Part shown: piece by piece, positions 1 through 64,000 of the stretch | Layout: every line of letters begins with the position of its first letter | Position numbering within the stretch: the stretch's first letter is position 1 | Source: Alphaproteobacteria bacterium | GTDB lineage: Bacteria > Pseudomonadota > Alphaproteobacteria > CALKHQ01 | Assembly: GCA_965227515.1 (NCBI GenBank) | Contig: CBDDFZ010000001.1 | Span: 2,560,001-2,624,000 of the forward strand | Length of the DNA: 64,000 bases | Reading direction: 5' to 3' | Translations under genes and position numbers: made by a program | Notes under the pieces: model-generated | Told to the model about the DNA's origin: nothing | Database searches by the model: none | The model's input: only the letters and a program-made list of their open reading frames with translations

Positions 1-94
1 GCTGGCGGTGATGGTGATCCTCGTCAACTTCCTGGTCGACCTGGCCTATGTCTGGCTCGATCCGCGCATTCGCCTGGTGCACCATGAGCATTGA
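1..94 (+). CDS. 3' end of peptide/nickel ABC transporter permease (DppB/OppB-like), partial
   Basis: Frame 2 reads LAVMVILVNFLVDLAYVWLDPRIR, the typical OppB/DppB C-terminus; TGA at 92-94 overlaps the next permease. Confidence 0.85.
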   Translation, partial: LAVMVILVNFLVDLAYVWLDPRIRLVHHEH

Positions 95-938
95 GGCCGC
101 CTGGCGCGCGGCCCGGCGCAACCCGAACCTGGCCATCGGCGCGGTGATCACGGCGATCGTGTCGCTGGCGGCGGTGATCTCGTTCTTCTGGACGCCCTAT
201 CCGGTCGACCCGCTGCCCGACATCGCCAACCGGTTCGCGGCACCGACATGGGCGCACCCGCTGGGCACCGACGTGCAGGGCCGCGACATGCTCTCGCGCC
301 TGATGGTCGGCGCCGGCAATGCGCTGGCGGTCGGCTTCGTGGCGGTCGGCATCGGCGTGGCCCTGGGTGTATCCCTTGGCCTCTATGCAGCCATGGCCGG
401 CGGCTGGGCGGAAGAGATCGTCATGCGGTCCGGCGACTTCATCTTCGCCTTCCCGATCCTGCTGTCGGCGATCATGATCACCGCCTGGCTCGGCCCCGGC
501 GCGATCAACTCCATCATCGCCATCGGCATCTTCAACATCCCGGTGTTCGCGCGGCTGACGCGGGGAGCGGCGAAGGCGACCAAGGAGCGCGAGTTCGTGC
601 GCGCCGCCCGCGCGCTGGGCCAGACGCCCAGCGTCATCGCCTTCGGACATGTGCTGCCGAATATCGCCGGGGTGCTGGTGGTGCAGGCGACGACCCAGTT
701 CGCCATCGCCATCGTCGCCGATGCCGCGCTCAGCTATCTCGGCCTCGGCATCCAGCCACCGGCGCCAAGCTGGGGCAAGATGCTGTTCGACGCCCAGACG
801 CTGACCCACATGGCGCCGATGCAGGCGATCTATCCCGGGCTTGCCATCGTGCTGACGGTGCTGGGGCTGAACCTGCTGGGCGATGGGCTGCGCGACATGA
901 TGGACAGCCGCCTGACCCGCCACCAGACGGGTGTGTGA
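84..938 (+). CDS. Peptide ABC transporter permease (DppC/OppC-like)
   Basis: HPLGTD..GRD motif, EAA-like loop (EFVRAARALG), HVLPN, LSYLGLG..PP.PSWG; ATG at 84 preferred as start. Confidence 0.92.
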   Translation: MSIEAAWRAARRNPNLAIGAVITAIVSLAAVISFFWTPYPVDPLPDIANRFAAPTWAHPLGTDVQGRDMLSRLMVGAGNALAVGFVAVGIGVALGVSLGLYAAMAGGWAEEIVMRSGDFIFAFPILLSAIMITAWLGPGAINSIIAIGIFNIPVFARLTRGAAKATKEREFVRAARALGQTPSVIAFGHVLPNIAGVLVVQATTQFAIAIVADAALSYLGLGIQPPAPSWGKMLFDAQTLTHMAPMQAIYPGLAIVLTVLGLNLLGDGLRDMMDSRLTRHQTGV

Positions 939-958
939 GGGGCAACCAATCCAGCACG

Positions 959-1073
959 CGTCATGCCCGGGCCGGCCCGATCGGTTACGAGCGGGCCGAG
1001 TCCCGGGTATCCACGTCTTTGCTGTGGCGGCCACCGTATGACGTGGATACCCGCAACAAGTGCGGGCATGACG
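959..1073. repeat. CGTC-tagged REP-like palindromic doublet (family A)
   Basis: cgtcatgcccg...atccacg...cgtggatacccgcaacaagtgcgggcatgacg; related copies at 8075, 15496 and 39504. Confidence 0.85.
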
Positions 1074-1130
1074 AGCTCGGTTGGTTGTTGGCTACATCAT
1101 TCAAGCGGTCGGCCGTCCGGCGCTGGCGCA

Positions 1131-1547
1131 TCAGGCCGGAACGTCTTCGCGCTTGGGCATGGTCGCGAACCCCGGCAGGGACGGGTCCATGTGGTCCCAC
1201 TTCGCCGCGCGGTCGGTGTAGACGATCATCCGGGGCTGGAAGACGTCGGGGTCGTCCAGGCTGGAGGCGCGCACGAAGATGCGCTCGCCGTACGCGGCAT
1301 TGGTCGAGTAGACCGGCGAGCCGCAGCGCGGGCAGAAGCCGCGCCGGACCATGTTGCCGCTGTCGGCGGCCTTCTCGAAGAACCTGACCTCGCCGGTGAC
1401 GCTGAAATCCTTGCCCTCGACGATCATGTGCGAGCAGTGGCCGGTGCCGCTCGACTTGCGGCAGTCGATGCAGTGGCAGTGGCCGCCGCCCTGTTCCGCC
1501 TTCACCTCATAACGTACGTCCCCGCACAGGCATCCACCGGTTATCAT
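1131..1547 (-). CDS. GFA (glutathione-dependent formaldehyde-activating/CENP-V) family protein
   Basis: GGCLCG, CHCIDCRK and FCPRCGS zinc-binding motifs. Confidence 0.92.
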   Translation of the reverse strand: MITGGCLCGDVRYEVKAEQGGGHCHCIDCRKSSGTGHCSHMIVEGKDFSVTGEVRFFEKAADSGNMVRRGFCPRCGSPVYSTNAAYGERIFVRASSLDDPDVFQPRMIVYTDRAAKWDHMDPSLPGFATMPKREDVPA

Positions 1548-1626
1548 GATCGCTGCTCCTCGATTAAGTTGCGAATTGCAAGCTAAATGGATAGATTGCG
1601 TTTCGCAAGTGAAATGTAAGGAACCG

Positions 1627-2046
1627 ATGACGGACGATACGCCACGCCGGTCCAACTGCCCGATCAGCTATGCGCTGGACATTTTCGGCGACCGCTGGAC
1701 GCTGCTGGTGCTGCGCGACCTGCTGCTGAAGGGCCGCCACCGGTTCAAGGAGATGCAGGGCGCGGAGGAGGGGATCGCCACCAACATCCTGTCCGACCGC
1801 TTGCGCCGGCTGGAGGCGCGCGGCCTGATCAGCCGCCACAAGGACCCGGAGGATCGGCGCCAGGTGTTGTATCGCCCCACCGAACTGGCGGTCGCACTGC
1901 TGCCGATGCTGCTGGAGATGGTGGTGTGGAGCGCACGCAACGATGGGCGCAGCGCCGTGCCGCCATCCTTCGTCGCGCGTTACGACGCGGACCGGGAGGC
2001 CGTGCTGGCCGAGCTGACCGCGGCCGCGCGACAGCTGGTAGGGTAG
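1627..2046 (+). CDS. HxlR-family winged-helix transcriptional regulator
   Basis: CPI..ALDIFGDRWTLLVLRDL...GIATNILSDRL; divergent from the GFA gene. Confidence 0.9.
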   Translation: MTDDTPRRSNCPISYALDIFGDRWTLLVLRDLLLKGRHRFKEMQGAEEGIATNILSDRLRRLEARGLISRHKDPEDRRQVLYRPTELAVALLPMLLEMVVWSARNDGRSAVPPSFVARYDADREAVLAELTAAARQLVG

Positions 2047-2122
2047 CTACTGCGAGGCGAACAGATCGTAGACGCCATAGGGTCCGGCCCTATGAGGTTC
2101 GCACATCTCACCAATACAGGAT

Positions 2123-2302
2123 CGTCATCCTCGCCCGTGTGGCGAGGATCCATTTATGATCGAAATATCAATGCTTTATAGGATTCAAGCTGGCCCCAGT
2201 GCAGGCAGTCGATTGGCACTGAACCGCGTAGGCTTCGAGCACACTTGGCTAATCTCCAGGACTTGCGCAGGAATGGGTCCTCGGCACAAGGCCGAGGACG
2301 AC
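2123..2302. repeat. ~180-bp REP doublet with internal IHF-like site (family B)
   Basis: Inverted arms cgtcatcctcg..cgaggatccattt / aatgggtcctcg..cgaggacgac; TATCAATGCTTTA at 2166-2178; homologues at 4645 and 12991. Confidence 0.8.
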
Positions 2303-2396
2303 AATGTTTTTCTTTTGACTGGGAACGAGCAATCAAGGCGCGAGGTTATTGAATGCCTTAGTCACAAGACCGAGGGCGTCAATCGACTGAAACGGC

Positions 2397-3458
2397 CTAC
2401 CCGATGGTGAACGTGGTGATCAGCCGCGGCGGCTCGCCATGGCGGATGCGCCCGCTGAACTGACGCTCCTCGCCATTCACCCGCACACGCACGCGATAAT
2501 CGGTCGGGTCCGGCGCGCCGTGGTTGGCGTAGTGGTCGACATAGACCTGGTAGGTGCCCGGCGGCAGGTTGGACGCCGGCCAGACGATGTTCTCCACCGG
2601 CTGGTTGCTCAGCCGGTTGGTCGACGCGTTCATGTCGATGTCCAGCCGCGACCCGCAGCCCTGCATGTCGGCGAAGTACACCCGCCGCCCGTTCGGGCAG
2701 ATGATGTGCAGGTCCAGGTCGTTGCGATTGTTCCAGATCAGCGTCACCAGCGAGTTGGCCTGCTGCCCGCCCTCGCGCTGGATGCGCTGGTCGAACTCCT
2801 GGCCCGACGGCGGCGGCGGGGTCGGCGCCGGCGGCTGCGGCGGATCGACCTGGGCGACCACAGGCGGCACCGGGTCCGGCACCACGACGGCCGGCGGCGG
2901 CGGGTCGGGCTGCGGCGGCGGCGGTGGCGGCGGCGGGTCGCGCTCCGGCATGATCGGCGGCGGATCGGCGAGCGCCACCTGCACCGGCGGGTCCGGCTCG
3001 GGCTCGGGTTCCGGCGGCGGCGGCTCCAGCGCCGGCGGTGGCGTCAGGTAGGAGAGTTGTGGCGGGTCGGGCGCCGGCGGCTCCTCCGGAATGCACTGCC
3101 GGCGCTCCTGCAGGGCGAGCCAGCGCAGCCGCGCGACCTCGTCCGTCAGCGCGATGGTGCGCGCCTGCTCGGCATCCAGCGCGACGCGGTGGAGCAGGCC
3201 GATATCCGGCTCGTCGACCACGTCTTCCGCGGTGCCGGCGGCATCCTCGGCCGCCAGCGCGGGATCCAGTTCGCCGGGTTCACCGGCCTCGGCGCCATCG
3301 TCGGCGGCGACTTCCATGTCCTTGCCGGTGATCAGCTCGGCCGCGTAGGGCCAGGCGAAGAAGGCGGCCACGCCCAGCACCGCCAGGCCGCTGGCGGCGG
3401 CTGACGCGAGAATCCAACGGCGGCGGCCGTCAGAGGCTGGCTGTTCGCCCTCGGTCAT
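2397..3458 (-). CDS. Membrane-anchored Pro-rich protein with C-terminal YfaP/DUF2135-like domain
   Basis: N-terminal RRR plus hydrophobic helix, long Pro-rich linker, W..NDLDLH..P.G...LDIDMN...ENIVW...GTYQV domain. Confidence 0.7.
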   Translation of the reverse strand: MTEGEQPASDGRRRWILASAAASGLAVLGVAAFFAWPYAAELITGKDMEVAADDGAEAGEPGELDPALAAEDAAGTAEDVVDEPDIGLLHRVALDAEQARTIALTDEVARLRWLALQERRQCIPEEPPAPDPPQLSYLTPPPALEPPPPEPEPEPDPPVQVALADPPPIMPERDPPPPPPPPQPDPPPPAVVVPDPVPPVVAQVDPPQPPAPTPPPPSGQEFDQRIQREGGQQANSLVTLIWNNRNDLDLHIICPNGRRVYFADMQGCGSRLDIDMNASTNRLSNQPVENIVWPASNLPPGTYQVYVDHYANHGAPDPTDYRVRVRVNGEERQFSGRIRHGEPPRLITTFTIG

Positions 3459-3697
3459 CGCTGTGTCAACGCTCTTTGGTCCATTGTCCGTTGCACTCGC
3501 GCACGCCATATGCGGCATGCACAGCGCAGCGTGTCCCCCGCTTATGTTTCCGGTGCACCGCCTCCCACGGCGAGCTGCTATCGCGCGTCGGCACCGGACG
3601 CGTCCATTGCTGGACCATGCGAAAATGCCGGCCAATTGGGGCAAGCCTGTGGCATTGTCTGCCCCTGTGAACGATTTCCCAAATGGAGGTAGGGGCG

Positions 3698-4600
3698 ATG
3701 AGCAAACCGAAGATCGGTTGGCTGGGGGTTGGCCTGATGGGCCACGGCGCGGCGGCGAACATCCTGGCCGCAGGCTACGACCTGATGGTCAAGGGCAACC
3801 GCAACCGCCAGCCGGTCGAGGACCTGGTCGAGCGCGGCGCGACCGAGGCATCGACCCCGGCGGAACTGGCCAGTGCGTGCGACATCGTCTTCACCTGCGT
3901 GCCGTCGACCCACCAGGTCGAGATGGTGGTCTATGGCGATGACGGCCTGTTGGCGGGCGCGCACAAGGGCCTGATCCACATCGACTGCACCACCGCCGAC
4001 CCGCATTCCACCGACGTCATCGCCAAGGCGTGGCTGGACCGCGACTGCGTGATGCTGGACTGCCCGTTCTCACGCACGCCGAAGGAGGCGGAGGAGGGCC
4101 GGCTGGTGATCATGGCCGGCGGCATGGAGCAGGACGTGGAGCGGGTGCGCCCGGTGCTCGACACCTTCACCGAAGAGATCATCTACTGCGGCCTGAACGG
4201 GTCGGGCCACCGCATGAAGCTGCTGCACAACATGGCCGCGCTCACCATCATCGCGGTCAATGCCGAGGCGTTGGCGACCGGCGCCAAGCTGGGCCTGGAC
4301 CTGAAGACCGTCCACAAGGTCTTCTCGACCGGCGGTGCCGCCAATGTGGTGCTGGAGCGGACCATGCCGTGGGTGCTGGAGGGCGACGACAGCGTGCACA
4401 AGGGCACGATCTGGGTCGGCGCCAAGGACCTGCGCGCCTACATGAACATGGCCGGTGCCGCCGATGCCCCGGGCAGCCTGTGCGCCGCGGCCCTGCAGCA
4501 CTACACGGCCGCCTGCGCGCAAGGCCATGCCGACCGCTTCATGCCGATCATGCCGCAGGTGGTGGCGCAGATGTTCGGCGGCCACATCCGGGATTTGTAG
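3698..4600 (+). CDS. NAD(P)-dependent beta-hydroxyacid dehydrogenase (3-hydroxyisobutyrate/tartronate semialdehyde reductase family)
   Basis: IGWLGVGLMG Rossmann motif, DCP(F)SR, GSGHRMKLLHN catalytic Lys motif. Confidence 0.88.
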   Translation: MSKPKIGWLGVGLMGHGAAANILAAGYDLMVKGNRNRQPVEDLVERGATEASTPAELASACDIVFTCVPSTHQVEMVVYGDDGLLAGAHKGLIHIDCTTADPHSTDVIAKAWLDRDCVMLDCPFSRTPKEAEEGRLVIMAGGMEQDVERVRPVLDTFTEEIIYCGLNGSGHRMKLLHNMAALTIIAVNAEALATGAKLGLDLKTVHKVFSTGGAANVVLERTMPWVLEGDDSVHKGTIWVGAKDLRAYMNMAGAADAPGSLCAAALQHYTAACAQGHADRFMPIMPQVVAQMFGGHIRDL

Positions 4601-4644
4601 GGGCGATTGCCCTCACCCTCCCGGCGTTGCCGTCACCAGCACTC

Positions 4645-4828
4645 CATCGTCGTCCTCGCCCTTGTGGCGAGGACCCATTTGCGTGCAGGGCTCAAGACGT
4701 GCCGGATTCGGTCTGTCGTTGTGGTGCCGGCCCCGTGGCGAAGCTGCCACCAACTCGGTGGTCCGCAGGTAAACTATTGAAATATTGGACATAAATGGAT
4801 CCTCGGGACAAGCCCGAGGATGACGATG
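4645..4828. repeat. ~180-bp REP doublet with internal IHF-like site (family B)
   Basis: catcgtcgtcctcgcccttgtggcgaggacccattt...aaatggatcctcgggacaagcccgaggatgacgatg; opposite orientation to the 2123 copy. Confidence 0.8.
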
Positions 4829-4844
4829 ATAGGAATGGCGCCAG

Positions 4845-5474
4845 CTAGCCCCGCTTCTCGAACGCCAGTCGGGTCCAGGTGACGCCCGCCTCTCGGTTGC
4901 CGGCCTGCACCGAGTCCCGCCGCTGGTGCAGGATCGGGCGCAGACCGCATGTCTGCGCCAACTCGCAGGTCTCGTCGGCGTCGACCGGGAACATATGCCG
5001 CGCCTCCGGCAGCGGGCCGTGGCGCAGCAGCATGATCGCAAGCCCCCGGTCGCGCAGCAGGCCGGCGATCACCGGCATCGCGCGGGCGCGCTCATCGGGC
5101 TCCAGGTGCATCCAGACCGCCGTCAGCATGGCGACGTCGAAGCCGCCCTTGCGCCCGGCCAGCATCGGCAGGTCGGGCAGCGCGTCGTCGATCCAGGTGA
5201 TCTCCGGCATCGGGTGCAGGCGGGCGGCGGCATCGCGCAGGGCGGCCGTCGGCTCCACCGCCACCACCCGGTGCCCGATGACAGTCAAATAGGCGGCATC
5301 CCGGCCCGATCCCGCGCCGATATCCAGGATGTCGGCAGGCGGCTGCGGCAACAGGTAGATGACGTCCGAATGCAGTTCCAGGAACGGGATGCGCTCGAAC
5401 TCGCGCACCAGTTTCTCGGCCGCTTCGGTGTAGCCTCGGGTGCCGGGGACCTGCTCAGCCATCCATCGCACCAT
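4845..5474 (-). CDS. Class I SAM-dependent methyltransferase
   Basis: ILDIGAGSGRDA motif I, AVEP, AVWMHL. Confidence 0.88.
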   Translation of the reverse strand: MVRWMAEQVPGTRGYTEAAEKLVREFERIPFLELHSDVIYLLPQPPADILDIGAGSGRDAAYLTVIGHRVVAVEPTAALRDAAARLHPMPEITWIDDALPDLPMLAGRKGGFDVAMLTAVWMHLEPDERARAMPVIAGLLRDRGLAIMLLRHGPLPEARHMFPVDADETCELAQTCGLRPILHQRRDSVQAGNREAGVTWTRLAFEKRG

Positions 5475-5527
5475 TCATGTCAATGTGCCGGCCGTCGCCA
5501 TGCAAAGGGCGCGACGGTTGCCCCAGG

Positions 5528-6484
5528 CTACACGTGTTGCTGCAGGAAATCAGCAATCCGCCGGCATTCGGTGTTGGCTGCGTCCAGTTCCCGCGTCCAG
5601 ATCATGAAGCCGTGCAGCACGCCGGGGATTTCGTTGAACGCGTGGGGCACGCCAGCGGCCGCCAGCTTTTCGGCCAGCCGCTCGGCATCGTCGCGCAGCG
5701 GGTCTAGGGCTGCGGCGTTGACGTAGCATGGCGGCAGGCCCGCATGCTCCGCCAGCAACGGCGAGGCGCGCGGGTCGTCCATCTCGCCGAGGTTGTTCAG
5801 ATAGTGGTTGCGGAACCACAGCATGAACTCGGTCGGCAACAGGTATTCCGCGCCGCCGAAACTCTTGTGCGATGAGCTGCGGTACTCGTCGTGGAAGGTG
5901 AAGGCGCCATAGATCAGCGCCAGCGCCTTCAGCGCATCGACCCCGGCGTCGCGCAGCGTCAGCGCGGTCGCCAGCGACAGGTTGCCGCCGGCCGAGTCGC
6001 CGCCGAGCGCCAGACGGGTGCCGTCCAGCCCCCATTGCGCCCCGTTGACCGCGATCCAGCGCACCGCGGCGACGCAGTCGTCCAGTGGGCAGGGGAAGCG
6101 GAACTCCGGCGCCATCCGGTAGTCGACGCTGGCCACCGCGAAACCGCTCTCCTCGGCCAGCCGCCGGCACAGCCGATCGTGGGTGTCGATGGAGCAGACC
6201 ACCCAGCCGCCGCCATGGATGAAGACCAGGGTCGGGGCGGGGCGCCGGTCGTCCGGGAAGTAGAGCCGCACCGGGATGTCGCCGTGCGGTCCGGGGCATG
6301 TCTCCATGCGCACGTCGTGCATTGCCGGCGGGTCTTCGTTCCAGCGCGCGTTCAGGCGCTCGACCCACTCGCGGCACTCCGGCACCGGATATTCGTAGAG
6401 CGGGCGGGGCGGCTCGCCACTCTCGATCATGCGCTTCAGGATGGTCTCCTGCTGCGGATCGAAGGTGACGTTCGCAATCGTCAT
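5528..6484 (-). CDS. Alpha/beta hydrolase, HSL-family (Aes-like) esterase
   Basis: HGGGW, GDSAGG, DPLRDD and HGF catalytic motifs; ATG overlaps the permease stop (ATGA). Confidence 0.92.
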   Translation of the reverse strand: MTIANVTFDPQQETILKRMIESGEPPRPLYEYPVPECREWVERLNARWNEDPPAMHDVRMETCPGPHGDIPVRLYFPDDRRPAPTLVFIHGGGWVVCSIDTHDRLCRRLAEESGFAVASVDYRMAPEFRFPCPLDDCVAAVRWIAVNGAQWGLDGTRLALGGDSAGGNLSLATALTLRDAGVDALKALALIYGAFTFHDEYRSSSHKSFGGAEYLLPTEFMLWFRNHYLNNLGEMDDPRASPLLAEHAGLPPCYVNAAALDPLRDDAERLAEKLAAAGVPHAFNEIPGVLHGFMIWTRELDAANTECRRIADFLQQHV

Positions 6485-7974
6485 GACTGTACCTTCTCGC
6501 CGCGCCCGTAGATCAGCAGCATCAGGATGATGACCGCGCCATAGATGATCTGACGCCCGGCCTCCGGCATCTGCATCACCGACAGCGCGCTTTCCAGCAG
6601 CACGATCAGGATCGCGCCGACCACGGTGCCGGCATAGCGCCCCTTGCCGCCCAGGATGTGGGTGCCGCCAAGCACCACCGCGGCGATGGAGGGCAGCAGG
6701 TACTCGTCGCCCATCGCCTGATAGGCGCGGCTGGAATAGCCGCTCAGCAGCAGGCCGGCGACGGCGGCGCACAGGCTGCACATCACGAAGGCGGCGATCA
6801 GGATCAGCCGGGTGTTGACGCCGGAGAGATAGGTCGCCGCCTCCCGGTTGCCGATGGCGTACATATAGCGGCCGAGCGTGGTGCGCTTCAGCACGAACAC
6901 GATGATCACCGAGACGATGACCCAGATCGCCACCGCGTGCGGAATGCCGATGGTGCGGTCGCGGCCCAGGAACAGCATCACGTCGGTGGCCGCCGTCTGC
7001 GGCGCGAAGCCACCGGTCAGCATGACCATCAGGCCGAGCAGCACGGTGTTGATGCCCAGCGTAAAGATCATCGACGGCACCCGCAGGTAGGCGACCCCGA
7101 TGCCGTTGATCAGGCCGACCGCGAGCCCCACGCCGAGGCCGACGAGTTCCGCCGACGCGCCGCCGACCGCCGTCGCCAGCATGCCCGCCGCCGCCAGCGT
7201 CCAGGGCACCGACAGGTCGATATGGCCGAGCAGGATCACCATCATCATGCCGGCCGCGGTGATGCCCAGGAACGAGGCGATCTGCATCTGCTGCAACAGG
7301 TAGGTCGGCCCCAGGAAGCTCGGCACGCCCTGTGTCGCCAGCATGTAGGCGGTGCCGACCAGCAGGATGATCAGGATGAACACGCAGGCGATGGTCATCG
7401 CCGGCTCCATCCGCACCGAGGCGAGCGCCATCACCAGGGTGGCGACGATGGCGACGAACACGTTGGGTTGCCAGAACTCCACCGCCGGGGCGGTGAAGCC
7501 TTCCTCGATGAAGGCAAGCGCCAGGAAGAAGGTGATCAGCGGCAGCACGCCAAAGAACTGCTTGCGCAGGATCGGCCAGCGCGCGCCGAAGGGCAGGCTG
7601 CCGATCAGCACCGCAATGGACAGCAGCAGCGAAACGATACCCAGCACCAGCGCGATGGCTGCCAGCCCGCCGGGCACGCCGGCCATCTCGTCCGGCGTGG
7701 TTTGCAGCACCACGCCGGCCCAGTCCGGCAGGTTTTCTGCCGGTATCTGGCGGATCAGGTCGAACAGGTCGGTGGTGCCGGCCAGCCCGAACACGAAGTA
7801 GCTGATGTCGGTGCCCGCCACACCAGCCAGCGGCAACACCAGGCAGACGATGGTGATCGCCGCCATCGCGGTCACGATGATGCGGCGCCACTTGTCGGAG
7901 ATCACAATCGCAGGCGCTTCGGCCGGGTCTTCGGTCACGGTCGGGTCGCCGTGGGTCATTGTCGTATCGGTCAC
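6481..7974 (-). CDS. Sugar ABC transporter permease (RbsC-like) with N-terminal membrane extension
   Basis: GHIDLSV, GRYMYAIGN, SIAAVVLGGT motifs; about 190 extra hydrophobic N-terminal residues. Confidence 0.88.
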   Translation of the reverse strand: MTDTTMTHGDPTVTEDPAEAPAIVISDKWRRIIVTAMAAITIVCLVLPLAGVAGTDISYFVFGLAGTTDLFDLIRQIPAENLPDWAGVVLQTTPDEMAGVPGGLAAIALVLGIVSLLLSIAVLIGSLPFGARWPILRKQFFGVLPLITFFLALAFIEEGFTAPAVEFWQPNVFVAIVATLVMALASVRMEPAMTIACVFILIILLVGTAYMLATQGVPSFLGPTYLLQQMQIASFLGITAAGMMMVILLGHIDLSVPWTLAAAGMLATAVGGASAELVGLGVGLAVGLINGIGVAYLRVPSMIFTLGINTVLLGLMVMLTGGFAPQTAATDVMLFLGRDRTIGIPHAVAIWVIVSVIIVFVLKRTTLGRYMYAIGNREAATYLSGVNTRLILIAAFVMCSLCAAVAGLLLSGYSSRAYQAMGDEYLLPSIAAVVLGGTHILGGKGRYAGTVVGAILIVLLESALSVMQMPEAGRQIIYGAVIILMLLIYGRGEKVQS

Positions 7975-8074
7975 GGCTGGGTGCCAACGTTGAGCTGTAA
8001 CGGAGTGGTGAGCCGCGGCGGCGTTGCCGGACGAAATTTCATCGGGAATGCAGGTGTCGTCATCCCCTCAGTCT

Positions 8075-8164
8075 CGTCATGCTCGGGCTTGTCCCGAGCA
8101 TCCACGTCTTGTTGGCCGCTTCGCGGCCATCTCGTGGATGCCCGCAACAAGTGCGGGCATGACG
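8075..8164. repeat. CGTC-tagged REP-like doublet (family A)
   Basis: cgtcatgctcgggcttgtcccgagcatccacg...cgtggatgcccgcaacaagtgcgggcatgacg. Confidence 0.88.
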
Positions 8165-8212
8165 GTGCATGGGAGGCTGTGACGCCAGTTATTCTGCGGA
8201 TCATTGCGTGCC

Positions 8213-9259
8213 CTAACTGAACAGCGATAGTCGGTTGCGCACGCGCAAGACGCGCGCTGCACCCAGGCTGACCGCCAGCACCAGGATGATGCCCTGGTAG
8301 AGCGATTCCTTGATCGGATCGGCCAGGAAACCGAACCAGCTGTCGTCCGGCACCACCCGGAAGATGAACGAGATCGACCTGAGCGCGAAGGCGCCGAAGA
8401 TGGTGCCGACCACGCCGCCGGAGCCGCCGAACAGCGACGTGCCACCGATGACCACGGCGGCGATGGAGTTCAGGGTGTAGGCGCCGGCCTGCGGCGCATC
8501 GGCATTGCCGGAGCCGATCTGCAAGGTCAGGTAGATACCGGCGCAGGCGGCGAAGAAGCCGCCCAAGGTGAACGCCGCGATCTTCGACCGGCCGACCCTG
8601 ACACCCGACATATACGCCGCCCCCTCGGCCGAGCCGATGGCGTAGCAGCCGCGGCCGATGACCGAGCGGCGGAACGGGATCCAGACCGCCAGCACCACCA
8701 CCGCCAGAATGATCAGCGGCATCGGCAGCAGGCCGAGCCAGCCGGCGTCTTCCCACCAGCCGTATGTGTAGCCCAGCTCGTTGATGTCGTTGGTCAGCGC
8801 CCACGACAGGTCGCCGTCGACGTCGCCGCCGGGCGTCGGCCGCACGAACAGCGCCACGCCGAGGAAGATCGCCCCGGTCGCGAGTGTCGCGATGATCGGC
8901 TGGATGCGCCCATAGACCACGATGCAGCCATTGAGGAACCCGCAGGCCGCGCCCAGGATCAGGCAGGCGATGACGCCCAGCACCATCATGATCGGGTCGC
9001 CGTTGAGAAGTTCCGACGCGATGCAGTTGATCATCGTCATCAGCGGGCCGACGGAAAGGTCCAGCCCGCCAAGCAGCACCGGCACCGTCTGCGCCATCGC
9101 CACGAACGCCAGTGGCACGGCTTCGTTGGCGGTCTGCAGCACCACGTTCATGCCGAACCGGGGATGCAGCCCGGCATAGATGCCGTAGAGCACGGCAAAG
9201 ATCGCAATGGCGATCAGCAGACCCAGGTTCTGCGTTATGAAGAGCCAAACCGTTCTCAT
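8213..9259 (-). CDS. Sugar ABC transporter permease (RbsC-like)
   Basis: GGLDLSVG, GRGCYAIGS, SIAAVVIGGTSL.GG. Confidence 0.92.
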   Translation of the reverse strand: MRTVWLFITQNLGLLIAIAIFAVLYGIYAGLHPRFGMNVVLQTANEAVPLAFVAMAQTVPVLLGGLDLSVGPLMTMINCIASELLNGDPIMMVLGVIACLILGAACGFLNGCIVVYGRIQPIIATLATGAIFLGVALFVRPTPGGDVDGDLSWALTNDINELGYTYGWWEDAGWLGLLPMPLIILAVVVLAVWIPFRRSVIGRGCYAIGSAEGAAYMSGVRVGRSKIAAFTLGGFFAACAGIYLTLQIGSGNADAPQAGAYTLNSIAAVVIGGTSLFGGSGGVVGTIFGAFALRSISFIFRVVPDDSWFGFLADPIKESLYQGIILVLAVSLGAARVLRVRNRLSLFS

Positions 9260-10845
9260 GCCGCGCTCTCCGCCGGCTGCGGTGCATCGCCTGCCGCCGG
9301 CAGGTTGAGCGAGCTGGAAACGATATTGGTCTCGGTAATGGTGTCGCCGGCCAGCTCGCGCACGATGGCGCCGTCATACATGATCAGCACCCTGTCGCAG
9401 CAGCCGATCAACTCATCATAGTCCGTGGTGTAGAACAGGATCGCGGTGCCGGCATCGGCCAGTTTTCGCAGGAGTTGGTACAACTCCTGTTTGGTGCCGA
9501 CGTCGATGCCGCGGGTGGGGTCGTTCAGGAGCACGATGCTGGCCCCGGTCATCAGCCATTTCGCGATCACCACCTTCTGCTGATTGCCGCCGGAGAGCGT
9601 GGCAACCGCATCGGCCGGGCTGCCGATCTTAATCCGAAGCTGCTCGACCATCTCGTCGACGCGCTCGGCCTCGCGGCCCCGGTCGATCACGCCCATGCGG
9701 GCGAGCTGCGGCAACGCAGCCATCGAAATGTTGTCGGCGATGGTCATCGGCAGCATCAGGCCCTCGGTCTTGCGATCCTCGGGGATCAGGGCCATGCCGT
9801 TGCGGGCCGACTTGGCGTTGGCTGGGCTGCCGATGCGCACATGTCGGCCGTGGACCAGGACCTCGCCGCTGACGCCGCGGAGCACGCCGAACAACGCCAG
9901 CAAAAGGTCGTTCTGACCCTGGCCATCCAACCCACCCAGGCCGACGATCTCGCCCTTCCCGACGCCGAGCGATACATCCTTCAGTACCGGAGGCCACCAC
10001 AAGTTGCGCGTTTCCAGCACCATTTCCGGCGCCTTCGGCCGGACGGGCTTGGGCGGGTAGACGTTGCTCATCTCCCGGCCGATCATCAGTTGCACGATTT
10101 CCTCGTCGCTGCGGGCACCCTTGGGAAAGGTCTCGATGTGGCGGCCATTGCGAAACACTGAGCACGTGTCGGCGAGCTGCTCGATCTCGTGCATGCGGTG
10201 CGAGATGTAGAGCAGGGCCAGACCCTCGTCGCGCAGGCGGTGCAGGATCTCGTAGACCTTCTCGACATCGGCGCTGGTCAGCGCGGACGTGGCTTCGTCC
10301 AGGATCAGGAGTTCGGGGTTGCGCCCCAGTGCCTTGGCGATTTCCACCATCTGGCGGCGCGACAACGGCAGGTTGCGCACCCGCTCGCGCGGGTCGATGT
10401 CCTCGCAGCCGACGCGTGCCAACAGCTCCTCGGACCGGCGGCGCTGGGCCCGCCCGTCGATCAGGCCGAGGCGGGTGCGCGGCGGTGCGGTAATGCAGAT
10501 ATTGTCGGCCACCGACAGGTGCGGCATCAGCGACAATTCCTGGAAGATGCACACGATGCCGGCGGCATTGGCCGCCAGCGGCGTAGGGAATTGCACCACT
10601 TGACCGTTCTGGCGGATCTCGCCGGTATCGGGCTGCACGACGCCGGAAATGATCTTGATCAGCGTCGACTTGCCGGCGCCGTTCTCGCCAAGCACGGCAT
10701 GGATCGAGTTCTTGCGGCAGGCGAAGTCCACGTCGCTCAGCGCGTGCACGCCGCCATAGCGCTTGGACACGCCCCGCATGTCGAGATAGGCGTCGCCCGC
10801 CGGAGGTGTCGCCCGGGGTGTCATTTTTTCGGTATCGCTGGCCAC
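9256..10845 (-). CDS. Sugar ABC transporter ATP-binding protein (RbsA/MglA-like)
   Basis: GENGAGKST Walker A, LILDEAT, PEDRK.EGL, LSGGNQQKV, DPTRGIDVG. Confidence 0.95.
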   Translation of the reverse strand: MASDTEKMTPRATPPAGDAYLDMRGVSKRYGGVHALSDVDFACRKNSIHAVLGENGAGKSTLIKIISGVVQPDTGEIRQNGQVVQFPTPLAANAAGIVCIFQELSLMPHLSVADNICITAPPRTRLGLIDGRAQRRRSEELLARVGCEDIDPRERVRNLPLSRRQMVEIAKALGRNPELLILDEATSALTSADVEKVYEILHRLRDEGLALLYISHRMHEIEQLADTCSVFRNGRHIETFPKGARSDEEIVQLMIGREMSNVYPPKPVRPKAPEMVLETRNLWWPPVLKDVSLGVGKGEIVGLGGLDGQGQNDLLLALFGVLRGVSGEVLVHGRHVRIGSPANAKSARNGMALIPEDRKTEGLMLPMTIADNISMAALPQLARMGVIDRGREAERVDEMVEQLRIKIGSPADAVATLSGGNQQKVVIAKWLMTGASIVLLNDPTRGIDVGTKQELYQLLRKLADAGTAILFYTTDYDELIGCCDRVLIMYDGAIVRELAGDTITETNIVSSSLNLPAAGDAPQPAESAA

Positions 10846-10977
10846 GACCTTGTCCGTTGCCGATGCTGCGGCAGCACCTGTTCAGAGATAAGGTTGAGAG
10901 CGGCGAGGCCCGCCGGCAGTGGCATTTCTGCCAGCCGCCCGAACGGGCCTCGCGCCATCTTCAGGAACGGCGTGGTG

Positions 10978-12108
10978 CTATTCGACCACGTCGTCAGAAG
11001 ACTGCGCCATGATCTCGGGCGCGGTGATGTTCACGTCGCATGGCGGGAACTCATTCGGCGTGAAGAAGTTGTCGGTCAAATCCGCCCAGAAGTTGACCCC
11101 ATCCTCCAACGTGGTGTGGTCAGCACTTGGGATCGGCACGGAGATCAACTGCGGCAACACCTCACCCTGCATGGCCGCGATCGCGGCCTTGATCGAGATC
11201 GCGACGAGACCGGGCGACTGGCCCTGAGACAGGCCGACCAGGCCCTCGCCGGAATGCTCGGCAATCAGCTTGCGGAACCCGTTCTCGGCCTCGCCCGCCA
11301 TCGGCACGAACGGATGACCGGCATCGATCATCGCGCGCACCGAGCCGGTGGAGCCGCCCTGGGTAAACACGGCGTCGAAGAAGCCGTGCACGGCAATGGC
11401 ATCGGCAGTCGCCTTCTGGGCGTCGCCGTCGGCCCAGTTGCCGACCACCTCGATGATCTCGAAGTCGTTGCCATCGGCCTCCATGACGTGGCGGAAGCCC
11501 TCATGCCGGTCGCGGTCGACGGAGTTGCCGGGAAGGCCGCGCACTTCGAGGATCTTGCCGGAATTGCCGATGTGCTCCATCAAGAATTCGGCAGAATTCA
11601 CGCCAAACGCAAACTGATCCTCGTTGACCATCATCACGTCGGTGGTGTCGAGAATGTTGTCGAACGGAATCAGCACGACATCGTTGCGATTGGCCAACCG
11701 GATCACCCGATCGAACCCGGTCGGAGACACGGCGATGGTGACGATGGCGTCGAAGCCCTGGTTGATGAAGTCCTCGATGGCGCCAAGCTGCACGGCGGCG
11801 TCGGTGCCGGTCGAGACCACCTTGAACTCTTCGATGTGTTCGGCGATGCCTTCCTGTTCCACGAACGCCTTGGCGGTCTGGATCATTTGAATGCGCCAGG
11901 TGTTGCCCACGAAGCCATTGACCAGCGCGATGCGATAGGGGCCTTCCCGCGCTTCCCACTGGAAAAAGCTGGTGTCTTCGTCCCAAGGCGCGAAGCACTC
12001 GGGCAGGTAGCCGGGGCCGTCGACGACCGCCGGCTCCGCGAACGCGAGGCCGCTGCCGCCGATGACGGCGCCTGCAATGACGGCAGGCAGCAGACGTGGT
12101 TTGAACAT
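10978..12108 (-). CDS. Sugar ABC transporter periplasmic substrate-binding protein
   Basis: Signal peptide (…GLAFA), LacI/RbsB-type periplasmic fold features, first gene of the ABC operon. Confidence 0.88.
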   Translation of the reverse strand: MFKPRLLPAVIAGAVIGGSGLAFAEPAVVDGPGYLPECFAPWDEDTSFFQWEAREGPYRIALVNGFVGNTWRIQMIQTAKAFVEQEGIAEHIEEFKVVSTGTDAAVQLGAIEDFINQGFDAIVTIAVSPTGFDRVIRLANRNDVVLIPFDNILDTTDVMMVNEDQFAFGVNSAEFLMEHIGNSGKILEVRGLPGNSVDRDRHEGFRHVMEADGNDFEIIEVVGNWADGDAQKATADAIAVHGFFDAVFTQGGSTGSVRAMIDAGHPFVPMAGEAENGFRKLIAEHSGEGLVGLSQGQSPGLVAISIKAAIAAMQGEVLPQLISVPIPSADHTTLEDGVNFWADLTDNFFTPNEFPPCDVNITAPEIMAQSSDDVVE

Positions 12109-12272
12109 TGTTTCCTCCTCCAGGACTTTGTAATCCATTTCACCAACCGGCCATTCGCGAACGAGGCCCGCGATCTGGTTTGCGCACCCTCAAGCGTTTG
12201 CGCATGTTTGTTTTGGACAGCCGGTCGCTGCAGCCGAATAATCGCACTGCTTTCGTGCGTGAGTAAAGTGGC

Positions 12273-12932
12273 ATGGGAATTTTTGAACATTGCGCGTTGG
12301 GTGCGTTTGTTTCCCGCTTGGCTTGCGGGTTGCTGCTCGGCATCGCCTTGGCAGGTTGCGGCTACATCGGTCCGCCCAGCGCCGTGCAGCCGATGGACAT
12401 TCCTGCCGCGCCCGTTGCGGCAAACACACAAGTGTATGACGTGGCGGCTTCGCGCAGCCTTTCCGCCCAGGGCCAGGCAACACTGGACGCCGGTCAGGTC
12501 GACCCCGCCATCGCCCAATTCGAGGCTGCGCTGGATGCCTGGCCGGCCAATGCCGAGGCCTGGAACGGGTTGGTCGATGCCTATCGCCGCCAGGGCAACG
12601 AGGCGGGCCTGGACTATGCGCGCTTCTTTGCCGGCCGCATGGCGTGGACCGAAACTGTGCCGCCCAGCGTGGCGGCCGGCGCCTTCCGCAACATGGCCGA
12701 CGGCCTGGCCGAGTCGCCGAGCGAAGACCCGCGCACCATCTCCAGGTCGGAGGAGGTGGCGGTCTATTTCGCCGGCCTCGAACTCGCCGTGAAGGCGGAT
12801 GGCGAGGGCATCCGCCCCGAGAGCGAGGACTGGTTCGACCAGTTCGGCTGGTACCCCGCCGCCGTGCTCTCCGCCGCCGCCGCCATCATGCTGCTGGAGC
12901 CGGCGATCACCGGGCTGATCAGCGATATCTAG
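12273..12932 (+). CDS. Putative lipoprotein with TPR-like repeat and hydrophobic C-terminus
   Basis: LAGC lipobox; AIAQFEAALDAWPANAEAWNGL TPR-like segment; start uncertain. Confidence 0.65.
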   Translation: MGIFEHCALGAFVSRLACGLLLGIALAGCGYIGPPSAVQPMDIPAAPVAANTQVYDVAASRSLSAQGQATLDAGQVDPAIAQFEAALDAWPANAEAWNGLVDAYRRQGNEAGLDYARFFAGRMAWTETVPPSVAAGAFRNMADGLAESPSEDPRTISRSEEVAVYFAGLELAVKADGEGIRPESEDWFDQFGWYPAAVLSAAAAIMLLEPAITGLISDI

Positions 12933-12990
12933 GTGATCGGCGTACCTGAGTTGCTCACGAGTGCTCCCATGCCCTCGCAGAAAGAAACGC

Positions 12991-13166
12991 CGTCGCCCTC
13001 GCGCTTGTCGCGAGGGCCCATTTGCGGGGCAGTCCGGGGCCGTGCCAAAGGAAGTTGTCAGTGTGAACCGTGGCTGCCGGTCGTCTGCCAGCCAAGCTGC
13101 CAATTCGCCTCAACCTATTGAGTTCTCGGGCAAACATGGGTCCTCGCCACAAGGGCGAGGACGACA
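12991..13166. repeat. ~180-bp REP doublet with internal IHF-like site (family B)
   Basis: cgtcgccctcgcgcttgtcgcgagggcccattt...catgggtcctcgccacaagggcgaggacgac. Confidence 0.8.
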
Positions 13167-13190
13167 AAAATTCTCTTTGGCTCAAGCTAT

Positions 13191-14315
13191 TCACAACCCC
13201 AGTGTGTCGATCTGGCGCTGGATGACCAGCGCTTCGTCGAACTCGGCGAGCGCGCGGGCGCGTCCTGCCTCGCCATAGGCACGACGCAGCGCCGGGTCGC
13301 GCACCAGCGTGTTCAGGGCCGCGGCGAGGGCAGGCGCGTCGTTCACCGGCACCAACAGGCCGGTCTTGCCCTCCACCACTTCCTCGCGGCTGCCGCGGAT
13401 ATCGGTCGCGACCACTGGCAGTCCGGTCATCATCGCCTCGATGATCGAGCGCGGCATGCCTTCACGGTGGGAGGGCAGGGTGAAGATGTCGGCGGCGCGC
13501 AACAGGTCGGGCACGTCGCTGCGGTGGCCGAGCAGGCGCACGCGATCCCGCAGCACCGGATCCGTTTCCACGGCGGCGATGGCCTGGTCGATGCCGCCGG
13601 CGTGGTCGCTGGCCAGCCGGGCGCCGACCACCCACAGCTCGGCGTCGACGTCGCGCATCGCCGCGATCAGTTCGGGATAGCCCTTCTCGGCGACCAGGCG
13701 GCCGACCGCCATGATCGCCACCCGCGCCTCCGGCGTGCCGAGTTCCTGGCGGATGCGCGCGCGGATGGCGCCGCTGTCGTCGGGGGCGAAGCGGGCCGGG
13801 TCGACACCGTTGCCGATGGCCTGCACCACCCGGCCGCGGCAGAGGTTGAGGCGCCGGGCAGTGTCCGCGTCCTCCTTGGCCTGGGTGAACAGCACGTCGG
13901 TGACGCGCCCGGCGATGCGCTCCAGGGTCACGAACGGCAGGCGCTTCAGGCGCCCCATCCGCTCGTGGAAGTAGAAGCCGTGGGCGGTGTAGACGATGTG
14001 CGGCACCCCGGCGCGGCGCGCGGCCAGCCGGCCGATCACCGAGGCGATCGGCGTATGGGTGTGCACCATGTCGAAGCGCTCGCGCCGGAACAGCCGCACC
14101 AGCTCGCGGTAGCTGCGCATGTGCGCGATCAGGTTGAAGGAGCGCGAGATCGAAACCGGCATCACCGGCACGTCCTCCCGCCGGGCGACGTCGAGCAGCG
14201 GGCCATCGGTGCAGGTCACCGTCACCTCGTGGCCGCGTTCGCGCAACGCCCGGATCAGCGGCATCAGGAAGTTGGCGACCGTGAAGTCGACCGCGCAAAG
14301 CTGGCAGATCTTCAT
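13191..14315 (-). CDS. Glycosyltransferase family 4
   Basis: HTHTP, HGF, GRLVAEKG, EGMPRSIIEAM (E-x7-E). Confidence 0.92.
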   Translation of the reverse strand: MKICQLCAVDFTVANFLMPLIRALRERGHEVTVTCTDGPLLDVARREDVPVMPVSISRSFNLIAHMRSYRELVRLFRRERFDMVHTHTPIASVIGRLAARRAGVPHIVYTAHGFYFHERMGRLKRLPFVTLERIAGRVTDVLFTQAKEDADTARRLNLCRGRVVQAIGNGVDPARFAPDDSGAIRARIRQELGTPEARVAIMAVGRLVAEKGYPELIAAMRDVDAELWVVGARLASDHAGGIDQAIAAVETDPVLRDRVRLLGHRSDVPDLLRAADIFTLPSHREGMPRSIIEAMMTGLPVVATDIRGSREEVVEGKTGLLVPVNDAPALAAALNTLVRDPALRRAYGEAGRARALAEFDEALVIQRQIDTLGL

Positions 14316-14331
14316 CGGGAGCGCCGGCGAC

Positions 14332-15390
14332 CTAATCCTTGCGCGGGGCCAGGGCTGACCGCATGGCGTCGAGCAGGCCGGCGGGCAGTGGCTGGCCGGT
14401 GCGCCTCGCCGGCACCGAGACGATGTCGATGTTCACCGCCTGCAACAGCATCTGGAAGCCGAGGATGATCGGCAGCACCGCCAGCATGATGGTGCCGACC
14501 GGCTGCGCGATGTCGCTGGCGATGCTGTCGATCCAAGTGATAGCGCCGAACACGATGCCGAACAGGAATAGCGGCAGGCCCAGCAGCATGTACACCGACG
14601 CCATGTTGAAGTCGTAGATGAAGTAACGCAGGAACACGCGCCGGATCGCGCCTTTCAGGAGCTTGCCGGGGAACGATGCGAGCACGTTGTGGGCCTTGAT
14701 CGAGCTCTGCTCGTCGCCGTAGCGCGCCGGCATCGACACGTCGGCCACCACCGCGTTCAGCGGGTTGAGCCGGATCAGCATGTCGGACTCGAAGAAATAG
14801 CGCCGCTCGATGCGGTCAAGCTCCATGGCGCGCAGCATGTCGCTGGAGATCGCGGTGTAGCCGTTGGTCGGGTCCATCACGTTCCAGTAGCCGGAGGCCC
14901 ACTTGACCGCGAACGACAGCATGGCGTTGGCGAATAGGCGCTGACGCGGCATGGAGCGCAGGGCGCGGAAGTCGCGGAAGCGGTTGCCCTTGGCGTAGTC
15001 GGCCTGGTCGCGCGCGACAGGCGCGACGATGTCGGGCAGCAGGGCCGGGTCCATCTGGTCGTCGCCGTCCATCTTCACCGCGATGTCGACGCCGTTGTCG
15101 ACCGCCCAGCGATAGCCGGTGACAGTGGCGCCGCCGACGCCCTGGTTCTTGTCGTGGCGCAGCACCACCAGGCGCGGGTCGCCGGTCGCCTCCGCAATCT
15201 TGCCGCTGTCGTCGGGGCAGGCGTCGTCCACCACCACGATGTGCCGCACGAAGCCGGGAATGCCATTGATGACGTTGGCGATGTGCCTGGCGACCCGGTA
15301 GGACGGGATGACGACCGCGACCACCGGCCCATCCGGTGCGGTCACGGACTTGGATGGTTGAGGTGCGGATGTATCGGCGGAATCCGGCAT
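14332..15390 (-). CDS. Glycosyltransferase family 2, DPM1/GtrB-like with two C-terminal TM helices
   Basis: VVIPSY, VDDAC.D, KMDGDDQ, KGNRF; C-terminal hydrophobic pair. Confidence 0.88.
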   Translation of the reverse strand: MPDSADTSAPQPSKSVTAPDGPVVAVVIPSYRVARHIANVINGIPGFVRHIVVVDDACPDDSGKIAEATGDPRLVVLRHDKNQGVGGATVTGYRWAVDNGVDIAVKMDGDDQMDPALLPDIVAPVARDQADYAKGNRFRDFRALRSMPRQRLFANAMLSFAVKWASGYWNVMDPTNGYTAISSDMLRAMELDRIERRYFFESDMLIRLNPLNAVVADVSMPARYGDEQSSIKAHNVLASFPGKLLKGAIRRVFLRYFIYDFNMASVYMLLGLPLFLFGIVFGAITWIDSIASDIAQPVGTIMLAVLPIILGFQMLLQAVNIDIVSVPARRTGQPLPAGLLDAMRSALAPRKD

Positions 15391-15495
15391 CGGTCTCGCG
15401 GGCGGATGAGGTGTCGCGTCAGTTCGCGGCCGGTATAGCAGGATTCGCCGACCGACGCGTCCAATAGGGCTGGGTCTTACCAGCCTATCTACGTC

Positions 15496-15526
15496 CGTCA
15501 TGCCCGCACTTGTTGCGGGCATGACG
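15496..15526. repeat. Single collapsed family A REP
   Basis: cgtcatgcccgcacttgttgcgggcatgacg. Confidence 0.8.
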
Positions 15527-15533
15527 ATTATTC

Positions 15534-16424
15534 TTATGGCTGGCTCTCGCGATCCATGCGGCGGAACACGTGCACGTTGGTATCGCTGGGCAACAGCCGC
15601 AGTACCGGCGTCAGGGCAGCGACCGCGCACCAGACGACGGCCGACCACGCCAGCCCGCCGCCGTCCATGCGCAGCCGCGACCACAGCCCGCTCAGCCGGG
15701 TCGACGCCAAACGACGTTCGCCAACGAACGCAAAACCGTGACGGGCGGCGAAGCGCTTCAGCGTCGCCGGGGTGAAGTAGGTGAGGTGCGGGGAGGGGAA
15801 GCCGACCTGCCACATGCGGCGGAACGGCCCGTCCATGCCGACGTGCGCCATCAGCGCGGCGATCCGGTAGAAGGTGCCGTTGGCGGCCGGGATGTTGATC
15901 GCCAGCACGCCGCCGTCGCTGAGCAGCCGGTGGCAGTCGTCCGCGGCGGCGGCCACATCGGGCAGGTGCTCGAACACGTCGTTGAAGACGATCACGTCAA
16001 AGCGCGCGCCCTCGGGCACCGCCTGCGGGAAGAAGCCGTCGACCACGTCGTGCCCGCGCGCGCGGGCCTTGTCGGCAATCGCACGGTCCGGCTCCAGGCC
16101 GGTGGCCTCGAACCCGGCAGCATTCGCGGTGTCGAGAAACCAGCCATGGGCGCAGCCGATGTCGATCAGCGCCATGCCGGGCGGCTGGGCGGCGCGGATC
16201 GCGTCCTTCACCAGCCCGAAGTTGTGCTGGCGCAGCGGCTGCAAGGCGCGTTCGCGCGCTTCCTCGTCGATGGCGCCGTCGCTGCTGTCGCCGGTCACTT
16301 CCGCTGCGACCGATGCACGGAATCCGCAATCGGCGCACCGAAGCTGCCAGTCGCGCAAGCCCCGCCGCATCGCGCCATCGCAGACCGGGCAGCCGACTGG
16401 GCACACGTCCTGTTTCGCCGTCAC
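15534..16424 (-). CDS. Class I SAM-dependent methyltransferase with N-terminal Zn ribbon
   Basis: CPVC...CADCG, DIGCAHGWF, DVFEHL; GTG start overlaps the upstream stop (GTGA). Confidence 0.85.
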   Translation of the reverse strand: MTAKQDVCPVGCPVCDGAMRRGLRDWQLRCADCGFRASVAAEVTGDSSDGAIDEEARERALQPLRQHNFGLVKDAIRAAQPPGMALIDIGCAHGWFLDTANAAGFEATGLEPDRAIADKARARGHDVVDGFFPQAVPEGARFDVIVFNDVFEHLPDVAAAADDCHRLLSDGGVLAINIPAANGTFYRIAALMAHVGMDGPFRRMWQVGFPSPHLTYFTPATLKRFAARHGFAFVGERRLASTRLSGLWSRLRMDGGGLAWSAVVWCAVAALTPVLRLLPSDTNVHVFRRMDRESQP

Positions 16425-16774
16425 AGCGCCCGCTGGGTCAGCACGACGCCAATCACGATCAGGCCGACGCCGGCCCAATAGCTCCAGGAGACGTTCTCCT
16501 TGAACAACAAAATGCCGATCAGCGGCACCAGCACGAAGGTCAGCGCCACGAACGGATAGGCGGCCGTCAGCGGCACGCTTCGCAGGGCTATCACCCACAA
16601 GACCGTGGCGCCGGCGTAGACGATGCCGGCGGCATAGAGCACCGGGTCCTGAATGGCGTGCCAGATCGGCGCGCCTTGCGGCAGGCGCTCGGCGGTCAGC
16701 TTGAACAGGGCCTGGCCGCCGGCGATGGTGACGACGACGGCGAGAATGAGCCCCAGGTTGGCCAGTGACGGCAT
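16421..16774 (-). CDS. Small 4-TM EamA/SMR-like transporter (ArnE/ArnF-like flippase)
   Basis: 117 aa, four hydrophobic helices, GQALFK and W..AL..VPL..AYP motifs. Confidence 0.8.
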   Translation of the reverse strand: MPSLANLGLILAVVVTIAGGQALFKLTAERLPQGAPIWHAIQDPVLYAAGIVYAGATVLWVIALRSVPLTAAYPFVALTFVLVPLIGILLFKENVSWSYWAGVGLIVIGVVLTQRAL

Positions 16775-16825
16775 GAGGTGGAACCCGGATGACGCGCCGC
16801 GCACCCGGCCACTGAAGTTAGGCGG

Positions 16826-17776
16826 TCAGGCGACTTGACGGCGCGCGGTGGCGTAGTTGTCGAGGAACCATCGGTACGTGCTGGCGACGCCCTCTTCAAG
16901 GCCGATCTTCGGCTGCCAGCCCAGTGCGTTCAGCCGCGAGGTGTCGACCAGCTTGCGCGGCATGCCATCGGGCTTGGAGGTATCGAAGGTCAGCGCGCCC
17001 TCGAAGCCCACGACCTCCTTCACCAGCGCGGCAAGGTCGCCGATGGAGATGTCGCTGCCGGCGCCGACGTTGATGATCTCCGGCTGCTCGTAGTTCTGCA
17101 TCAGGAAGACCAGCGCGTCGGCCAGGTCGTCGACGTGCAGGAACTCGCGCTTCGGCGTGCCGGTGCCCCACACCACCACCTCGCGGTCGCCGTTCTGCTT
17201 GGCCAGATGGAAGCGGTGGATCAGCGCCGGCATCACGTGGGCGGCCTGCAGGTCGAAATTGTCGTGCGGCCCATAGAGGTTGGTCGGCATCGCCGAGATG
17301 GCGTTGAAGCCGTACTGGTGGCGATAGGCGCGGCACATCTCGATGCCGGCGATCTTGGCCACCGCATAGGGCTGGTTGGTCGGCTCCAGGTGGCCCGACA
17401 GCAGCGCCTCCTCGGGGATCGGCTGTGGCGCATTGCGCGGGTAGATGCACGACGAGCCCAGGAACATCAGCTTGGTGGTGCCGTGGCGTCGCGCCGCCTC
17501 GATCACCGCAAGCTGGATCTGCAAGTTCTCGCGGATGAAGTCGCCGGTGTAGGTCGAGTTGGCGTGGATGCCGCCGACCCGGGCGGCGGCCAGGAACACA
17601 TAGGCGGGCTTCTCGGCGGCGAAGAAGCGGTCGACGGCGGCAGCGTCGGTGAGGTCGAGCTCGGTCCGGCTGCGCAGCAGCAGGTTGTCGAACCCGCCCT
17701 CGTTGAGTCGGCGCACGATGGCGGAGCCCACCAGCCCGCGATGGCCGGCAACGAAGATCGACGATGACTTATCCAT
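16826..17776 (-). CDS. fcl: GDP-L-fucose synthase
   Basis: [41 protein letters not shown]. Confidence 0.96.
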
Positions 17777-18815
17777 TGGCGGCGGCCCGGTTTGCCATCT
17801 GGTCGCGCGCGGCGTTCAGAATAGCCTCTTCCTTGGCCAGTTCCATGTCGTGGTCGACCATCATTCGCACCAGCCCCTCGAACGACACCTTGGGCTGCCA
17901 GCCCAGCACATCCTTGGCCTTGCTGGCATCGCCTTGCAGGAAGTCGACCTCCGCCGGCCGGAAATAGCGCGGGTCGATGGCGACCGCGTTGCCGACATCC
18001 ACGCCGACCATGTTGGCGGCCATGTCCAGGAACTGCTGCACCGACCAGGCCTCGCCAGTGGCGACCACGAAGTCGTCCGGCGTGTCGGCCTGCAGCATCA
18101 GCCACATCGCCTCCACATAGTCGCCGGCAAAGCCCCAGTCGCGTTTGGCATCCAGATTGCCGAGGTAGAGCTTGTCCTGCAGGCCGAGCTTGATGCGAGT
18201 CAGCGCGCGGGTGATCTTGCGGGTGACGAAGGTCTCGCCACGGCGCGGGCTCTCGTGGTTGAACAGGATGCCGTTGGCCACGAACATGTCGTAGCTCTCG
18301 CGGTAGTTCACCGCGTACCAATGCGCCGCCACCTTGGCCACCGCATAGGGGCTGCGCGGGTAGAACGGGGTCGCCTCGCTCTGCGGCGGCTTGGCCGCAC
18401 CGTACATTTCCGACGAGCCGGCCTGGTAGACCCGGATCTGCTGACCGGAGATCTGCTGTTGCTCGCGCACAGCCTCCAGCAGGCGCAACGTCCCCATCGC
18501 CACCACGTCGGAGGTGAATTCCGGCTGGTCGAACGACACCCGCACATGGCTCTGGGCGCCCAGATTGTAGATTTCATCGGGCTGCACCGCGCCGATGATC
18601 CTTCTGAGCGTGCCGCCGTCGCTGAGATCGCCGTAGTGCAGGGTCAGCCGAGCACCGCTGGCGTGGGGGTCGTGGTAGATGTGATCGATTCGCCCGGTGT
18701 TGAAGCTGGACGACCGGCGGATGATGCCGTGGACGGCATAGCCCTTGGCGAGCAGGAACTCGGCCAGATACGAGCCATCCTGCCCGGTGATGCCGGTGAT
18801 CAGTGCTTTCTTCAT
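17769..18815 (-). CDS. gmd: GDP-mannose 4,6-dehydratase
   Basis: [41 protein letters not shown]. Confidence 0.97.
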
Positions 18816-18903
18816 CGCGATCTCTTTGGTCTCGTGCTAAGCGCCCTGCGGCACCGCCGTGGGCGGGCCTGGGTTGGGAACGGCGTCTCAAGTCGCGGGC
18901 GTT

Positions 18904-18990
18904 AAGTCTGCGCCTGCCCTCTCCCCCACCCGACCCCCCGTCGCCAGTATGATTGGGGCGGTCGGGTGGGGGAGAGGGCTGGTGCCGATT
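18904..18990. repeat. ~88-bp hairpin repeat (family C)
   Basis: aagtctgcgcc..ccctctcccccacccg...cgggtgggggagagggctggtgccga; copies at 25574, 31119 and 61258. Confidence 0.85.
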
Positions 18991-19025
18991 CAGCGTCAGC
19001 GTCCGACGATCCAAGGCAGAAAACT

Positions 19026-19553
19026 ATGGCTTTGTTAGCATATCGTGAGCGTAGCCCGATAGTCGGCCATCGCGTGTTCGTCGCGCCCGGCGCGACCGTG
19101 GCCGGCGACGTGACCATCGGGGACCATTCGGGCCTGTGGTTCGGGGTCGTGGTGCGCGGCGACGTCAACATCGTGCGCATCGGTGCGCGCACCAACATCC
19201 AGGACGGCACGGTGGTTCATGTCAGCCGCAACGGCAAGGGCACCCACATCGGTGATGACGTGACCGTGGGCCACATGGCGATGCTTCACGACTGCCGGCT
19301 GGAGAATCGCTCGTTCGTCGGCATGCAGGCGTGCGTGATGGACGGTGCGGTGGTCGAGACCGGGGCGATGGTGGCGGCGGGCGCGCTGGTGACGCCGGGC
19401 AAGCGGGTGCCGGCGGGCGAGGTGTGGGGCGGCCGGCCAGCCAAGTTCATGCGCGCGCTGACCGACGACGAGGCCGCTTACCTGCAAACCTCCGCCGACA
19501 ACTACGTGGCGCTGGCGGCGGAGTACCTGGACGCCGGCATCGGCTGGACGTGA
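19026..19553 (+). CDS. Gamma carbonic anhydrase family (YrdA/CaiE-like hexapeptide) protein
   Basis: VVRGDVN.VRIG.RTNIQD...H, VGH..MLH. Confidence 0.92.
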   Translation: MALLAYRERSPIVGHRVFVAPGATVAGDVTIGDHSGLWFGVVVRGDVNIVRIGARTNIQDGTVVHVSRNGKGTHIGDDVTVGHMAMLHDCRLENRSFVGMQACVMDGAVVETGAMVAAGALVTPGKRVPAGEVWGGRPAKFMRALTDDEAAYLQTSADNYVALAAEYLDAGIGWT

Positions 19554-19580
19554 CGGGCGCATCGTGACCGGCAGAAACCG

Positions 19581-20474
19581 ATGCGCGTCGCACTGATCGG
19601 GGCGACCAGCAAGACCGGCCGCTTCCTGGCGCCGCGGCTGGTCAACGACGGCCACGATCTGGTCGCCATCGGCCGCGACGCCGCGCGCTTGCAGGCGCGC
19701 GTGCCCGATGCCGAACATCGCGTCGCCGACTTTTCCGACCCGGCCACCGTCGCGAAGTCCCTGGACGGCATCGAGGTCGTCGTCAGTTTGGCCCACGCGC
19801 GCACGATTTCGACACTGCTGGCGGCATTGCCGCAGAGCGTGCGGCGGATGGTCGTGACCGGCAGCACCCGGAAGTTCACGCGACTGCCCGATCCGGCCGC
19901 CGACGAGGTGCGGGCGGGTGAGGCAGCATGGCGGGCCTTCCGCGACCGGGGCGCCGCCCAGGGAGGTTGCGAGGCGGTGTTGCTGCACCCCTCGATGATC
20001 TATGGCGCGCCGGAGGACCGCAGTGTCGGCACCATCCTGCGCGCGTTCAGGAAATGGCCGCGCTGGATGCCGGCGCCGGTGCCGCTGCCGGCCGGTGGGC
20101 GCCACACGGTGCAGCCGGTGTTCGTCGACGACGTGGTGGCCGCTTTCGCCGCCGCCGTGACGGTCGAGCACGTGCCGGCGGAACCGATAATCCTCGCCGG
20201 GCCGGCGCCGATCCCCTACCGCGAGATGGTGCGTACCTGTGCCGCCGCCGTCGGCCGACGGGTCGCGGTCGTGCCGGTCCCTGTCGGCCTGGGCGCCGGC
20301 GTGCTCGGCGGGCTGGCAAAGGTCGGGCTCAGGCTGCCGGTCTCGGCCGCCGCGCTGCGCCGCACCGCCGAGGACAAGGCGTTCGACGTCTCACCGATGA
20401 TCGACGGCCTGGGCGTCACCCCGCGCGACTTCGCGTCCGGCGTGGCGGAAAAGGTGCGGCGGGGGTGGCTCTGA
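19581..20474 (+). CDS. NAD(P)-binding atypical SDR/epimerase
   Basis: IGATSKTG, PSMIYG, QPVFVDDV. Confidence 0.8.
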   Translation: MRVALIGATSKTGRFLAPRLVNDGHDLVAIGRDAARLQARVPDAEHRVADFSDPATVAKSLDGIEVVVSLAHARTISTLLAALPQSVRRMVVTGSTRKFTRLPDPAADEVRAGEAAWRAFRDRGAAQGGCEAVLLHPSMIYGAPEDRSVGTILRAFRKWPRWMPAPVPLPAGGRHTVQPVFVDDVVAAFAAAVTVEHVPAEPIILAGPAPIPYREMVRTCAAAVGRRVAVVPVPVGLGAGVLGGLAKVGLRLPVSAAALRRTAEDKAFDVSPMIDGLGVTPRDFASGVAEKVRRGWL

Positions 20475-20516
20475 GCTATTCTGAAGCTTGCGAATGGGCG
20501 CTTCGTCGAGGGGATC

Positions 20517-20864
20517 ATGACCGTCACCATCTACCACAACCCGCGTTGCAGCAAATCGCGCCAGACCCTGGCGCTGCTGGAGGAGCGCGATGTCGTGCCG
20601 GTCGTGGTGGAGTACCTGAAGGACCCGCCGGACGCCGCGACCCTGGACGCCATCCTGCGCGAACTCGGCATGGAGCCGCGCGACCTGATGCGCAAGAAGG
20701 AGGCGCCCTACAAGGACCTCAATCTCGCCGACCCGGACCTGTCGCGGGCCGAGCTGATCGGGGCGATGGCGGAGAACCCGATCCTGATCGAGCGCCCGAT
20801 CGTGCGCAAGGACGGCAAGGCCGCCATCGGCCGCCCGCCGGAAGCGGTGCTGGAGGTGCTTTAG
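20517..20864 (+). CDS. arsC: Arsenate reductase (glutaredoxin) family
   Basis: IYHNPRCSKSR, LIERPIV, IGRPPE. Confidence 0.9.
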   Translation: MTVTIYHNPRCSKSRQTLALLEERDVVPVVVEYLKDPPDAATLDAILRELGMEPRDLMRKKEAPYKDLNLADPDLSRAELIGAMAENPILIERPIVRKDGKAAIGRPPEAVLEVL

Positions 20865-20934
20865 GCGGCGCGCGGCGCCGGTCAAGGATGACAATGGGGG
20901 GCGCTGCGCCTCGCAATGATGGAAAGGGCGGAGG

Positions 20935-21288
20935 CTACCCCAACAGCGTCAGGGTGTTGCCGGCCGGGTCGGTGAAGTGCGCCAGCGAGCCGCCCCAGAA
21001 CTGCTTTTCCGGCGGCGACGTGAACGCCACGCCCTTGGCCGCCAGGTCGGCGTGGGTCGCCGCGATGTCGTCCACCTGCAGCGAGATGCCGACGAACCGC
21101 CCGATCAGGTTGCCGTCGTCGCCATCTGGCGCGGTGCGCTCGACGATCAGTTGCGGCCCGCCGGCATCGACCCCGAACACGCCGTGGTCGGGCATGTCCC
21201 AGACGACCTGCAGCCCCAGGGTCTCGGCGTAGAACGCCTTCGCGCTCGCGTAGTCATCGACCCAGATGCGCACGCCGTAGAGTTTCAT
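20935..21288 (-). CDS. VOC/glyoxalase family protein
   Basis: AKAFY..TLGL, VDDI, WGG....F.DP.GN. Confidence 0.88.
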   Translation of the reverse strand: MKLYGVRIWVDDYASAKAFYAETLGLQVVWDMPDHGVFGVDAGGPQLIVERTAPDGDDGNLIGRFVGISLQVDDIAATHADLAAKGVAFTSPPEKQFWGGSLAHFTDPAGNTLTLLG

Positions 21289-21319
21289 CGCTCCCTCCTT
21301 GCGGCGCTTCTGAAGGCCC

Positions 21320-23131
21320 TCAGTCCTGCGCCTTCACCGCCACGTAGCTGCCGGGTGCGTCCTCGATCACCTTCAGCTTGCCATCGCCGGGCTTGCGCGC
21401 CGGCACCTGGCCGCCGTCGTGCCTTTCCACCCATTTCTGCCATTCCGGCCACCACGAGCCCGGCTCTTCCTTGGCGTTCTTCAGCCAGGTCTCCGGCTTC
21501 TTCGGGTTACGGCCGCTGCCGATCCAGTGCGAGTACTTCTCGGACGCCGGCGGGTTGACCACGCCGGCGATGTGGCCGGAGGCGGCGAGGCAGAACTTCA
21601 CCGGGCCGGAGAACAGATTGACCGCGGCGTAAGTCGAGGTCCACGGCGCGATGTGGTCCTCGCGGGTCGACAGCATGAACACCGGCGTATCGACGGTGGT
21701 GAGGTCGATCGGCACGCCATCCAGGACGATGCCGCCCGGCTGCACCAGCCTGTTCTCCTGGTACATATTGCGCAGGTAGTACGAGTGCATCACCGCCGGC
21801 ATGCGGGTGCTGTCGGAGTTCCAGTACAACAGGTCGAACGGGAACGGGTCCTTGCCCATCAGGTAGTTGTTGACCACGAACGACCAGATCAGGTCGTTGG
21901 CGCGCAGCATGTTGAACGTGGTGGCCATGTCGCTGCCGGCGAGATAGCCCTGCTTGTTCATGCGCTCTTCAAGTGCTGCGAGCTGTTCCTCGTCGATGAA
22001 GACCGACAGTTCGCCGGCCTCGGAGAAGTCGGTCAGCGTGGTCAGGAACGTGGCGCTGACCACCCGCGTGTCGCCCTTGGCCTTCATGTAGGCCAGCGTG
22101 CTGGCCAGCAGGGTGCCGCCCAGGCAATAGCCGATGACGTTGAGGTCGGTCTCGCCGGTGGCTTTGGCGATGGCGTCCATCGCCGCCAGCGGGCCTTCCA
22201 GCATGTAGTCCTCGAACGACTTGCGCGCCAGCGCCTCGTTCGGGTTCACCCACGACAGCACGAACACGGTGTGGCCCTGTTCCACCGCCCATTTGATGAA
22301 CGAGTTCTTCGGGCGCAAATCCAGGATGTAGTACTTGTTGATCCACGGCGGGATGATCATCAGCGGCCGCTTGGCCACGGTCTTCGTCGTCGGCTCGTAT
22401 TGCAGCAGCTGGATCAGGTCGTTCTGGTACACCACCTTGCCGGGGGTGACGGCGATATTCTCGCCAAGCTCGAACGCTTCCAGATCGGTCATCTTGATGT
22501 GGAGCTGGCCCTTGCCGCGCTCCAGGTCGTCCAACAGGTTCTGCAGGCCCTTGACCAGGTTCTCGCCGCGGCTCTCCAGCGTGGTGCGCAGTACCTCCGG
22601 ATTGGTCATGACGAAGTTCGACGGCGCCATCGCGTCGACGAACTGGCGGGTATAGAAGTCCACCTTCTTCGCCGTCTTGTCGTCCAGGCCGTCGACGTCG
22701 CGCACCGTGTTCAGCATCCAGCGCGACGTCATCAGGTAGCTCTGCTTGATGAAGTCGAACACGTTGCCGTCGTTCCAGGAGTCGTCGCGGAAGCGCCGGT
22801 CGCCCTCCGGCGGATGTTCCACCGGGTCGACATTGTGGCCCAGCATGCGCTGGGTGGCGTTCTGCCAGATCTCCATGTAGCCCTGCCACAGGTCGACCTG
22901 GGCCTGCATCAGCTTGGCCGGGTTGGCCATCATCCGCGTGGTCATTTCCAGGAACGCGCTGCCGATGTTCAGCGGATCGCTCATGCCCAGGTGGGGGCCG
23001 TCGGCGCCGTTGCCCTGTCGGCTCATGAAATCGAGCACCAGCTTGCGGCTCTGCTCCGCGATCTTGGCCATGTTCTGGCCGAGCTCCATCGGATCCTGCC
23101 TGTTGGTCTCGGTCTGCTGCTGGTCGCTCAT
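21320..23131 (-). CDS. phaC: Class I polyhydroxyalkanoate synthase
   Basis: PPWINKYYILDL, GYCLGG lipase box, DHIAPW, SGHIAGV, SWWPEW. Confidence 0.96.
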   Translation of the reverse strand: MSDQQQTETNRQDPMELGQNMAKIAEQSRKLVLDFMSRQGNGADGPHLGMSDPLNIGSAFLEMTTRMMANPAKLMQAQVDLWQGYMEIWQNATQRMLGHNVDPVEHPPEGDRRFRDDSWNDGNVFDFIKQSYLMTSRWMLNTVRDVDGLDDKTAKKVDFYTRQFVDAMAPSNFVMTNPEVLRTTLESRGENLVKGLQNLLDDLERGKGQLHIKMTDLEAFELGENIAVTPGKVVYQNDLIQLLQYEPTTKTVAKRPLMIIPPWINKYYILDLRPKNSFIKWAVEQGHTVFVLSWVNPNEALARKSFEDYMLEGPLAAMDAIAKATGETDLNVIGYCLGGTLLASTLAYMKAKGDTRVVSATFLTTLTDFSEAGELSVFIDEEQLAALEERMNKQGYLAGSDMATTFNMLRANDLIWSFVVNNYLMGKDPFPFDLLYWNSDSTRMPAVMHSYYLRNMYQENRLVQPGGIVLDGVPIDLTTVDTPVFMLSTREDHIAPWTSTYAAVNLFSGPVKFCLAASGHIAGVVNPPASEKYSHWIGSGRNPKKPETWLKNAKEEPGSWWPEWQKWVERHDGGQVPARKPGDGKLKVIEDAPGSYVAVKAQD

Positions 23132-23493
23132 GCGGCCACCTCGTGTCTGGTGATGTGCCGCCTCATGCGTCGCCGGGCCGGCACGTCGATGGTCAGGGCG
23201 GATACATGGCTTTCGGCGAATTTGCAAAGCCCAATCAGGCTTTGCCATGACGCACTCTTCGGGATGCCGCGTGCCGCGCGAATGGCCTCTCCATAGCAGT
23301 AGTGCGGCGCAACCCAATGTAAAGCTTGGATGACGGCGCTTCATTTGCTAGGCATCGTAGCGTTCGGGTCTCGCGCCGCGCCGCGGGCCCGCGATGCTGA
23401 CGGGGGCGCGTCACGACGTTCCCGAACGGACTGGGGACACGCAAATTGCCTGGGCCAATCACGACTATTGAGCCGGCCTCCTCCGCGCAGGCC

Positions 23494-24240
23494 GTGCGCA
23501 TACGCCGAAGCCTGACGCCGCTGCTGGCGGCGGCCATGCTGGCCGGCGGCTTGGCGGGCTGCAGCGACTGGTTCAGCGGCGACGACGACCTCTATACCGG
23601 CCCCAGCGGCATCACGCTGCGCGCCGACGAGACGTTCCCGGCGGTCGGCACCGTGCCGGACCGTCCCGAGCCCATGACCACCGAGGCGGAGCGTCAGGCT
23701 GCCATCGACACCGGTGTGCCGGTCATCACCGATGCGCCGACATCCATGCCGCCCGCGCCGCAGCAGCCGCAGGTGTCCCAAACCCCAGCGCAGCAGACCG
23801 TCGTTCCGCAGCAAACGGTGGTGCCGCAGCAGCCGGTCGCCCAGCAGGTCGTCTCTGTGACGCCGCCGGCGGTCAACATCCCCCAGGGCACGGTGCTGGT
23901 GGCCACGGTCAACTTCCTGACCTCGTCGGACAATCTGGACGGCCGCGACCAGCAGATTCTGCGCGACGTTGTGGAATTGCAGCGCGCCACCGGCCGGATC
24001 GTGACGGTGGTCGGCCATGCCAGCGCGCGCACCGCGCCGATGATGCCGCAGCGCGCGGCGCTGATTAACTACCAGTTGTCGATTGACCGGGCGAAGGCGG
24101 TGGCCGACGCGCTGGTCCGTCTGGGCGTGCCGCCCGGCTCGGTATATGTGTATGCCGTGGGCGACCGGCAGCCGGCGTTCCTGGAGAACATGGAAACCGG
24201 CCAGATCGGCAACCAGCGCGCCGAGATCTATTTCAATTGA
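23494..24240 (+). CDS. OmpA-family peptidoglycan-binding lipoprotein
   Basis: LAGC lipobox, Gln/Pro linker (QQTVVP repeats), GHAS...N..LS..RA.AV...N.RAEI. Confidence 0.85.
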   Translation: MRIRRSLTPLLAAAMLAGGLAGCSDWFSGDDDLYTGPSGITLRADETFPAVGTVPDRPEPMTTEAERQAAIDTGVPVITDAPTSMPPAPQQPQVSQTPAQQTVVPQQTVVPQQPVAQQVVSVTPPAVNIPQGTVLVATVNFLTSSDNLDGRDQQILRDVVELQRATGRIVTVVGHASARTAPMMPQRAALINYQLSIDRAKAVADALVRLGVPPGSVYVYAVGDRQPAFLENMETGQIGNQRAEIYFN

Positions 24241-24330
24241 CCCGGGTTGGGTGACGCCGGCCCAGGGGGCCGCGCGGACCGCCCGGTGGCCTGCCGACCG
24301 CATTCGGCCCTGAGAGCTTCGCGAACCGCC

Positions 24331-25560
24331 ATGGACGACCAGTTCTACCGCATCAAACGCCTGCCGCCCTACGTCTTCGCCCAGGTGAACGCCATGAAGG
24401 CGGCGGCGCGGGCCGACGGCGCCGACATTATCGACTTCGGCATGGGCAACCCGGACCGGCCGACCCCGCCGCACATCGTCGAGAAGATGGTGGAGGCGGC
24501 GCGCGACGGGCGGACCCACCGCTATTCCAACTCGCGCGGCATTCCGGGGCTGAGGCGCGCCATTGCCGGCTACTACGGTCGCCGGTTCGGCGTCGACATC
24601 GATCCCGAGCGCGAGGCGATCGTCACCCTTGGCTCGAAGGAGGGGCTGGCCAACCTGGCGCAGGCGATCACCAGCCCCGGCGACGTGGTGCTGGTGCCGA
24701 ACCCCAGTTATCCGATCCACGCCTTCGGCTTCATCATCGCCGGCGGCTCGGTGCGCCATCTGCCGGTCGACTCCGTCGGCGCCCACGAGCTGGGCCCGGC
24801 CTTCATGACCGCGCTGGAGCGTGCGGTGCGCCACTCGGTGCCGAAGCCGGTCGCCGTCATCCTGAACTATCCGGCCAATCCCACCGCGCAGGTCGCCGAC
24901 CTGGATTTCTATGCCGAGGTGGTGGCGTTCTGCCGCCGGCACGAGATTTTCGTCCTGTCCGACCTCGCCTACGCCGAGATCTATTTCGACGGCGACCCGC
25001 CGCCATCGGTGCTGCAGGTACCCGGCGCCAAGGACATTGCGGTCGAGTTCACCTCGATGTCGAAGACGTACAATATGCCGGGCTGGCGCATCGGCTTCGC
25101 GGTCGGCAACCCCGATCTGGTCGCGGCCTTGGCGCGCGTGAAATCCTACCTCGACTATGGCGCGTTCACGCCGATCCAGGTTGCGGCGGCGGCCGCCCTC
25201 AACGGCCCGCAGGACTGCGTGGAGGAAATCCGCAATGTCTATCGCGAGCGCCGCGACGTGCTGATCGACGGGTTGGAGGCGGCCGGCTGGTCGGTCCCCA
25301 GGCCGCCGGCGACCATGTTCGCCTGGGCGCCTATTCCCGAACCCTATGCCGACATGGGCTCGCTGGAGTTCTCCAAGCTGTTGCTGACCGAGGCCAATGT
25401 CGCGGTTGCGCCGGGCGTCGGCTTCGGCGAGTACGGCGACGGCCATGTGCGCATTGGCCTGGTCGAGAACACCCAGCGCATCCGCCAGGCGGTGCGCTCC
25501 ATCCGCCGGTTCCTGAACCAGCAGCCCGCGCCACGGGCCGAACTGGCCGCCGCGCAGTAG
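24331..25560 (+). CDS. alaC: PLP-dependent class I/II aminotransferase (AlaC / LL-DAP aminotransferase-like)
   Basis: FYRIKRLPPYVF, GMGNPD, DLAY, SMSKTYNMPGWRIG; conserved position before hom. Confidence 0.85.
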   Translation: MDDQFYRIKRLPPYVFAQVNAMKAAARADGADIIDFGMGNPDRPTPPHIVEKMVEAARDGRTHRYSNSRGIPGLRRAIAGYYGRRFGVDIDPEREAIVTLGSKEGLANLAQAITSPGDVVLVPNPSYPIHAFGFIIAGGSVRHLPVDSVGAHELGPAFMTALERAVRHSVPKPVAVILNYPANPTAQVADLDFYAEVVAFCRRHEIFVLSDLAYAEIYFDGDPPPSVLQVPGAKDIAVEFTSMSKTYNMPGWRIGFAVGNPDLVAALARVKSYLDYGAFTPIQVAAAAALNGPQDCVEEIRNVYRERRDVLIDGLEAAGWSVPRPPATMFAWAPIPEPYADMGSLEFSKLLLTEANVAVAPGVGFGEYGDGHVRIGLVENTQRIRQAVRSIRRFLNQQPAPRAELAAAQ

Positions 25561-25573
25561 TGTCTTTCTCACG

Positions 25574-25663
25574 AAGTCTGCGCCGGCCCTCTCCCCCACC
25601 CGGCCGCCCAACGAAAGTATCCTGCCTGGGTGGCCGGGTGGGGGAGCGGGCTGGTGCAGACTT
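25574..25663. repeat. ~88-bp hairpin repeat (family C)
   Basis: aagtctgcgccggccctctcccccacccggccgccc...gggtggccgggtggggagcgggctggtgcagactt. Confidence 0.85.
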
Positions 25664-25684
25664 GGCGCGAGCGCTAGCGAAGCG

Positions 25685-26974
25685 ATGAGCCAACCATTTC
25701 AAGTGGCCATTGCCGGCCTGGGCACGGTCGGCTGCGGTGTCGTCGACATCCTGCAGACCCATGGCGAGACCATCGCGGCGCGGGCCGGGCGACCAATCGA
25801 GATCGTGGCGGTCTCGGCGCGGGCGCGGGACCGCGACCGGCCGGTCGACCTCTCCGGATACAAGTGGATCGACGACGTCCACGCGCTGGCCGGCGCACGC
25901 GCGGACGCGGTGGTCGAGGTGATCGGCGGCACCGAAGGGCCGGCGCGCACCCTGGTCGAGACCGTGCTCGGGCGCGGCGGCGCGGTGGTCACCGCCAACA
26001 AAGCGCTGCTGGCCGAGTATGGCGGCGCGCTGGCGCGGCTGGCCGAGGACAGTGGCGGCAAGCTTCTTTACGAGGCCGCGGTCGCCGGCGGCATTCCGGT
26101 GGTCAAGGCGCTGCGCGAGGCGATGGCCGGCAACCGGATCGAGCGCGTCTACGGCATCCTCAATGGCACCTGCAACTACATCCTCTCGGTGATGCGCGAG
26201 ACCGGCCGCGCCTTCGACGACGTGCTGCGCGAGGCGCAGGAATTGGGCTATGCCGAGGCCGATCCCAGCTTCGATATCGACGGTGTCGATGCCGCCCACA
26301 AGATCGCGATCGTAGCCTCGATCGCGTTTGGCGACCTGGTCAACTTCGACGGGGTGCATGTGGAGGGCATTCGCCATGTCTCGCCCGACGATATCGCATT
26401 CGCCGAGGAACTGGGCTACCGCATCAAGCTGATCGCCAGCGCCCGGCGCACCGACAGCGGCGTCGAGCAGCGGGTACATCCGTGCATGGTGCCATTGGCC
26501 GCGCAGATCGCCCATGTCGAGGGCGTGTTCAACGCCGTGGTCGCCAGCGGCGACTTCGTCGATGACATCATGCTGACCGGGCGCGGGGCGGGGGCGGGGC
26601 CGACCGCAACGGCTGTTGTCGCCGACCTGATCGACCTGGCGCGCGGCAACGCGGTGCCCACATTCGGGCGGCCGGTGGGCCAGCTCTCCCAGCCGGTGAC
26701 CTCACCGATGGAGCGCCACGAGGGCGCTTATTACGTGCGCCTGATGGTGCGCGACCAGCCCGGCGTGATCGCGGCGATCTCCGGCGTGTTGCGCGACCAC
26801 GAGATCAGCATGGAAGCGATCATCCAGCGCGGCCGCTCGCCCAACAACGTCGTGCCGGTGGTGATGACCGTCCACGAGACCTCGGAGAAGGCGATGGCGC
26901 GCGCCATGTCCGCCATCGCCGAGCTGGACGCCATGGCCGAACCGCCCCGCCTGATCCGCATCGAGGCGCTTTAG
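25685..26974 (+). CDS. hom: Homoserine dehydrogenase
   Basis: AGLGTVG, VTANKA, YEAAVAGGIP, GILNGTCNYIL, GYAEADP, C-terminal ACT domain. Confidence 0.97.
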   Translation: MSQPFQVAIAGLGTVGCGVVDILQTHGETIAARAGRPIEIVAVSARARDRDRPVDLSGYKWIDDVHALAGARADAVVEVIGGTEGPARTLVETVLGRGGAVVTANKALLAEYGGALARLAEDSGGKLLYEAAVAGGIPVVKALREAMAGNRIERVYGILNGTCNYILSVMRETGRAFDDVLREAQELGYAEADPSFDIDGVDAAHKIAIVASIAFGDLVNFDGVHVEGIRHVSPDDIAFAEELGYRIKLIASARRTDSGVEQRVHPCMVPLAAQIAHVEGVFNAVVASGDFVDDIMLTGRGAGAGPTATAVVADLIDLARGNAVPTFGRPVGQLSQPVTSPMERHEGAYYVRLMVRDQPGVIAAISGVLRDHEISMEAIIQRGRSPNNVVPVVMTVHETSEKAMARAMSAIAELDAMAEPPRLIRIEAL

Positions 26975-27023
26975 GGGCTCCAGAGTACTCCGTTTCAAAC
27001 CGAATCTACTTCCCGAGTCGTAC

Positions 27024-27051
27024 CCGTGTACATCCCGTGGTATGTACACGG
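27024..27051. promoter_or_regulatory. Perfect 10-bp inverted repeat, candidate operator
   Basis: CCGTGTACAT-N8-ATGTACACGG, ending ~20 bp before the ATG at 27073. Confidence 0.5.
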
Positions 27052-27072
27052 TTTGATTGTGGGGAGGGGATA

Positions 27073-28395
27073 ATGACGCGAGCAATTTTCGCGGCCATGA
27101 GGGCCGTGCGACCCTTGCTGGCCAAGGCTTTGGCCGGCACATCCATTATGGCACTGGCGGCATGCACCGCCGCTTCGAGCGGGTTTCGGGCCGAGACCCA
27201 GAGCCAGGTCGGTGGATTTACCGAGCGGGCCGCGGCGGCCCTGGCGCGCGGCGACATCGTTCAGGCACGCAGCGATTTCGGCCAGGCCCTGCGCACGCTC
27301 GACCTGATGGAGGAGGACCTCTATCTGGCCAATAACCTGTACCTTGAGCGCTCCGAGGCCGCCGCCGGGCGAGGCTGGACCGACATACTGGCCGGCCGCA
27401 TGGAGGAAGGGCGCGCCGGCATTGGCGGTGCCATCGAGCAACTGGTCGACGACGAGTTCGCCCACGTCGACTATCTGCGCCGCATTCAGCGCGACGAGCA
27501 GACCGGCCTGTTGATCCTGGGCGCAATCGCCGGGGTCGGCGCGGTCATCGCGGATTCCAGGGCGGGCTACCCCGAGAACGGGGCGATCGATGCCTTGACC
27601 AGGCCGGACGGGCTGTATGACTCCCTGGCGCGTGCGATCGACCAAATCGGCGCTTCTGACCCGTCGGTCCTCGCGGAACGCTTCGTCGGCAGCAATTCGA
27701 CCGATTCCGACGGCATCCGCATGCTGATGCTGCCCGGCTACAACTACCCGCTCAATTTGGTCGGGCAGGTGCTGGCGGGCGGCAGCCTGTGCACCGGCAG
27801 CCTGATCGGCCAGCGCATGGTGCTGACGGCTGCGCACTGCGTCACCGACGATGCGGGCGGCCAACTGCCGGCCAGTACTATCGGATTCGTGCTGTCGAGC
27901 CCGAGCTACACCCATTCGGTGCTGGCGAAGGCGGTGCACATGGCTGCGCCGCGTTGGGATGAGGCGCCTGAGAACGACTGGGCGGTGGTCGAACTGGTGT
28001 CGCACCCGCCGGGTTTCGGCCATCTCACACCGCGCCTGGCGCCGGCGAGCGACGCGGAAGTCCCTGCGTTGTCCGGCCGCCTGATGCTGCCGGGCTACAG
28101 CGCGGACCTCAACGACGGGCGGTTCATGTCCTTGGACTATGGCTGCTCGCCGTTGGCGGTTGAGAGTAGCGGCGCGCTGGTGGGCCACCTTTGCGCCTCT
28201 TGGCAAGGTGCGTCGGGCGCGCCCTTGATGATCGCAGGCAACAACGCAACCGCGGCCGAGGTCATCGGCATTCACACTCTTGGTATCCGAGGCACCGACT
28301 TGCGCGTGATGCGCGCCATCGATGCCGAGTTGCTGGCGACGCTCACCGCCATCGTCGGCGGCGGCGAACCCCCGAAGCCCGCAGACGGGGAGTAG
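27073..28395 (+). CDS. Putative lipoprotein with C-terminal trypsin-like (V8/glutamyl endopeptidase-like) serine protease domain
   Basis: LAAC lipobox; CTGSLI, LTAAHC (His), NDWAV (Asp), GASGAP (Ser). Confidence 0.8.
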   Translation: MTRAIFAAMRAVRPLLAKALAGTSIMALAACTAASSGFRAETQSQVGGFTERAAAALARGDIVQARSDFGQALRTLDLMEEDLYLANNLYLERSEAAAGRGWTDILAGRMEEGRAGIGGAIEQLVDDEFAHVDYLRRIQRDEQTGLLILGAIAGVGAVIADSRAGYPENGAIDALTRPDGLYDSLARAIDQIGASDPSVLAERFVGSNSTDSDGIRMLMLPGYNYPLNLVGQVLAGGSLCTGSLIGQRMVLTAAHCVTDDAGGQLPASTIGFVLSSPSYTHSVLAKAVHMAAPRWDEAPENDWAVVELVSHPPGFGHLTPRLAPASDAEVPALSGRLMLPGYSADLNDGRFMSLDYGCSPLAVESSGALVGHLCASWQGASGAPLMIAGNNATAAEVIGIHTLGIRGTDLRVMRAIDAELLATLTAIVGGGEPPKPADGE

Positions 28396-28458
28396 GCCTA
28401 CAACCATTCTCGACGCCCTCGGCCTTGTGCCGAGGGCATCATTGAGGTTTGGGGTTGC

Positions 28459-30450
28459 TCAAAACGCCATCTGGTAGATGCCGAAGCCTTCTTCGTCCTC
28501 GCCGGTCTTGACGATGCCCATTGCCTCGGTCAGCGATGCCTCGGCGTGCGGGGCGGACGTAAAGGTCACCACCGGGTCGCCCTCGATCGGCACGAAGCCC
28601 CAATTGTCGTCGGCCGACGGGTCGATGGAGCCCTGCTCGAAGATGTAGTTGGCCAGCACCGTGCGGTTCTCGTCGGGCGCCTCGATGATGATGTTGCTGC
28701 CGTCCAGCGCCGGGAAGTTGCCGCCACCGCCGGCCCGGTAGTTGTTGGTCGCGACGATGAACTGAGACTCCCCGTCGATTGGCGCGCCCTCGAACTGCAA
28801 ATCGACGATGCGGTGGGCATCGGGGTCGATCAAATTGCCGTCGCGGTCGTAGCGGGCCGGCTGGGTCAGGTCGACCTGGTAGGTCACCCCGTCGATGACG
28901 TCGAAGTTGTAGGACGGGAAGTCCGGGTTGAGCAGCGCCTGGGCGCCCGCCGCCGCCGGGTCGATCCGGTTGAACGCGCCGGCCGACATCTCCAGCCACT
29001 CCCGCACCTCGTCGCCGTCCAAAAGAACGGCCCGTAACGTATTGGGATAGATGTAGAGATCGGCCACGTTCATCAGCGCGATCTCGCCGGTCGGAATGTC
29101 GGTGTAGTAGTCCGGGCCGCCCCGGCCGCCGGCTTTGAACGGCGCACCGGCGGACAGCACCGGCAGGCCGTCATACTCGGTGCCGGCGATCAGCTGCTCG
29201 ACGTACCACTTCTGCGCGTTGGTCACGATCTGGATCGACGGGTCGTCCTGCACCAGCGCGAAATAGCTGTTGATGGGCGCGGTGGTCTGGCCGACGCCCT
29301 CGCGCATGTAGGCGATGGTCGCCTCATGCTCCTCGCGCACCGCGTCGACGATCTTCGGGTCGGGGTCGACCAGCGGAATGATGTCGCGGCCGTCGCGTTC
29401 GAAGATGCCGCGCACCGCACCGGTGCCGCCGGTCACCGTCCAGGCGCCGGCGTCGTCCACCGCCAGGGCGAGGTCGATCACGCCCAGATGGCTGCCCCAG
29501 AAGCCCGGCATGCTGGAGGGCACGCCGTTGATGGTGCCGTTGGCCAGGTCGACGCCCGGAATGTCGGCATAGACATCGCTGGGGAACACCTGGTGGGCGT
29601 GGCCGAACAGGATGGCGTCGATGCCCTCGACCTCCGACAAATAGTAGGTCGCGTTCTCGTCCATGCCATCCGGCGTGGCGGTGGCGAGCCCGGAATGCGG
29701 CACCGCGATCACGATGTCCGCGCCCTCGGCCTTCATCAGCGGCACATAGTGCTCGGCGGCGGCGACGATGTCCCAGGTGTCGACCGTGCCTTCCAGGTTC
29801 GCCTTGTCCCACTGCATGATCTGCGGCGGCAGAAAGCCGATGACGCCGATGCGGATGTCGTGGCTGGCGCCGGCGCTGTCGCTCAGCGTGCGGTCCAGGA
29901 TGACGTAGGGCGTGTAGTAGGGCTGGTCGTTCGACATGTCGTCGTCGCCATCCTCGACCACGATATTGGCGCTGATGTAGGGGAAGGCCGCGTCGTCGGT
30001 GGTCTCGGCCAGGAAGTCGAGGCCGTAGTTGAACTCGTGGTTGCCCATGTTGCCGACGTCGTAGCCGAGCAGGTTCATCGCCTTGTAGATCGGGTGGACC
30101 TCGCCGTCTTCCAGCCCGCGCTCCTTGGCCATGTAGTCGCCCAGCGGGTTGCCCTGGATCAGGTCGCCATTGTCGATCAGGATCGAGTTGGCGACCTCGC
30201 CGCGCGCCTCGGCGATCAGGGTCGCGACCTTGGCCAGCCCGACGGCGTCGCTCTGCGCATCGCGGTAGTAGTCGTAGTCGACGATGTGCATGTGGATGTC
30301 GGCGGTGTTCAGGATCCGCAGGTCGACCGTGCCGTCCGCCAGCGCCCCCGTACTGAACAAAGTCGAACTGAGCAAAGTCGTACTGAGCAAAGTCGTGCCG
30401 AACAGGCCGGAAATCGCCACGCCAGACGCGGCCAGTGCCGTGATCTTCAT
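28459..30450 (-). CDS. cpdB: Bifunctional 2',3'-cyclic-nucleotide 2'-phosphodiesterase/3'-nucleotidase
   Basis: TADIH, DNGDLIQG.P, GNHEFNYG, GHAH, YIYPNTL, ATNNYRA. Confidence 0.93.
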   Translation of the reverse strand: MKITALAASGVAISGLFGTTLLSTTLLSSTLFSTGALADGTVDLRILNTADIHMHIVDYDYYRDAQSDAVGLAKVATLIAEARGEVANSILIDNGDLIQGNPLGDYMAKERGLEDGEVHPIYKAMNLLGYDVGNMGNHEFNYGLDFLAETTDDAAFPYISANIVVEDGDDDMSNDQPYYTPYVILDRTLSDSAGASHDIRIGVIGFLPPQIMQWDKANLEGTVDTWDIVAAAEHYVPLMKAEGADIVIAVPHSGLATATPDGMDENATYYLSEVEGIDAILFGHAHQVFPSDVYADIPGVDLANGTINGVPSSMPGFWGSHLGVIDLALAVDDAGAWTVTGGTGAVRGIFERDGRDIIPLVDPDPKIVDAVREEHEATIAYMREGVGQTTAPINSYFALVQDDPSIQIVTNAQKWYVEQLIAGTEYDGLPVLSAGAPFKAGGRGGPDYYTDIPTGEIALMNVADLYIYPNTLRAVLLDGDEVREWLEMSAGAFNRIDPAAAGAQALLNPDFPSYNFDVIDGVTYQVDLTQPARYDRDGNLIDPDAHRIVDLQFEGAPIDGESQFIVATNNYRAGGGGNFPALDGSNIIIEAPDENRTVLANYIFEQGSIDPSADDNWGFVPIEGDPVVTFTSAPHAEASLTEAMGIVKTGEDEEGFGIYQMAF
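30350..30394. repeat. 3 x 15-bp tandem repeat in the cpdB signal-peptide coding region
   Basis: gtactgaacaaagtc / gaactgagcaaagtc / gtactgagcaaagtc. Confidence 0.85.
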
Positions 30451-30669
30451 CGCTCGCCACTCCATCTCCAGGCGCCCCGTGAGCGGGCGCGGTTGTGCCA
30501 GGAGTGGACTCTATCGCCTTCGTCCCGTCCCGCCAATCGGGCGCGGCAACCTCCGGGCGATGCGGAAAATGGGGTGTCGGCCCCATGTGGGCGAAGGGCG
30601 TTGTTGCTTACCTCCAAGGGCATCCGAAGGCCGCCGCGTCGCGGTGGCCGATACCCAAAGGAGGAGTAG

Positions 30670-31095
30670 ATGTTTGACGTTCAGTTCGGCCGCAAGGCCT
30701 TCGCCATCGCCATGCTGGCCGCAACCGGCACGCTCGGCGCCTGTATCACCATGCCGCCGCCCGGCGGCAATCCGGGGGGCAATCCGGGCGGCAATCCGGG
30801 CGGGGGCCCGCCCGTGATCGACCCGGTGCCTCAGGTGCAGACGCGCACGTTCAACGATCCGCAAGTCGGCGGGCGTTGGGTGGACCTCTGTTATGCCGAG
30901 GGCTCCTGCCGCCAGCAGCAGCAGATTGACACGTTCTGCCGGCAGCAAGGCTATGACCAGGCCGTTTCGTCCTATTCCCGCAACACGGTGGTCTTTCAGA
31001 CCAACGTGCGGCTGGGCGACCAGTCGGTTTGCAGGTCGGCCGGTGTCGGCAACTGCAACCGTATCGCCAGCGTCACCTGCCAGCGCACGGTCTAG
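30670..31095 (+). CDS. Small Cys-rich lipoprotein
   Basis: GGAGGAG RBS, LGAC lipobox, (GGNP)3 linker, six-Cys C-terminal domain. Confidence 0.8.
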   Translation: MFDVQFGRKAFAIAMLAATGTLGACITMPPPGGNPGGNPGGNPGGGPPVIDPVPQVQTRTFNDPQVGGRWVDLCYAEGSCRQQQQIDTFCRQQGYDQAVSSYSRNTVVFQTNVRLGDQSVCRSAGVGNCNRIASVTCQRTV

Positions 31096-31118
31096 CTAAT
31101 GGAATTCAGCTTACGCTG

Positions 31119-31207
31119 AAGTCGGCACCGGCCCTCTCCCCCACCCGGCCGCCCAACGACAGTATCCTGCTGGGTGGCCGGGTGGAGGAGAGGGCTGGCG
31201 CAGACTT
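31119..31207. repeat. ~88-bp hairpin repeat (family C)
   Basis: aagtcggcaccggccctctcccccacccggccgccc...gggtggccgggtggaggagagggctggcgcagactt, between convergent genes. Confidence 0.85.
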
Positions 31208-31221
31208 AAGAGATCAGGACC

Positions 31222-31956
31222 CTAAAACGCGCCGTCGGGCAGCTGGTAGATGTCCGGGTTCTCGGTATCCAGCACGTAGTTGAGGCGCATCACCAGCGGC
31301 GGGTCGACGCCCTCGGGCACGGCCTCGCCGGTCAGCGCGGCTTTCGGCTGCAGGGTCAGCGTGACCGAGCGGCCGTCGCCGTCCAGCGCGGCGAAGATCA
31401 GCACGCTGCCGTCGGAAAGCTGCTGGTTGGTGCGGACCGCTTCGGGCGGGAAGCCCTGGGTGCGGAAGTAGTTCACGAGAATCCCGGTGGCCGTCATCAG
31501 GCCGCCGGGGTTGTCGATCTCGCTGTCCAGGCCCCAGAACACGTCGATCTGGATCAGCGCTTCGGACTGGTAGCCGAGCAGGTAGACCACCTGGGCGACG
31601 CCCGCGTCCGGCAACAGGTCCGGCACGCTGATGTTCAGCGTGGTGGTCTTCTCCACGGCGTTCTGGCTGATCGCGACGTCGTCGGCGGCGATGCCGAAAT
31701 CGGCCTCGATGGCATCCAGAACCGCCTGCTGGTCCATGCCGAACAGCGCGGACCGGAAGCCGGTCACCAGGGCCGGCGGTGCCGCGGCATCGTTGCCGTC
31801 GACGGCGGCATCCACCGGCGTGTCGGGCAGCTCGATGTCGGCATTGCCGGCGCCCTGGGCATGGGCCGGCGCGCCGGCGAGCAGCGCGGTGGCCGCCAGC
31901 GCCCAGAAGGCCCGCCCAAACACGCCGTGTCCGAACCTGTGGGTGGCATTACGCAT
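31222..31956 (-). CDS. Exported hypothetical protein
   Basis: Signal peptide (AHA/Q), GFRSA.FGM motif, overlaps the sapC stop, host-like codon usage. Confidence 0.75.
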   Translation of the reverse strand: MRNATHRFGHGVFGRAFWALAATALLAGAPAHAQGAGNADIELPDTPVDAAVDGNDAAAPPALVTGFRSALFGMDQQAVLDAIEADFGIAADDVAISQNAVEKTTTLNISVPDLLPDAGVAQVVYLLGYQSEALIQIDVFWGLDSEIDNPGGLMTATGILVNYFRTQGFPPEAVRTNQQLSDGSVLIFAALDGDGRSVTLTLQPKAALTGEAVPEGVDPPLVMRLNYVLDTENPDIYQLPDGAF

Positions 31957-32755
31957 TGTCTTCGGCCCCCAGTACGGTGTTCGCGGAACTGCGGTCCGCC
32001 TGCTGGTCCACCAGCTCCGACCAGTTGCCGATCGAGATCAGGTGGCAGTAGATCAGGCCGATCCAGCCGCGCTTGCGCCAGTCGAGGAAGGTCTCGTCGG
32101 GCAGCGCATTGAACTTCTTCTCGTCGATGACCCGGAACCCGGTGACCGACAGCGCCTCGCCATTGGCCATCTTCACGTTGGCGCGGTTGTCCATCAACAG
32201 GTCGTTGGCGACGATGGCTTCCATGAAGCGGCGGGTGTTCTCGATCTCGCGCTGGAAAGCGGTGCAGAACTCCAGCGCGCGCTCCAGCAGCGGCGTGCGC
32301 TTGCCGTCCTTGAACAGCGGGCGGACATCGCTCTCGACCACCAGGTCCGACGCCTCGTCGATGCACAGCCCCAGCTTGGAGCGGTCGCTGCTCTCGGCAA
32401 AGATGAACGGATAGCGGCGGGCATAGGCCGGCACGTAGCTGCCGCGATGCCAATCGCCCTCGTCGCTGACGAACAGGTTCTCGCCGTCGCGCATGCCCAG
32501 GATGACCACGGGGACGGGGCTTTCCTGGCCCGCGAAGACGATGGGATAGTTGCGCGCGGCCGGAATGAACTCGATCGCGTTCACCATCATGACATTGGCA
32601 TTGGCGGCGAACTTGTAGCCGCCGTTCTCGCGCAACGACAACGCCCCATGCTTGTTGGAATCCAGTAGGGCCGGGCGCTGGTAAAGCGGCGGGGTGGGGC
32701 TGCCACCCTGCGCGGCAGCGGCGCCATTGGCGCCGGTCTCAAGAGTTTCCGACAT
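31949..32755 (-). CDS. sapC: SapC family protein
   Basis: EF..AAR.YPIVF, G.NLFV...W...YVPAY.RRYPF, H.ISIGN. Confidence 0.88.
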   Translation of the reverse strand: MSETLETGANGAAAAQGGSPTPPLYQRPALLDSNKHGALSLRENGGYKFAANANVMMVNAIEFIPAARNYPIVFAGQESPVPVVILGMRDGENLFVSDEGDWHRGSYVPAYARRYPFIFAESSDRSKLGLCIDEASDLVVESDVRPLFKDGKRTPLLERALEFCTAFQREIENTRRFMEAIVANDLLMDNRANVKMANGEALSVTGFRVIDEKKFNALPDETFLDWRKRGWIGLIYCHLISIGNWSELVDQQADRSSANTVLGAEDNA

Positions 32756-32891
32756 GACGTTGTCCAGCTTTGTTAGGGGAACCGAAGACTAGAATATGGC
32801 AATGACTTGAAATCGATCTTAACACGTGGGTCGGTCGCATTTTCCACAATCTTGCGTTGAATTGTAACAATGCTTCGGCAGGCAAGCGTGG

Positions 32892-32965
32892 TGGAGGCCC
32901 GGGCCGGAATCGAACCGACGTACAAGGATTTGCAGTCCTCTGCGTAACCACTCTGCCACCGGGCC
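32892..32965 (-). tRNA. tRNA-Cys(GCA)
   Basis: Minus strand GGCCCGGTGGCAGAGTGGTTACGCAGAGGACTGCAAATCCTTGTACGTCGGTTCGATTCCGGCCCGGGCCTCCA; cloverleaf, GCA anticodon, encoded CCA. Confidence 0.97.
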
Positions 32966-33212
32966 ATGGTGTGCGACCTATTGCATGTGGTGCGCACCAC
33001 GTGAAGACAAGGGGCGCGATATGCAGGGATGACGGGTCGCGGGCGATCCGAGGCAACCGAGCCCCTGCGGATGCCCACATATGGACAGACATATGATGGC
33101 AGTGTTATGGCGCGTTGCATTCGGGTTGTCCAGCCCGCCCCTGACCGCTGCGTCACGTGATTGCGGCGTGCCCCAAGCGGGCGGTAATACGGGCGGCAAA
33201 AGAGGTTAGGCG

Positions 33213-33869
33213 ATGACGAACTTCGCGCAGGCGCGGGTGAACATGATCGAGGGCCAGCTGCGGCCGAACCGGGTGTCGGACGAGCGCATCCTGGCGACGT
33301 TGGGCACGGTGCCGCGCGAGCGCTTCGTGCCCAGTGCGCGCCGCGGGTTGGCCTATGTCGACGAGGACCTCGACGTCGGCCATGGCCGCACGCTGATGGA
33401 GCCGATGGTGTTCGCGCGGCTGCTGGAGGCGGCGGCGATCAAGCCGAGCGACATCGTGCTCGATATCGGGTGCGGCACCGGCTACTCCACCGCCGTCATC
33501 GCGGGGTTGTGCGATACGGTGGTCGCCCTGGAATCGGAGCCGGCGCTGGCCGACATGGCGCGGGCGCGGATCGAGGAACTGGGCATCGAGAACGCCGCGG
33601 TGCTGGACGGCCCCTTGGCGGAGGGCTATCCGAAGCAGGCGCCCTACGACGTGATCTTCATCAACGGCGCGGTGGCCGTGCTGAACGACGGCCTGACCGC
33701 GCAACTGAGCGAGGGCGGCCGGCTGGTGGCCGTCGTCCGCCCGGATGCCGGGCCGGGCCGTGCGTCGGTCCTGTTGCGCCAAAGCGGTGCCGTGTCGCGC
33801 CGGCAGTATTTCGATGCCTCGATCCCGGTGCTGCCCGAATTCACCGCGCCGCCGCAGTTCGTATTCTAG
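33213..33869 (+). CDS. pcm: Protein-L-isoaspartate O-methyltransferase
   Basis: VPRERFVP, AY.D, LDIGCGTGYS, APYDVI; synteny with tolC-popZ-valS. Confidence 0.92.
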   Translation: MTNFAQARVNMIEGQLRPNRVSDERILATLGTVPRERFVPSARRGLAYVDEDLDVGHGRTLMEPMVFARLLEAAAIKPSDIVLDIGCGTGYSTAVIAGLCDTVVALESEPALADMARARIEELGIENAAVLDGPLAEGYPKQAPYDVIFINGAVAVLNDGLTAQLSEGGRLVAVVRPDAGPGRASVLLRQSGAVSRRQYFDASIPVLPEFTAPPQFVF

Positions 33870-34025
33870 GAGAGGTCGCGGACCTTCATTATATGTTAAC
33901 CCTGTTTATCGTTGAAATATCTGGGGTTAGCGTCGGTTTTTATTGCATACCGGCAGGCCATCGGCCAGTTTGCCGAATGGTGGGGTTGTGAATCGGGCTT
34001 GGGTCGCACACAGGAGCGTCAACCC

Positions 34026-35450
34026 ATGAATGATGCACGTGGCCGCGCGGATGGGCGCGGCGGCATGGAGCGGAACGCCAGGCCGGCTGGCAAGCGCCGG
34101 TTGCCCGCGCGGATCGGCGCGGTGCTGCTTGCCGGCGCGACGACACTGGCCGCCGGGTCCGCCGCCGCCGACAGCCTGGTCGACGCGCTGTCCCAGGCCT
34201 ATGTGAACAACCCGCAGCTCCTGTCCGAGCGCGCCGCGTTGCGCGCGGTGGACGAGCAGCTTCCCCAGGCTCTGTCGGGGTGGCGGCCGACGGTGAGCGT
34301 CACCGGTCAGGCCGGCGTCACCAGCTCCTACAGCCGCACGATCACAGGCGGAAACCAGTTCACCGGCCGCCCGCTGTCCAGCACGCTGACCATCAACCAG
34401 CCGATCGTCCAAGGCGGCGAGACCTTCCATCAGGTCGACCGCGCCAAGAACGTGATCCAGGCGCAGCGCGCCCAGTTGTTCACTGTCGAGCAGTCGGTTC
34501 TGCTGCAGGCCGCGACCGCCTATGTCGACGTCGTGCGCGACACCGCCGTGCTCGGCCTCAGTATCAACAACCAGGCAGTGCTCGAAGAACAGCTCAATGC
34601 CACCCGCGACCGGTTCGAGGTCGGCGAACTGACGCGCACCGACGTGGCCCAGGCCGAGGCGCGGCTGGCCAACGCGGTGTCCAACGCCACCCAGGCGCGC
34701 GGCGACCTGTCCACGTCCATCGCGACCTATGAGCGGGTGATCGGCCCTCTGCCGACCGAGCTGGTGCGCCCGACGCCGCTGCTCGGCCTGCCGTCGGCGC
34801 GTGACGCGGCGATCCAGCTCGCGCTCGCCAACAATCCGTCGGTGGCCTCGGCCAAGTTCGGCCTGGCGGTGGCGGAGAACGATATCGACATCGCGATCGC
34901 GCAGTTGCTGCCGACGCTGTCGCTGAATGGCGAGCTGAGCTACAGCCAGGGCAGCAGCGCCACCATCGAAGACACCAGCCGTGGCGCGGTGACGGCGCAG
35001 TTGACCATCCCGCTGTACCAGAGCGGCGCCGAGTACGCGGCCATCCGGGCGGCGCGCGACACCCAGACCCAGCGCCAGCGCGAGCTGGACAACGCCCAGC
35101 GCCAGACCATCGAGGCGGTGAACCAGGCGTGGGACGACCTGCAGACCGCACGCGCGACCCTGGTGGCGTTCGAGGCCCAGGTCCGCGCCCAGGAGATCGC
35201 GCTGGAAGGCACGCGGCAGGAATCCACCGTCGGCACCCGGACCATCCTGGACGTGCTGGACGCGGAGCAGGAGCTGTTCCAGGCCCAGGTGGACGTGGTG
35301 CAGGCCCAGCGGGCCGAAATCCTGGCCACCTATGCGCTGGCGTCAGCCGTCGGCGGGCTGACCGCGCGCCAGTTGAGCCTGCCCGTCACCTACTACGACG
35401 TGACCAGCCACTTCGACGACGTCAAGGACGACTTCATCGGTACCGAATAA
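34026..35450 (+). CDS. tolC: TolC-family outer membrane channel
   Basis: SL..AL..AY.NNP.L, RFEVGELTRTDVAQAEAR, GTRTILDVLDAEQEL; start may be 34065. Confidence 0.92.
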   Translation: MNDARGRADGRGGMERNARPAGKRRLPARIGAVLLAGATTLAAGSAAADSLVDALSQAYVNNPQLLSERAALRAVDEQLPQALSGWRPTVSVTGQAGVTSSYSRTITGGNQFTGRPLSSTLTINQPIVQGGETFHQVDRAKNVIQAQRAQLFTVEQSVLLQAATAYVDVVRDTAVLGLSINNQAVLEEQLNATRDRFEVGELTRTDVAQAEARLANAVSNATQARGDLSTSIATYERVIGPLPTELVRPTPLLGLPSARDAAIQLALANNPSVASAKFGLAVAENDIDIAIAQLLPTLSLNGELSYSQGSSATIEDTSRGAVTAQLTIPLYQSGAEYAAIRAARDTQTQRQRELDNAQRQTIEAVNQAWDDLQTARATLVAFEAQVRAQEIALEGTRQESTVGTRTILDVLDAEQELFQAQVDVVQAQRAEILATYALASAVGGLTARQLSLPVTYYDVTSHFDDVKDDFIGTE

Positions 35451-35577
35451 AGGCCCGGGAACCCATCTTGGCCTGCCGGGGCGCGGCGCGGACTGCAGCG
35501 CGGGCGCTTTGGACATTGAAACCAATCTGACATAACGTGGCCTGACCCGGACGGTCGCGTGGACGAGAGCGCCAGAT

Positions 35578-36159
35578 ATGAGTGAAGACAAGGCCCAGGC
35601 TGAACCTTCGATGGAGGAGATCCTGGCGTCGATCCGCCGGATCATTTCCGAGGATGGCGACGGTGAAGGGGATGGCGACGAAACGGCAGTGCAGGCGGCC
35701 CCGCCGCCGCCGGAACCAGACCCGATGCCCGAACCGCCGATGCCCGAACCGGAGCCGGAATCGACCCTGATCGCGGAGGACTTCGACGAGGACGTCCTGG
35801 AGCTGACCGAAGTGGTCGAGGAGGACGAGGCGCCGCTGGTGCTGGACGAGGAGGTGCCTGTGGAGGCGCCACCACCGCCGCCGGCCGACCCGATCCCGGA
35901 AGACGCGTTCGAGGACGACCCGCTGATGTCCGCCGGCTCGGCGGCCGCCACTGCCGGCGCGCTGGCATCGCTGAGCGCGGCCAGCCGGCCGTCCCCGCCG
36001 CCGGTTGAGGATACCACCGGCATTGGGGGGCTGACCGTGGAGGAACTGGCGCGCCAGGTGATGCGCCCCTTGCTGCGCGAGTGGCTGGACCAGAACCTGC
36101 CGGATATGGTGGAGCGCATGGTCCAGCGCGAGATTCAGCGGCTGACCGGATCGCGCTGA
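35578..36159 (+). CDS. popZ: Polar organizing protein PopZ (DUF2497)
   Basis: EPSMEEILASIRRII N-helix, acidic Pro-rich linker, RPLLREWLDQNLP C-terminus. Confidence 0.92.
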   Translation: MSEDKAQAEPSMEEILASIRRIISEDGDGEGDGDETAVQAAPPPPEPDPMPEPPMPEPEPESTLIAEDFDEDVLELTEVVEEDEAPLVLDEEVPVEAPPPPPADPIPEDAFEDDPLMSAGSAAATAGALASLSAASRPSPPPVEDTTGIGGLTVEELARQVMRPLLREWLDQNLPDMVERMVQREIQRLTGSR

Positions 36160-36300
36160 CCCCCAGCTTGCCGGCGCACGCCCGGCGAGCTTTATCCACT
36201 GATCGCGCCGTGTCATCTTCGCGCCGCCGCTGATTGCGGTTGAAATCCGGCGCGGGTCCGCGTATCCGCCACCCAACCCAAAAATTCCACCGGACCCGTC

Positions 36301-38973
36301 ATGTTGGACAAGACCTTCACGCCCGGCGACATCGAGCCGAGCCAGTACAAGCGCGAGGAAGAGGCCAGCGCATTCACCCTCGGCCAGAAGCCGGACGGCA
36401 CGCCGTTCACCATCGTGATCCCGCCGCCGAACGTGACCGGCAGCCTGCACATGGGCCACGCGCTCAACAACACGCTGCAGGACATCCTCATGCGCTGGCG
36501 CCGCATGCAGGGGCGCGACGCCCTGTGGCAGCCGGGGACCGACCACGCCGGCATCGCCACCCAGATGGTGGTGGAGCGCCAGCTCGACGCCGAAGGCACC
36601 TCGCGGGTGGAGATGGGGCGCGAGAAGTTCCTGGAGCGGGTCTGGGAGTGGAAGGAGCAGTCGGACGGCACGATAACAAACCAGCTGCGCCGGCTGGGCT
36701 GTTCCTGCGACTGGGACCGCGAGCGTTTCACCCTGGACGAGGACCTGTCGGCGGCGGTGCGCAAGGTGTTCGTCGCCATGCACCGCGAGGGCCTGATCTA
36801 CAAGGACACCCGGCTGGTCAACTGGGACCCGAAGCTGGGCACCGCGATCTCCGACCTGGAGGTGCAGCCGACCGACATCGACGGCAATCTCTGGTATTTC
36901 CGCTACCCGCTGGAGGACGACCCGAACCGGCACATCATCGTCGCCACCACCCGGCCGGAGACGATGCTGGGCGATACCGGCGTCGCGGTCCATCCCGACG
37001 ACGAGCGCTACAAGGACCTGGTCGGCAAGCATTGCATCCTGCCGCTGGTCGGCCGCCGCATTCCGATCGTCGCCGACGAGTATGCCGACCCGGAGCAGGG
37101 CTCGGGCGCGGTGAAGATCACGCCGGCGCACGATTTCAACGACTACGAGGTCGGCCGGCGCCAGAACCTTGAGATCATCAACATCTTCGACCGCAAGGCG
37201 GCGCTGAACGACCAGGTGCCGGAGGCCTATCGCGGGCTGGACCGGTTCGAGGCACGCAAGCGCGTGGTCGCCGATATCGAGGCGGCGGGCCTGCTGGACA
37301 AGGTGGAGCCGCACCGCCACACGGTCCCCTATGGCGACCGCGGCGGCGTGCCGGTGGAGCCCTACCTGACCGAGCAGTGGTACGCGAACATGGAGCCGCT
37401 GGCGAAGCGCGCGGTCGCGGCTGTCGAGGACGGCAGCATCCAGATCGTGCCCGAGCAGTGGACCAAGACCTACTACGCCTGGATGAACAACATCCAGCCA
37501 TGGTGCCTGTCGCGCCAGCTCTGGTGGGGCCACCGGATCCCGGCCTGGTACGGCCCCGACGGCGAGATCTTCGTCGCCGAGAGCGAGGACGAAGCCAAGG
37601 CAGCGGCCCGCGCCCACTATGGCGAGGACAAGCCGCTGAGCCAGGACGAGGACGTGCTCGACACCTGGTTCTCGTCGGGCCTGTGGCCGCTGACCACGCT
37701 GGGCTGGCCGGAGGAGACGCCGGAGCTCAATCGCTACTACCCCACCGACGTGCTGATCACCGGTTTCGACATCCTGTTCTTCTGGGTCGCGCGGATGGTG
37801 ATGATGGGGCTCTACTGCCGCGACCAGGTGCCGTTCCGCACCGTCTATCTGCACGCGCTGGTTCGTGACGAGCACGGCGCCAAGATGTCGAAGTCGAAGG
37901 GCAACATCATCGACCCGCTGGACCTGGTGGACGAGTACGGCGCCGACGCGCTGCGCTTCACCCTGGCGGCGATGGCCGCGCAGGGCCGCGACATCAAGCT
38001 CTCCAAGGGCCGGATCGAGGGCTATCGCAATTTCGCGACCAAGCTGTGGAACGCCGCGCGCTTCACCGAGATGAACGGTTGCGTGCCCGACCTGGCGTTC
38101 GACCCCGCCGGCGTGTCGCAGCCGGTCAACCGCTGGATCGTCGGCGAGACCGCGCGCTGTGCTGCCGAGGTGACCGAGGCCCTGGAAGGCTTCAAGTTCG
38201 ACCAGGCCGCCGACGCCGTCTATCACTTCGCCTGGCACACCTACTGCGACTGGTATTTGGAGTTCGCCAAGCCGTTGCTGCAGGGGCAGGCCGCCGACAG
38301 CAACATGACGGCGGAGACGCGCGCCACGACGGCGTGGGCGCTGGGCCGCATCCTGCACCTGCTGCACCCGTTCATGCCGTTCGTGACCGAGGAGCTGAAC
38401 CAGCAGCTTGGCGGCGGTGGCGACGACCACATGCTGGTCACCGCGCCGTGGCCGGACCTGGACGCGGACCTGGTCGACGCCGGCGTTTCGGAGGAACTGG
38501 CCTGGGTCGTTCGGCTGATCTCCGAACTGCGCACGGTGCGGGCCGAGGTCAACGTGCCGCCGGGCGCGCAGCTCCACGCCACGGTCTATGGCGCGACCGC
38601 CGAAACCCGCGGCCGGTTCGATCGTTACGCAGAATTGATCGGCCGGGTGGCGCGCTTGAGCCAGATTACGGTTGCCGATGAGCAGCCCGGCGACCAGGAT
38701 TTGCGTGGTGCCGCGCAGGCGCTGGTCGACGAGGCGACGGTCGTGCTGCCGCTGGGCGACGTGATCGACATCGACGTGGAGCGGGCGCGGCTGGCCAAGG
38801 AACTGTCGAAACTGGATGCCGACATCCTGAAGTTCGACAAGAAGCTGTCGAACGAGCAGTTCCTGGCGAAAGCGCCGGAAGAGGTGGTGGCCGAGCAGCG
38901 GTCGCGCCGCGACGACGCCACCTCGGCGCGCGAGAAAATCCAGGCGGCGCTCGACCGGCTGCACGCGGCCTGA
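36301..38973 (+). CDS. valS: Valine--tRNA ligase
   Basis: PPPNVTGSLHMGH (HIGH), KMSKS, C-terminal coiled coil. Confidence 0.98.
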   Translation: MLDKTFTPGDIEPSQYKREEEASAFTLGQKPDGTPFTIVIPPPNVTGSLHMGHALNNTLQDILMRWRRMQGRDALWQPGTDHAGIATQMVVERQLDAEGTSRVEMGREKFLERVWEWKEQSDGTITNQLRRLGCSCDWDRERFTLDEDLSAAVRKVFVAMHREGLIYKDTRLVNWDPKLGTAISDLEVQPTDIDGNLWYFRYPLEDDPNRHIIVATTRPETMLGDTGVAVHPDDERYKDLVGKHCILPLVGRRIPIVADEYADPEQGSGAVKITPAHDFNDYEVGRRQNLEIINIFDRKAALNDQVPEAYRGLDRFEARKRVVADIEAAGLLDKVEPHRHTVPYGDRGGVPVEPYLTEQWYANMEPLAKRAVAAVEDGSIQIVPEQWTKTYYAWMNNIQPWCLSRQLWWGHRIPAWYGPDGEIFVAESEDEAKAAARAHYGEDKPLSQDEDVLDTWFSSGLWPLTTLGWPEETPELNRYYPTDVLITGFDILFFWVARMVMMGLYCRDQVPFRTVYLHALVRDEHGAKMSKSKGNIIDPLDLVDEYGADALRFTLAAMAAQGRDIKLSKGRIEGYRNFATKLWNAARFTEMNGCVPDLAFDPAGVSQPVNRWIVGETARCAAEVTEALEGFKFDQAADAVYHFAWHTYCDWYLEFAKPLLQGQAADSNMTAETRATTAWALGRILHLLHPFMPFVTEELNQQLGGGGDDHMLVTAPWPDLDADLVDAGVSEELAWVVRLISELRTVRAEVNVPPGAQLHATVYGATAETRGRFDRYAELIGRVARLSQITVADEQPGDQDLRGAAQALVDEATVVLPLGDVIDIDVERARLAKELSKLDADILKFDKKLSNEQFLAKAPEEVVAEQRSRRDDATSAREKIQAALDRLHAA

Positions 38974-39040
38974 CGCCCTGCGTTGACCATCGCGGTGGGC
39001 GCCGGCGTTCGTGGCGCTTAACCGTGAAGGGAGACGGATC

Positions 39041-39442
39041 ATGTCCAGGTTTTCTGCCAGATTTACTGCGAGACCGCGCAAGGCCATGCTGGCGGCGCTG
39101 GTGTTGATGCTGGTGCCGGTGGTGGCATGGGCGCACCATGGCTGGCGCGAGTACGGCAGCGAGACGTTCGAGCTGACCGGCACCATCGAGGCGGTGAGCC
39201 TCGGCCCGCCCCATGCCTACCTGCTGATGCGCGACTCCGACGACAATGTGTGGGAGATCGTGCTCGGTCCGCCCGCGCGCAACGACCGCGCCGGCATCAC
39301 CGACGAGAACGTTCTCTCCGGCGACACCGCGACCGCCATCGGGCGCCGGCACACCGACCCCGGTACGTACGAGATGAAGACCGAGCGGTTGGTCATCGGC
39401 GACCAGGTGTACGACATCTATCCGGAACGGCTGGGGTCTTAG
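39041..39442 (+). CDS. Exported OB-fold-like protein (DUF6152-like)
   Basis: Signal peptide ending AWA-HHGW, PH motif. Confidence 0.7.
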   Translation: MSRFSARFTARPRKAMLAALVLMLVPVVAWAHHGWREYGSETFELTGTIEAVSLGPPHAYLLMRDSDDNVWEIVLGPPARNDRAGITDENVLSGDTATAIGRRHTDPGTYEMKTERLVIGDQVYDIYPERLGS

Positions 39443-39503
39443 GGCCGCTCGGGCGCTTTTGCGCCATCCCGATCAACGTAGCGGATTGAGCCCCTACCAC
39501 CAC

Positions 39504-39594
39504 CGTCATGCCCGCACTCGTTGCGGGCATCCACGTCTTGTTTGCCGCTCAAGCGGCCATCTCGTGGATGGTCGGGACAAGCCCGACCATGACG
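39504..39594. repeat. CGTC-tagged REP-like doublet (family A)
   Basis: cgtcatgcccgcactcgttgcgggcatccacg...cgtggatggtcgggacaagcccgaccatgacg. Confidence 0.88.
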
Positions 39595-39636
39595 CTTGTG
39601 TATGGTCATTGGGTTCGCGCCATTCAAAGACGTGGC

Positions 39637-40086
39637 ATGGACGCCCTCCTCGCTGATCTGGAAGCCTCCGGCCTCGGCCAGTGGATGCGCGCGTCGGCCT
39701 GGGCCTACCCGCTGGCCAATACCGGGCATGTCATTGGCGCCGCGTTGCTGCTGGGTCCGGTGCTCGTGGTCGACTTGCGCGCCATGGGCCTGGGCCGTTC
39801 GCTCGACAAGCGCGCCGTGATGCGCCTGGCGCTGCCCATCGTGTGGTGCGGTTTCGCGCTCGCCGTGATCAGCGGACTGATGATGTTCGCCGCCGACCCG
39901 CGCGTGTTCGCGGCCACGCCCTATTTCCAGGTGAAACTCGCCCTGATCGCGCTGGCCGGCCTGAATGCGCTGGCGTTCCACTGGTGGAACCGCCGCATGG
40001 CCGGCTGGGCGCGGCTGCACGCCGCCCTGTCCCCGCCGGTCTGGATCGGCGTCATCTTCTGCGGCCGCATGATCGCGTACTGGTAG
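39637..40086 (+). CDS. 4-TM membrane protein (DUF6644/DUF2214-like)
   Basis: WAYP....H, DLR..G, F.VKL.LI.LAGLN, GR.IAY. Confidence 0.72.
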   Translation: MDALLADLEASGLGQWMRASAWAYPLANTGHVIGAALLLGPVLVVDLRAMGLGRSLDKRAVMRLALPIVWCGFALAVISGLMMFAADPRVFAATPYFQVKLALIALAGLNALAFHWWNRRMAGWARLHAALSPPVWIGVIFCGRMIAYW

Positions 40087-40105
40087 GTGGCCATTAAAAC
40101 GGATT

Positions 40106-40177
40106 TATCCATATAACTGCATAATTGATGATTATCCAATAAATCGGATATTGCAAACTTATCCAATTTAGCGTATA
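40106..40177. promoter_or_regulatory. Three HipB operator sites
   Basis: TATCC-N8-GCATA (40106), TATCC-N8-GGATA (40133), TATCC-N8-GTATA (40160); E. coli hip operator consensus is TATCC-N8-GGATA. Confidence 0.88.
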
Positions 40178-40185
40178 AAATTCTT

Positions 40186-40437
40186 ATGATTACGCAGGCA
40201 CGAACGCCCGACCAGATTGGCAATACCATACGCAGGGCCCGCAAGAAGCTTGGGCTCAACCAGACCGACCTCGGCCGAATGGTGGGGATCGGGCAGAATA
40301 TGGTCTCGATGATCGAGAACGGGAACGCCGGCACCAGAATAGATACGATCCTCGCAATTCTAGCGGTTCTCGACCTCGAACTGCGCATCGGACCACGCAC
40401 AAGAACGACAGCCGCTGACATCGAAAACATCTTCTGA
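40186..40437 (+). CDS. hipB: HipB-like XRE antitoxin
   Basis: HTH_3 (IRRARKKLGLNQTDLG...VSMIENG), overlaps the hipA start. Confidence 0.9.
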   Translation: MITQARTPDQIGNTIRRARKKLGLNQTDLGRMVGIGQNMVSMIENGNAGTRIDTILAILAVLDLELRIGPRTRTTAADIENIF

Positions 40438-41747
40438 TGGCACGCCGCCGCCGCCATGAGCCGTTACGAGTCTATCTGAACAACCGCCTGGTTGGCTGGC
40501 TCACCAAGGAGGCTGGTGGTGCCATCGCCTTTCAATACGGCGACAGTTGGCTCGACTGGGAACACACCTTGCCGATCTCGCTATCGCTGCCGCTTCGCGA
40601 GAGTGTGGTCCGCGGAGAGCAGGTGGTCGCGGTCTTTGACAATCTGCTGCCGGATGGCCCCCTCTTGCGGCGCCGCATTGCGGAGCGTGTCGGCGCGCGG
40701 GATACGGATGCGTATGGGCTGCTTGCCGCCATTGGTCATGACTGCGTCGGTGCGTTGCAATTCCTCACTGATCGGGATGATGCGGTCGACGCAACGCCTC
40801 CAGTCGAAGGCGACCGTATCGAGGTTGAGGACGTCGAAAAAATGCTGCGCGGATTGGCACAGGCGCCGCTCGGCCTGAGCCGCGACGACGATTTCAGGAT
40901 CTCCATCGCCGGAACGCAGGAGAAGACCGCGCTGCTACGCCACGAGGGCCACTGGCTGAGGCCGCGCGGCGCAACCGCGACGACACATATCCTGAAGCCG
41001 CAAATCGGACGGCTGCCCAATGGCATCGATCTTTCCGACAGTGTGGAGAACGAATTCTACTGTTTGAAGTTGGTCGAGGCATGCGGCCTGCCGGTGAACG
41101 AGGCGGCGATCGAAACGTTCGGCGAAACCAAAGCGCTGGTCGTAACGCGTTTCGATCGCCAATGGACACGTGACCGTCGCCTGTTGCGCCTTCCTCAAGA
41201 GGATTGTTGCCAGGCACTGTCGGTTCCTTCAGCGGCGAAATACCAGAGCGATGGTGGCCCGGGTATGGTCGACATACTCGGCATGTTGAAGGGAAGCGAT
41301 ACGCCCCAGGCTGACCAGGCAACATTCATCAAGGCCCAAGCCCTGAACTTCCTATTCGGCGCCACCGACGGCCACGCCAAGAACTTCAGCATCTTCTTGT
41401 CGCCCGGTGGAACGTATCGGCTGACACCGCTCTACGATGTGCTGTCGGCCCAAATGGCGCTGGACCGCAGGCAAATCGAGCGGAAGCAGATGAAGCTCGC
41501 CATGTCCGTCGGCACCAATCGCCACTACCGCATGGACGAAATCGTCGGCCGCCATTTTGTGCAGACCGCGGTCGCGGCTGGCGTGCCCCGAAGGCTTGTC
41601 GCAGACATCCTGGACGAGGTTCGATCGACCGTGGATGACGCACTGGTTCGGGTAGAGGCGATGCTGCCGCCCGACTTTCCGGAACGCATTCACCGCTCGA
41701 TCAAGACCGCGGTCAGGGCGCGATTGCCCGCACTGACAATCGACTGA
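40437..41747 (+). CDS. hipA: HipA-family Ser/Thr kinase toxin
   Basis: SLSLP, FDNLLP, DCVGA, SIAGTQEK, THILKP, DGHAKNFS, PLYD. Confidence 0.95.
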   Translation: MARRRRHEPLRVYLNNRLVGWLTKEAGGAIAFQYGDSWLDWEHTLPISLSLPLRESVVRGEQVVAVFDNLLPDGPLLRRRIAERVGARDTDAYGLLAAIGHDCVGALQFLTDRDDAVDATPPVEGDRIEVEDVEKMLRGLAQAPLGLSRDDDFRISIAGTQEKTALLRHEGHWLRPRGATATTHILKPQIGRLPNGIDLSDSVENEFYCLKLVEACGLPVNEAAIETFGETKALVVTRFDRQWTRDRRLLRLPQEDCCQALSVPSAAKYQSDGGPGMVDILGMLKGSDTPQADQATFIKAQALNFLFGATDGHAKNFSIFLSPGGTYRLTPLYDVLSAQMALDRRQIERKQMKLAMSVGTNRHYRMDEIVGRHFVQTAVAAGVPRRLVADILDEVRSTVDDALVRVEAMLPPDFPERIHRSIKTAVRARLPALTID

Positions 41748-41786
41748 CAAAGAGGTATTATCAGCATGATCGGGAGGGCTTCAGAA

Positions 41787-42686
41787 ATGCCGACCAACGC
41801 AATGCTGACCCAGGCGCACAAGGACCAGTACCAGGAGCAGGGGTTCGTGATGATCGAGGGCGCGGTACCGCCCGAGACCGTCGCCGAGGCGTGTGCCGCC
41901 GTCGATGCGCTGGTCGACGCCTCCCGCTTCGTGCGCGCCAACGACGACCGCTACGATCTGGAAGACGACCACTCGGCGACCTCGCCGCACGTGCGCCGCA
42001 TCAAGGACCCGCACTCCGCGCACCCGGTGTTCGAGAACTTGTTGCGCGGCGACCTGCTGCTGGACATCGTCGCCGGGCTGATCGGCGACAATCTGCGCAT
42101 GCATCACACCAAGCTCAACATCAAGCCGGGCCATGGCGGCGAGGCGGTGGAGTGGCACCAGGACTGGGCGTTCTATCCGCACACCAACGACGACATCCTG
42201 GAAATCGGCGTGATGCTGGACGACTGCACCGCCGACAAGGGTCCGCTGCTGATGATCCCCGGCAGCCACAAGGGCCGCATCTACGACCACCACCACAAGG
42301 GCCATTTCGTCGGCGCCATCGACATGGACGACGCCGACTTCGATCCTGCGAGTGCGGTGCCGCTGATCGGCCCGGCCGGGTCTATCACCATCCACCACGT
42401 GCGCATGGTGCATGGTTCGGAGCCGAATATGTCGGCGCACGACCGCCGGCTGCTGCTGCATGGCTATGCCGCCGCCGATGCATGGCCGCTGGTCGCCTAC
42501 ACGTTCCCGGACTTCGCGGCCCACGAGGCGAACATGCTGCGCGGGTCGTCGACCCTGGAGCCGCGGCTGGCCAACGTGCCGGTGCGCATGCCCTATCCGC
42601 CGGCGCCCAGCCAGGGCTCCATCTTCGAGAACCAGCGCGAAGTGCGCGGACGCTCCTTCGGCGCGGCGGCGCTGGCCGAGACCTGA
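41787..42686 (+). CDS. Phytanoyl-CoA dioxygenase (PhyH) family 2OG-Fe(II) oxygenase
   Basis: WHQD, IPGSH, HGS..N.S..DRR. Confidence 0.9.
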   Translation: MPTNAMLTQAHKDQYQEQGFVMIEGAVPPETVAEACAAVDALVDASRFVRANDDRYDLEDDHSATSPHVRRIKDPHSAHPVFENLLRGDLLLDIVAGLIGDNLRMHHTKLNIKPGHGGEAVEWHQDWAFYPHTNDDILEIGVMLDDCTADKGPLLMIPGSHKGRIYDHHHKGHFVGAIDMDDADFDPASAVPLIGPAGSITIHHVRMVHGSEPNMSAHDRRLLLHGYAAADAWPLVAYTFPDFAAHEANMLRGSSTLEPRLANVPVRMPYPPAPSQGSIFENQREVRGRSFGAAALAET

Positions 42687-42707
42687 TCCCAGGCCCTTGG
42701 CGGCAAC

Positions 42708-43121
42708 CTATTGCGGTGGCGGCCCCTCCGGCGCGCCGGCGCAGATCACGTAGCCATCCGGATCGCTGACGTAGACTTCGCGCATGCCGTACCACTGGTT
42801 GAGCGGGCCCTTGACGATGCTGGATGCCGGCGCGCGTCCGGCCACCTCGTCCGCTGGCACGCCGCGCAGGTAGATGGTGCCGGTCATTTCAGGCGACCGC
42901 CCGGCGAACTGGGGCAACTCCTCTGAGATGCTGGACGCCAGTTGCAGCATCAGCTGGCCGCCCGCGCCCTCCAGCGTCGCGAACACTGCATCCGCGCCGT
43001 CGCCCTCGGTGGACACGGAACGGTCGGCGGCCACCAGCACGCTGACGTGCATGCCGAACACCTCGCCGTAAAAGGCGATCGCGCGCGGCATATCGCTGAC
43101 CATCAGGTTGGGCACGATCAT
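42708..43121 (-). CDS. VOC/glyoxalase family protein
   Basis: PNL.V.D..RAIAFY, WYGMRE.YV.DPDG. Confidence 0.85.
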   Translation of the reverse strand: MIVPNLMVSDMPRAIAFYGEVFGMHVSVLVAADRSVSTEGDGADAVFATLEGAGGQLMLQLASSISEELPQFAGRSPEMTGTIYLRGVPADEVAGRAPASSIVKGPLNQWYGMREVYVSDPDGYVICAGAPEGPPPQ

Positions 43122-43148
43122 GGGGATGGGTCCTGTTGTGGTGTGCGC

Positions 43149-43559
43149 TCAGCCGCCGACAATGGCGGTGGCTTCGATCTCGATTAGGAATTCCGGCATC
43201 GCCAGCGCCTGCACACCGACAAGGGTGTTGGCCGCCGGTGCCGCGCCGCCGAAGAAGGCACCGATTGCGGGCATGATGTCGGCCAGCTTGTCCGGCGAGT
43301 GGTTCACCACGTAGGTGCGCAGGCGGACGACATCGGCCGGGGTGGCGCCGACATGGGCCAGCACGCGCTTCAGATTGTCCAGCGACTGCGCGGTCTGGGC
43401 CGCCAGGTCGCCGGGGCCGACCAGTTCGCGATTGTCGTCCCAGGCCACCTGGCCCGACAGCTCGATCACCTTGTCCGAGCCGGCGTGGGCGACGGCATGG
43501 CTGAACGCAAACTCCACGGAATTGTACATATCGGCGGGGTTGATCGCTTCGCGCGCCAC
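43149..43559 (-). CDS. RidA/YjgF/UK114 family protein
   Basis: SGQV, AQ....L.NL..VL, LIEIEATA. Confidence 0.88.
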   Translation of the reverse strand: MAREAINPADMYNSVEFAFSHAVAHAGSDKVIELSGQVAWDDNRELVGPGDLAAQTAQSLDNLKRVLAHVGATPADVVRLRTYVVNHSPDKLADIMPAIGAFFGGAAPAANTLVGVQALAMPEFLIEIEATAIVGG

Positions 43560-43712
43560 GGCACGTCTCCTTCGTTGAAATTTTGGGGTGGATGTTGTGA
43601 GGGCGCCACTATGGAGTGCGTGAGCCTGGATGAATAGGGCTTGCCACGGCGATCAAGGCCTGTTGAATGCACAAGCCCGACCGATCGTCAGACCAAATCC
43701 GTGGAGTCCCAG

Positions 43713-44219
43713 ATGCATTTGCGCCTAGCCCTGCCGATTGCCGTCGTGTTCGCGGCGACCCTTGCCGCCTGTGCGGGCGAGCCGGACCCGGTGCCCGAAG
43801 AAGTTTTTGGTCCGGGGGACGGCGGGAGCGACGTCGGGCCCGCCGAGACCCCCGACGAGACCGCCGCCGCCACTGCCGCCGCTGCCGCCGCCGACACCGC
43901 CGCGCCATTGCCCGATGGCCCGGCGCATGGCACTGGCCTCGCGGTGGCGCTGAGCGGCCGCAGCATCGTCAGCCAGGCGGACGGCATCTGCCGCTATTTC
44001 AGCGGCGACGGCGTGCTGCAGGTGGTCGAGGCCGGGCAGCCGACGCGCACGGGCGACTGGTGGGTCGCGGTCACCGATGTCGACGTATGCGAGCGGGTCG
44101 GCGAGGTGGCGTTGTGCCGGGAAACCACGTTCGGCGACGATGGCACCGTGACGTCGGCCGGCAGCGATACCGATCCGACGGTCGTCGGCCAGTTGGCCGA
44201 GGGCAACGCGTGCATCTGA
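43713..44219 (+). CDS. Hypothetical lipoprotein
   Basis: LAAC lipobox, Ala/acidic linker, four-Cys beta domain. Confidence 0.7.
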   Translation: MHLRLALPIAVVFAATLAACAGEPDPVPEEVFGPGDGGSDVGPAETPDETAAATAAAAAADTAAPLPDGPAHGTGLAVALSGRSIVSQADGICRYFSGDGVLQVVEAGQPTRTGDWWVAVTDVDVCERVGEVALCRETTFGDDGTVTSAGSDTDPTVVGQLAEGNACI

Positions 44220-44259
44220 CCGCCAGCAGCCGCGGGCCCGCCGCTCCAGGGGCGTCGCC

Positions 44260-45522
44260 GTGAGGACCCTGGTCATCGGCGCCGGCATCGTCGGCACCAC
44301 CACGGCCTACTACCTGGCCAAGCTGGGGCACGAGGTCGAGGTCGTCGACCGCCAGCCGGATGTGGCGCTGGAGACCAGCTTCGCCAATGGCGGCGTGCTG
44401 CACGCCGGCGACTGCGAGCCGTGGTCGCAGCCGGGCATGGTGCGCAACGCCTTGCGCTGGTTCGGCAAGGAGGATGCGCCGCTGTTGCTGCGCCCGTCCG
44501 CCCTGCCGCGGATGTGGCGCTGGGGGCTGGCGTTTGCCCGCAACTGCGCGCCGGAGCGCTTTCACCGCAACACCATGGCCAATTTGCGCCTGTCGCTGCT
44601 GACCCTGCAGGAGATCGCCGAGGTCCGGGCCGAGGCTGGCATGAACTATGACCTGCGCCAGACCGGCATGCTGCGGGTTTTTCGCCGGCAGGACACGTTG
44701 GACGCGAAAGCGGCGGAATGCGCCGGATGGGGAGACCTGGGACCGGCGTTCGAGGTGCTGGACGCGACCGAGACCGTGCGCCGCGAGCCGGCGCTTGCCA
44801 GCCAGCACAACCGGTTGGCCGGCGCGCTGCATTTCACTGCCGACGAGACCGGCGACTGCCGCATGTTCACCCAGGGCCTGCGCGACCATTGCACCAAGCT
44901 GGGCGTACGTTTCCGTTTCGGCATGTCGGTGGATGCGCTGGAGCGGTCAGGCAACCGGGTCAGCGGCGTCCGCACGGCCGACGGCGAACGCATCGCCGCC
45001 GACAATGTCGTGGTGGCGGCGGCCACCGGGGCGCCAGCCCTGCTGCGGCCGCACGGCGTCAAGCTGCCGATCTATCCCGTGAAGGGGGTGACGATCACCG
45101 TTTCAGGCGTGCCGTGGGACGGGCGCCCGAAGATCCCCGTCATCGACGACAGCGGCATGTTCGTGCTGACCCCGTTGGGCGTGCGCCTGCGCGTCGCGGG
45201 CTCGGCGGAGATCGCCGGCACCGACATCACCCCGTCGCCAGCGCGCTGCAAGGCGATCGTCGACCGGGTGCTGCGGGTGTTTCCCGATTTCGCCACCTGC
45301 TACGACCCGGATACGGCGTCGCTGTGGGCTGGTCTCAGGCCGATGACGCCCACGGGCACGCCGTGCCTGGGGGCGACGCGCATCCCCAATCTGTTCGTCA
45401 ATGCCGGCCATGGCCACCTGGGCTGGACCATGTCGTGCGGTTCGGCTCGGGTGGTCGCCAACATCGTCGACGGCCGCGACCCGGGCATCGACATGGATCG
45501 GCTGGCACTCGACCAGCGCTAG
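44260..45522 (+). CDS. dadA: D-amino acid dehydrogenase
   Basis: VIGAGIVG, ETSFANGG, PIYPVKG, WAGLRPMTP, GHGHLGWTMSCGS. Confidence 0.9.
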   Translation: MRTLVIGAGIVGTTTAYYLAKLGHEVEVVDRQPDVALETSFANGGVLHAGDCEPWSQPGMVRNALRWFGKEDAPLLLRPSALPRMWRWGLAFARNCAPERFHRNTMANLRLSLLTLQEIAEVRAEAGMNYDLRQTGMLRVFRRQDTLDAKAAECAGWGDLGPAFEVLDATETVRREPALASQHNRLAGALHFTADETGDCRMFTQGLRDHCTKLGVRFRFGMSVDALERSGNRVSGVRTADGERIAADNVVVAAATGAPALLRPHGVKLPIYPVKGVTITVSGVPWDGRPKIPVIDDSGMFVLTPLGVRLRVAGSAEIAGTDITPSPARCKAIVDRVLRVFPDFATCYDPDTASLWAGLRPMTPTGTPCLGATRIPNLFVNAGHGHLGWTMSCGSARVVANIVDGRDPGIDMDRLALDQR

Positions 45523-45532
45523 CGGTGAGCAG

Positions 45533-45628
45533 TCAGTCGCCACCGCCGCAACCGCCGCCACAGCCAGTATCCACATTGTCGGCATGGTTGTTGCGGCCAA
45601 GTGGCTGTCGGCACCGCGCGCATTTTGG
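45533..45628 (-). pseudogene. Possible remnant of a glycine-rich (GRDP-like) gene C-terminus
   Basis: Minus frame ends …NVDTGCGGGCGGGD*, like the GCGGGGGCGGD* end of 60427-61206; in-frame stop at 45629-45631 and no ATG. Confidence 0.35.
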
Positions 45629-45971
45629 TCAAGCAGGCTGAACTTTCGATGTTCAGCGCACGTTGCAACCATTACTGGTGCTTGACGCAGGCCGTTCTGG
45701 GCGCGCCGATGCCATTTCTTGCCAAACCAACAACCGGGCCGCGGCCGTTGCGGCAGCGCTCGCGTTGCGCGGGGCTTGGCCTGACCGTGCAATGAAATTC
45801 GCGCTGGAAGAAGTGAGAAATCGTATTCGCATAATATTGATTTGTTCTTCTTCGCATACAATCGTAGGCGCCAATTTCATATTGACTATGTTCTCGTTAA
45901 TAATTTTTGCTTCTCATCGTCTGATAGACCTCCCGACTTCGCAAATTCATTCAAATTCGATTGAAAAAACG

Positions 45972-45986
45972 TTAAAAAACGGTTAT
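45972..45986. promoter_or_regulatory. Candidate CtrA-binding site
   Basis: TTAA-aaaacgg-TTAT, 98 bp before the ATG at 46070. Confidence 0.6.
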
Positions 45987-46069
45987 ATATACAACTGTAT
46001 GGATGCATAGGTAACGTTGAGTGCGCCCATACGCCGATTATCACATGAGTCGGTTCGGGGGTTCATACG

Positions 46070-49000
46070 ATGGCGTTCGATTTGCCGCGCGCACACGGGG
46101 TGCGTGCCTATCGTCATACACTTAATAGTAATCAAATGTCCCTGCAGGGTCGGGACGCGGAACAGGTTCTCCGCCGAACATACCGGACCACGACGGCGCT
46201 GAGCGCCGCGGCCGCGGTGGCCGCGACGACGCTGGCACCTTCAATTGCCCTCGCGTTGCCGCAGGACGGCACCGTGGTCGAAGGCCAGGCCGAGATCATC
46301 TACGGGTCGAACTCGGTGGAGATCGTCCAGGGTTCCGACCGGGTGATCATCGAGTGGTCCTCGTTCGACGTGGGCGTCGACGAGAGCGTCAACTTCGTCC
46401 AGCCCTCGCAATTGGCCTCGGCGCTGAACCGGGTGCTGTCGGGCCAGTCCTCGGCCATCCTCGGCTCGCTGACCGGCAACGGCCAGATCACCATCGTGAA
46501 CCCGGCCGGCATCCACTTCGGGGCGACGGCGAATGTCGACGTGGCGGCGATCACCGCGACCACCATCGACATCATCAACGCCAACTTCATGGCCAACAAT
46601 CTGGCCTTCGACCAGTTCAACGACGACTTCGCGAACGCCACCGTCACCAACGACGGCTCGATCACCGTGCAGGACAGCGGCCTTGCCGCCCTGGTCGCCC
46701 CCGGCGTGGCCAACAACGGCATCATCGCGGCTAGGACGGGCGCGGTGGTGCTGGCGTCGGGTACGGCGTTCACGGTCGACCCCTACGGCGACGGTCTGAT
46801 CCAGTTCGCGGTGAATGCGCCGACGATGGAAGCGCCGGAGGGCATGGACGCCCTGGTCTCGAACTCCGGTGAGATCTATGCCGACGGCGGCACGGTGATC
46901 CTGACCGCTGAGGCGGTCTCCGGCATCGTCGACAACGTCGTGAACATGGACGGCGTGATCCAGGCGCAGACGATCGAGGGCCGGAACGGCCAGATCGCGC
47001 TGGTCGGCGGGTCCGGCGCCGGTGCGGTCAACGTGGCCGGCACGCTCGACGCTTCCGGTAATGACGCCGGCGAGGCTGGCGGCACGGTCCACGTGCTCGG
47101 CGACCAGGTGGCGCTGAACGTCGGCGCGAACGTCGACGTCTCGGGTGCGGCCGGCGGCGGCGAGGCGCTGATCGGCGGCGCCGCGCGCGGCGGTGCGCAG
47201 GCAGCCGGTGCCGCGCTGCAGTACCAAGAGACCGCCCAGGGCCTCAACATCATCTCCGACACGGCGTTCGAGACCGACGGCTACACGCCGACGTCCGATG
47301 TCGCCCTGGTCATGGACGGCGCCGATCTCGACGCACGGGCCACCGTTGACGGCGACGGCGGCCAGGTCATCGTCTGGGGCACGGACGAGGCCTATTTCCA
47401 TGGCGCCGTCGACGCCAGCGGTGCCGGTAATGGCGACGGCGGGTTCGTCGAGATATCGGGCGCGTATGTCTACGCGGACGGATCGGCGCTTGCCGGCGGG
47501 CCTGGCGGTACCGTTCTGATCGATCCTGACGATGCCTGTATCGCCGCTGTCATTGCCAGTTGTGCCTTCACCTCGCCGGTTGGGGTGTCCTTCTTCACGA
47601 CGGCCTTTGTCGCGGCACAACTCGCCGTAGGAAATTTCGTCCTGTCGACTACGGGTGGCGGTGCCGGCGACGGCGACATCGAAATTGGCGACGATCTGAA
47701 CGTGACGCCGGCGGCGGGAGCGACATTGTCGTTGACCGCGAACGACGACATTTGGGTTGACGGCGACATCATCGCCAGCGGTGCGAACGGCCTTAACCTG
47801 GATTTCGTGCTCACCAGCGGCGCAGGCGGCATTCCCAAGTCGGCGGCCATCTTCCTGCCCGGCACGGTCACGGATCTGAATGGCGGCGATGCGACCTTTA
47901 CCGGCACGCCATTCGCCGACTCGCTGTTGCGGGTGGAAGGGTCGATCACCGCTGGCAGCCTGGCGGCCAATGTCGAAGAGGTCCGGCTGCAGCAGGACAT
48001 CAACGTCGCCAGGGAGAATCTGTCCGGCACGGCGACCTTGGTCGAGGTGCAGAGCGACAGCGCGTCGATCCAGGACGCCATCGATTTGGTTAGCGGCAGC
48101 ACCATCAATGTGGCGGCCGGCACCTACAACGAGGCGCTGATCGTCGATGAGCACGTCACCATCATCGGCGCGGGCAGCGGCGACAACCCACTGGTCGACA
48201 CGATTGTCGACGGCACGGGCCTCGGCGACGTCGCGGCATTGGTCGCCATTTCGGCAAGTGGCGTCAGCGACGCCGACCGCCTGGAGCTCATGAATCTTCG
48301 GGTGCAGAATGCCGAGCACACCAACCTTGGCACCAATGCCGGCACCGGCATAAAGATGGTCGCCGGCGGCACCGACTTCATCACGTTCGACAACGTCGTC
48401 TCCACCGGGCACGCCGGACATGGCTTCGCCTACGACGCGAACAGCCTGTCGACCGGTGTCGAGTTGATCGACGTCACCTCGTCCAACAACGCCGGCTATG
48501 GCTTCCGCGTGCCGACCAGCTTGGCGGGCCTGACCGACTTCTCGATCCTTGGCGGAGAATTCGCCGACAATGGCGGCGCCGGTTTCGGCGCCAACCCGAG
48601 CGGCTTCGACAGCGCGGCCAACATTCGCCCATTCACGAACGTGTTGATCGACGGCACCGCGTTCGCCGGCAACAACACGAGCGGCATCGGAGGGCTCGGC
48701 GACATCGTCATTCTGGGCGTCGACGGCGACGTGACGATCCAGAACGTCACCATCGATTCCGACACGTTCCCGGCCAGCCGCGGGCTGTGGTTCGATTTCC
48801 ACGGCGACGCGACCCTGAACATGGACAACGTCGCATTCAGCGGCGTCCCCAGTTCCTGGGGCATGATCATCACCAATTTTGACGGCGCCGACGCCTTGAA
48901 CATGAACGACGTGTCGTTCGACACGGTGGTGCAGACGGCGGGCCGCGCCGATTTCACCGTCTGGGGTGCGGCGTCCACTGGGCCAGTCGACCTGGGCAAC

Positions 49001-52000
49001 ACCGCATTCCTGACCGACCCGGGATCGGGCCCGGCCTCCGACCAGTGGATCGGGCTGGTGTCAGGAGCGACGTCGAACGTCGACGCCTCCGACGCGGTGT
49101 TCAATGGCGTTGTCGGATCGGCCCACACCAGGGACGCGATGCCGAGCGGCTTCTTCCTGGAAGACCGCGTAACCCACGCTCTGGACGACGGCTCGTTGGG
49201 CCTGGTCACTTGGGTGGCCGACAACGTGTTCGTCACCCAGGCCAGCGGCAGCATCCAGCGCGGCGTCGATGCGGCATCGGCGGGCTGGACGGTCAATGTC
49301 GACGACGGCACGTTTGTCGAGAACGTGCTGATCGACAAGTCGCTCGACCTGCTGGGCGCCAATGCCGGCACCGACCCGAACACTGCGGCGCGCGATCCCG
49401 AGACCGAGATCGACGGCGTGGTGCGCGTGGACGCCGGGGTCAGCGGCGTGGCCATCGACGGCTTCACCATTATCGACGGCGCACCCGTGCTGGGTGAGTT
49501 CGGTGGTGTCTACGTCAACAACAACGCCGCCGACGTCACAATCGCCAACAACATCTTTGCGCGCTCCGGCGGATTCGGCACGGCGCGGGCCATCCTGTTC
49601 TCCGGCGCGGCGCCGGGCGTCAGCAACATCGACATTCTGAACAACAGCTTCAGTGGCTGGGCGACCGGCGTCTATGTCAACCCGAACGCCGACGATGTGC
49701 TGATCAGCGGCAACGTGTTCGACGGCAACAACGTCGGGGTGTCGAACGACGGGCCGAACAGCCCCGGCGGCGTCACCATCGACGGCAACACCTTCGCCAA
49801 CAGCGCGTTCGAGGCGCTGGGCCTGGGCGGTCCGGGCACCCGCACGATCACCAACAACGTGTTCGAGAACAACCCGGTGCACATCGGCACCTATGGCGCC
49901 GCCGGCTTGCCGGACGTGGCCACGTTGCAGGCCGACGGCAACACCTTCGACCGCCATGTGACGTCGGACCTGGACGATGCCGGCTCCGCGCGCGACGCGG
50001 CGACGTCGATCTACGGCGAGATCCAGCTCGCCATCGACGAGTCCGCCGCCGGCGCAACCGTGACCGCCAGCGACGGCACGTTCGTGGAGAACGTGGTCAT
50101 CGACAAGGCGCTGATGCTGCTGTCGGAGAACGGGCGCGACTTCACCACCATCGAGGGCATTTCCGGCGTTGGCGCGTTGGGCACGGTCCTGCTGCCGGGC
50201 GGTGTCGACGACGTGCAGATCGGCGACATCGACCAGGGCTTCACCATTGTCGGCATCGACAATGGCGCCCCCGGCATTGAGACCGCGGCGGTCTACCTGC
50301 AGGGCAACCACAACAATTTCGACCTGATCGGCAATGACGTGGTGGCGATGGGCGACGCCGGCCTGCTGGGTGAGTCCGCCGGTGCGCTGACCAACGCGCT
50401 GATCGACAACAACATCTTCTCCGGCCAGACCTTCGAGGGGCCGGAGCCGGCCGACAACGGTTTCAGCAACCAGTTCTCCACGCCGAACGTGCCCCGCCAG
50501 CTCGTCACCCTGGGTGAGGGCAACAGCGGTCCCTTCGTCTCCAACAACATCGCCTTCACCAACAACCAGGTGACCGGCACCGCCGGCGGCAGCAATGGCG
50601 GCGGCGAGCAGGGTAATACGCTCGTCACCATCGATGCCGATATGGTGACGGTCAGCGGCAACACGTTCTCGGGCTTTACCGCCCGGTTCGCCAGCCAGTT
50701 GCGCACCCGCGGGCCGAACACCGACATCGTGAACAACACGTTCATCGTGCCGGCCGGTGTCGCCACGGCCGGCTTGTTCGTGTCCGGCGTCGACTCCACG
50801 GTGATCGCCAACACCTTTACCGGCGGCACGATTGGCATTTCGACCAATCCGAAGGGCGCCATCGCCATCGAGAACAACGTCTTTGATGGCCAGACCGGCG
50901 CCGCACTGAACGTGGGGGCCGACGCTGCGTTCCTGACCGTCTTCAACAACAGCTTCGAGCCGGCCGGCGGCGCGTTCGCGGTGTTCAACAGCTCGGCGGA
51001 GATCGTCAACGCCTCCGGCAACTGGTGGGGCACCAACGACGAGACGCTGGTCGCTGCGATGATGTCCGGCGACGTGGACTTCACGCCCTTCCTGGATGTT
51101 GCCGACGACACCGACGTGGCGGACGGCTTCCAGGGCGACTTCACCACCCTGCACGCAACGGTTCTGGGCGCGCAGACCGACGCCGCAACTTACGGCCGCA
51201 TCCAGGAGGCCATCGACCTTGTGACCGCCAGTACGGTCATCCTTGGCGCCGGCACCTTCATCGACCCGGCCCAGGTGGTGATCGACAAGGACGTCACCAT
51301 CATCGGCCAGGGCTCCGGGACCGGCCCGGGCGACTCGATCGTTAATCCGGGTTTCGACACCGGCAGCGGGGGCAACGCGCGCGGCTGGTGGTTGATCCTG
51401 GACGATGTCGAGGTCGACCTCAGCGACTTCCGGATGGATGGCAACGGGCAGCTCGTGTGGCAGGCGATCCGTCACCTTGGCCGCGGCAGCATCGACAATC
51501 TTGCCTTCAACAACATCCAGTTCAACGCCAGCGGTCCGAGCTACCAGGGTACGGCGGTGGCCGTGTTTGGCGCCACTGATGCCAATGTCGACATCACCAA
51601 CTCGACGTTCGACCAGATCGGCCGCATCGGCGTGCTCTATTTCGGCAGCGCCGTCACCGGCACGTTCGCCAACAACGTCTACACCGGCAAGGGCGACGGC
51701 GATCACCTCGACTACGCGCTCGACATCAGCGCCGGCGCCACCATCAACGTGTTCAACAACACCGTGACGGAAAACCGGGGCGTTGCGTCATCGGATGGGT
51801 CGATCTCCGCCGCGTTCCTGGTCTCCACGTTCTTCGCCGGCGGTACATCGGCTGTGTTCGGCGGCAACACGATGACCGGCAATACCGTCGGCATCGCAGT
51901 CGGCTTCGACGATGCCGATACCAGCACGGTCCAGTTCCTGAATGCGGGCGACAGCGTCGATAGCCACATCATGGCCGGCGCGAACACCTTCATGGATTCC

Positions 52001-55000
52001 GGCAACGAGGACGAGACCGGCATCTTCTTTTCTGGCAACAGCCAGACCATCGTCGGCGATACGTTCGCGGACGCCGTGTTCAACGGCTATGGCGACCTTG
52101 ACGACCTTTACATCCAACTGCGCAATCAGGCGCTGTCGGACCCGGCCAACGTGCGGGTGCTGGACGCGACCGACGTCACCTTCACAGGTGCCAGCGCGAC
52201 CGAGATCGAGGACCGGGTCGAGCACTATCTCGACGATCCGACCAAGGACCTGATCTTCTTCGGCCCGACGATCACCGTCGCCGACAGCATCCAGCTTGCC
52301 GTCAACGCGGCCGAGCAGGCGCGCAGCGACGGTTTCGTCGTCGACGAGATCATGGTCGGTCCGGGCACCTATGGCGGCCGGGTCGAGATTTGGGTCGACG
52401 ACCTGAAGATCACCGGCGACGACGCGATCATCGACCTGGACATGGAGGACCCGTTCTCCAACAACCCGTCGCCTGACGCGCTGCCGAACCATGGCTTCCT
52501 GATCGGCGATGCCGGTGTGGTGGGCGACGGCGTTTCCGGCGACGGCGTCACCGGCTCCTATGCCAACGGGCTGGACGTTTCCGGCGTCGAGATCGACCCG
52601 TTCACCTTCACCAACAGCAACGACGGCAGCGGCACCGGCATCATCGTCGGCCTGTCGGCCGGTCCCAGCGTGGCCTCGAACACCGTCATCGACGGCAATT
52701 CGTTCGAGGACATCGAGGTTGGCATCGCGTTCAACAACGTGGCCGGCACCACCACGATCAGCAACAACACGATCCTGGCCGACCTGATCGGTCTGACGTT
52801 CGAGGGCACGCTGGGCGGTGGCGCCATCGTCGATATCCTGGACAACACCATCGGCGCCGATGGCGACGAGGTGCTGAACGGCATTCTGTTCCAGCGCATC
52901 GACACAGCCGAGGTGACGATCTCCGGCGGCAGCATCGACAGCGGTGCCGGCGCCGGCCCGATCCTGGGCGATGCCATCAACTTCCAGCGGGGCCTGCACA
53001 GCGGCGCCGACGTCGAGATCAGCGGCGTGACCGCGGTCTCCGACGGTGACGAGCCGGTCGACTTCCACCAGGCGATCCGCGCCGGCGCCACCGCGACCAT
53101 CTCCGGCGGCAGCTATACCGGCGGCAACAATGGCGTCGAGTTCTCCGGCGCCATCGCCGGCACCGCCATCATCGAGAACGCAACCATCGTCGGCCAGGGC
53201 GCCGACAAGCGCGGCGTCAATCTCCTCGGGTCGATCACCGGGCTGTTGGACATTTCCGGCAGCACCATCACCGGCGGCGACGACGGCATCGGCTCCAACG
53301 ACAGCGCCGCGAACACGGTCGTCGGCGGCACGGTCCGGCTGACCGACAACACCATCACCGGCATCAGCGGCCATGGCGTGTCGTTCGACGCCATCAGCGA
53401 CGGCGCCGATCTGGAGTTCCTCGGCAACACCGTCGCGGCGGCGCTGAACGGGTTGAGCTTCAATGGCGCGGTGACCGGCTCGCTGATCAACATCGGCAAC
53501 AACAACAACTCCGGCCGCAACATCATCACCGCGGACAACTCCGGCATCGTGTTCGCCGGCTCGATCCTCGATTCCGCCGACGGCAACGGCATTCGCATCC
53601 GCCGCAACACGGTGACCGCCGGGCCGAGCGCCGGCGACCGGGGCATCGAGTTCCGCGACGGCATCGAAGACAGTTTCGTGCGGGTGTCCAACAACCGCAT
53701 CGGGGCCGGTGACGATGGCGTCGCCTTCTACGACCTGAACGGTGGGGCCAACGGCAGCGGCGTGCGCGCCATTGCCGGCACGTCCGATGTCGCACTGAGC
53801 GGCAACCGCATCGGCACCGCCGGCGACCCGGTCGGGGCTGAGGGGCTGGACTTCGACGAGATTATCGACACCGCCACGGTTGTGGTGCGCGAGAATGTGG
53901 TCTTCGCCGACGGCGACGGCATGCAGTTCGACCGCGTCATCAACACCACCGGCAGCACCAATGCGGCGCCGGCGGGCGGCGCGCCGACCTACACCGGCGG
54001 CGTGGTGATCGTCGGCAACGAGATCAACGCGGCCGGCCACGGCGCGCTGTTCGACACTACCATCGACGGCACCGATATCGCGTTCGGCGACAACGACTTC
54101 GGCAGCGATGCCGATCCGGTCGGCGGCGACGGCGTGCAGTTCAAGACCATTGCCGGCGACGCGCTGATCAGTTTCGAGCGCACCCACATCGAAGCGGACG
54201 GCGACGGCGTGTCGGTGGTCGGCGGCATTCTGGACACGGCGACGCTGGCGTTCGATGCGCCGCGCGATCCGGCGGGCGGGCCTGACGGCCGCGATAACGA
54301 CATCGATGCCGGCGGCATCGCGGTCAACGTGGTGAACCTGCAGTCGCCGGGCACCCTGGTGTTCTCAGGCGGCGTCTACAGCGGCGCGGCCGGCAGCGTG
54401 CTGGTCGACAACACCGGCGTCGCCAGCGCGGCGGTCGGCCGGGTGGTGTTCGAGAACGACCCGACGTTCAATGCCGATCCGGGCGTCGATGTCGCGGCGT
54501 TCGTGACCGAGGCGGGCGGCCCCGGCATCGAGATCGACTTCTCCGGTGCCAGTGGTGCCACGTTCAACGGCGGCGAGAACGGCATCGTGTTCGACGGACC
54601 GGGCATCGACATCGCCGGCGACAGCCTGGGCGATATCGCGGTGAACGGCCAGGCCGACCAGTACCTGGTGCTGCGCAATGGCGCGGAGTTCGCGCCCGGC
54701 ATGCCGAACCTGATCGACATTCAGGACGTTGCCTTCGATGGCGACGAGCCTGGCGACCTGTCGCCGGCCGGCCTGGTGGCGCTGGAAAGCAAGCTGGCCC
54801 ACTTCCTCGACACCAACGAGGATGGGCTTTTCTACTACGGCCCCACCTATGCGGTGGCCGATGGCGGCAGCATCCAGCTTGCGGTGAACGCGGCCGAGCA
54901 CGCGCGGTTCCTGCTCAACGACCTGAACGCGGTGGATACGGTCCTTGTCGGGTCCGGCACCTATGGCGGCCGGGTCGAGCTGTGGGTCGACGATCTGAAG

Positions 55001-58000
55001 CTGACCGGGCTGGATACCGGCGGCGGCGATCCGGTCATCGACCTGTCGTTCGACGACGCGTTCTCCAACAACCCGTTCCCGACCTCGCTGGCGCACGGCT
55101 TCCTGGTCGGTGACGCCGGCATCGTCGGCGACGGTGTGGCGGGCGATTCGGTCGGCGGCGCCTTCGGCTCGCACGCCAACGGCAACGACGTCACCGGCGT
55201 CGAGGTCGATCCGTTCACCTTCGATGGCACCGGCGCGCTTGGCGGCCCGCCCAGCACCGGCATCGTGGTCGGGCTGACGGCCAGCGGCATCTCGCCGGCC
55301 AGCGTGGCCTACGACACCGTCATCGACGGCAACACTTTCCACGACCTCGACTTCGGCATCACCTCGAACAACTCCTCGGGCGAGACCCGCATCGTCAACA
55401 ACACGATGCATGACATCGCGGTCAACGCGGTCCGCTTCGAGGACGCGGTCGAAGGCGGCGAGTTCGTGCTGATCCGCAACAACGACATGGCGTCGGGCCA
55501 GCACGTGCTGCTGTTCCGCGACCTGATCACCGGCGCCGACACGCTGCTGCGCATTCGCGGCAACTGGCTGGTCAGCACCGGTGGCGGCACCCAGTCCGAC
55601 GGCATCGCTTTCGGGCAGGCGATCCAGGACGAGGCCGATGTGCGGATCGTGGAGAACCACGAGATCCGTGGCACCGAGGGCATCGACGTCGACCGTGTCG
55701 ACAACGCCAACCTGCGCATCAACCGCAACACCCTGATCGTCGGCGAGATCGAGGAAGGCATCGAGTTCGATGACCTGATCGCCAACGACGCGCGGGTCGC
55801 GGTGCGCGACAATGTCGACATCATCGGCGCCACCCATGGCATCGCTTTCGTCGACAACGGGGCCATCGACGGCGCCACCGTGAACATCAGCGGCAACAAC
55901 GACGGCATCCTGGGCCAGAACGGCAACGGCATCCTGTTCAACCGGGCGATCACCGACGGCCGGATCAATATCGGGGCCGGCAACATCATCGAAGGCATCA
56001 CCGGCAGCGGCGTGCGTTTCGCGGCGACGATCGCGGACTCGCGGATCGACATCTTCGAGAACACGTCCATCGTCGGCGACGCGAACGGCGTCGAGTTCAC
56101 CCAGACCTTCGGCGCCGGCAACGTGCTGAACATCCTGGCCAACACCCTGATCGAGGGCGACGGCAGCGCAGACGACAGCGACGCCATCGACTTCCGCAAC
56201 GCGGTGGGCGGCACGGTCAACATCGTCGGCAATGTGGAACTGGCCGGCAACGACGACGGCCTGCAGGTGATCCACGGCATTATCGGCGGGACCTTCCTGG
56301 TGCACGGCAACCAGAGCATCGTCGGCCGCGATGGCGAGGGCATCGCGATCCTGAGCAACGACGGCAATGTGCCGCCGGCGCCGACGGTGGCGATCAGCGG
56401 CGGGGCCGTGGTCACCATCGACGACAACATGATTGTGGGCAACGAGGAGACCGACCCGGTTCTGCAGAACCCGGGCGGCGGCGGTGACGGCGTGCTGGTG
56501 TCGGGCGACGTGGTGGGCGCGACCCTGAACGTCACCAACAACACGATTTTTGCCTTCAACGACGGCACCAACGTGTTCGGCGCGTTCGTCGATGCGCAAG
56601 CGTTCCTGGACGACAACACCATCCACGCCGGGCTTGGCGCCGATGGCAATGGCGACGGCATCCACGTCGAGGGCGCGGTGGACGACAGCCGCATCCAGGC
56701 CGTGCGCAACACCATCGAGGTCGGCCTGAACACCGTCGCCGGCGGCACGCTGCACGACGGCCTGTACTTCGGCGGCGACATCCTGGGGACCTCGCGGGTT
56801 ATCCTGCGCCGCAACGACATCATGGTGCTGACCGGCCCTGCCGGTGGCGCCACCTCGTTCGGCGACATGGGCATCCGCTTCGACGGCTTCATCGACACCA
56901 ATGGCGGCAACCTGGCCGACGTGCTGATCCGCAACAACGACATCCAGGCCGGCGGTGGCAAGGAAGACCGCGGCATCTCGTTCTGGAACGGCATCGGCGG
57001 GTCCTCGTTCGTGGAGATTTCCAGGAACGACATCGCGGCGGGCGACGACGGCGTCGGCGTGTTCGACACCATCGGCGGCAGCCAGCAACAGTCGGTGCGC
57101 GGCGATGCGCTGCTGCTGATTGCCGAGAACAACATCGGCACCGACACCCTGTCGGTCGGCAATGCCAGCCCGAACGACGGCAACGGCATCGACTTCCAGC
57201 GCGTCACCGGCGAGTCGCGGGTGGTGATCGACAGCAACTCGATCTTCGCCCGCTACAACGGCATCGAATTCGACAAGCTGGTCGACACCAGCTTTGCCGG
57301 GCCGGGCGCGGGCGTCGCGATCATTCGCAACAGCGATATCGTGTCCGACCGCGAGAACGCGATTGCGTTCGAAGCCGGCGTCGACGGTTCCTCGGTCAAC
57401 ATTGCCCGCAACGCGCTGATCCTGGGGGCGTTGAACGGCATCAAGTTCGGCGGTCCGGTCGATAACGGCGCACTGGTGCGCATCTGGAACAACCACCACA
57501 TCATCGGCGAGGACGAAAACGGCATCCTGTTCAATGGCATCGCCGGGTTCGACACCGATGTGTGGATTGGCCTGAACCACCTGATCCGGGGCTATGACAA
57601 CGGCATCTACTTCGCCCGTGACGTGATCGCGCCGGACGACGACAGCGATCTGGAGCAGTTGCTGGCGGGCTTCCTGCCGGAGGGCTGGGCCATCGATGGC
57701 GCGTCAGCCAATGTCGTCCTCAACCATCGCATCATCGGCGAGACCGAGAACGGCATCCTGGCCGAAGGCATTCGCGGCGATGCGAGCAACCCGGACGAGA
57801 ACCTGCTGGTCGCGCTCAACAAGCGGATTCGCGGCGAGGAGAACGGCATCTGGCTCGCCCACGGCGTCGACTACACCGCGACCGACGGCCCGCTTACGCT
57901 GTTCGGGAGCCTTTTCTCCTTCGCCCTCGATATGTGGGCGATCGACAATGGCCAGGTGGCGATCCTGAACAACCTGTCGATCCTCGGCGACACCGCCGAC

Positions 58001-60358
58001 GGCGTCCGGGTCGACGGCGTGCTCGACAGCGACGAGATCGACCGCACCGAACTGGCGATCAATGGCAATCTGGCCGTGATCGGCGCCGAGAACGGGGTCA
58101 ACCTGCGCCATGGCGTCAGCCTGGATGTGTTTGGCGAGTACGAATTCGGCCCCACCGATGCGATCACCTTGTCGGACGGGCCGGCTCTGTCCGCGCTGAC
58201 GCTGCCGGCCTCCTTCGAGCTGGAAGTCTTCGGTGTGGCGGCCGCGATCTACGGGGCCGAGGTGGAGATCGCCTACAACGCGCTGTTGCATGGTCATGAA
58301 GACAACGGTGTGGCGGTCCACGGCATCGTCGACATGCCGACCTTCCCGGAAGAGAGCACGGAGCCGGAGAGCACGGATAGCGAGGCCCTGTCCGAACTGA
58401 CTTTGGCATCGCTCGGGTCGTTCGAATCGTTGGACTATGGCACCGACTGGAACCTCGACCTGCACGACAATCTGGTGGTGGTCGGCGGCACCAACGGCGC
58501 CATGATCGACCATGGCTACCGGCTGTTCTTGCAGGCCGAAGGCGGCGCCTTCGCGGCGACCGTGACCGAGCTGGCATCGTTCGAAAGCCTGGGCAGCGAC
58601 ATCTATTTCCAGGCTTGGCTGGACGCTTGGGCGATCTACGGCGGCCATGCCCGCATCGCCGACAACTGGGCGCTGTATGGCCAGTATGGCGACGGCGTGC
58701 GGGTGAACGGTGTCCGCAGCGAAGGTGTGGTCGCTGAATCGGCGAGCGGCGAAGCGCCCGAGGTCGATCCGGTCAGCACAAGTCCCGATTGGGCGAACCT
58801 GCTGATCGAGGACAACACCACCGTGGTCGGCGCGCGCGACGGCATCCATCTCGGCAACGGCCACGTGGTCCACTACGAGAACATGCCCGCGTTCGAAGTG
58901 GTCGACCTGACGGCCCGTGGCCTGTCCAGCGACAGCTTCGGGCTGGTGGACATCAGCGAGTTCGGCGTGTCGGGCAGCGTGTTCGGTGGCCTGGTGGTGA
59001 TCGACAGCAATGGCGATGCCCGCTACCAGAACGACCCCAACGATCCCGGCGACGACCCGGACGTCGACGATCCCTACGATCCGGCGATCCCGGTCATCCT
59101 GTCCGACCTGGACTTCGGCCGGGGGCTGATGGACATGCGCGGCCGCGTGGCCGGCATCCACGACGACGGCATCGACGTTGCCGGCAGCATCGACTACAGC
59201 GCCACGGTCCAGATCCAGCGCAACATGATCACCGGCAGTGGCGACAACGGTGTCGAGTTCGGCAACATCGGCGGCCCGGCGCTTGCCGACGACGTCGACC
59301 CCGATGCTGGCGAGCTGGTCGGCATCTTCGACTACGGGCCCAGCAACGTCTTCGTGCACAACAACTTCATCGTCGACAACGGCCAGCGGCTGCTGGAGGA
59401 GACGCCGGAGGAAGAGGAGACCGAGCTGGAGGTCACGGCCGTCAGCTTCCCCTCGCTGGAGGTTTCCAGCCGCCTGACCGGGGCCGGCATCCTGTTCGAG
59501 GAAGGCGTCGGTAATGATGGCCTGGCCGAGGTCTACCAGAACTACATCGCCGGCAATGGCGGTCCCGGCGTACAGATCGGCTTCGACTCCTCGGGCACGC
59601 CGACGACGGCGACGCTGGTCTTCGAAAGCGACGACGATTTCGAGCCCGACTTCAACACCGGGCCGGTCGCGGCCGACAATTTGCGCATCGTGCACAACTA
59701 CCTGCCGGGCTTCGAGGACGAGGGCGTCGATCCCGACGATCCGGGCGACGACCGGCCGAACGGCAGCTTCGCCATCGACAACAACTCCACGGTCGGCGGT
59801 CTGCTGTTCGCGGAGGAGAACTGGCTCGGCTCGGCCGACCCTGGCGTGGTGCCGAGCTTCATCGACGGTGCGGTCGACTTCTTCCCGTTCCTGGAGACCG
59901 GCGAGGACTCCAACGAAGAGCGCGCGCCCGGCCTGACCGGACTGTCGCCCTTCGCCTTCCAGCCCGGCGAGATCGTCGTGCTGGCCACCGAAGATGTGAT
60001 CGACCTGGACTTCCTGGCGGTGGCGCTGCTGCTGTTTATCGCCGGCCAGACCGATCCGGACCTAGTGCCGGGCGACGAACTCTCCGGCCGCTCGCAAAAC
60101 GACGCCACCAACGCGTTCGACGACGAGTTCGCCGATCCATATCCGCTGGGTCTGGAAACGGACCTCGCCGCCCTGGCGCCGGCGGCCGGCCAGGCCTGTG
60201 CCCTGGACAACTCCAGCGGAACCGTGGCCATCGTCTGCGGGGCGGGTGGAGAGACCGATCTCGCCGATCTGGCGCCGGCTGCCGGCAGCGGCACGCCGCT
60301 CGCCGACCCGTCGCAGGTGTTCCAGGGTTACGACAACTTCTGGGCGCCGTTCCAGTAG
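46070..60358 (+). CDS. Giant filamentous-haemagglutinin-like TpsA exoprotein (TPS domain plus multiple right-handed beta-helix modules), 4762 aa
   Basis: Extended signal peptide ending ALA-LP, TPS motifs (IEWSSF, NRV, NG, NPAGI.FG), repeated pectin-lyase-like caps, Gly/Asp/Asn-rich. Confidence 0.92.
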   Translation: MAFDLPRAHGVRAYRHTLNSNQMSLQGRDAEQVLRRTYRTTTALSAAAAVAATTLAPSIALALPQDGTVVEGQAEIIYGSNSVEIVQGSDRVIIEWSSFDVGVDESVNFVQPSQLASALNRVLSGQSSAILGSLTGNGQITIVNPAGIHFGATANVDVAAITATTIDIINANFMANNLAFDQFNDDFANATVTNDGSITVQDSGLAALVAPGVANNGIIAARTGAVVLASGTAFTVDPYGDGLIQFAVNAPTMEAPEGMDALVSNSGEIYADGGTVILTAEAVSGIVDNVVNMDGVIQAQTIEGRNGQIALVGGSGAGAVNVAGTLDASGNDAGEAGGTVHVLGDQVALNVGANVDVSGAAGGGEALIGGAARGGAQAAGAALQYQETAQGLNIISDTAFETDGYTPTSDVALVMDGADLDARATVDGDGGQVIVWGTDEAYFHGAVDASGAGNGDGGFVEISGAYVYADGSALAGGPGGTVLIDPDDACIAAVIASCAFTSPVGVSFFTTAFVAAQLAVGNFVLSTTGGGAGDGDIEIGDDLNVTPAAGATLSLTANDDIWVDGDIIASGANGLNLDFVLTSGAGGIPKSAAIFLPGTVTDLNGGDATFTGTPFADSLLRVEGSITAGSLAANVEEVRLQQDINVARENLSGTATLVEVQSDSASIQDAIDLVSGSTINVAAGTYNEALIVDEHVTIIGAGSGDNPLVDTIVDGTGLGDVAALVAISASGVSDADRLELMNLRVQNAEHTNLGTNAGTGIKMVAGGTDFITFDNVVSTGHAGHGFAYDANSLSTGVELIDVTSSNNAGYGFRVPTSLAGLTDFSILGGEFADNGGAGFGANPSGFDSAANIRPFTNVLIDGTAFAGNNTSGIGGLGDIVILGVDGDVTIQNVTIDSDTFPASRGLWFDFHGDATLNMDNVAFSGVPSSWGMIITNFDGADALNMNDVSFDTVVQTAGRADFTVWGAASTGPVDLGNTAFLTDPGSGPASDQWIGLVSGATSNVDASDAVFNGVVGSAHTRDAMPSGFFLEDRVTHALDDGSLGLVTWVADNVFVTQASGSIQRGVDAASAGWTVNVDDGTFVENVLIDKSLDLLGANAGTDPNTAARDPETEIDGVVRVDAGVSGVAIDGFTIIDGAPVLGEFGGVYVNNNAADVTIANNIFARSGGFGTARAILFSGAAPGVSNIDILNNSFSGWATGVYVNPNADDVLISGNVFDGNNVGVSNDGPNSPGGVTIDGNTFANSAFEALGLGGPGTRTITNNVFENNPVHIGTYGAAGLPDVATLQADGNTFDRHVTSDLDDAGSARDAATSIYGEIQLAIDESAAGATVTASDGTFVENVVIDKALMLLSENGRDFTTIEGISGVGALGTVLLPGGVDDVQIGDIDQGFTIVGIDNGAPGIETAAVYLQGNHNNFDLIGNDVVAMGDAGLLGESAGALTNALIDNNIFSGQTFEGPEPADNGFSNQFSTPNVPRQLVTLGEGNSGPFVSNNIAFTNNQVTGTAGGSNGGGEQGNTLVTIDADMVTVSGNTFSGFTARFASQLRTRGPNTDIVNNTFIVPAGVATAGLFVSGVDSTVIANTFTGGTIGISTNPKGAIAIENNVFDGQTGAALNVGADAAFLTVFNNSFEPAGGAFAVFNSSAEIVNASGNWWGTNDETLVAAMMSGDVDFTPFLDVADDTDVADGFQGDFTTLHATVLGAQTDAATYGRIQEAIDLVTASTVILGAGTFIDPAQVVIDKDVTIIGQGSGTGPGDSIVNPGFDTGSGGNARGWWLILDDVEVDLSDFRMDGNGQLVWQAIRHLGRGSIDNLAFNNIQFNASGPSYQGTAVAVFGATDANVDITNSTFDQIGRIGVLYFGSAVTGTFANNVYTGKGDGDHLDYALDISAGATINVFNNTVTENRGVASSDGSISAAFLVSTFFAGGTSAVFGGNTMTGNTVGIAVGFDDADTSTVQFLNAGDSVDSHIMAGANTFMDSGNEDETGIFFSGNSQTIVGDTFADAVFNGYGDLDDLYIQLRNQALSDPANVRVLDATDVTFTGASATEIEDRVEHYLDDPTKDLIFFGPTITVADSIQLAVNAAEQARSDGFVVDEIMVGPGTYGGRVEIWVDDLKITGDDAIIDLDMEDPFSNNPSPDALPNHGFLIGDAGVVGDGVSGDGVTGSYANGLDVSGVEIDPFTFTNSNDGSGTGIIVGLSAGPSVASNTVIDGNSFEDIEVGIAFNNVAGTTTISNNTILADLIGLTFEGTLGGGAIVDILDNTIGADGDEVLNGILFQRIDTAEVTISGGSIDSGAGAGPILGDAINFQRGLHSGADVEISGVTAVSDGDEPVDFHQAIRAGATATISGGSYTGGNNGVEFSGAIAGTAIIENATIVGQGADKRGVNLLGSITGLLDISGSTITGGDDGIGSNDSAANTVVGGTVRLTDNTITGISGHGVSFDAISDGADLEFLGNTVAAALNGLSFNGAVTGSLINIGNNNNSGRNIITADNSGIVFAGSILDSADGNGIRIRRNTVTAGPSAGDRGIEFRDGIEDSFVRVSNNRIGAGDDGVAFYDLNGGANGSGVRAIAGTSDVALSGNRIGTAGDPVGAEGLDFDEIIDTATVVVRENVVFADGDGMQFDRVINTTGSTNAAPAGGAPTYTGGVVIVGNEINAAGHGALFDTTIDGTDIAFGDNDFGSDADPVGGDGVQFKTIAGDALISFERTHIEADGDGVSVVGGILDTATLAFDAPRDPAGGPDGRDNDIDAGGIAVNVVNLQSPGTLVFSGGVYSGAAGSVLVDNTGVASAAVGRVVFENDPTFNADPGVDVAAFVTEAGGPGIEIDFSGASGATFNGGENGIVFDGPGIDIAGDSLGDIAVNGQADQYLVLRNGAEFAPGMPNLIDIQDVAFDGDEPGDLSPAGLVALESKLAHFLDTNEDGLFYYGPTYAVADGGSIQLAVNAAEHARFLLNDLNAVDTVLVGSGTYGGRVELWVDDLKLTGLDTGGGDPVIDLSFDDAFSNNPFPTSLAHGFLVGDAGIVGDGVAGDSVGGAFGSHANGNDVTGVEVDPFTFDGTGALGGPPSTGIVVGLTASGISPASVAYDTVIDGNTFHDLDFGITSNNSSGETRIVNNTMHDIAVNAVRFEDAVEGGEFVLIRNNDMASGQHVLLFRDLITGADTLLRIRGNWLVSTGGGTQSDGIAFGQAIQDEADVRIVENHEIRGTEGIDVDRVDNANLRINRNTLIVGEIEEGIEFDDLIANDARVAVRDNVDIIGATHGIAFVDNGAIDGATVNISGNNDGILGQNGNGILFNRAITDGRINIGAGNIIEGITGSGVRFAATIADSRIDIFENTSIVGDANGVEFTQTFGAGNVLNILANTLIEGDGSADDSDAIDFRNAVGGTVNIVGNVELAGNDDGLQVIHGIIGGTFLVHGNQSIVGRDGEGIAILSNDGNVPPAPTVAISGGAVVTIDDNMIVGNEETDPVLQNPGGGGDGVLVSGDVVGATLNVTNNTIFAFNDGTNVFGAFVDAQAFLDDNTIHAGLGADGNGDGIHVEGAVDDSRIQAVRNTIEVGLNTVAGGTLHDGLYFGGDILGTSRVILRRNDIMVLTGPAGGATSFGDMGIRFDGFIDTNGGNLADVLIRNNDIQAGGGKEDRGISFWNGIGGSSFVEISRNDIAAGDDGVGVFDTIGGSQQQSVRGDALLLIAENNIGTDTLSVGNASPNDGNGIDFQRVTGESRVVIDSNSIFARYNGIEFDKLVDTSFAGPGAGVAIIRNSDIVSDRENAIAFEAGVDGSSVNIARNALILGALNGIKFGGPVDNGALVRIWNNHHIIGEDENGILFNGIAGFDTDVWIGLNHLIRGYDNGIYFARDVIAPDDDSDLEQLLAGFLPEGWAIDGASANVVLNHRIIGETENGILAEGIRGDASNPDENLLVALNKRIRGEENGIWLAHGVDYTATDGPLTLFGSLFSFALDMWAIDNGQVAILNNLSILGDTADGVRVDGVLDSDEIDRTELAINGNLAVIGAENGVNLRHGVSLDVFGEYEFGPTDAITLSDGPALSALTLPASFELEVFGVAAAIYGAEVEIAYNALLHGHEDNGVAVHGIVDMPTFPEESTEPESTDSEALSELTLASLGSFESLDYGTDWNLDLHDNLVVVGGTNGAMIDHGYRLFLQAEGGAFAATVTELASFESLGSDIYFQAWLDAWAIYGGHARIADNWALYGQYGDGVRVNGVRSEGVVAESASGEAPEVDPVSTSPDWANLLIEDNTTVVGARDGIHLGNGHVVHYENMPAFEVVDLTARGLSSDSFGLVDISEFGVSGSVFGGLVVIDSNGDARYQNDPNDPGDDPDVDDPYDPAIPVILSDLDFGRGLMDMRGRVAGIHDDGIDVAGSIDYSATVQIQRNMITGSGDNGVEFGNIGGPALADDVDPDAGELVGIFDYGPSNVFVHNNFIVDNGQRLLEETPEEEETELEVTAVSFPSLEVSSRLTGAGILFEEGVGNDGLAEVYQNYIAGNGGPGVQIGFDSSGTPTTATLVFESDDDFEPDFNTGPVAADNLRIVHNYLPGFEDEGVDPDDPGDDRPNGSFAIDNNSTVGGLLFAEENWLGSADPGVVPSFIDGAVDFFPFLETGEDSNEERAPGLTGLSPFAFQPGEIVVLATEDVIDLDFLAVALLLFIAGQTDPDLVPGDELSGRSQNDATNAFDDEFADPYPLGLETDLAALAPAAGQACALDNSSGTVAIVCGAGGETDLADLAPAAGSGTPLADPSQVFQGYDNFWAPFQ

Positions 60359-60383
60359 GCCACGGCTTGCGTTACGAATTCAG

Positions 60384-60420
60384 CGGCCCGGGTGGTTCTC
60401 CATCCGGGCCGTTTCCTTTT
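60384..60420 (+). terminator. Rho-independent terminator
   Basis: cggcccgggtgg-ttct-ccatccgggccg hairpin followed by tttcctttt, downstream of the giant gene. Confidence 0.75.
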
Positions 60421-60426
60421 GTTGGA

Positions 60427-61206
60427 TTAGTCGCCGCCGCAGCCGCCACCGCCGCCGCAACCGGAACTGCAGCCGCTGGAGCATCCGCTGGTGCCGCAAC
60501 CGCCTGCGCCGCCGTCACGCCCGCGACGGCCCTTGCCGGACTGGCGGCGTGACATCTGCACCATGGCAATGACGAACAAGACGAGGCCGCCAAGCGCAAT
60601 CCATTCGCCTTCGCTGACGTCCTCCAGCCCGGCAAGCGCCAGCGACGAGCCGCCGATTACCAGGGCCAGCGCCGCCAGGGCGACCGTCACGGTCCGGCCC
60701 CCGGCGGCCTTCAGGCCGTCGACCCACCGCGGTCGCGGAATCACCCAGGCGCGGGAAACGTTGATGCGCTTGAACTGGACGGCCTCGATGAACCGCGTGT
60801 CGGTGTCGGGCCAGATATCGGCGGGCGGCGCGGTGCCGAACTCCGCCGCGTAGAGCGCGCGGGTGTCATCGTAGCAGCCGCGATACATCGGCTCCTCCGA
60901 TATGCCCCGGGTCGGCCCGTGATGCAGCGGGCGCCCCAGGACTTCGGCGCAGAGCCGGTCCCAGTAGTCGCGGGTATAGGTCATGTGCAGGTGCCACGCC
61001 TGGTCGACCTCGTCCGACGGTGTCAGGGTCGAGCGCGAGACCTGGGTCAGGTAGACGAAGCGCTTGTACTCGGCAACCACGCGGGCGGCGAACGCGCGGC
61101 TCCAGCCGTTGTCGCGGGCCAGCCGGGCGCTGAACGGAAATTCGGCCACCGGATCGTCGACATCGAATGCGTCGACGCGAGACCAGAGCTGAGGATCGGA
61201 TCGCAT
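60427..61206 (-). CDS. Glycine-rich domain (GRDP/DUF1399-like, TIGR04222-like) membrane protein
   Basis: RLAR.NGW, EYKRF.YL, PSDEVDQAWHLH, LHH.P; two TM helices; Cys/Gly/Ser tail. Confidence 0.82.
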   Translation of the reverse strand: MRSDPQLWSRVDAFDVDDPVAEFPFSARLARDNGWSRAFAARVVAEYKRFVYLTQVSRSTLTPSDEVDQAWHLHMTYTRDYWDRLCAEVLGRPLHHGPTRGISEEPMYRGCYDDTRALYAAEFGTAPPADIWPDTDTRFIEAVQFKRINVSRAWVIPRPRWVDGLKAAGGRTVTVALAALALVIGGSSLALAGLEDVSEGEWIALGGLVLFVIAMVQMSRRQSGKGRRGRDGGAGGCGTSGCSSGCSSGCGGGGGCGGD

Positions 61207-61257
61207 GGAACCTCCCGTGATGCCGCCAAGGCCACGTTACCTGGGACGCTTTTCAGT

Positions 61258-61346
61258 TGATCCGCGCCAGCCCTCGCTCCCACCGGGCCACCCAATCACG
61301 ATGCTGTCGTGGGTGGCCGGGTGGGGGTGAGGGCCGGTGCCGACTT
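61258..61346. repeat. ~88-bp hairpin repeat (family C)
   Basis: gcgccagccctcgctcccaccgggccaccc...gggtggccgggtgggggtgagggccggtgccgactt. Confidence 0.8.
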
Positions 61347-61402
61347 AGCGCAAGCGAAAAACGATCCGGGCTAACGATAGTCGTATTGGGTTGACGGAAG
61401 GT

Positions 61403-62446
61403 TCAGGACGCCCGGGAACCGGCGGTTTCCGCGGGCTGCTGCGATCTCAGGAACTTGTCGCGCAAGTGCGGTCCGGCCTGGACCGGCGGGTATTTTGCAC
61501 CCTCCGCGCCACGGCAGGTCGGCACGCACGTGATCTCCGCATCCCAGTTCGGGGTGTGGAAGAAGGCCAGTGACAGGCGCGGGGCCGGGTCGCCGTCTTG
61601 TGCCGTTGGCGCGACAACCCGGTGCATGGTCGAGACCCAGCGATCGTTGGTCCAACGCTCCATCATGTCGCCCAGATTGATGATGAACCCGCCGGGCACC
61701 GGGGGCACGTCGTGCCAGTCGCCGGCACGGTCGCGCACTTGCAGCCCCGTCGTGCCGGGCTGTGGCAGCAGGATTGTCAGGCTGCCATAGTCGGTGTGCG
61801 CGCCGGCGCGCAGTTGGCCGGGCAGGGGTGGCGCGGTGGCCGCGGGGTAGTGATTGGCGCGCATCGCACTGATGTGGCGGTCGATCTTGTCGTCGAAGTG
61901 GTCGGGTGCCAGGTCCAGCGCGACCGCGAACAGCCGCATCAGGCGCGCGGCCAGGCCGGCCATCTCGGCGTAGTAGGCGTGCCAGGCGGCTCGCATTTCC
62001 GGCAGCGCCGGCGGCCAGATATTGCCGGCATGGACGAATGCCAGTTCCGCCGGGTCGATGCGGTCGGTCGGCGTCGTGGGCGGGCCCATGGAGAAGCTCT
62101 CCTTCAGGTCCGGCGGGGCCGCATCGCCACGCGAGCGCGCCAGCGCCTCGCCGGCAAACGGATGGAATCCGTACGGATGGCCGGCCACATTGGGCACGCA
62201 GGCCCGTTTCGCGTTCTCTGGCAACAGGAACAGCGCGCGGGTGGTTTCCCAGACCCGGTCGATTGCCGGCCGGGCCACGCCATGATTCACCACCGCAAAG
62301 AAGCCGATGCTGCGGCAGGCTTCGTCGATGGCAGCGGCCACCGTTGTTGGCGCCGCGCTATCGGTGACCTTTGCCAGATCGATGGTCGGTACGAGTCTTG
62401 GACTGTCTACTCTGGGGCTCTCCATGCTCTCAACTGTCGCGCGCAC
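61403..62446 (-). CDS. Isopenicillin N synthase-like 2OG-Fe(II) oxygenase
   Basis: VPTIDL, GFF.V.NHG, DLKE, HTD, NLGD, H, RLS motifs; start uncertain. Confidence 0.9.
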   Translation of the reverse strand: MRATVESMESPRVDSPRLVPTIDLAKVTDSAAPTTVAAAIDEACRSIGFFAVVNHGVARPAIDRVWETTRALFLLPENAKRACVPNVAGHPYGFHPFAGEALARSRGDAAPPDLKESFSMGPPTTPTDRIDPAELAFVHAGNIWPPALPEMRAAWHAYYAEMAGLAARLMRLFAVALDLAPDHFDDKIDRHISAMRANHYPAATAPPLPGQLRAGAHTDYGSLTILLPQPGTTGLQVRDRAGDWHDVPPVPGGFIINLGDMMERWTNDRWVSTMHRVVAPTAQDGDPAPRLSLAFFHTPNWDAEITCVPTCRGAEGAKYPPVQAGPHLRDKFLRSQQPAETAGSRAS

Positions 62447-62793
62447 CTCCTTGTGATGACAAGCCGCTCGCGCGGGTTGCCGTTGTTGAGCGAGGCTGAT
62501 TTGTGCGAATACCGCCCAAGTGTGCGCAAGTCGGGAGAAAGGCCCTGCGACAAACTATTCATTGGTTGCCCGTAAGCGCTGCGATCAGGTCGCGGCGTGC
62601 CGTACCGGTGAATTGTTTGCAACAGCATTGCAATAGTATTGGTGCTTGTGGAGCTAATCGTTTTGAGTACATCTTATGACAACTTCGTAATTTCGTAGAT
62701 CGCGAATGTTAACCAACCTTTTCTTGACGCGATCAACTTCAATTCACCTTTCGGATTAGTCCAAATTTTTGAAGCTGCCTGCTTGTGTATGAG

Positions 62794-62808
62794 TTAAAAA
62801 TCCGTTAA
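62794..62808. promoter_or_regulatory. CtrA-binding site (perfect consensus)
   Basis: TTAA-aaatccg-TTAA, 98 bp before the ATG at 62892. Confidence 0.7.
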
Positions 62809-62891
62809 GAACCAGAAAGGTTCGTGGTGAGAGGGACGGTACCACGTAGCTCTATCCGACTAACAGGTGCGTAAGTTCGGGGGATTTTGCG

Positions 62892-64000
62892 ATGCTGTTT
62901 GGTGGCTCCACCGTGCAGGCTGCACGGCGTAATCGATTGGTAGTAAATGATAATTTGACGGCCCTGCAGGGTCGGGACGCGGAACAGGTTCTCCGCCGAA
63001 CATACCGGACCACGACGGCGCTGAGCGCCGCGGCCGCGGTTGCCGCGACGACGCTGGCACCTTCCATTGCCCTTGCGTTACCGCAGGACGGCAACGTGGT
63101 CGAGGGCCAGGCCGAGATCATCTACGGCTCGAACTCTGTCGAGATCGTCCAGGGCTCCGACCGGGTGATTATCGAGTGGTCGTCGTTCGACGTCGGCGTC
63201 GACGAGAGCGTCAACTTCGTCCAGCCCTCGCAGCTCGCCTCCGCACTGAACCGGGTGCTGTCGGGCCAGTCCTCCGCCATCCTGGGCTCGCTGACCGGCA
63301 ACGGCCAGATCACCATCGTGAACCCGGCCGGCATCCACTTCGGGGCGACGGCGAATGTCGACGTGGCGGCGATTACCGCGACGACCATCGACATCATCAA
63401 TGCCAATTTCATGGCCAACAATCTGGCGTTCGACCAGTTCAACGACGACTTCGCGAACGCGACCGTCACCAATGACGGCTCGATCACGGTGCAGGACAGT
63501 GGGCTGGCCGCATTGGTCGCGCCGGGCGTGGCCAACAACGGTATCATAGCCGCGAAGACGGGCGCGGTGGTGCTGGCGTCGGGCACCGCGTTCACCGTCG
63601 ACCCCTATGGCGACGGGCTGATCCAGTTCGCGGTCAACGCGCCGACGACCGAGGCGCCCGAGGGCATGGACGCCCTCGTCAGCAACTCGGGCGAGATCTA
63701 TGCCGACGGCGGCACGGTGATCCTGACCGCTGAGGCGGTCTCCGGCATCGTCGACAACGTCGTGAACATGGACGGCGTGATCCAGGCGCAGACCATCGAG
63801 GGCCGCAATGGCCAGATCGCCCTGGTCGGCGGTTCCGGTGCCGGTGCGGTCAACGTGGCCGGCACACTGGATGCCTCCGGCAACGACGCCGGCGAGGCTG
63901 GCGGCACGGTGCACGTGCTGGGCGACCAGGTGGCGCTGAACGTCGGCGCGAACGTCGACGTCTCCGGTGCGGCCGGCGGCGGCGAGGCGCTGATCGGCGG
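62892..64000 (+). CDS. Second TpsA/FHA-like exoprotein, 5' part (runs off the window; absent from the ORF track)
   Basis: ATG at 62892 is in frame with LQGRDAEQVLRR...ALALPQDG and a TPS domain nearly identical to 46140-47180. Confidence 0.92.
   Translation, partial: MLFGGSTVQAARRNRLVVNDNLTALQGRDAEQVLRRTYRTTTALSAAAAVAATTLAPSIALALPQDGNVVEGQAEIIYGSNSVEIVQGSDRVIIEWSSFDVGVDESVNFVQPSQLASALNRVLSGQSSAILGSLTGNGQITIVNPAGIHFGATANVDVAAITATTIDIINANFMANNLAFDQFNDDFANATVTNDGSITVQDSGLAALVAPGVANNGIIAAKTGAVVLASGTAFTVDPYGDGLIQFAVNAPTTEAPEGMDALVSNSGEIYADGGTVILTAEAVSGIVDNVVNMDGVIQAQTIEGRNGQIALVGGSGAGAVNVAGTLDASGNDAGEAGGTVHVLGDQVALNVGANVDVSGAAGGGEALIG

Follow-up and report, generated by a model that had tools for sequence, protein, structure and literature searches.

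Conserved PAAG and cysteine motifs in the tail of a giant alphaproteobacterial TpsA protein: a candidate CdrA/LapG-like tether-and-release signal

In the CdrA/CdrB, LapG, LapD system of Pseudomonas aeruginosa (type Vb), a LapG cut at TAAG 2105/2106 of 2154 residues sheds the adhesin, and the reports on it (PMC8472254, PMC4694147, bioRxiv 10.64898/2026.07.13.738186) agree with an earlier sequence-only reading of the DNA studied here that LapG removes the C-terminal disulfide hook of CdrA. The same reading had stated that LapG cuts [T/P/A]AAG sites, and PAAG has been experimentally validated as a LapG site in V. cholerae FrhA (PMC6890996). The [T/A/P]AAG motif aligns with the catalytic triad and LapG substrates have a 'targeting helix and DP turn' (PMC13090378), and HMW1 and CdrA have been cited as trapped intermediates (PMC8472254). 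Here we compare with these systems the tail of a giant protein encoded in the window, by which we mean the whole 64,000-nucleotide stretch of an alphaproteobacterial contig that was analysed. We propose, at a probability of roughly 0.55, that this tail is a periplasmic CdrA/LapG-like disulfide hook of a TpsA adhesin that would be removed by a BTLCP protease at the first of two PAAG sites.

The giant exoprotein and its tail

The open reading frame translates without a stop codon into 4762 aa (its database representative, P0003, starts at Met23, position 46136, and has 4740 aa), a whole-genome search recovered its TPS domain at the same location, and the protein is a two-partner-secretion TpsA (Table 1). 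Only 4 of its 4762 residues are Cys, at positions 490, 498, 4710 and 4723. The first two sit where the ~500-aa N-terminal block common to the paralogues ends, and have a counterpart in paralogues and relatives; with these as the only other Cys, the earlier description of a duplicated PAAG motif bracketing two Cys in a Cys-poor protein is confirmed, and its rendering of the last 67 residues matches the translation exactly. In the tail ETDLAALAPAAG (residues 4696-4707, window 60155-60190) is followed by a Cys-x12-Cys loop and then by ETDLADLAPAAG (residues 4728-4739, window 60251-60286), the two motifs being identical at 11 of 12 positions, and positions 60155-60358 span both motifs, the loop, the protein end and the stop codon, with the conserved module beginning upstream at ~59936. 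PAAG occurs three times in the protein (547, 4704 and 4736) against 0.26 expected from its composition, and the relaxed pattern DL..[LIVM]AP[AS]AG is matched four times when the entire 5.5-Mb genome is translated in all six frames (two in this tail, one in a paralogue tail and one in a Sel1-repeat protein) against 0.10 expected, so we take the tail motif to be real and not a product of chance. Two terminator-like sites were found, compared with 0.3 in shuffled sequence.

Table 1. Features of the tpsA locus in window coordinates.
Feature	Position	Strand	Basis
tpsA, giant two-partner-secretion exoprotein	46070..60358	+	ORF, TPS domain, Beta_helix match
TPS secretion domain, residues 64-320	46259..47029	+	PF05860, E 3.4e-30
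N-proximal Cys-x7-Cys pair (C490, C498)	47537..47563	+	Cys positions in translation
Conserved C-terminal module, last ~130-140 aa	59936..60355	+	module alignments of paralogues and relatives
Short predicted helix AFDDEF and Asp-Pro	60113..60139	+	low-confidence AF2 helix, module residues 60-65
Site 1 PAAG (residues 4704-4707), N-terminal of Cys loop, candidate BTLCP cleavage site	60179..60190	+	
Cys4710-x12-Cys4723 loop, proposed disulfide hook, predicted Cys-closed beta-hairpin	60197..60238	+	
Site 2 PAAG (residues 4736-4739), C-terminal of Cys loop, less conserved	60275..60286	+	
Intrinsic-terminator-like hairpin and T-run just 3' of tpsA stop codon	60382..60423	+	14-pair stem
Second TpsA paralogue, start; runs past window end	62892..64000	+	TPS domain

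Conservation of the tail within and beyond the lineage

The C-terminal module matches no family among the Pfam and NCBIfam models, and is carried by all four TpsAs of the genome and by about ten relatives. The sequence-only reading had asked whether the tail recurs in the second paralogue and in homologues: the former, 2411 aa long in the genome, ends in an identical type of module, as do two further paralogues, and the tail is kept in another genus and in metagenomes. A profile search of 1.84 billion (1.84e9) protein representatives returned 13 matches only, 12 of which are TpsA-type proteins or fragments with the module at or near the C-terminal end, and two further modules were recovered from metagenomes. 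Sequence shared among the four paralogues is confined to the initial ~500 aa, at 74-86% identity, and to the tail, at 41-46%, and the presence of one tail on unrelated passengers therefore suggests one secretion/release apparatus for different adhesins.

The invariant core of the module consists of L-x-x-L-x-P-A-A-G, a Cys-x12/13-Cys hairpin and, after it, a second and weaker occurrence of the motif. The Cys pair occupies invariant columns in 14/14 modules, site 1 is kept as PAAG in 12/14 (with PAAE in P0010 and P-AGG in P0011), and site 2 in 8/13, the others having PAGG, PGAG or PASG; judging from these alignments, the better-conserved site 1 would be the one whose cutting takes off the hook. 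A degenerate 536-aa copy in G002 has the Cys loop without an AAG upstream of it. Cutting at both sites would yield a ~32-residue disulfide-looped periplasmic peptide, a signal or inhibitor that might for instance report adhesin release, and near-identical motifs do bracket the loop in the source lineage; however site 2 is degenerate in 5/13 modules, the G139-type and G173 tails described below have all their motifs upstream of the Cys pair, and the peptide comes without receptor evidence, making this a very improbable explanation.

In an AF2 model of the module (low confidence, mean pLDDT 55) the two Cys lie at the ends of a beta-hairpin, with strands at module residues 88-91 and 98-101 (pLDDT about 73), and the rest is disordered. 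The modelled AFDDEF helix and the DP next to it, the latter found in 7/11 aligned modules, may correspond to the targeting helix and DP turn of LapG substrates. We think it quite unlikely that the module, instead of anchoring, assists secretion or folding in the periplasm, whether as an intramolecular chaperone of the prodomain kind or by docking the conserved periplasmic protein encoded after tpsB in 4/4 genomes, or that it is exported as a tip bearing a disulfide knob. In favour are that protein, which has a signal peptide and an unknown fold, the length of the module, which far exceeds the motifs and takes in an amphipathic stretch and a C-terminal helix that are both conserved, and the FhaB-type prodomains, which show that the C-terminus of a TpsA is able to act in secretion control (PMC5422565). 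Against this reading, the tail is mostly predicted to be disordered, and the repeated PAAG and the BTLCP linkage would be left unexplained.

TpsAs of other families in the class have repeated LxxLxPAAGG or LxxLDSAAGG motifs and, after these, a terminal Cys pair. In G173 tpsB, tpsA and a convergent BTLCP gene form a three-gene cluster in which the BTLCP abuts tpsA, and its TpsA (1447 aa, 2 Cys only) ends in two LxxLDSAAGG and then the Cys pair; the TpsA of G139 and those of 21 related clusters (22/22 listed) have two to three LxxL[EAS]P[AS]AGG copies before Cys-x17-Cys, two members of this tail family having PSAGG in every repeat; and that of G013 has DPAAG and then Cys-x7-Cys. These tails bear on whether the module is a disulfide anchor only, which would tether the adhesin within or beneath TpsB in the way suggested for HMW1, with PAAG as structural turns flanking the hairpin and with release, if any, by another protease or none. 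We regard this as unlikely, considering that L-x-x-L-x-P-A-A-G-G is kept across tail families otherwise diverged beyond profile detection, is repeated two to three times upstream of the Cys pair, which is unexpected for a mere turn, and equals a validated BTLCP site (PMC6890996), and that two separate families each have a BTLCP gene adjoining tpsB or tpsA, although no pairing other than that of the Cys is fully invariant, two modules have an imperfect site 1, xAAG is missing from the G158, G302, G351 and G217b tails, which do have a Cys pair, and a BTLCP neighbours 0/4 of the tpsA genes of the genome. In a small, hand-picked and partly non-independent survey (G158 and G302 are of the same genus) a Cys pair was present in the last 200 aa of 8/14 TpsAs from BTLCP-containing genomes vs 1/10 from BTLCP-lacking ones, and Cys pair and xAAG together in 4/14 vs 0/10 (p = 0.09, not significant). 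Co-occurrence of TpsB and BTLCP was weak among 401 genomes (48 with both, odds ratio 1.8, p = 0.007), as computed by a Fisher test on hand-counted genome lists that ignores genome size and phylogeny.

Candidate proteases and a DvhD-like receptor

A BTLCP/Peptidase_C93 search, which the sequence-only reading had proposed together with one for a TpsB, found six intact genes in the genome, all of whose products keep the GDCED, His and Asp motifs (Cys-His-Asp) and a signal peptide. The TpsB is single and encoded on the second replicon, with a BTLCP gene about 1 kb away, a proximity with a chance of about 0.007. The TpsB-linked BTLCPs found in 4/4 genomes of this family group in a single clade (support 99/98); unrelated flanking genes (xanthine dehydrogenase, Sel1/PG-binding, MFS) belong to the same synteny, whose conservation may therefore reflect simple descent. 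No LapA-type retention module scored above cut-off in the genome, which leaves no rival substrate of that type.

The expectation of a LapD-like receptor was not borne out as stated: PF16448 was undetected, a weak negative given that it is silent in control genomes too, and a DvhD-type receptor was found beside one BTLCP. This protein, P0015, adjoins the BTLCP bt3, and has the architecture TM, periplasmic domain, TM, PAS, HD-GYP. Its match to DvhD reaches E 6e-40 with structure 9RC0 and 3e-33 with 9RBZ (next HD-GYP, 2e-17). This DvhD-like degenerate PAS/HD-GYP receptor has NL in place of HD where DvhD has SQ, and GLP in place of GYP; its periplasmic domain gave no sequence match to 9RC2.

Tether-and-release model and relation to known systems

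According to the disulfide-hook model, Sec export would be followed by outward threading of the passenger by the single TpsB, and the C-terminal tail would remain periplasmic, as the TpsB pore would not admit the disulfide-closed hairpin with its flanks, so that the adhesin would be kept on the cell. A BTLCP, the best candidate being that conserved beside tpsB, would then cleave the first PAAG, which precedes the hook, at its Ala-Ala bond, and the adhesin would be shed. Since one BTLCP paralogue pairs with the DvhD-like receptor, shedding may moreover be c-di-GMP-gated, through inside-out signalling of the kind that the Lap and Dvh systems use. All in-silico checks proposed earlier were favourable or were replaced by an equivalent; of the regulated attach/detach system then suggested, the proteases, TpsB and conserved tail are present, whereas we infer tail cleavage, periplasmic retention and topology, and c-di-GMP control. 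The proposed mechanism is a form of the known Pseudomonas tether-and-release and not an unprecedented one.

Similar to this tail, HMW1/HMW1B of Haemophilus influenzae and the FhaB prodomain are cases in which a TpsA is held at the cell by its C-terminal end. Anchoring of HMW1 depends on a C-terminal disulfide, and we know of no BTLCP-type site in HMW1 or FhaB. The FhaB prodomain differs in its size, about 1200 aa, and in being degraded by other proteases (PMC5422565). The locus resembles DvhA/DvhG/DvhD of Desulfovibrio vulgaris and LapA/LapG/LapD in its BTLCP paired with an inner-membrane receptor and in the substrate motif [T/A/P]AAG, and P0015 has, like DvhD (PMC13090378), a PAS and a degenerate HD-GYP, the substituted metal-binding positions being the same in both; however the Dvh and Lap substrates are RTX adhesins that are secreted by the type I route and have their retention module at the N-terminus, whereas here the candidate is type Vb and the predicted cut C-terminal. 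A profile search found nothing homologous to the tail outside the lineage at E 1e-3, CdrA not having been compared directly. The protein has in common with CdrA that both are TpsA adhesins in which a [T/P]AAG located ~50-57 residues before the C-terminal end precedes a Cys pair (a putative disulfide hook), and that a periplasmic BTLCP is encoded in the genome. Unlike CdrA, the system described here has a second PAAG after the loop, a conserved module of ~130 aa, four substrates per TpsB, and six BTLCPs, one of them beside tpsB, together with a receptor of the DvhD and not the LapD type.

The giant TpsA and its C-terminal module

The 14.3-kb ORF of the window encodes a 4762-aa protein (4740 aa in one database representative, which starts at Met23) with a TPS secretion domain at its N-terminus (residues 64-320; PF05860, E 3.4e-30) and right-handed beta-helix repeats within its passenger, and is therefore a TpsA of two-partner (type Vb) secretion. 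The genome is divided into a 4.07-Mb and a 1.45-Mb replicon, with the window on the larger, and encodes four TpsAs (4762, 2411, 2608 and ~2270 aa) that are alike only at their two ends, in the first ~500 residues (74-86% identity) and the final ~130 (41-46% identity), the passengers between these ends being unrelated or nearly so. A terminator-like hairpin lies directly 3' of the stop codon of the giant gene. The sequence-only reading had described the C-terminus as a duplicated 12-aa motif ending in PAAG that brackets two Cys in a protein with almost no other Cys, and this matches exactly: ETDLAALAPAAG (residues 4696-4707) is followed by QAC, 12 residues, C4723, GAGG, ETDLADLAPAAG (4728-4739) and 23 residues to the end, and Cys occurs at positions 490, 498, 4710 and 4723 only. 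Relatives carry a Cys-x6/7-Cys at the place equivalent to C490/C498, for example at 472/480, 535/542 and 156/163. PAAG is found three times in the protein against 0.26 expected from composition, including the two tail sites at 4704 and 4736, and the relaxed 10-residue motif four times when the whole genome is translated in six frames, where 0.10 would be expected.

The motif had been proposed for a check at the end of the second paralogue; it is present there, and all four paralogues end alike (alignment A1). From its N-terminal side the module runs through a hydrophobic/amphipathic stretch, Q(T/S)xP…PGDxxxGR…DxxN, often a DP, and DLxxLxPAAG, continues with 2-3 residues, Cys, 12-13 residues, Cys and a Gly-rich linker, and ends in a second LxxLxPA(A/G)G and a short helix finishing in an aromatic residue. 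A module profile searched against 1.84 billion representative proteins at E <= 1e-3 gave 13 matches, namely the genome's own four proteins, eight TpsA-type proteins or fragments with the module at or near the C-terminal end, and one spurious match; two further modules came from metagenome contigs. Conservation in homologues, an expectation of the sequence-only reading, was found in these relatives, with the Cys pair kept in 14/14 modules and no variants, the first PAAG in 12/14 (variants PAAE and P-AGG) and the second in 8/13 (PAGG, PGAG twice and PASG twice). The tail feature is thus real and conserved, and chance or low complexity as the source of its motifs is excluded by the statistics together with the conservation. 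Among whole genomes it is limited to the window's family, which comprises four species-level genomes that make up the entire order; the module (A3 profile) was detected in three of these four and in 0/397 other sampled genomes of the class. Searches for further module loci (A5) returned two in metagenomes and none in genome contigs, and none of 72,556 plasmids matched the tail by tblastn. When 11 tails were scanned with the Pfam and NCBIfam models at E <= 10, single stray matches were all that appeared, with no model fitting the module.

Predicted alone by AF2, the tail is mostly disordered (mean pLDDT 55), the best-scored part being a beta-hairpin closed by the two Cys (pLDDT ~73). A short helix is predicted at module residues 60-65 (pLDDT ~50) and a DP lies 14 residues before PAAG in 7/11 modules; in the giant TpsA this helix and DP, both weakly supported, are located 14-22 residues upstream of the first PAAG. 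A C-terminal sorting signal of the sortase/exosortase type was rejected because neither a transmembrane helix nor a basic tail follows the motif. Apart from the complete modules, the window's genome holds a short remnant of the tail, and the sampled genome G002 a degenerate TpsA-like protein of 536 aa that has kept the Cys loop and lost the first AAG, and that lies 3 kb from a DvhD-like/BTLCP gene pair.

Among the neighbours of the giant gene, the downstream oxygenase may be a conserved companion of tpsA, for example for hydroxylating the adhesin; on one metagenome contig three such genes follow a module-bearing tpsA in tandem. The small ORF convergent with tpsA may resemble TIGR04222-type membrane proteins. 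Further genes of the window recognised by Pfam include PCMT, SapC, PhyH and a DAO oxidoreductase.

Coordinates of features in the window (window), on the larger (C1) and smaller (C2) replicon of the same genome, and in fetched loci (L numbers)
Feature	Location	Strand	Remarks
TolC-like OEP	window 33912-35450		Pfam
valS	window 36301-38973		Pfam
HipA-family kinase toxin gene	window 40437-41747	+	HipA_C and Couple_hipA; upstream of the adhesin locus
Giant tpsA	window 46070-60358	+	
Cys-x7-Cys pair (C490, C498)	window 47537-47563		end of the ~500-aa N-terminal block common to all four paralogues
259-aa ORF	window 60427-61206	-	convergent with tpsA; Gly/Cys-rich C-terminal tail, hydrophobic segments; no Pfam family
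DIOX_N/2OG-Fe(II) oxygenase gene	window 61403-62446	-	just downstream of tpsA
Second TpsA paralogue (2411 aa)	begins window 62892		
Sole tpsB	C2:858248-859978		POTRA_2 and ShlB barrel
bt2, duplicate of bt1	L009:10039-10800 (C1:3239039-3239800), against L008:10236-11463		between ABC-transporter ATPase and TfoX-like genes
orfX	L008:11287-12201 (C2); L051:9953-10693; L052:4181-4996; L053:10132-10854	- (L008)	~240 aa, signal peptide; directly after tpsB
Sel1-repeat protein	C1:574262-575635 (L014:9262-10635)		457 aa
Tail-module remnant, window's genome	C1:1458452-1458574	-	short fragment
Tail-module remnant, G002	L054:10658-12268	-	the 536-aa TpsA-like protein
tpsB and BTLCP, G090	L059:9434-11983		
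Tandem DIOX_N/2OG-Fe(II) oxygenase genes, metagenome contig	L063:7867-11028		three genes

Proteases, secretion partner and a candidate receptor

Searches for a LapG/BTLCP protease and for a TpsB, both proposed from the sequence alone, were each successful. Six Peptidase_C93/BTLCP (PF06035) genes (bt1, bt2 etc.) lie above the Pfam cut-off, all of them with the GDCED cysteine, His and Asp aligned and with a signal peptide, and two of the six match the LapG structures 4U65 and 4FGO (the result being given for bt1). The sole TpsB is encoded on the smaller replicon and adjoins none of the tpsA genes; convergent with it, ~1 kb away and with orfX in between, is bt1, an adjacency with a chance of ~0.007 given six BTLCPs in 5.5 Mb. 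The order tpsB-orfX-BTLCP is found in 4/4 genomes of the family, in which the BTLCPs linked to TpsB group as a single well-supported clade. Synteny across the family also extends to the flanking xanthine-dehydrogenase, Sel1/PG-binding and MFS genes, and therefore the conservation within the family adds little beyond the adjacency itself. A gene-sized copy of bt1 (bt2; ~1.2 kb, 98.3% identical) sits on the other replicon. The orfX product is predicted as an alpha/beta fold (AF2 pLDDT 70), belongs to no Pfam family and has no match in the PDB at E <= 1e-3 by Foldseek; in the window's genome it bears an odd C-terminal extension of ~60 residues.

As to substrates, no LapA-type N-terminal retention module (NF033682) lies above the cut-off (best genome match 37.8 bits against 50), and therefore the classical BTLCP substrates appear to be missing from the genome; the sub-threshold matches are FecR-like and without a downstream xAAG, and the giant TpsA has none. 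A [T/A/P]AAG di-alanine motif is present in the putatively periplasmic segment of the TpsA tail. Elsewhere in the genome, a Sel1-repeat protein of 457 aa holds DIDLAALAPAAG, whose 10-residue match to the site of the adhesin is exact, and could be another BTLCP substrate; the Sel1/PG-binding protein encoded upstream of tpsB is a different one.

On the receptor side, the LapD domain PF16448 has no match in the genome and was silent in every control genome as well, so that this search is weak, and a GGDEF-EAL protein is absent from the five Pfam-scanned BTLCP neighbourhoods, with that of bt4 scanned in part. Divergently paired with bt3 is a gene for a 711-aa protein (P0015) laid out as TM, periplasmic domain of ~300 aa, TM, PAS and HD-GYP, a gene pair of a type also present in G002. 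Against 9RC0 and 9RBZ, DvhD structures from Desulfovibrio dated 2026, its cytoplasmic part scores E 6e-40 and 3e-33, the next HD-GYP protein following at 2e-17. At the position of the HD of active enzymes, which is SQ in DvhD, it carries NL, and it has GLP instead of GYP. By this similarity P0015 is a DvhD-like candidate receptor beside a BTLCP; in Desulfovibrio, DvhD acts as c-di-GMP receptor together with the BTLCP DvhG (PMC13090378).

A probable cleavable tether and its alternatives

[quoted passage not shown] In V. cholerae FrhA, PAAG is a proven LapG site whose change to PRRG blocks cleavage (PMC6890996). In the giant TpsA, C4710 and C4723, both invariant in the alignment, sit C-terminal of PAAG 4704 as a CdrA-type hook requires, and this PAAG (site 1) lies 57 residues from the protein end, immediately before the Cys hairpin. 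Models of validated pairs place [T/A/P]AAG on the catalytic triad, with a targeting helix and DP turn ahead of it (PMC13090378). Our own complex model of bt1 residues 60-253 (A4) with tail residues 50-140 (A3) gave ipSAE of 0.00 and 0.01 in runs without controls, and is used as evidence neither way.

Taken together, these observations make a cleavable tether the most likely role of the tail. The TpsA tail would remain in the periplasm, where the disulfide hairpin would obstruct its passage through TpsB, and the adhesin would be shed when site 1 is cut by a BTLCP, the tpsB-linked one being the most plausible, with possible c-di-GMP control; to this reading as a whole we give a probability of about 0.55. 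That the DvhD-like receptor places at least one BTLCP under c-di-GMP control is a more tentative element, to which we attach less than even odds. The sequence-only reading had proposed such regulated tethering and release; it is supported in part, and its mechanism is plausible. What is shown is which genes are present, which motifs occur and how well these are conserved, with topology, disulfide, cleavage and regulation being what we infer. For the less conserved second PAAG, which comes downstream of the loop, a vestigial duplicate or a docking site are possible explanations; cleavage at both sites to free a looped peptide is conceivable, unsupported and very improbable.

When TpsB and BTLCP positions were compared across a 401-genome sample of the class, one clean tpsB-BTLCP case emerged outside the window's family (G173), in which tpsB, tpsA and a convergent BTLCP gene form a compact cluster between housekeeping genes. 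Its 1447-aa TpsA (TPS, Beta_helix and NosD domains) has exactly two Cys and ends in two LxxLDSAAGG motifs, Cys, 33 residues, Cys and a few residues, a tail that the A3 profile did not detect. In G139 the 1294-aa TpsA has two LxxLEPAAGG motifs at its end and then Cys-x17-Cys, and a search with this tail gave 22 clusters of TPS/Beta_helix/NosD proteins, all 22 with 2-3 copies of LxxL[EAS]P[AS]AGG and then a Cys pair (PSAGG throughout in 2/22); two source names among them are Rickettsiales and Alphaproteobacteria MAGs. A further TpsA (G013) has DPAAG and then Cys-x7-Cys, and that of G386, with STAAGP 60 residues from the end, no Cys and a BTLCP 11 kb away, is ambiguous. In the complete 1.9-Mb genome G090 a BTLCP gene follows tpsB immediately on the same strand, beside sdhAB; no TPS-domain protein was detected anywhere in this genome, which is therefore uninformative on tails.

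We also surveyed 24 complete TpsAs encoded beside TpsB genes, using a home-made TPS profile in an exploratory way; three of the 24 were added on N-terminal motif or adjacency alone, one ORF that extended beyond the retrieved sequence was excluded, and two more that lacked a stop codon did not enter the count. Within the last 200 residues a Cys pair was present in 8/14 TpsAs from BTLCP-containing genomes and 1/10 from BTLCP-lacking ones (p 0.02), xAAG in 5/14 and 1/10 (p 0.17), and both together in 4/14 and 0/10 (p 0.09). This small, hand-picked and partly non-independent set points in the right direction and is no proof. Over the whole sample, TpsB occurs in 115, BTLCP in 129 and both in 48 of 401 genomes, a weak co-occurrence (odds ratio 1.8) in which the 48 is a hand count, with the Fisher test computed on it, and the tallies take in the unpublished genomes G043 and G242. 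That some tails have the Cys pair without xAAG would fit a tail that acts as an anchor only, with no release by a BTLCP; however the PAAGG motif is deeply conserved and repeated, and we regard this alternative as unlikely. A role of the tail in secretion or folding, or its exposure as an exported tip, we hold to be distinctly unlikely.

Beyond the probable cleavable tether of the window's family, a broader and rather doubtful possibility is that in Alphaproteobacteria repeated L-x-x-L-x-P-A-A-G-G with a terminal Cys pair is a general signature, either ancient and strongly diverged or convergent, by which TPS adhesins are identified as the principal substrates of the many 'orphan' BTLCPs of the class; where BTLCPs have multiplied, as to six here, the paralogues would then differ in partner (TpsB-linked, DvhD-linked) and release different adhesins in response to different signals. 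If true, the Lap/Dvh circuit would have a type Vb counterpart that has been overlooked outside Pseudomonas.

Relation to known Lap-type systems

To our knowledge nearly every established BTLCP/LapG substrate is a type I RTX adhesin from Gamma- or Deltaproteobacteria, with CdrA as the single type Vb case. With a BTLCP/LapG in 129/401 sampled genomes of the class, TpsA tails offer a directly searchable class of candidate substrates, and the finding would link type Vb secretion to a DvhD-type c-di-GMP receptor, structurally described only recently. With a single TpsB, six proteases and four adhesins whose passengers are unrelated, the genome also offers a tractable system for attach/detach decisions taken per adhesin. 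Should the model prove wrong, the tail remains a conserved domain without annotation and a marker of a small and seldom sampled bacterial order. A literature search returned no paper on BTLCP-TpsA systems in Alphaproteobacteria, and an earlier survey within the primary CdrA/LapG paper or its supplements is possible; we rate the novelty of the tether system as moderate, not high.

Sequence homology to the CdrA tail was not detected in a profile search made without a direct CdrA alignment, the matches at E <= 1e-3 being confined to the window's lineage. Unlike CdrA/LapG, the system here has two motifs that bracket the Cys loop, a long module, one TpsB for four adhesins, six proteases with one protease gene beside tpsB, and no detected LapD, although the PF16448 search was silent in the controls too. 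Similar to CdrA/LapG in its proposed working principle, the window's system resembles DvhG/DvhD on its putative receptor side.
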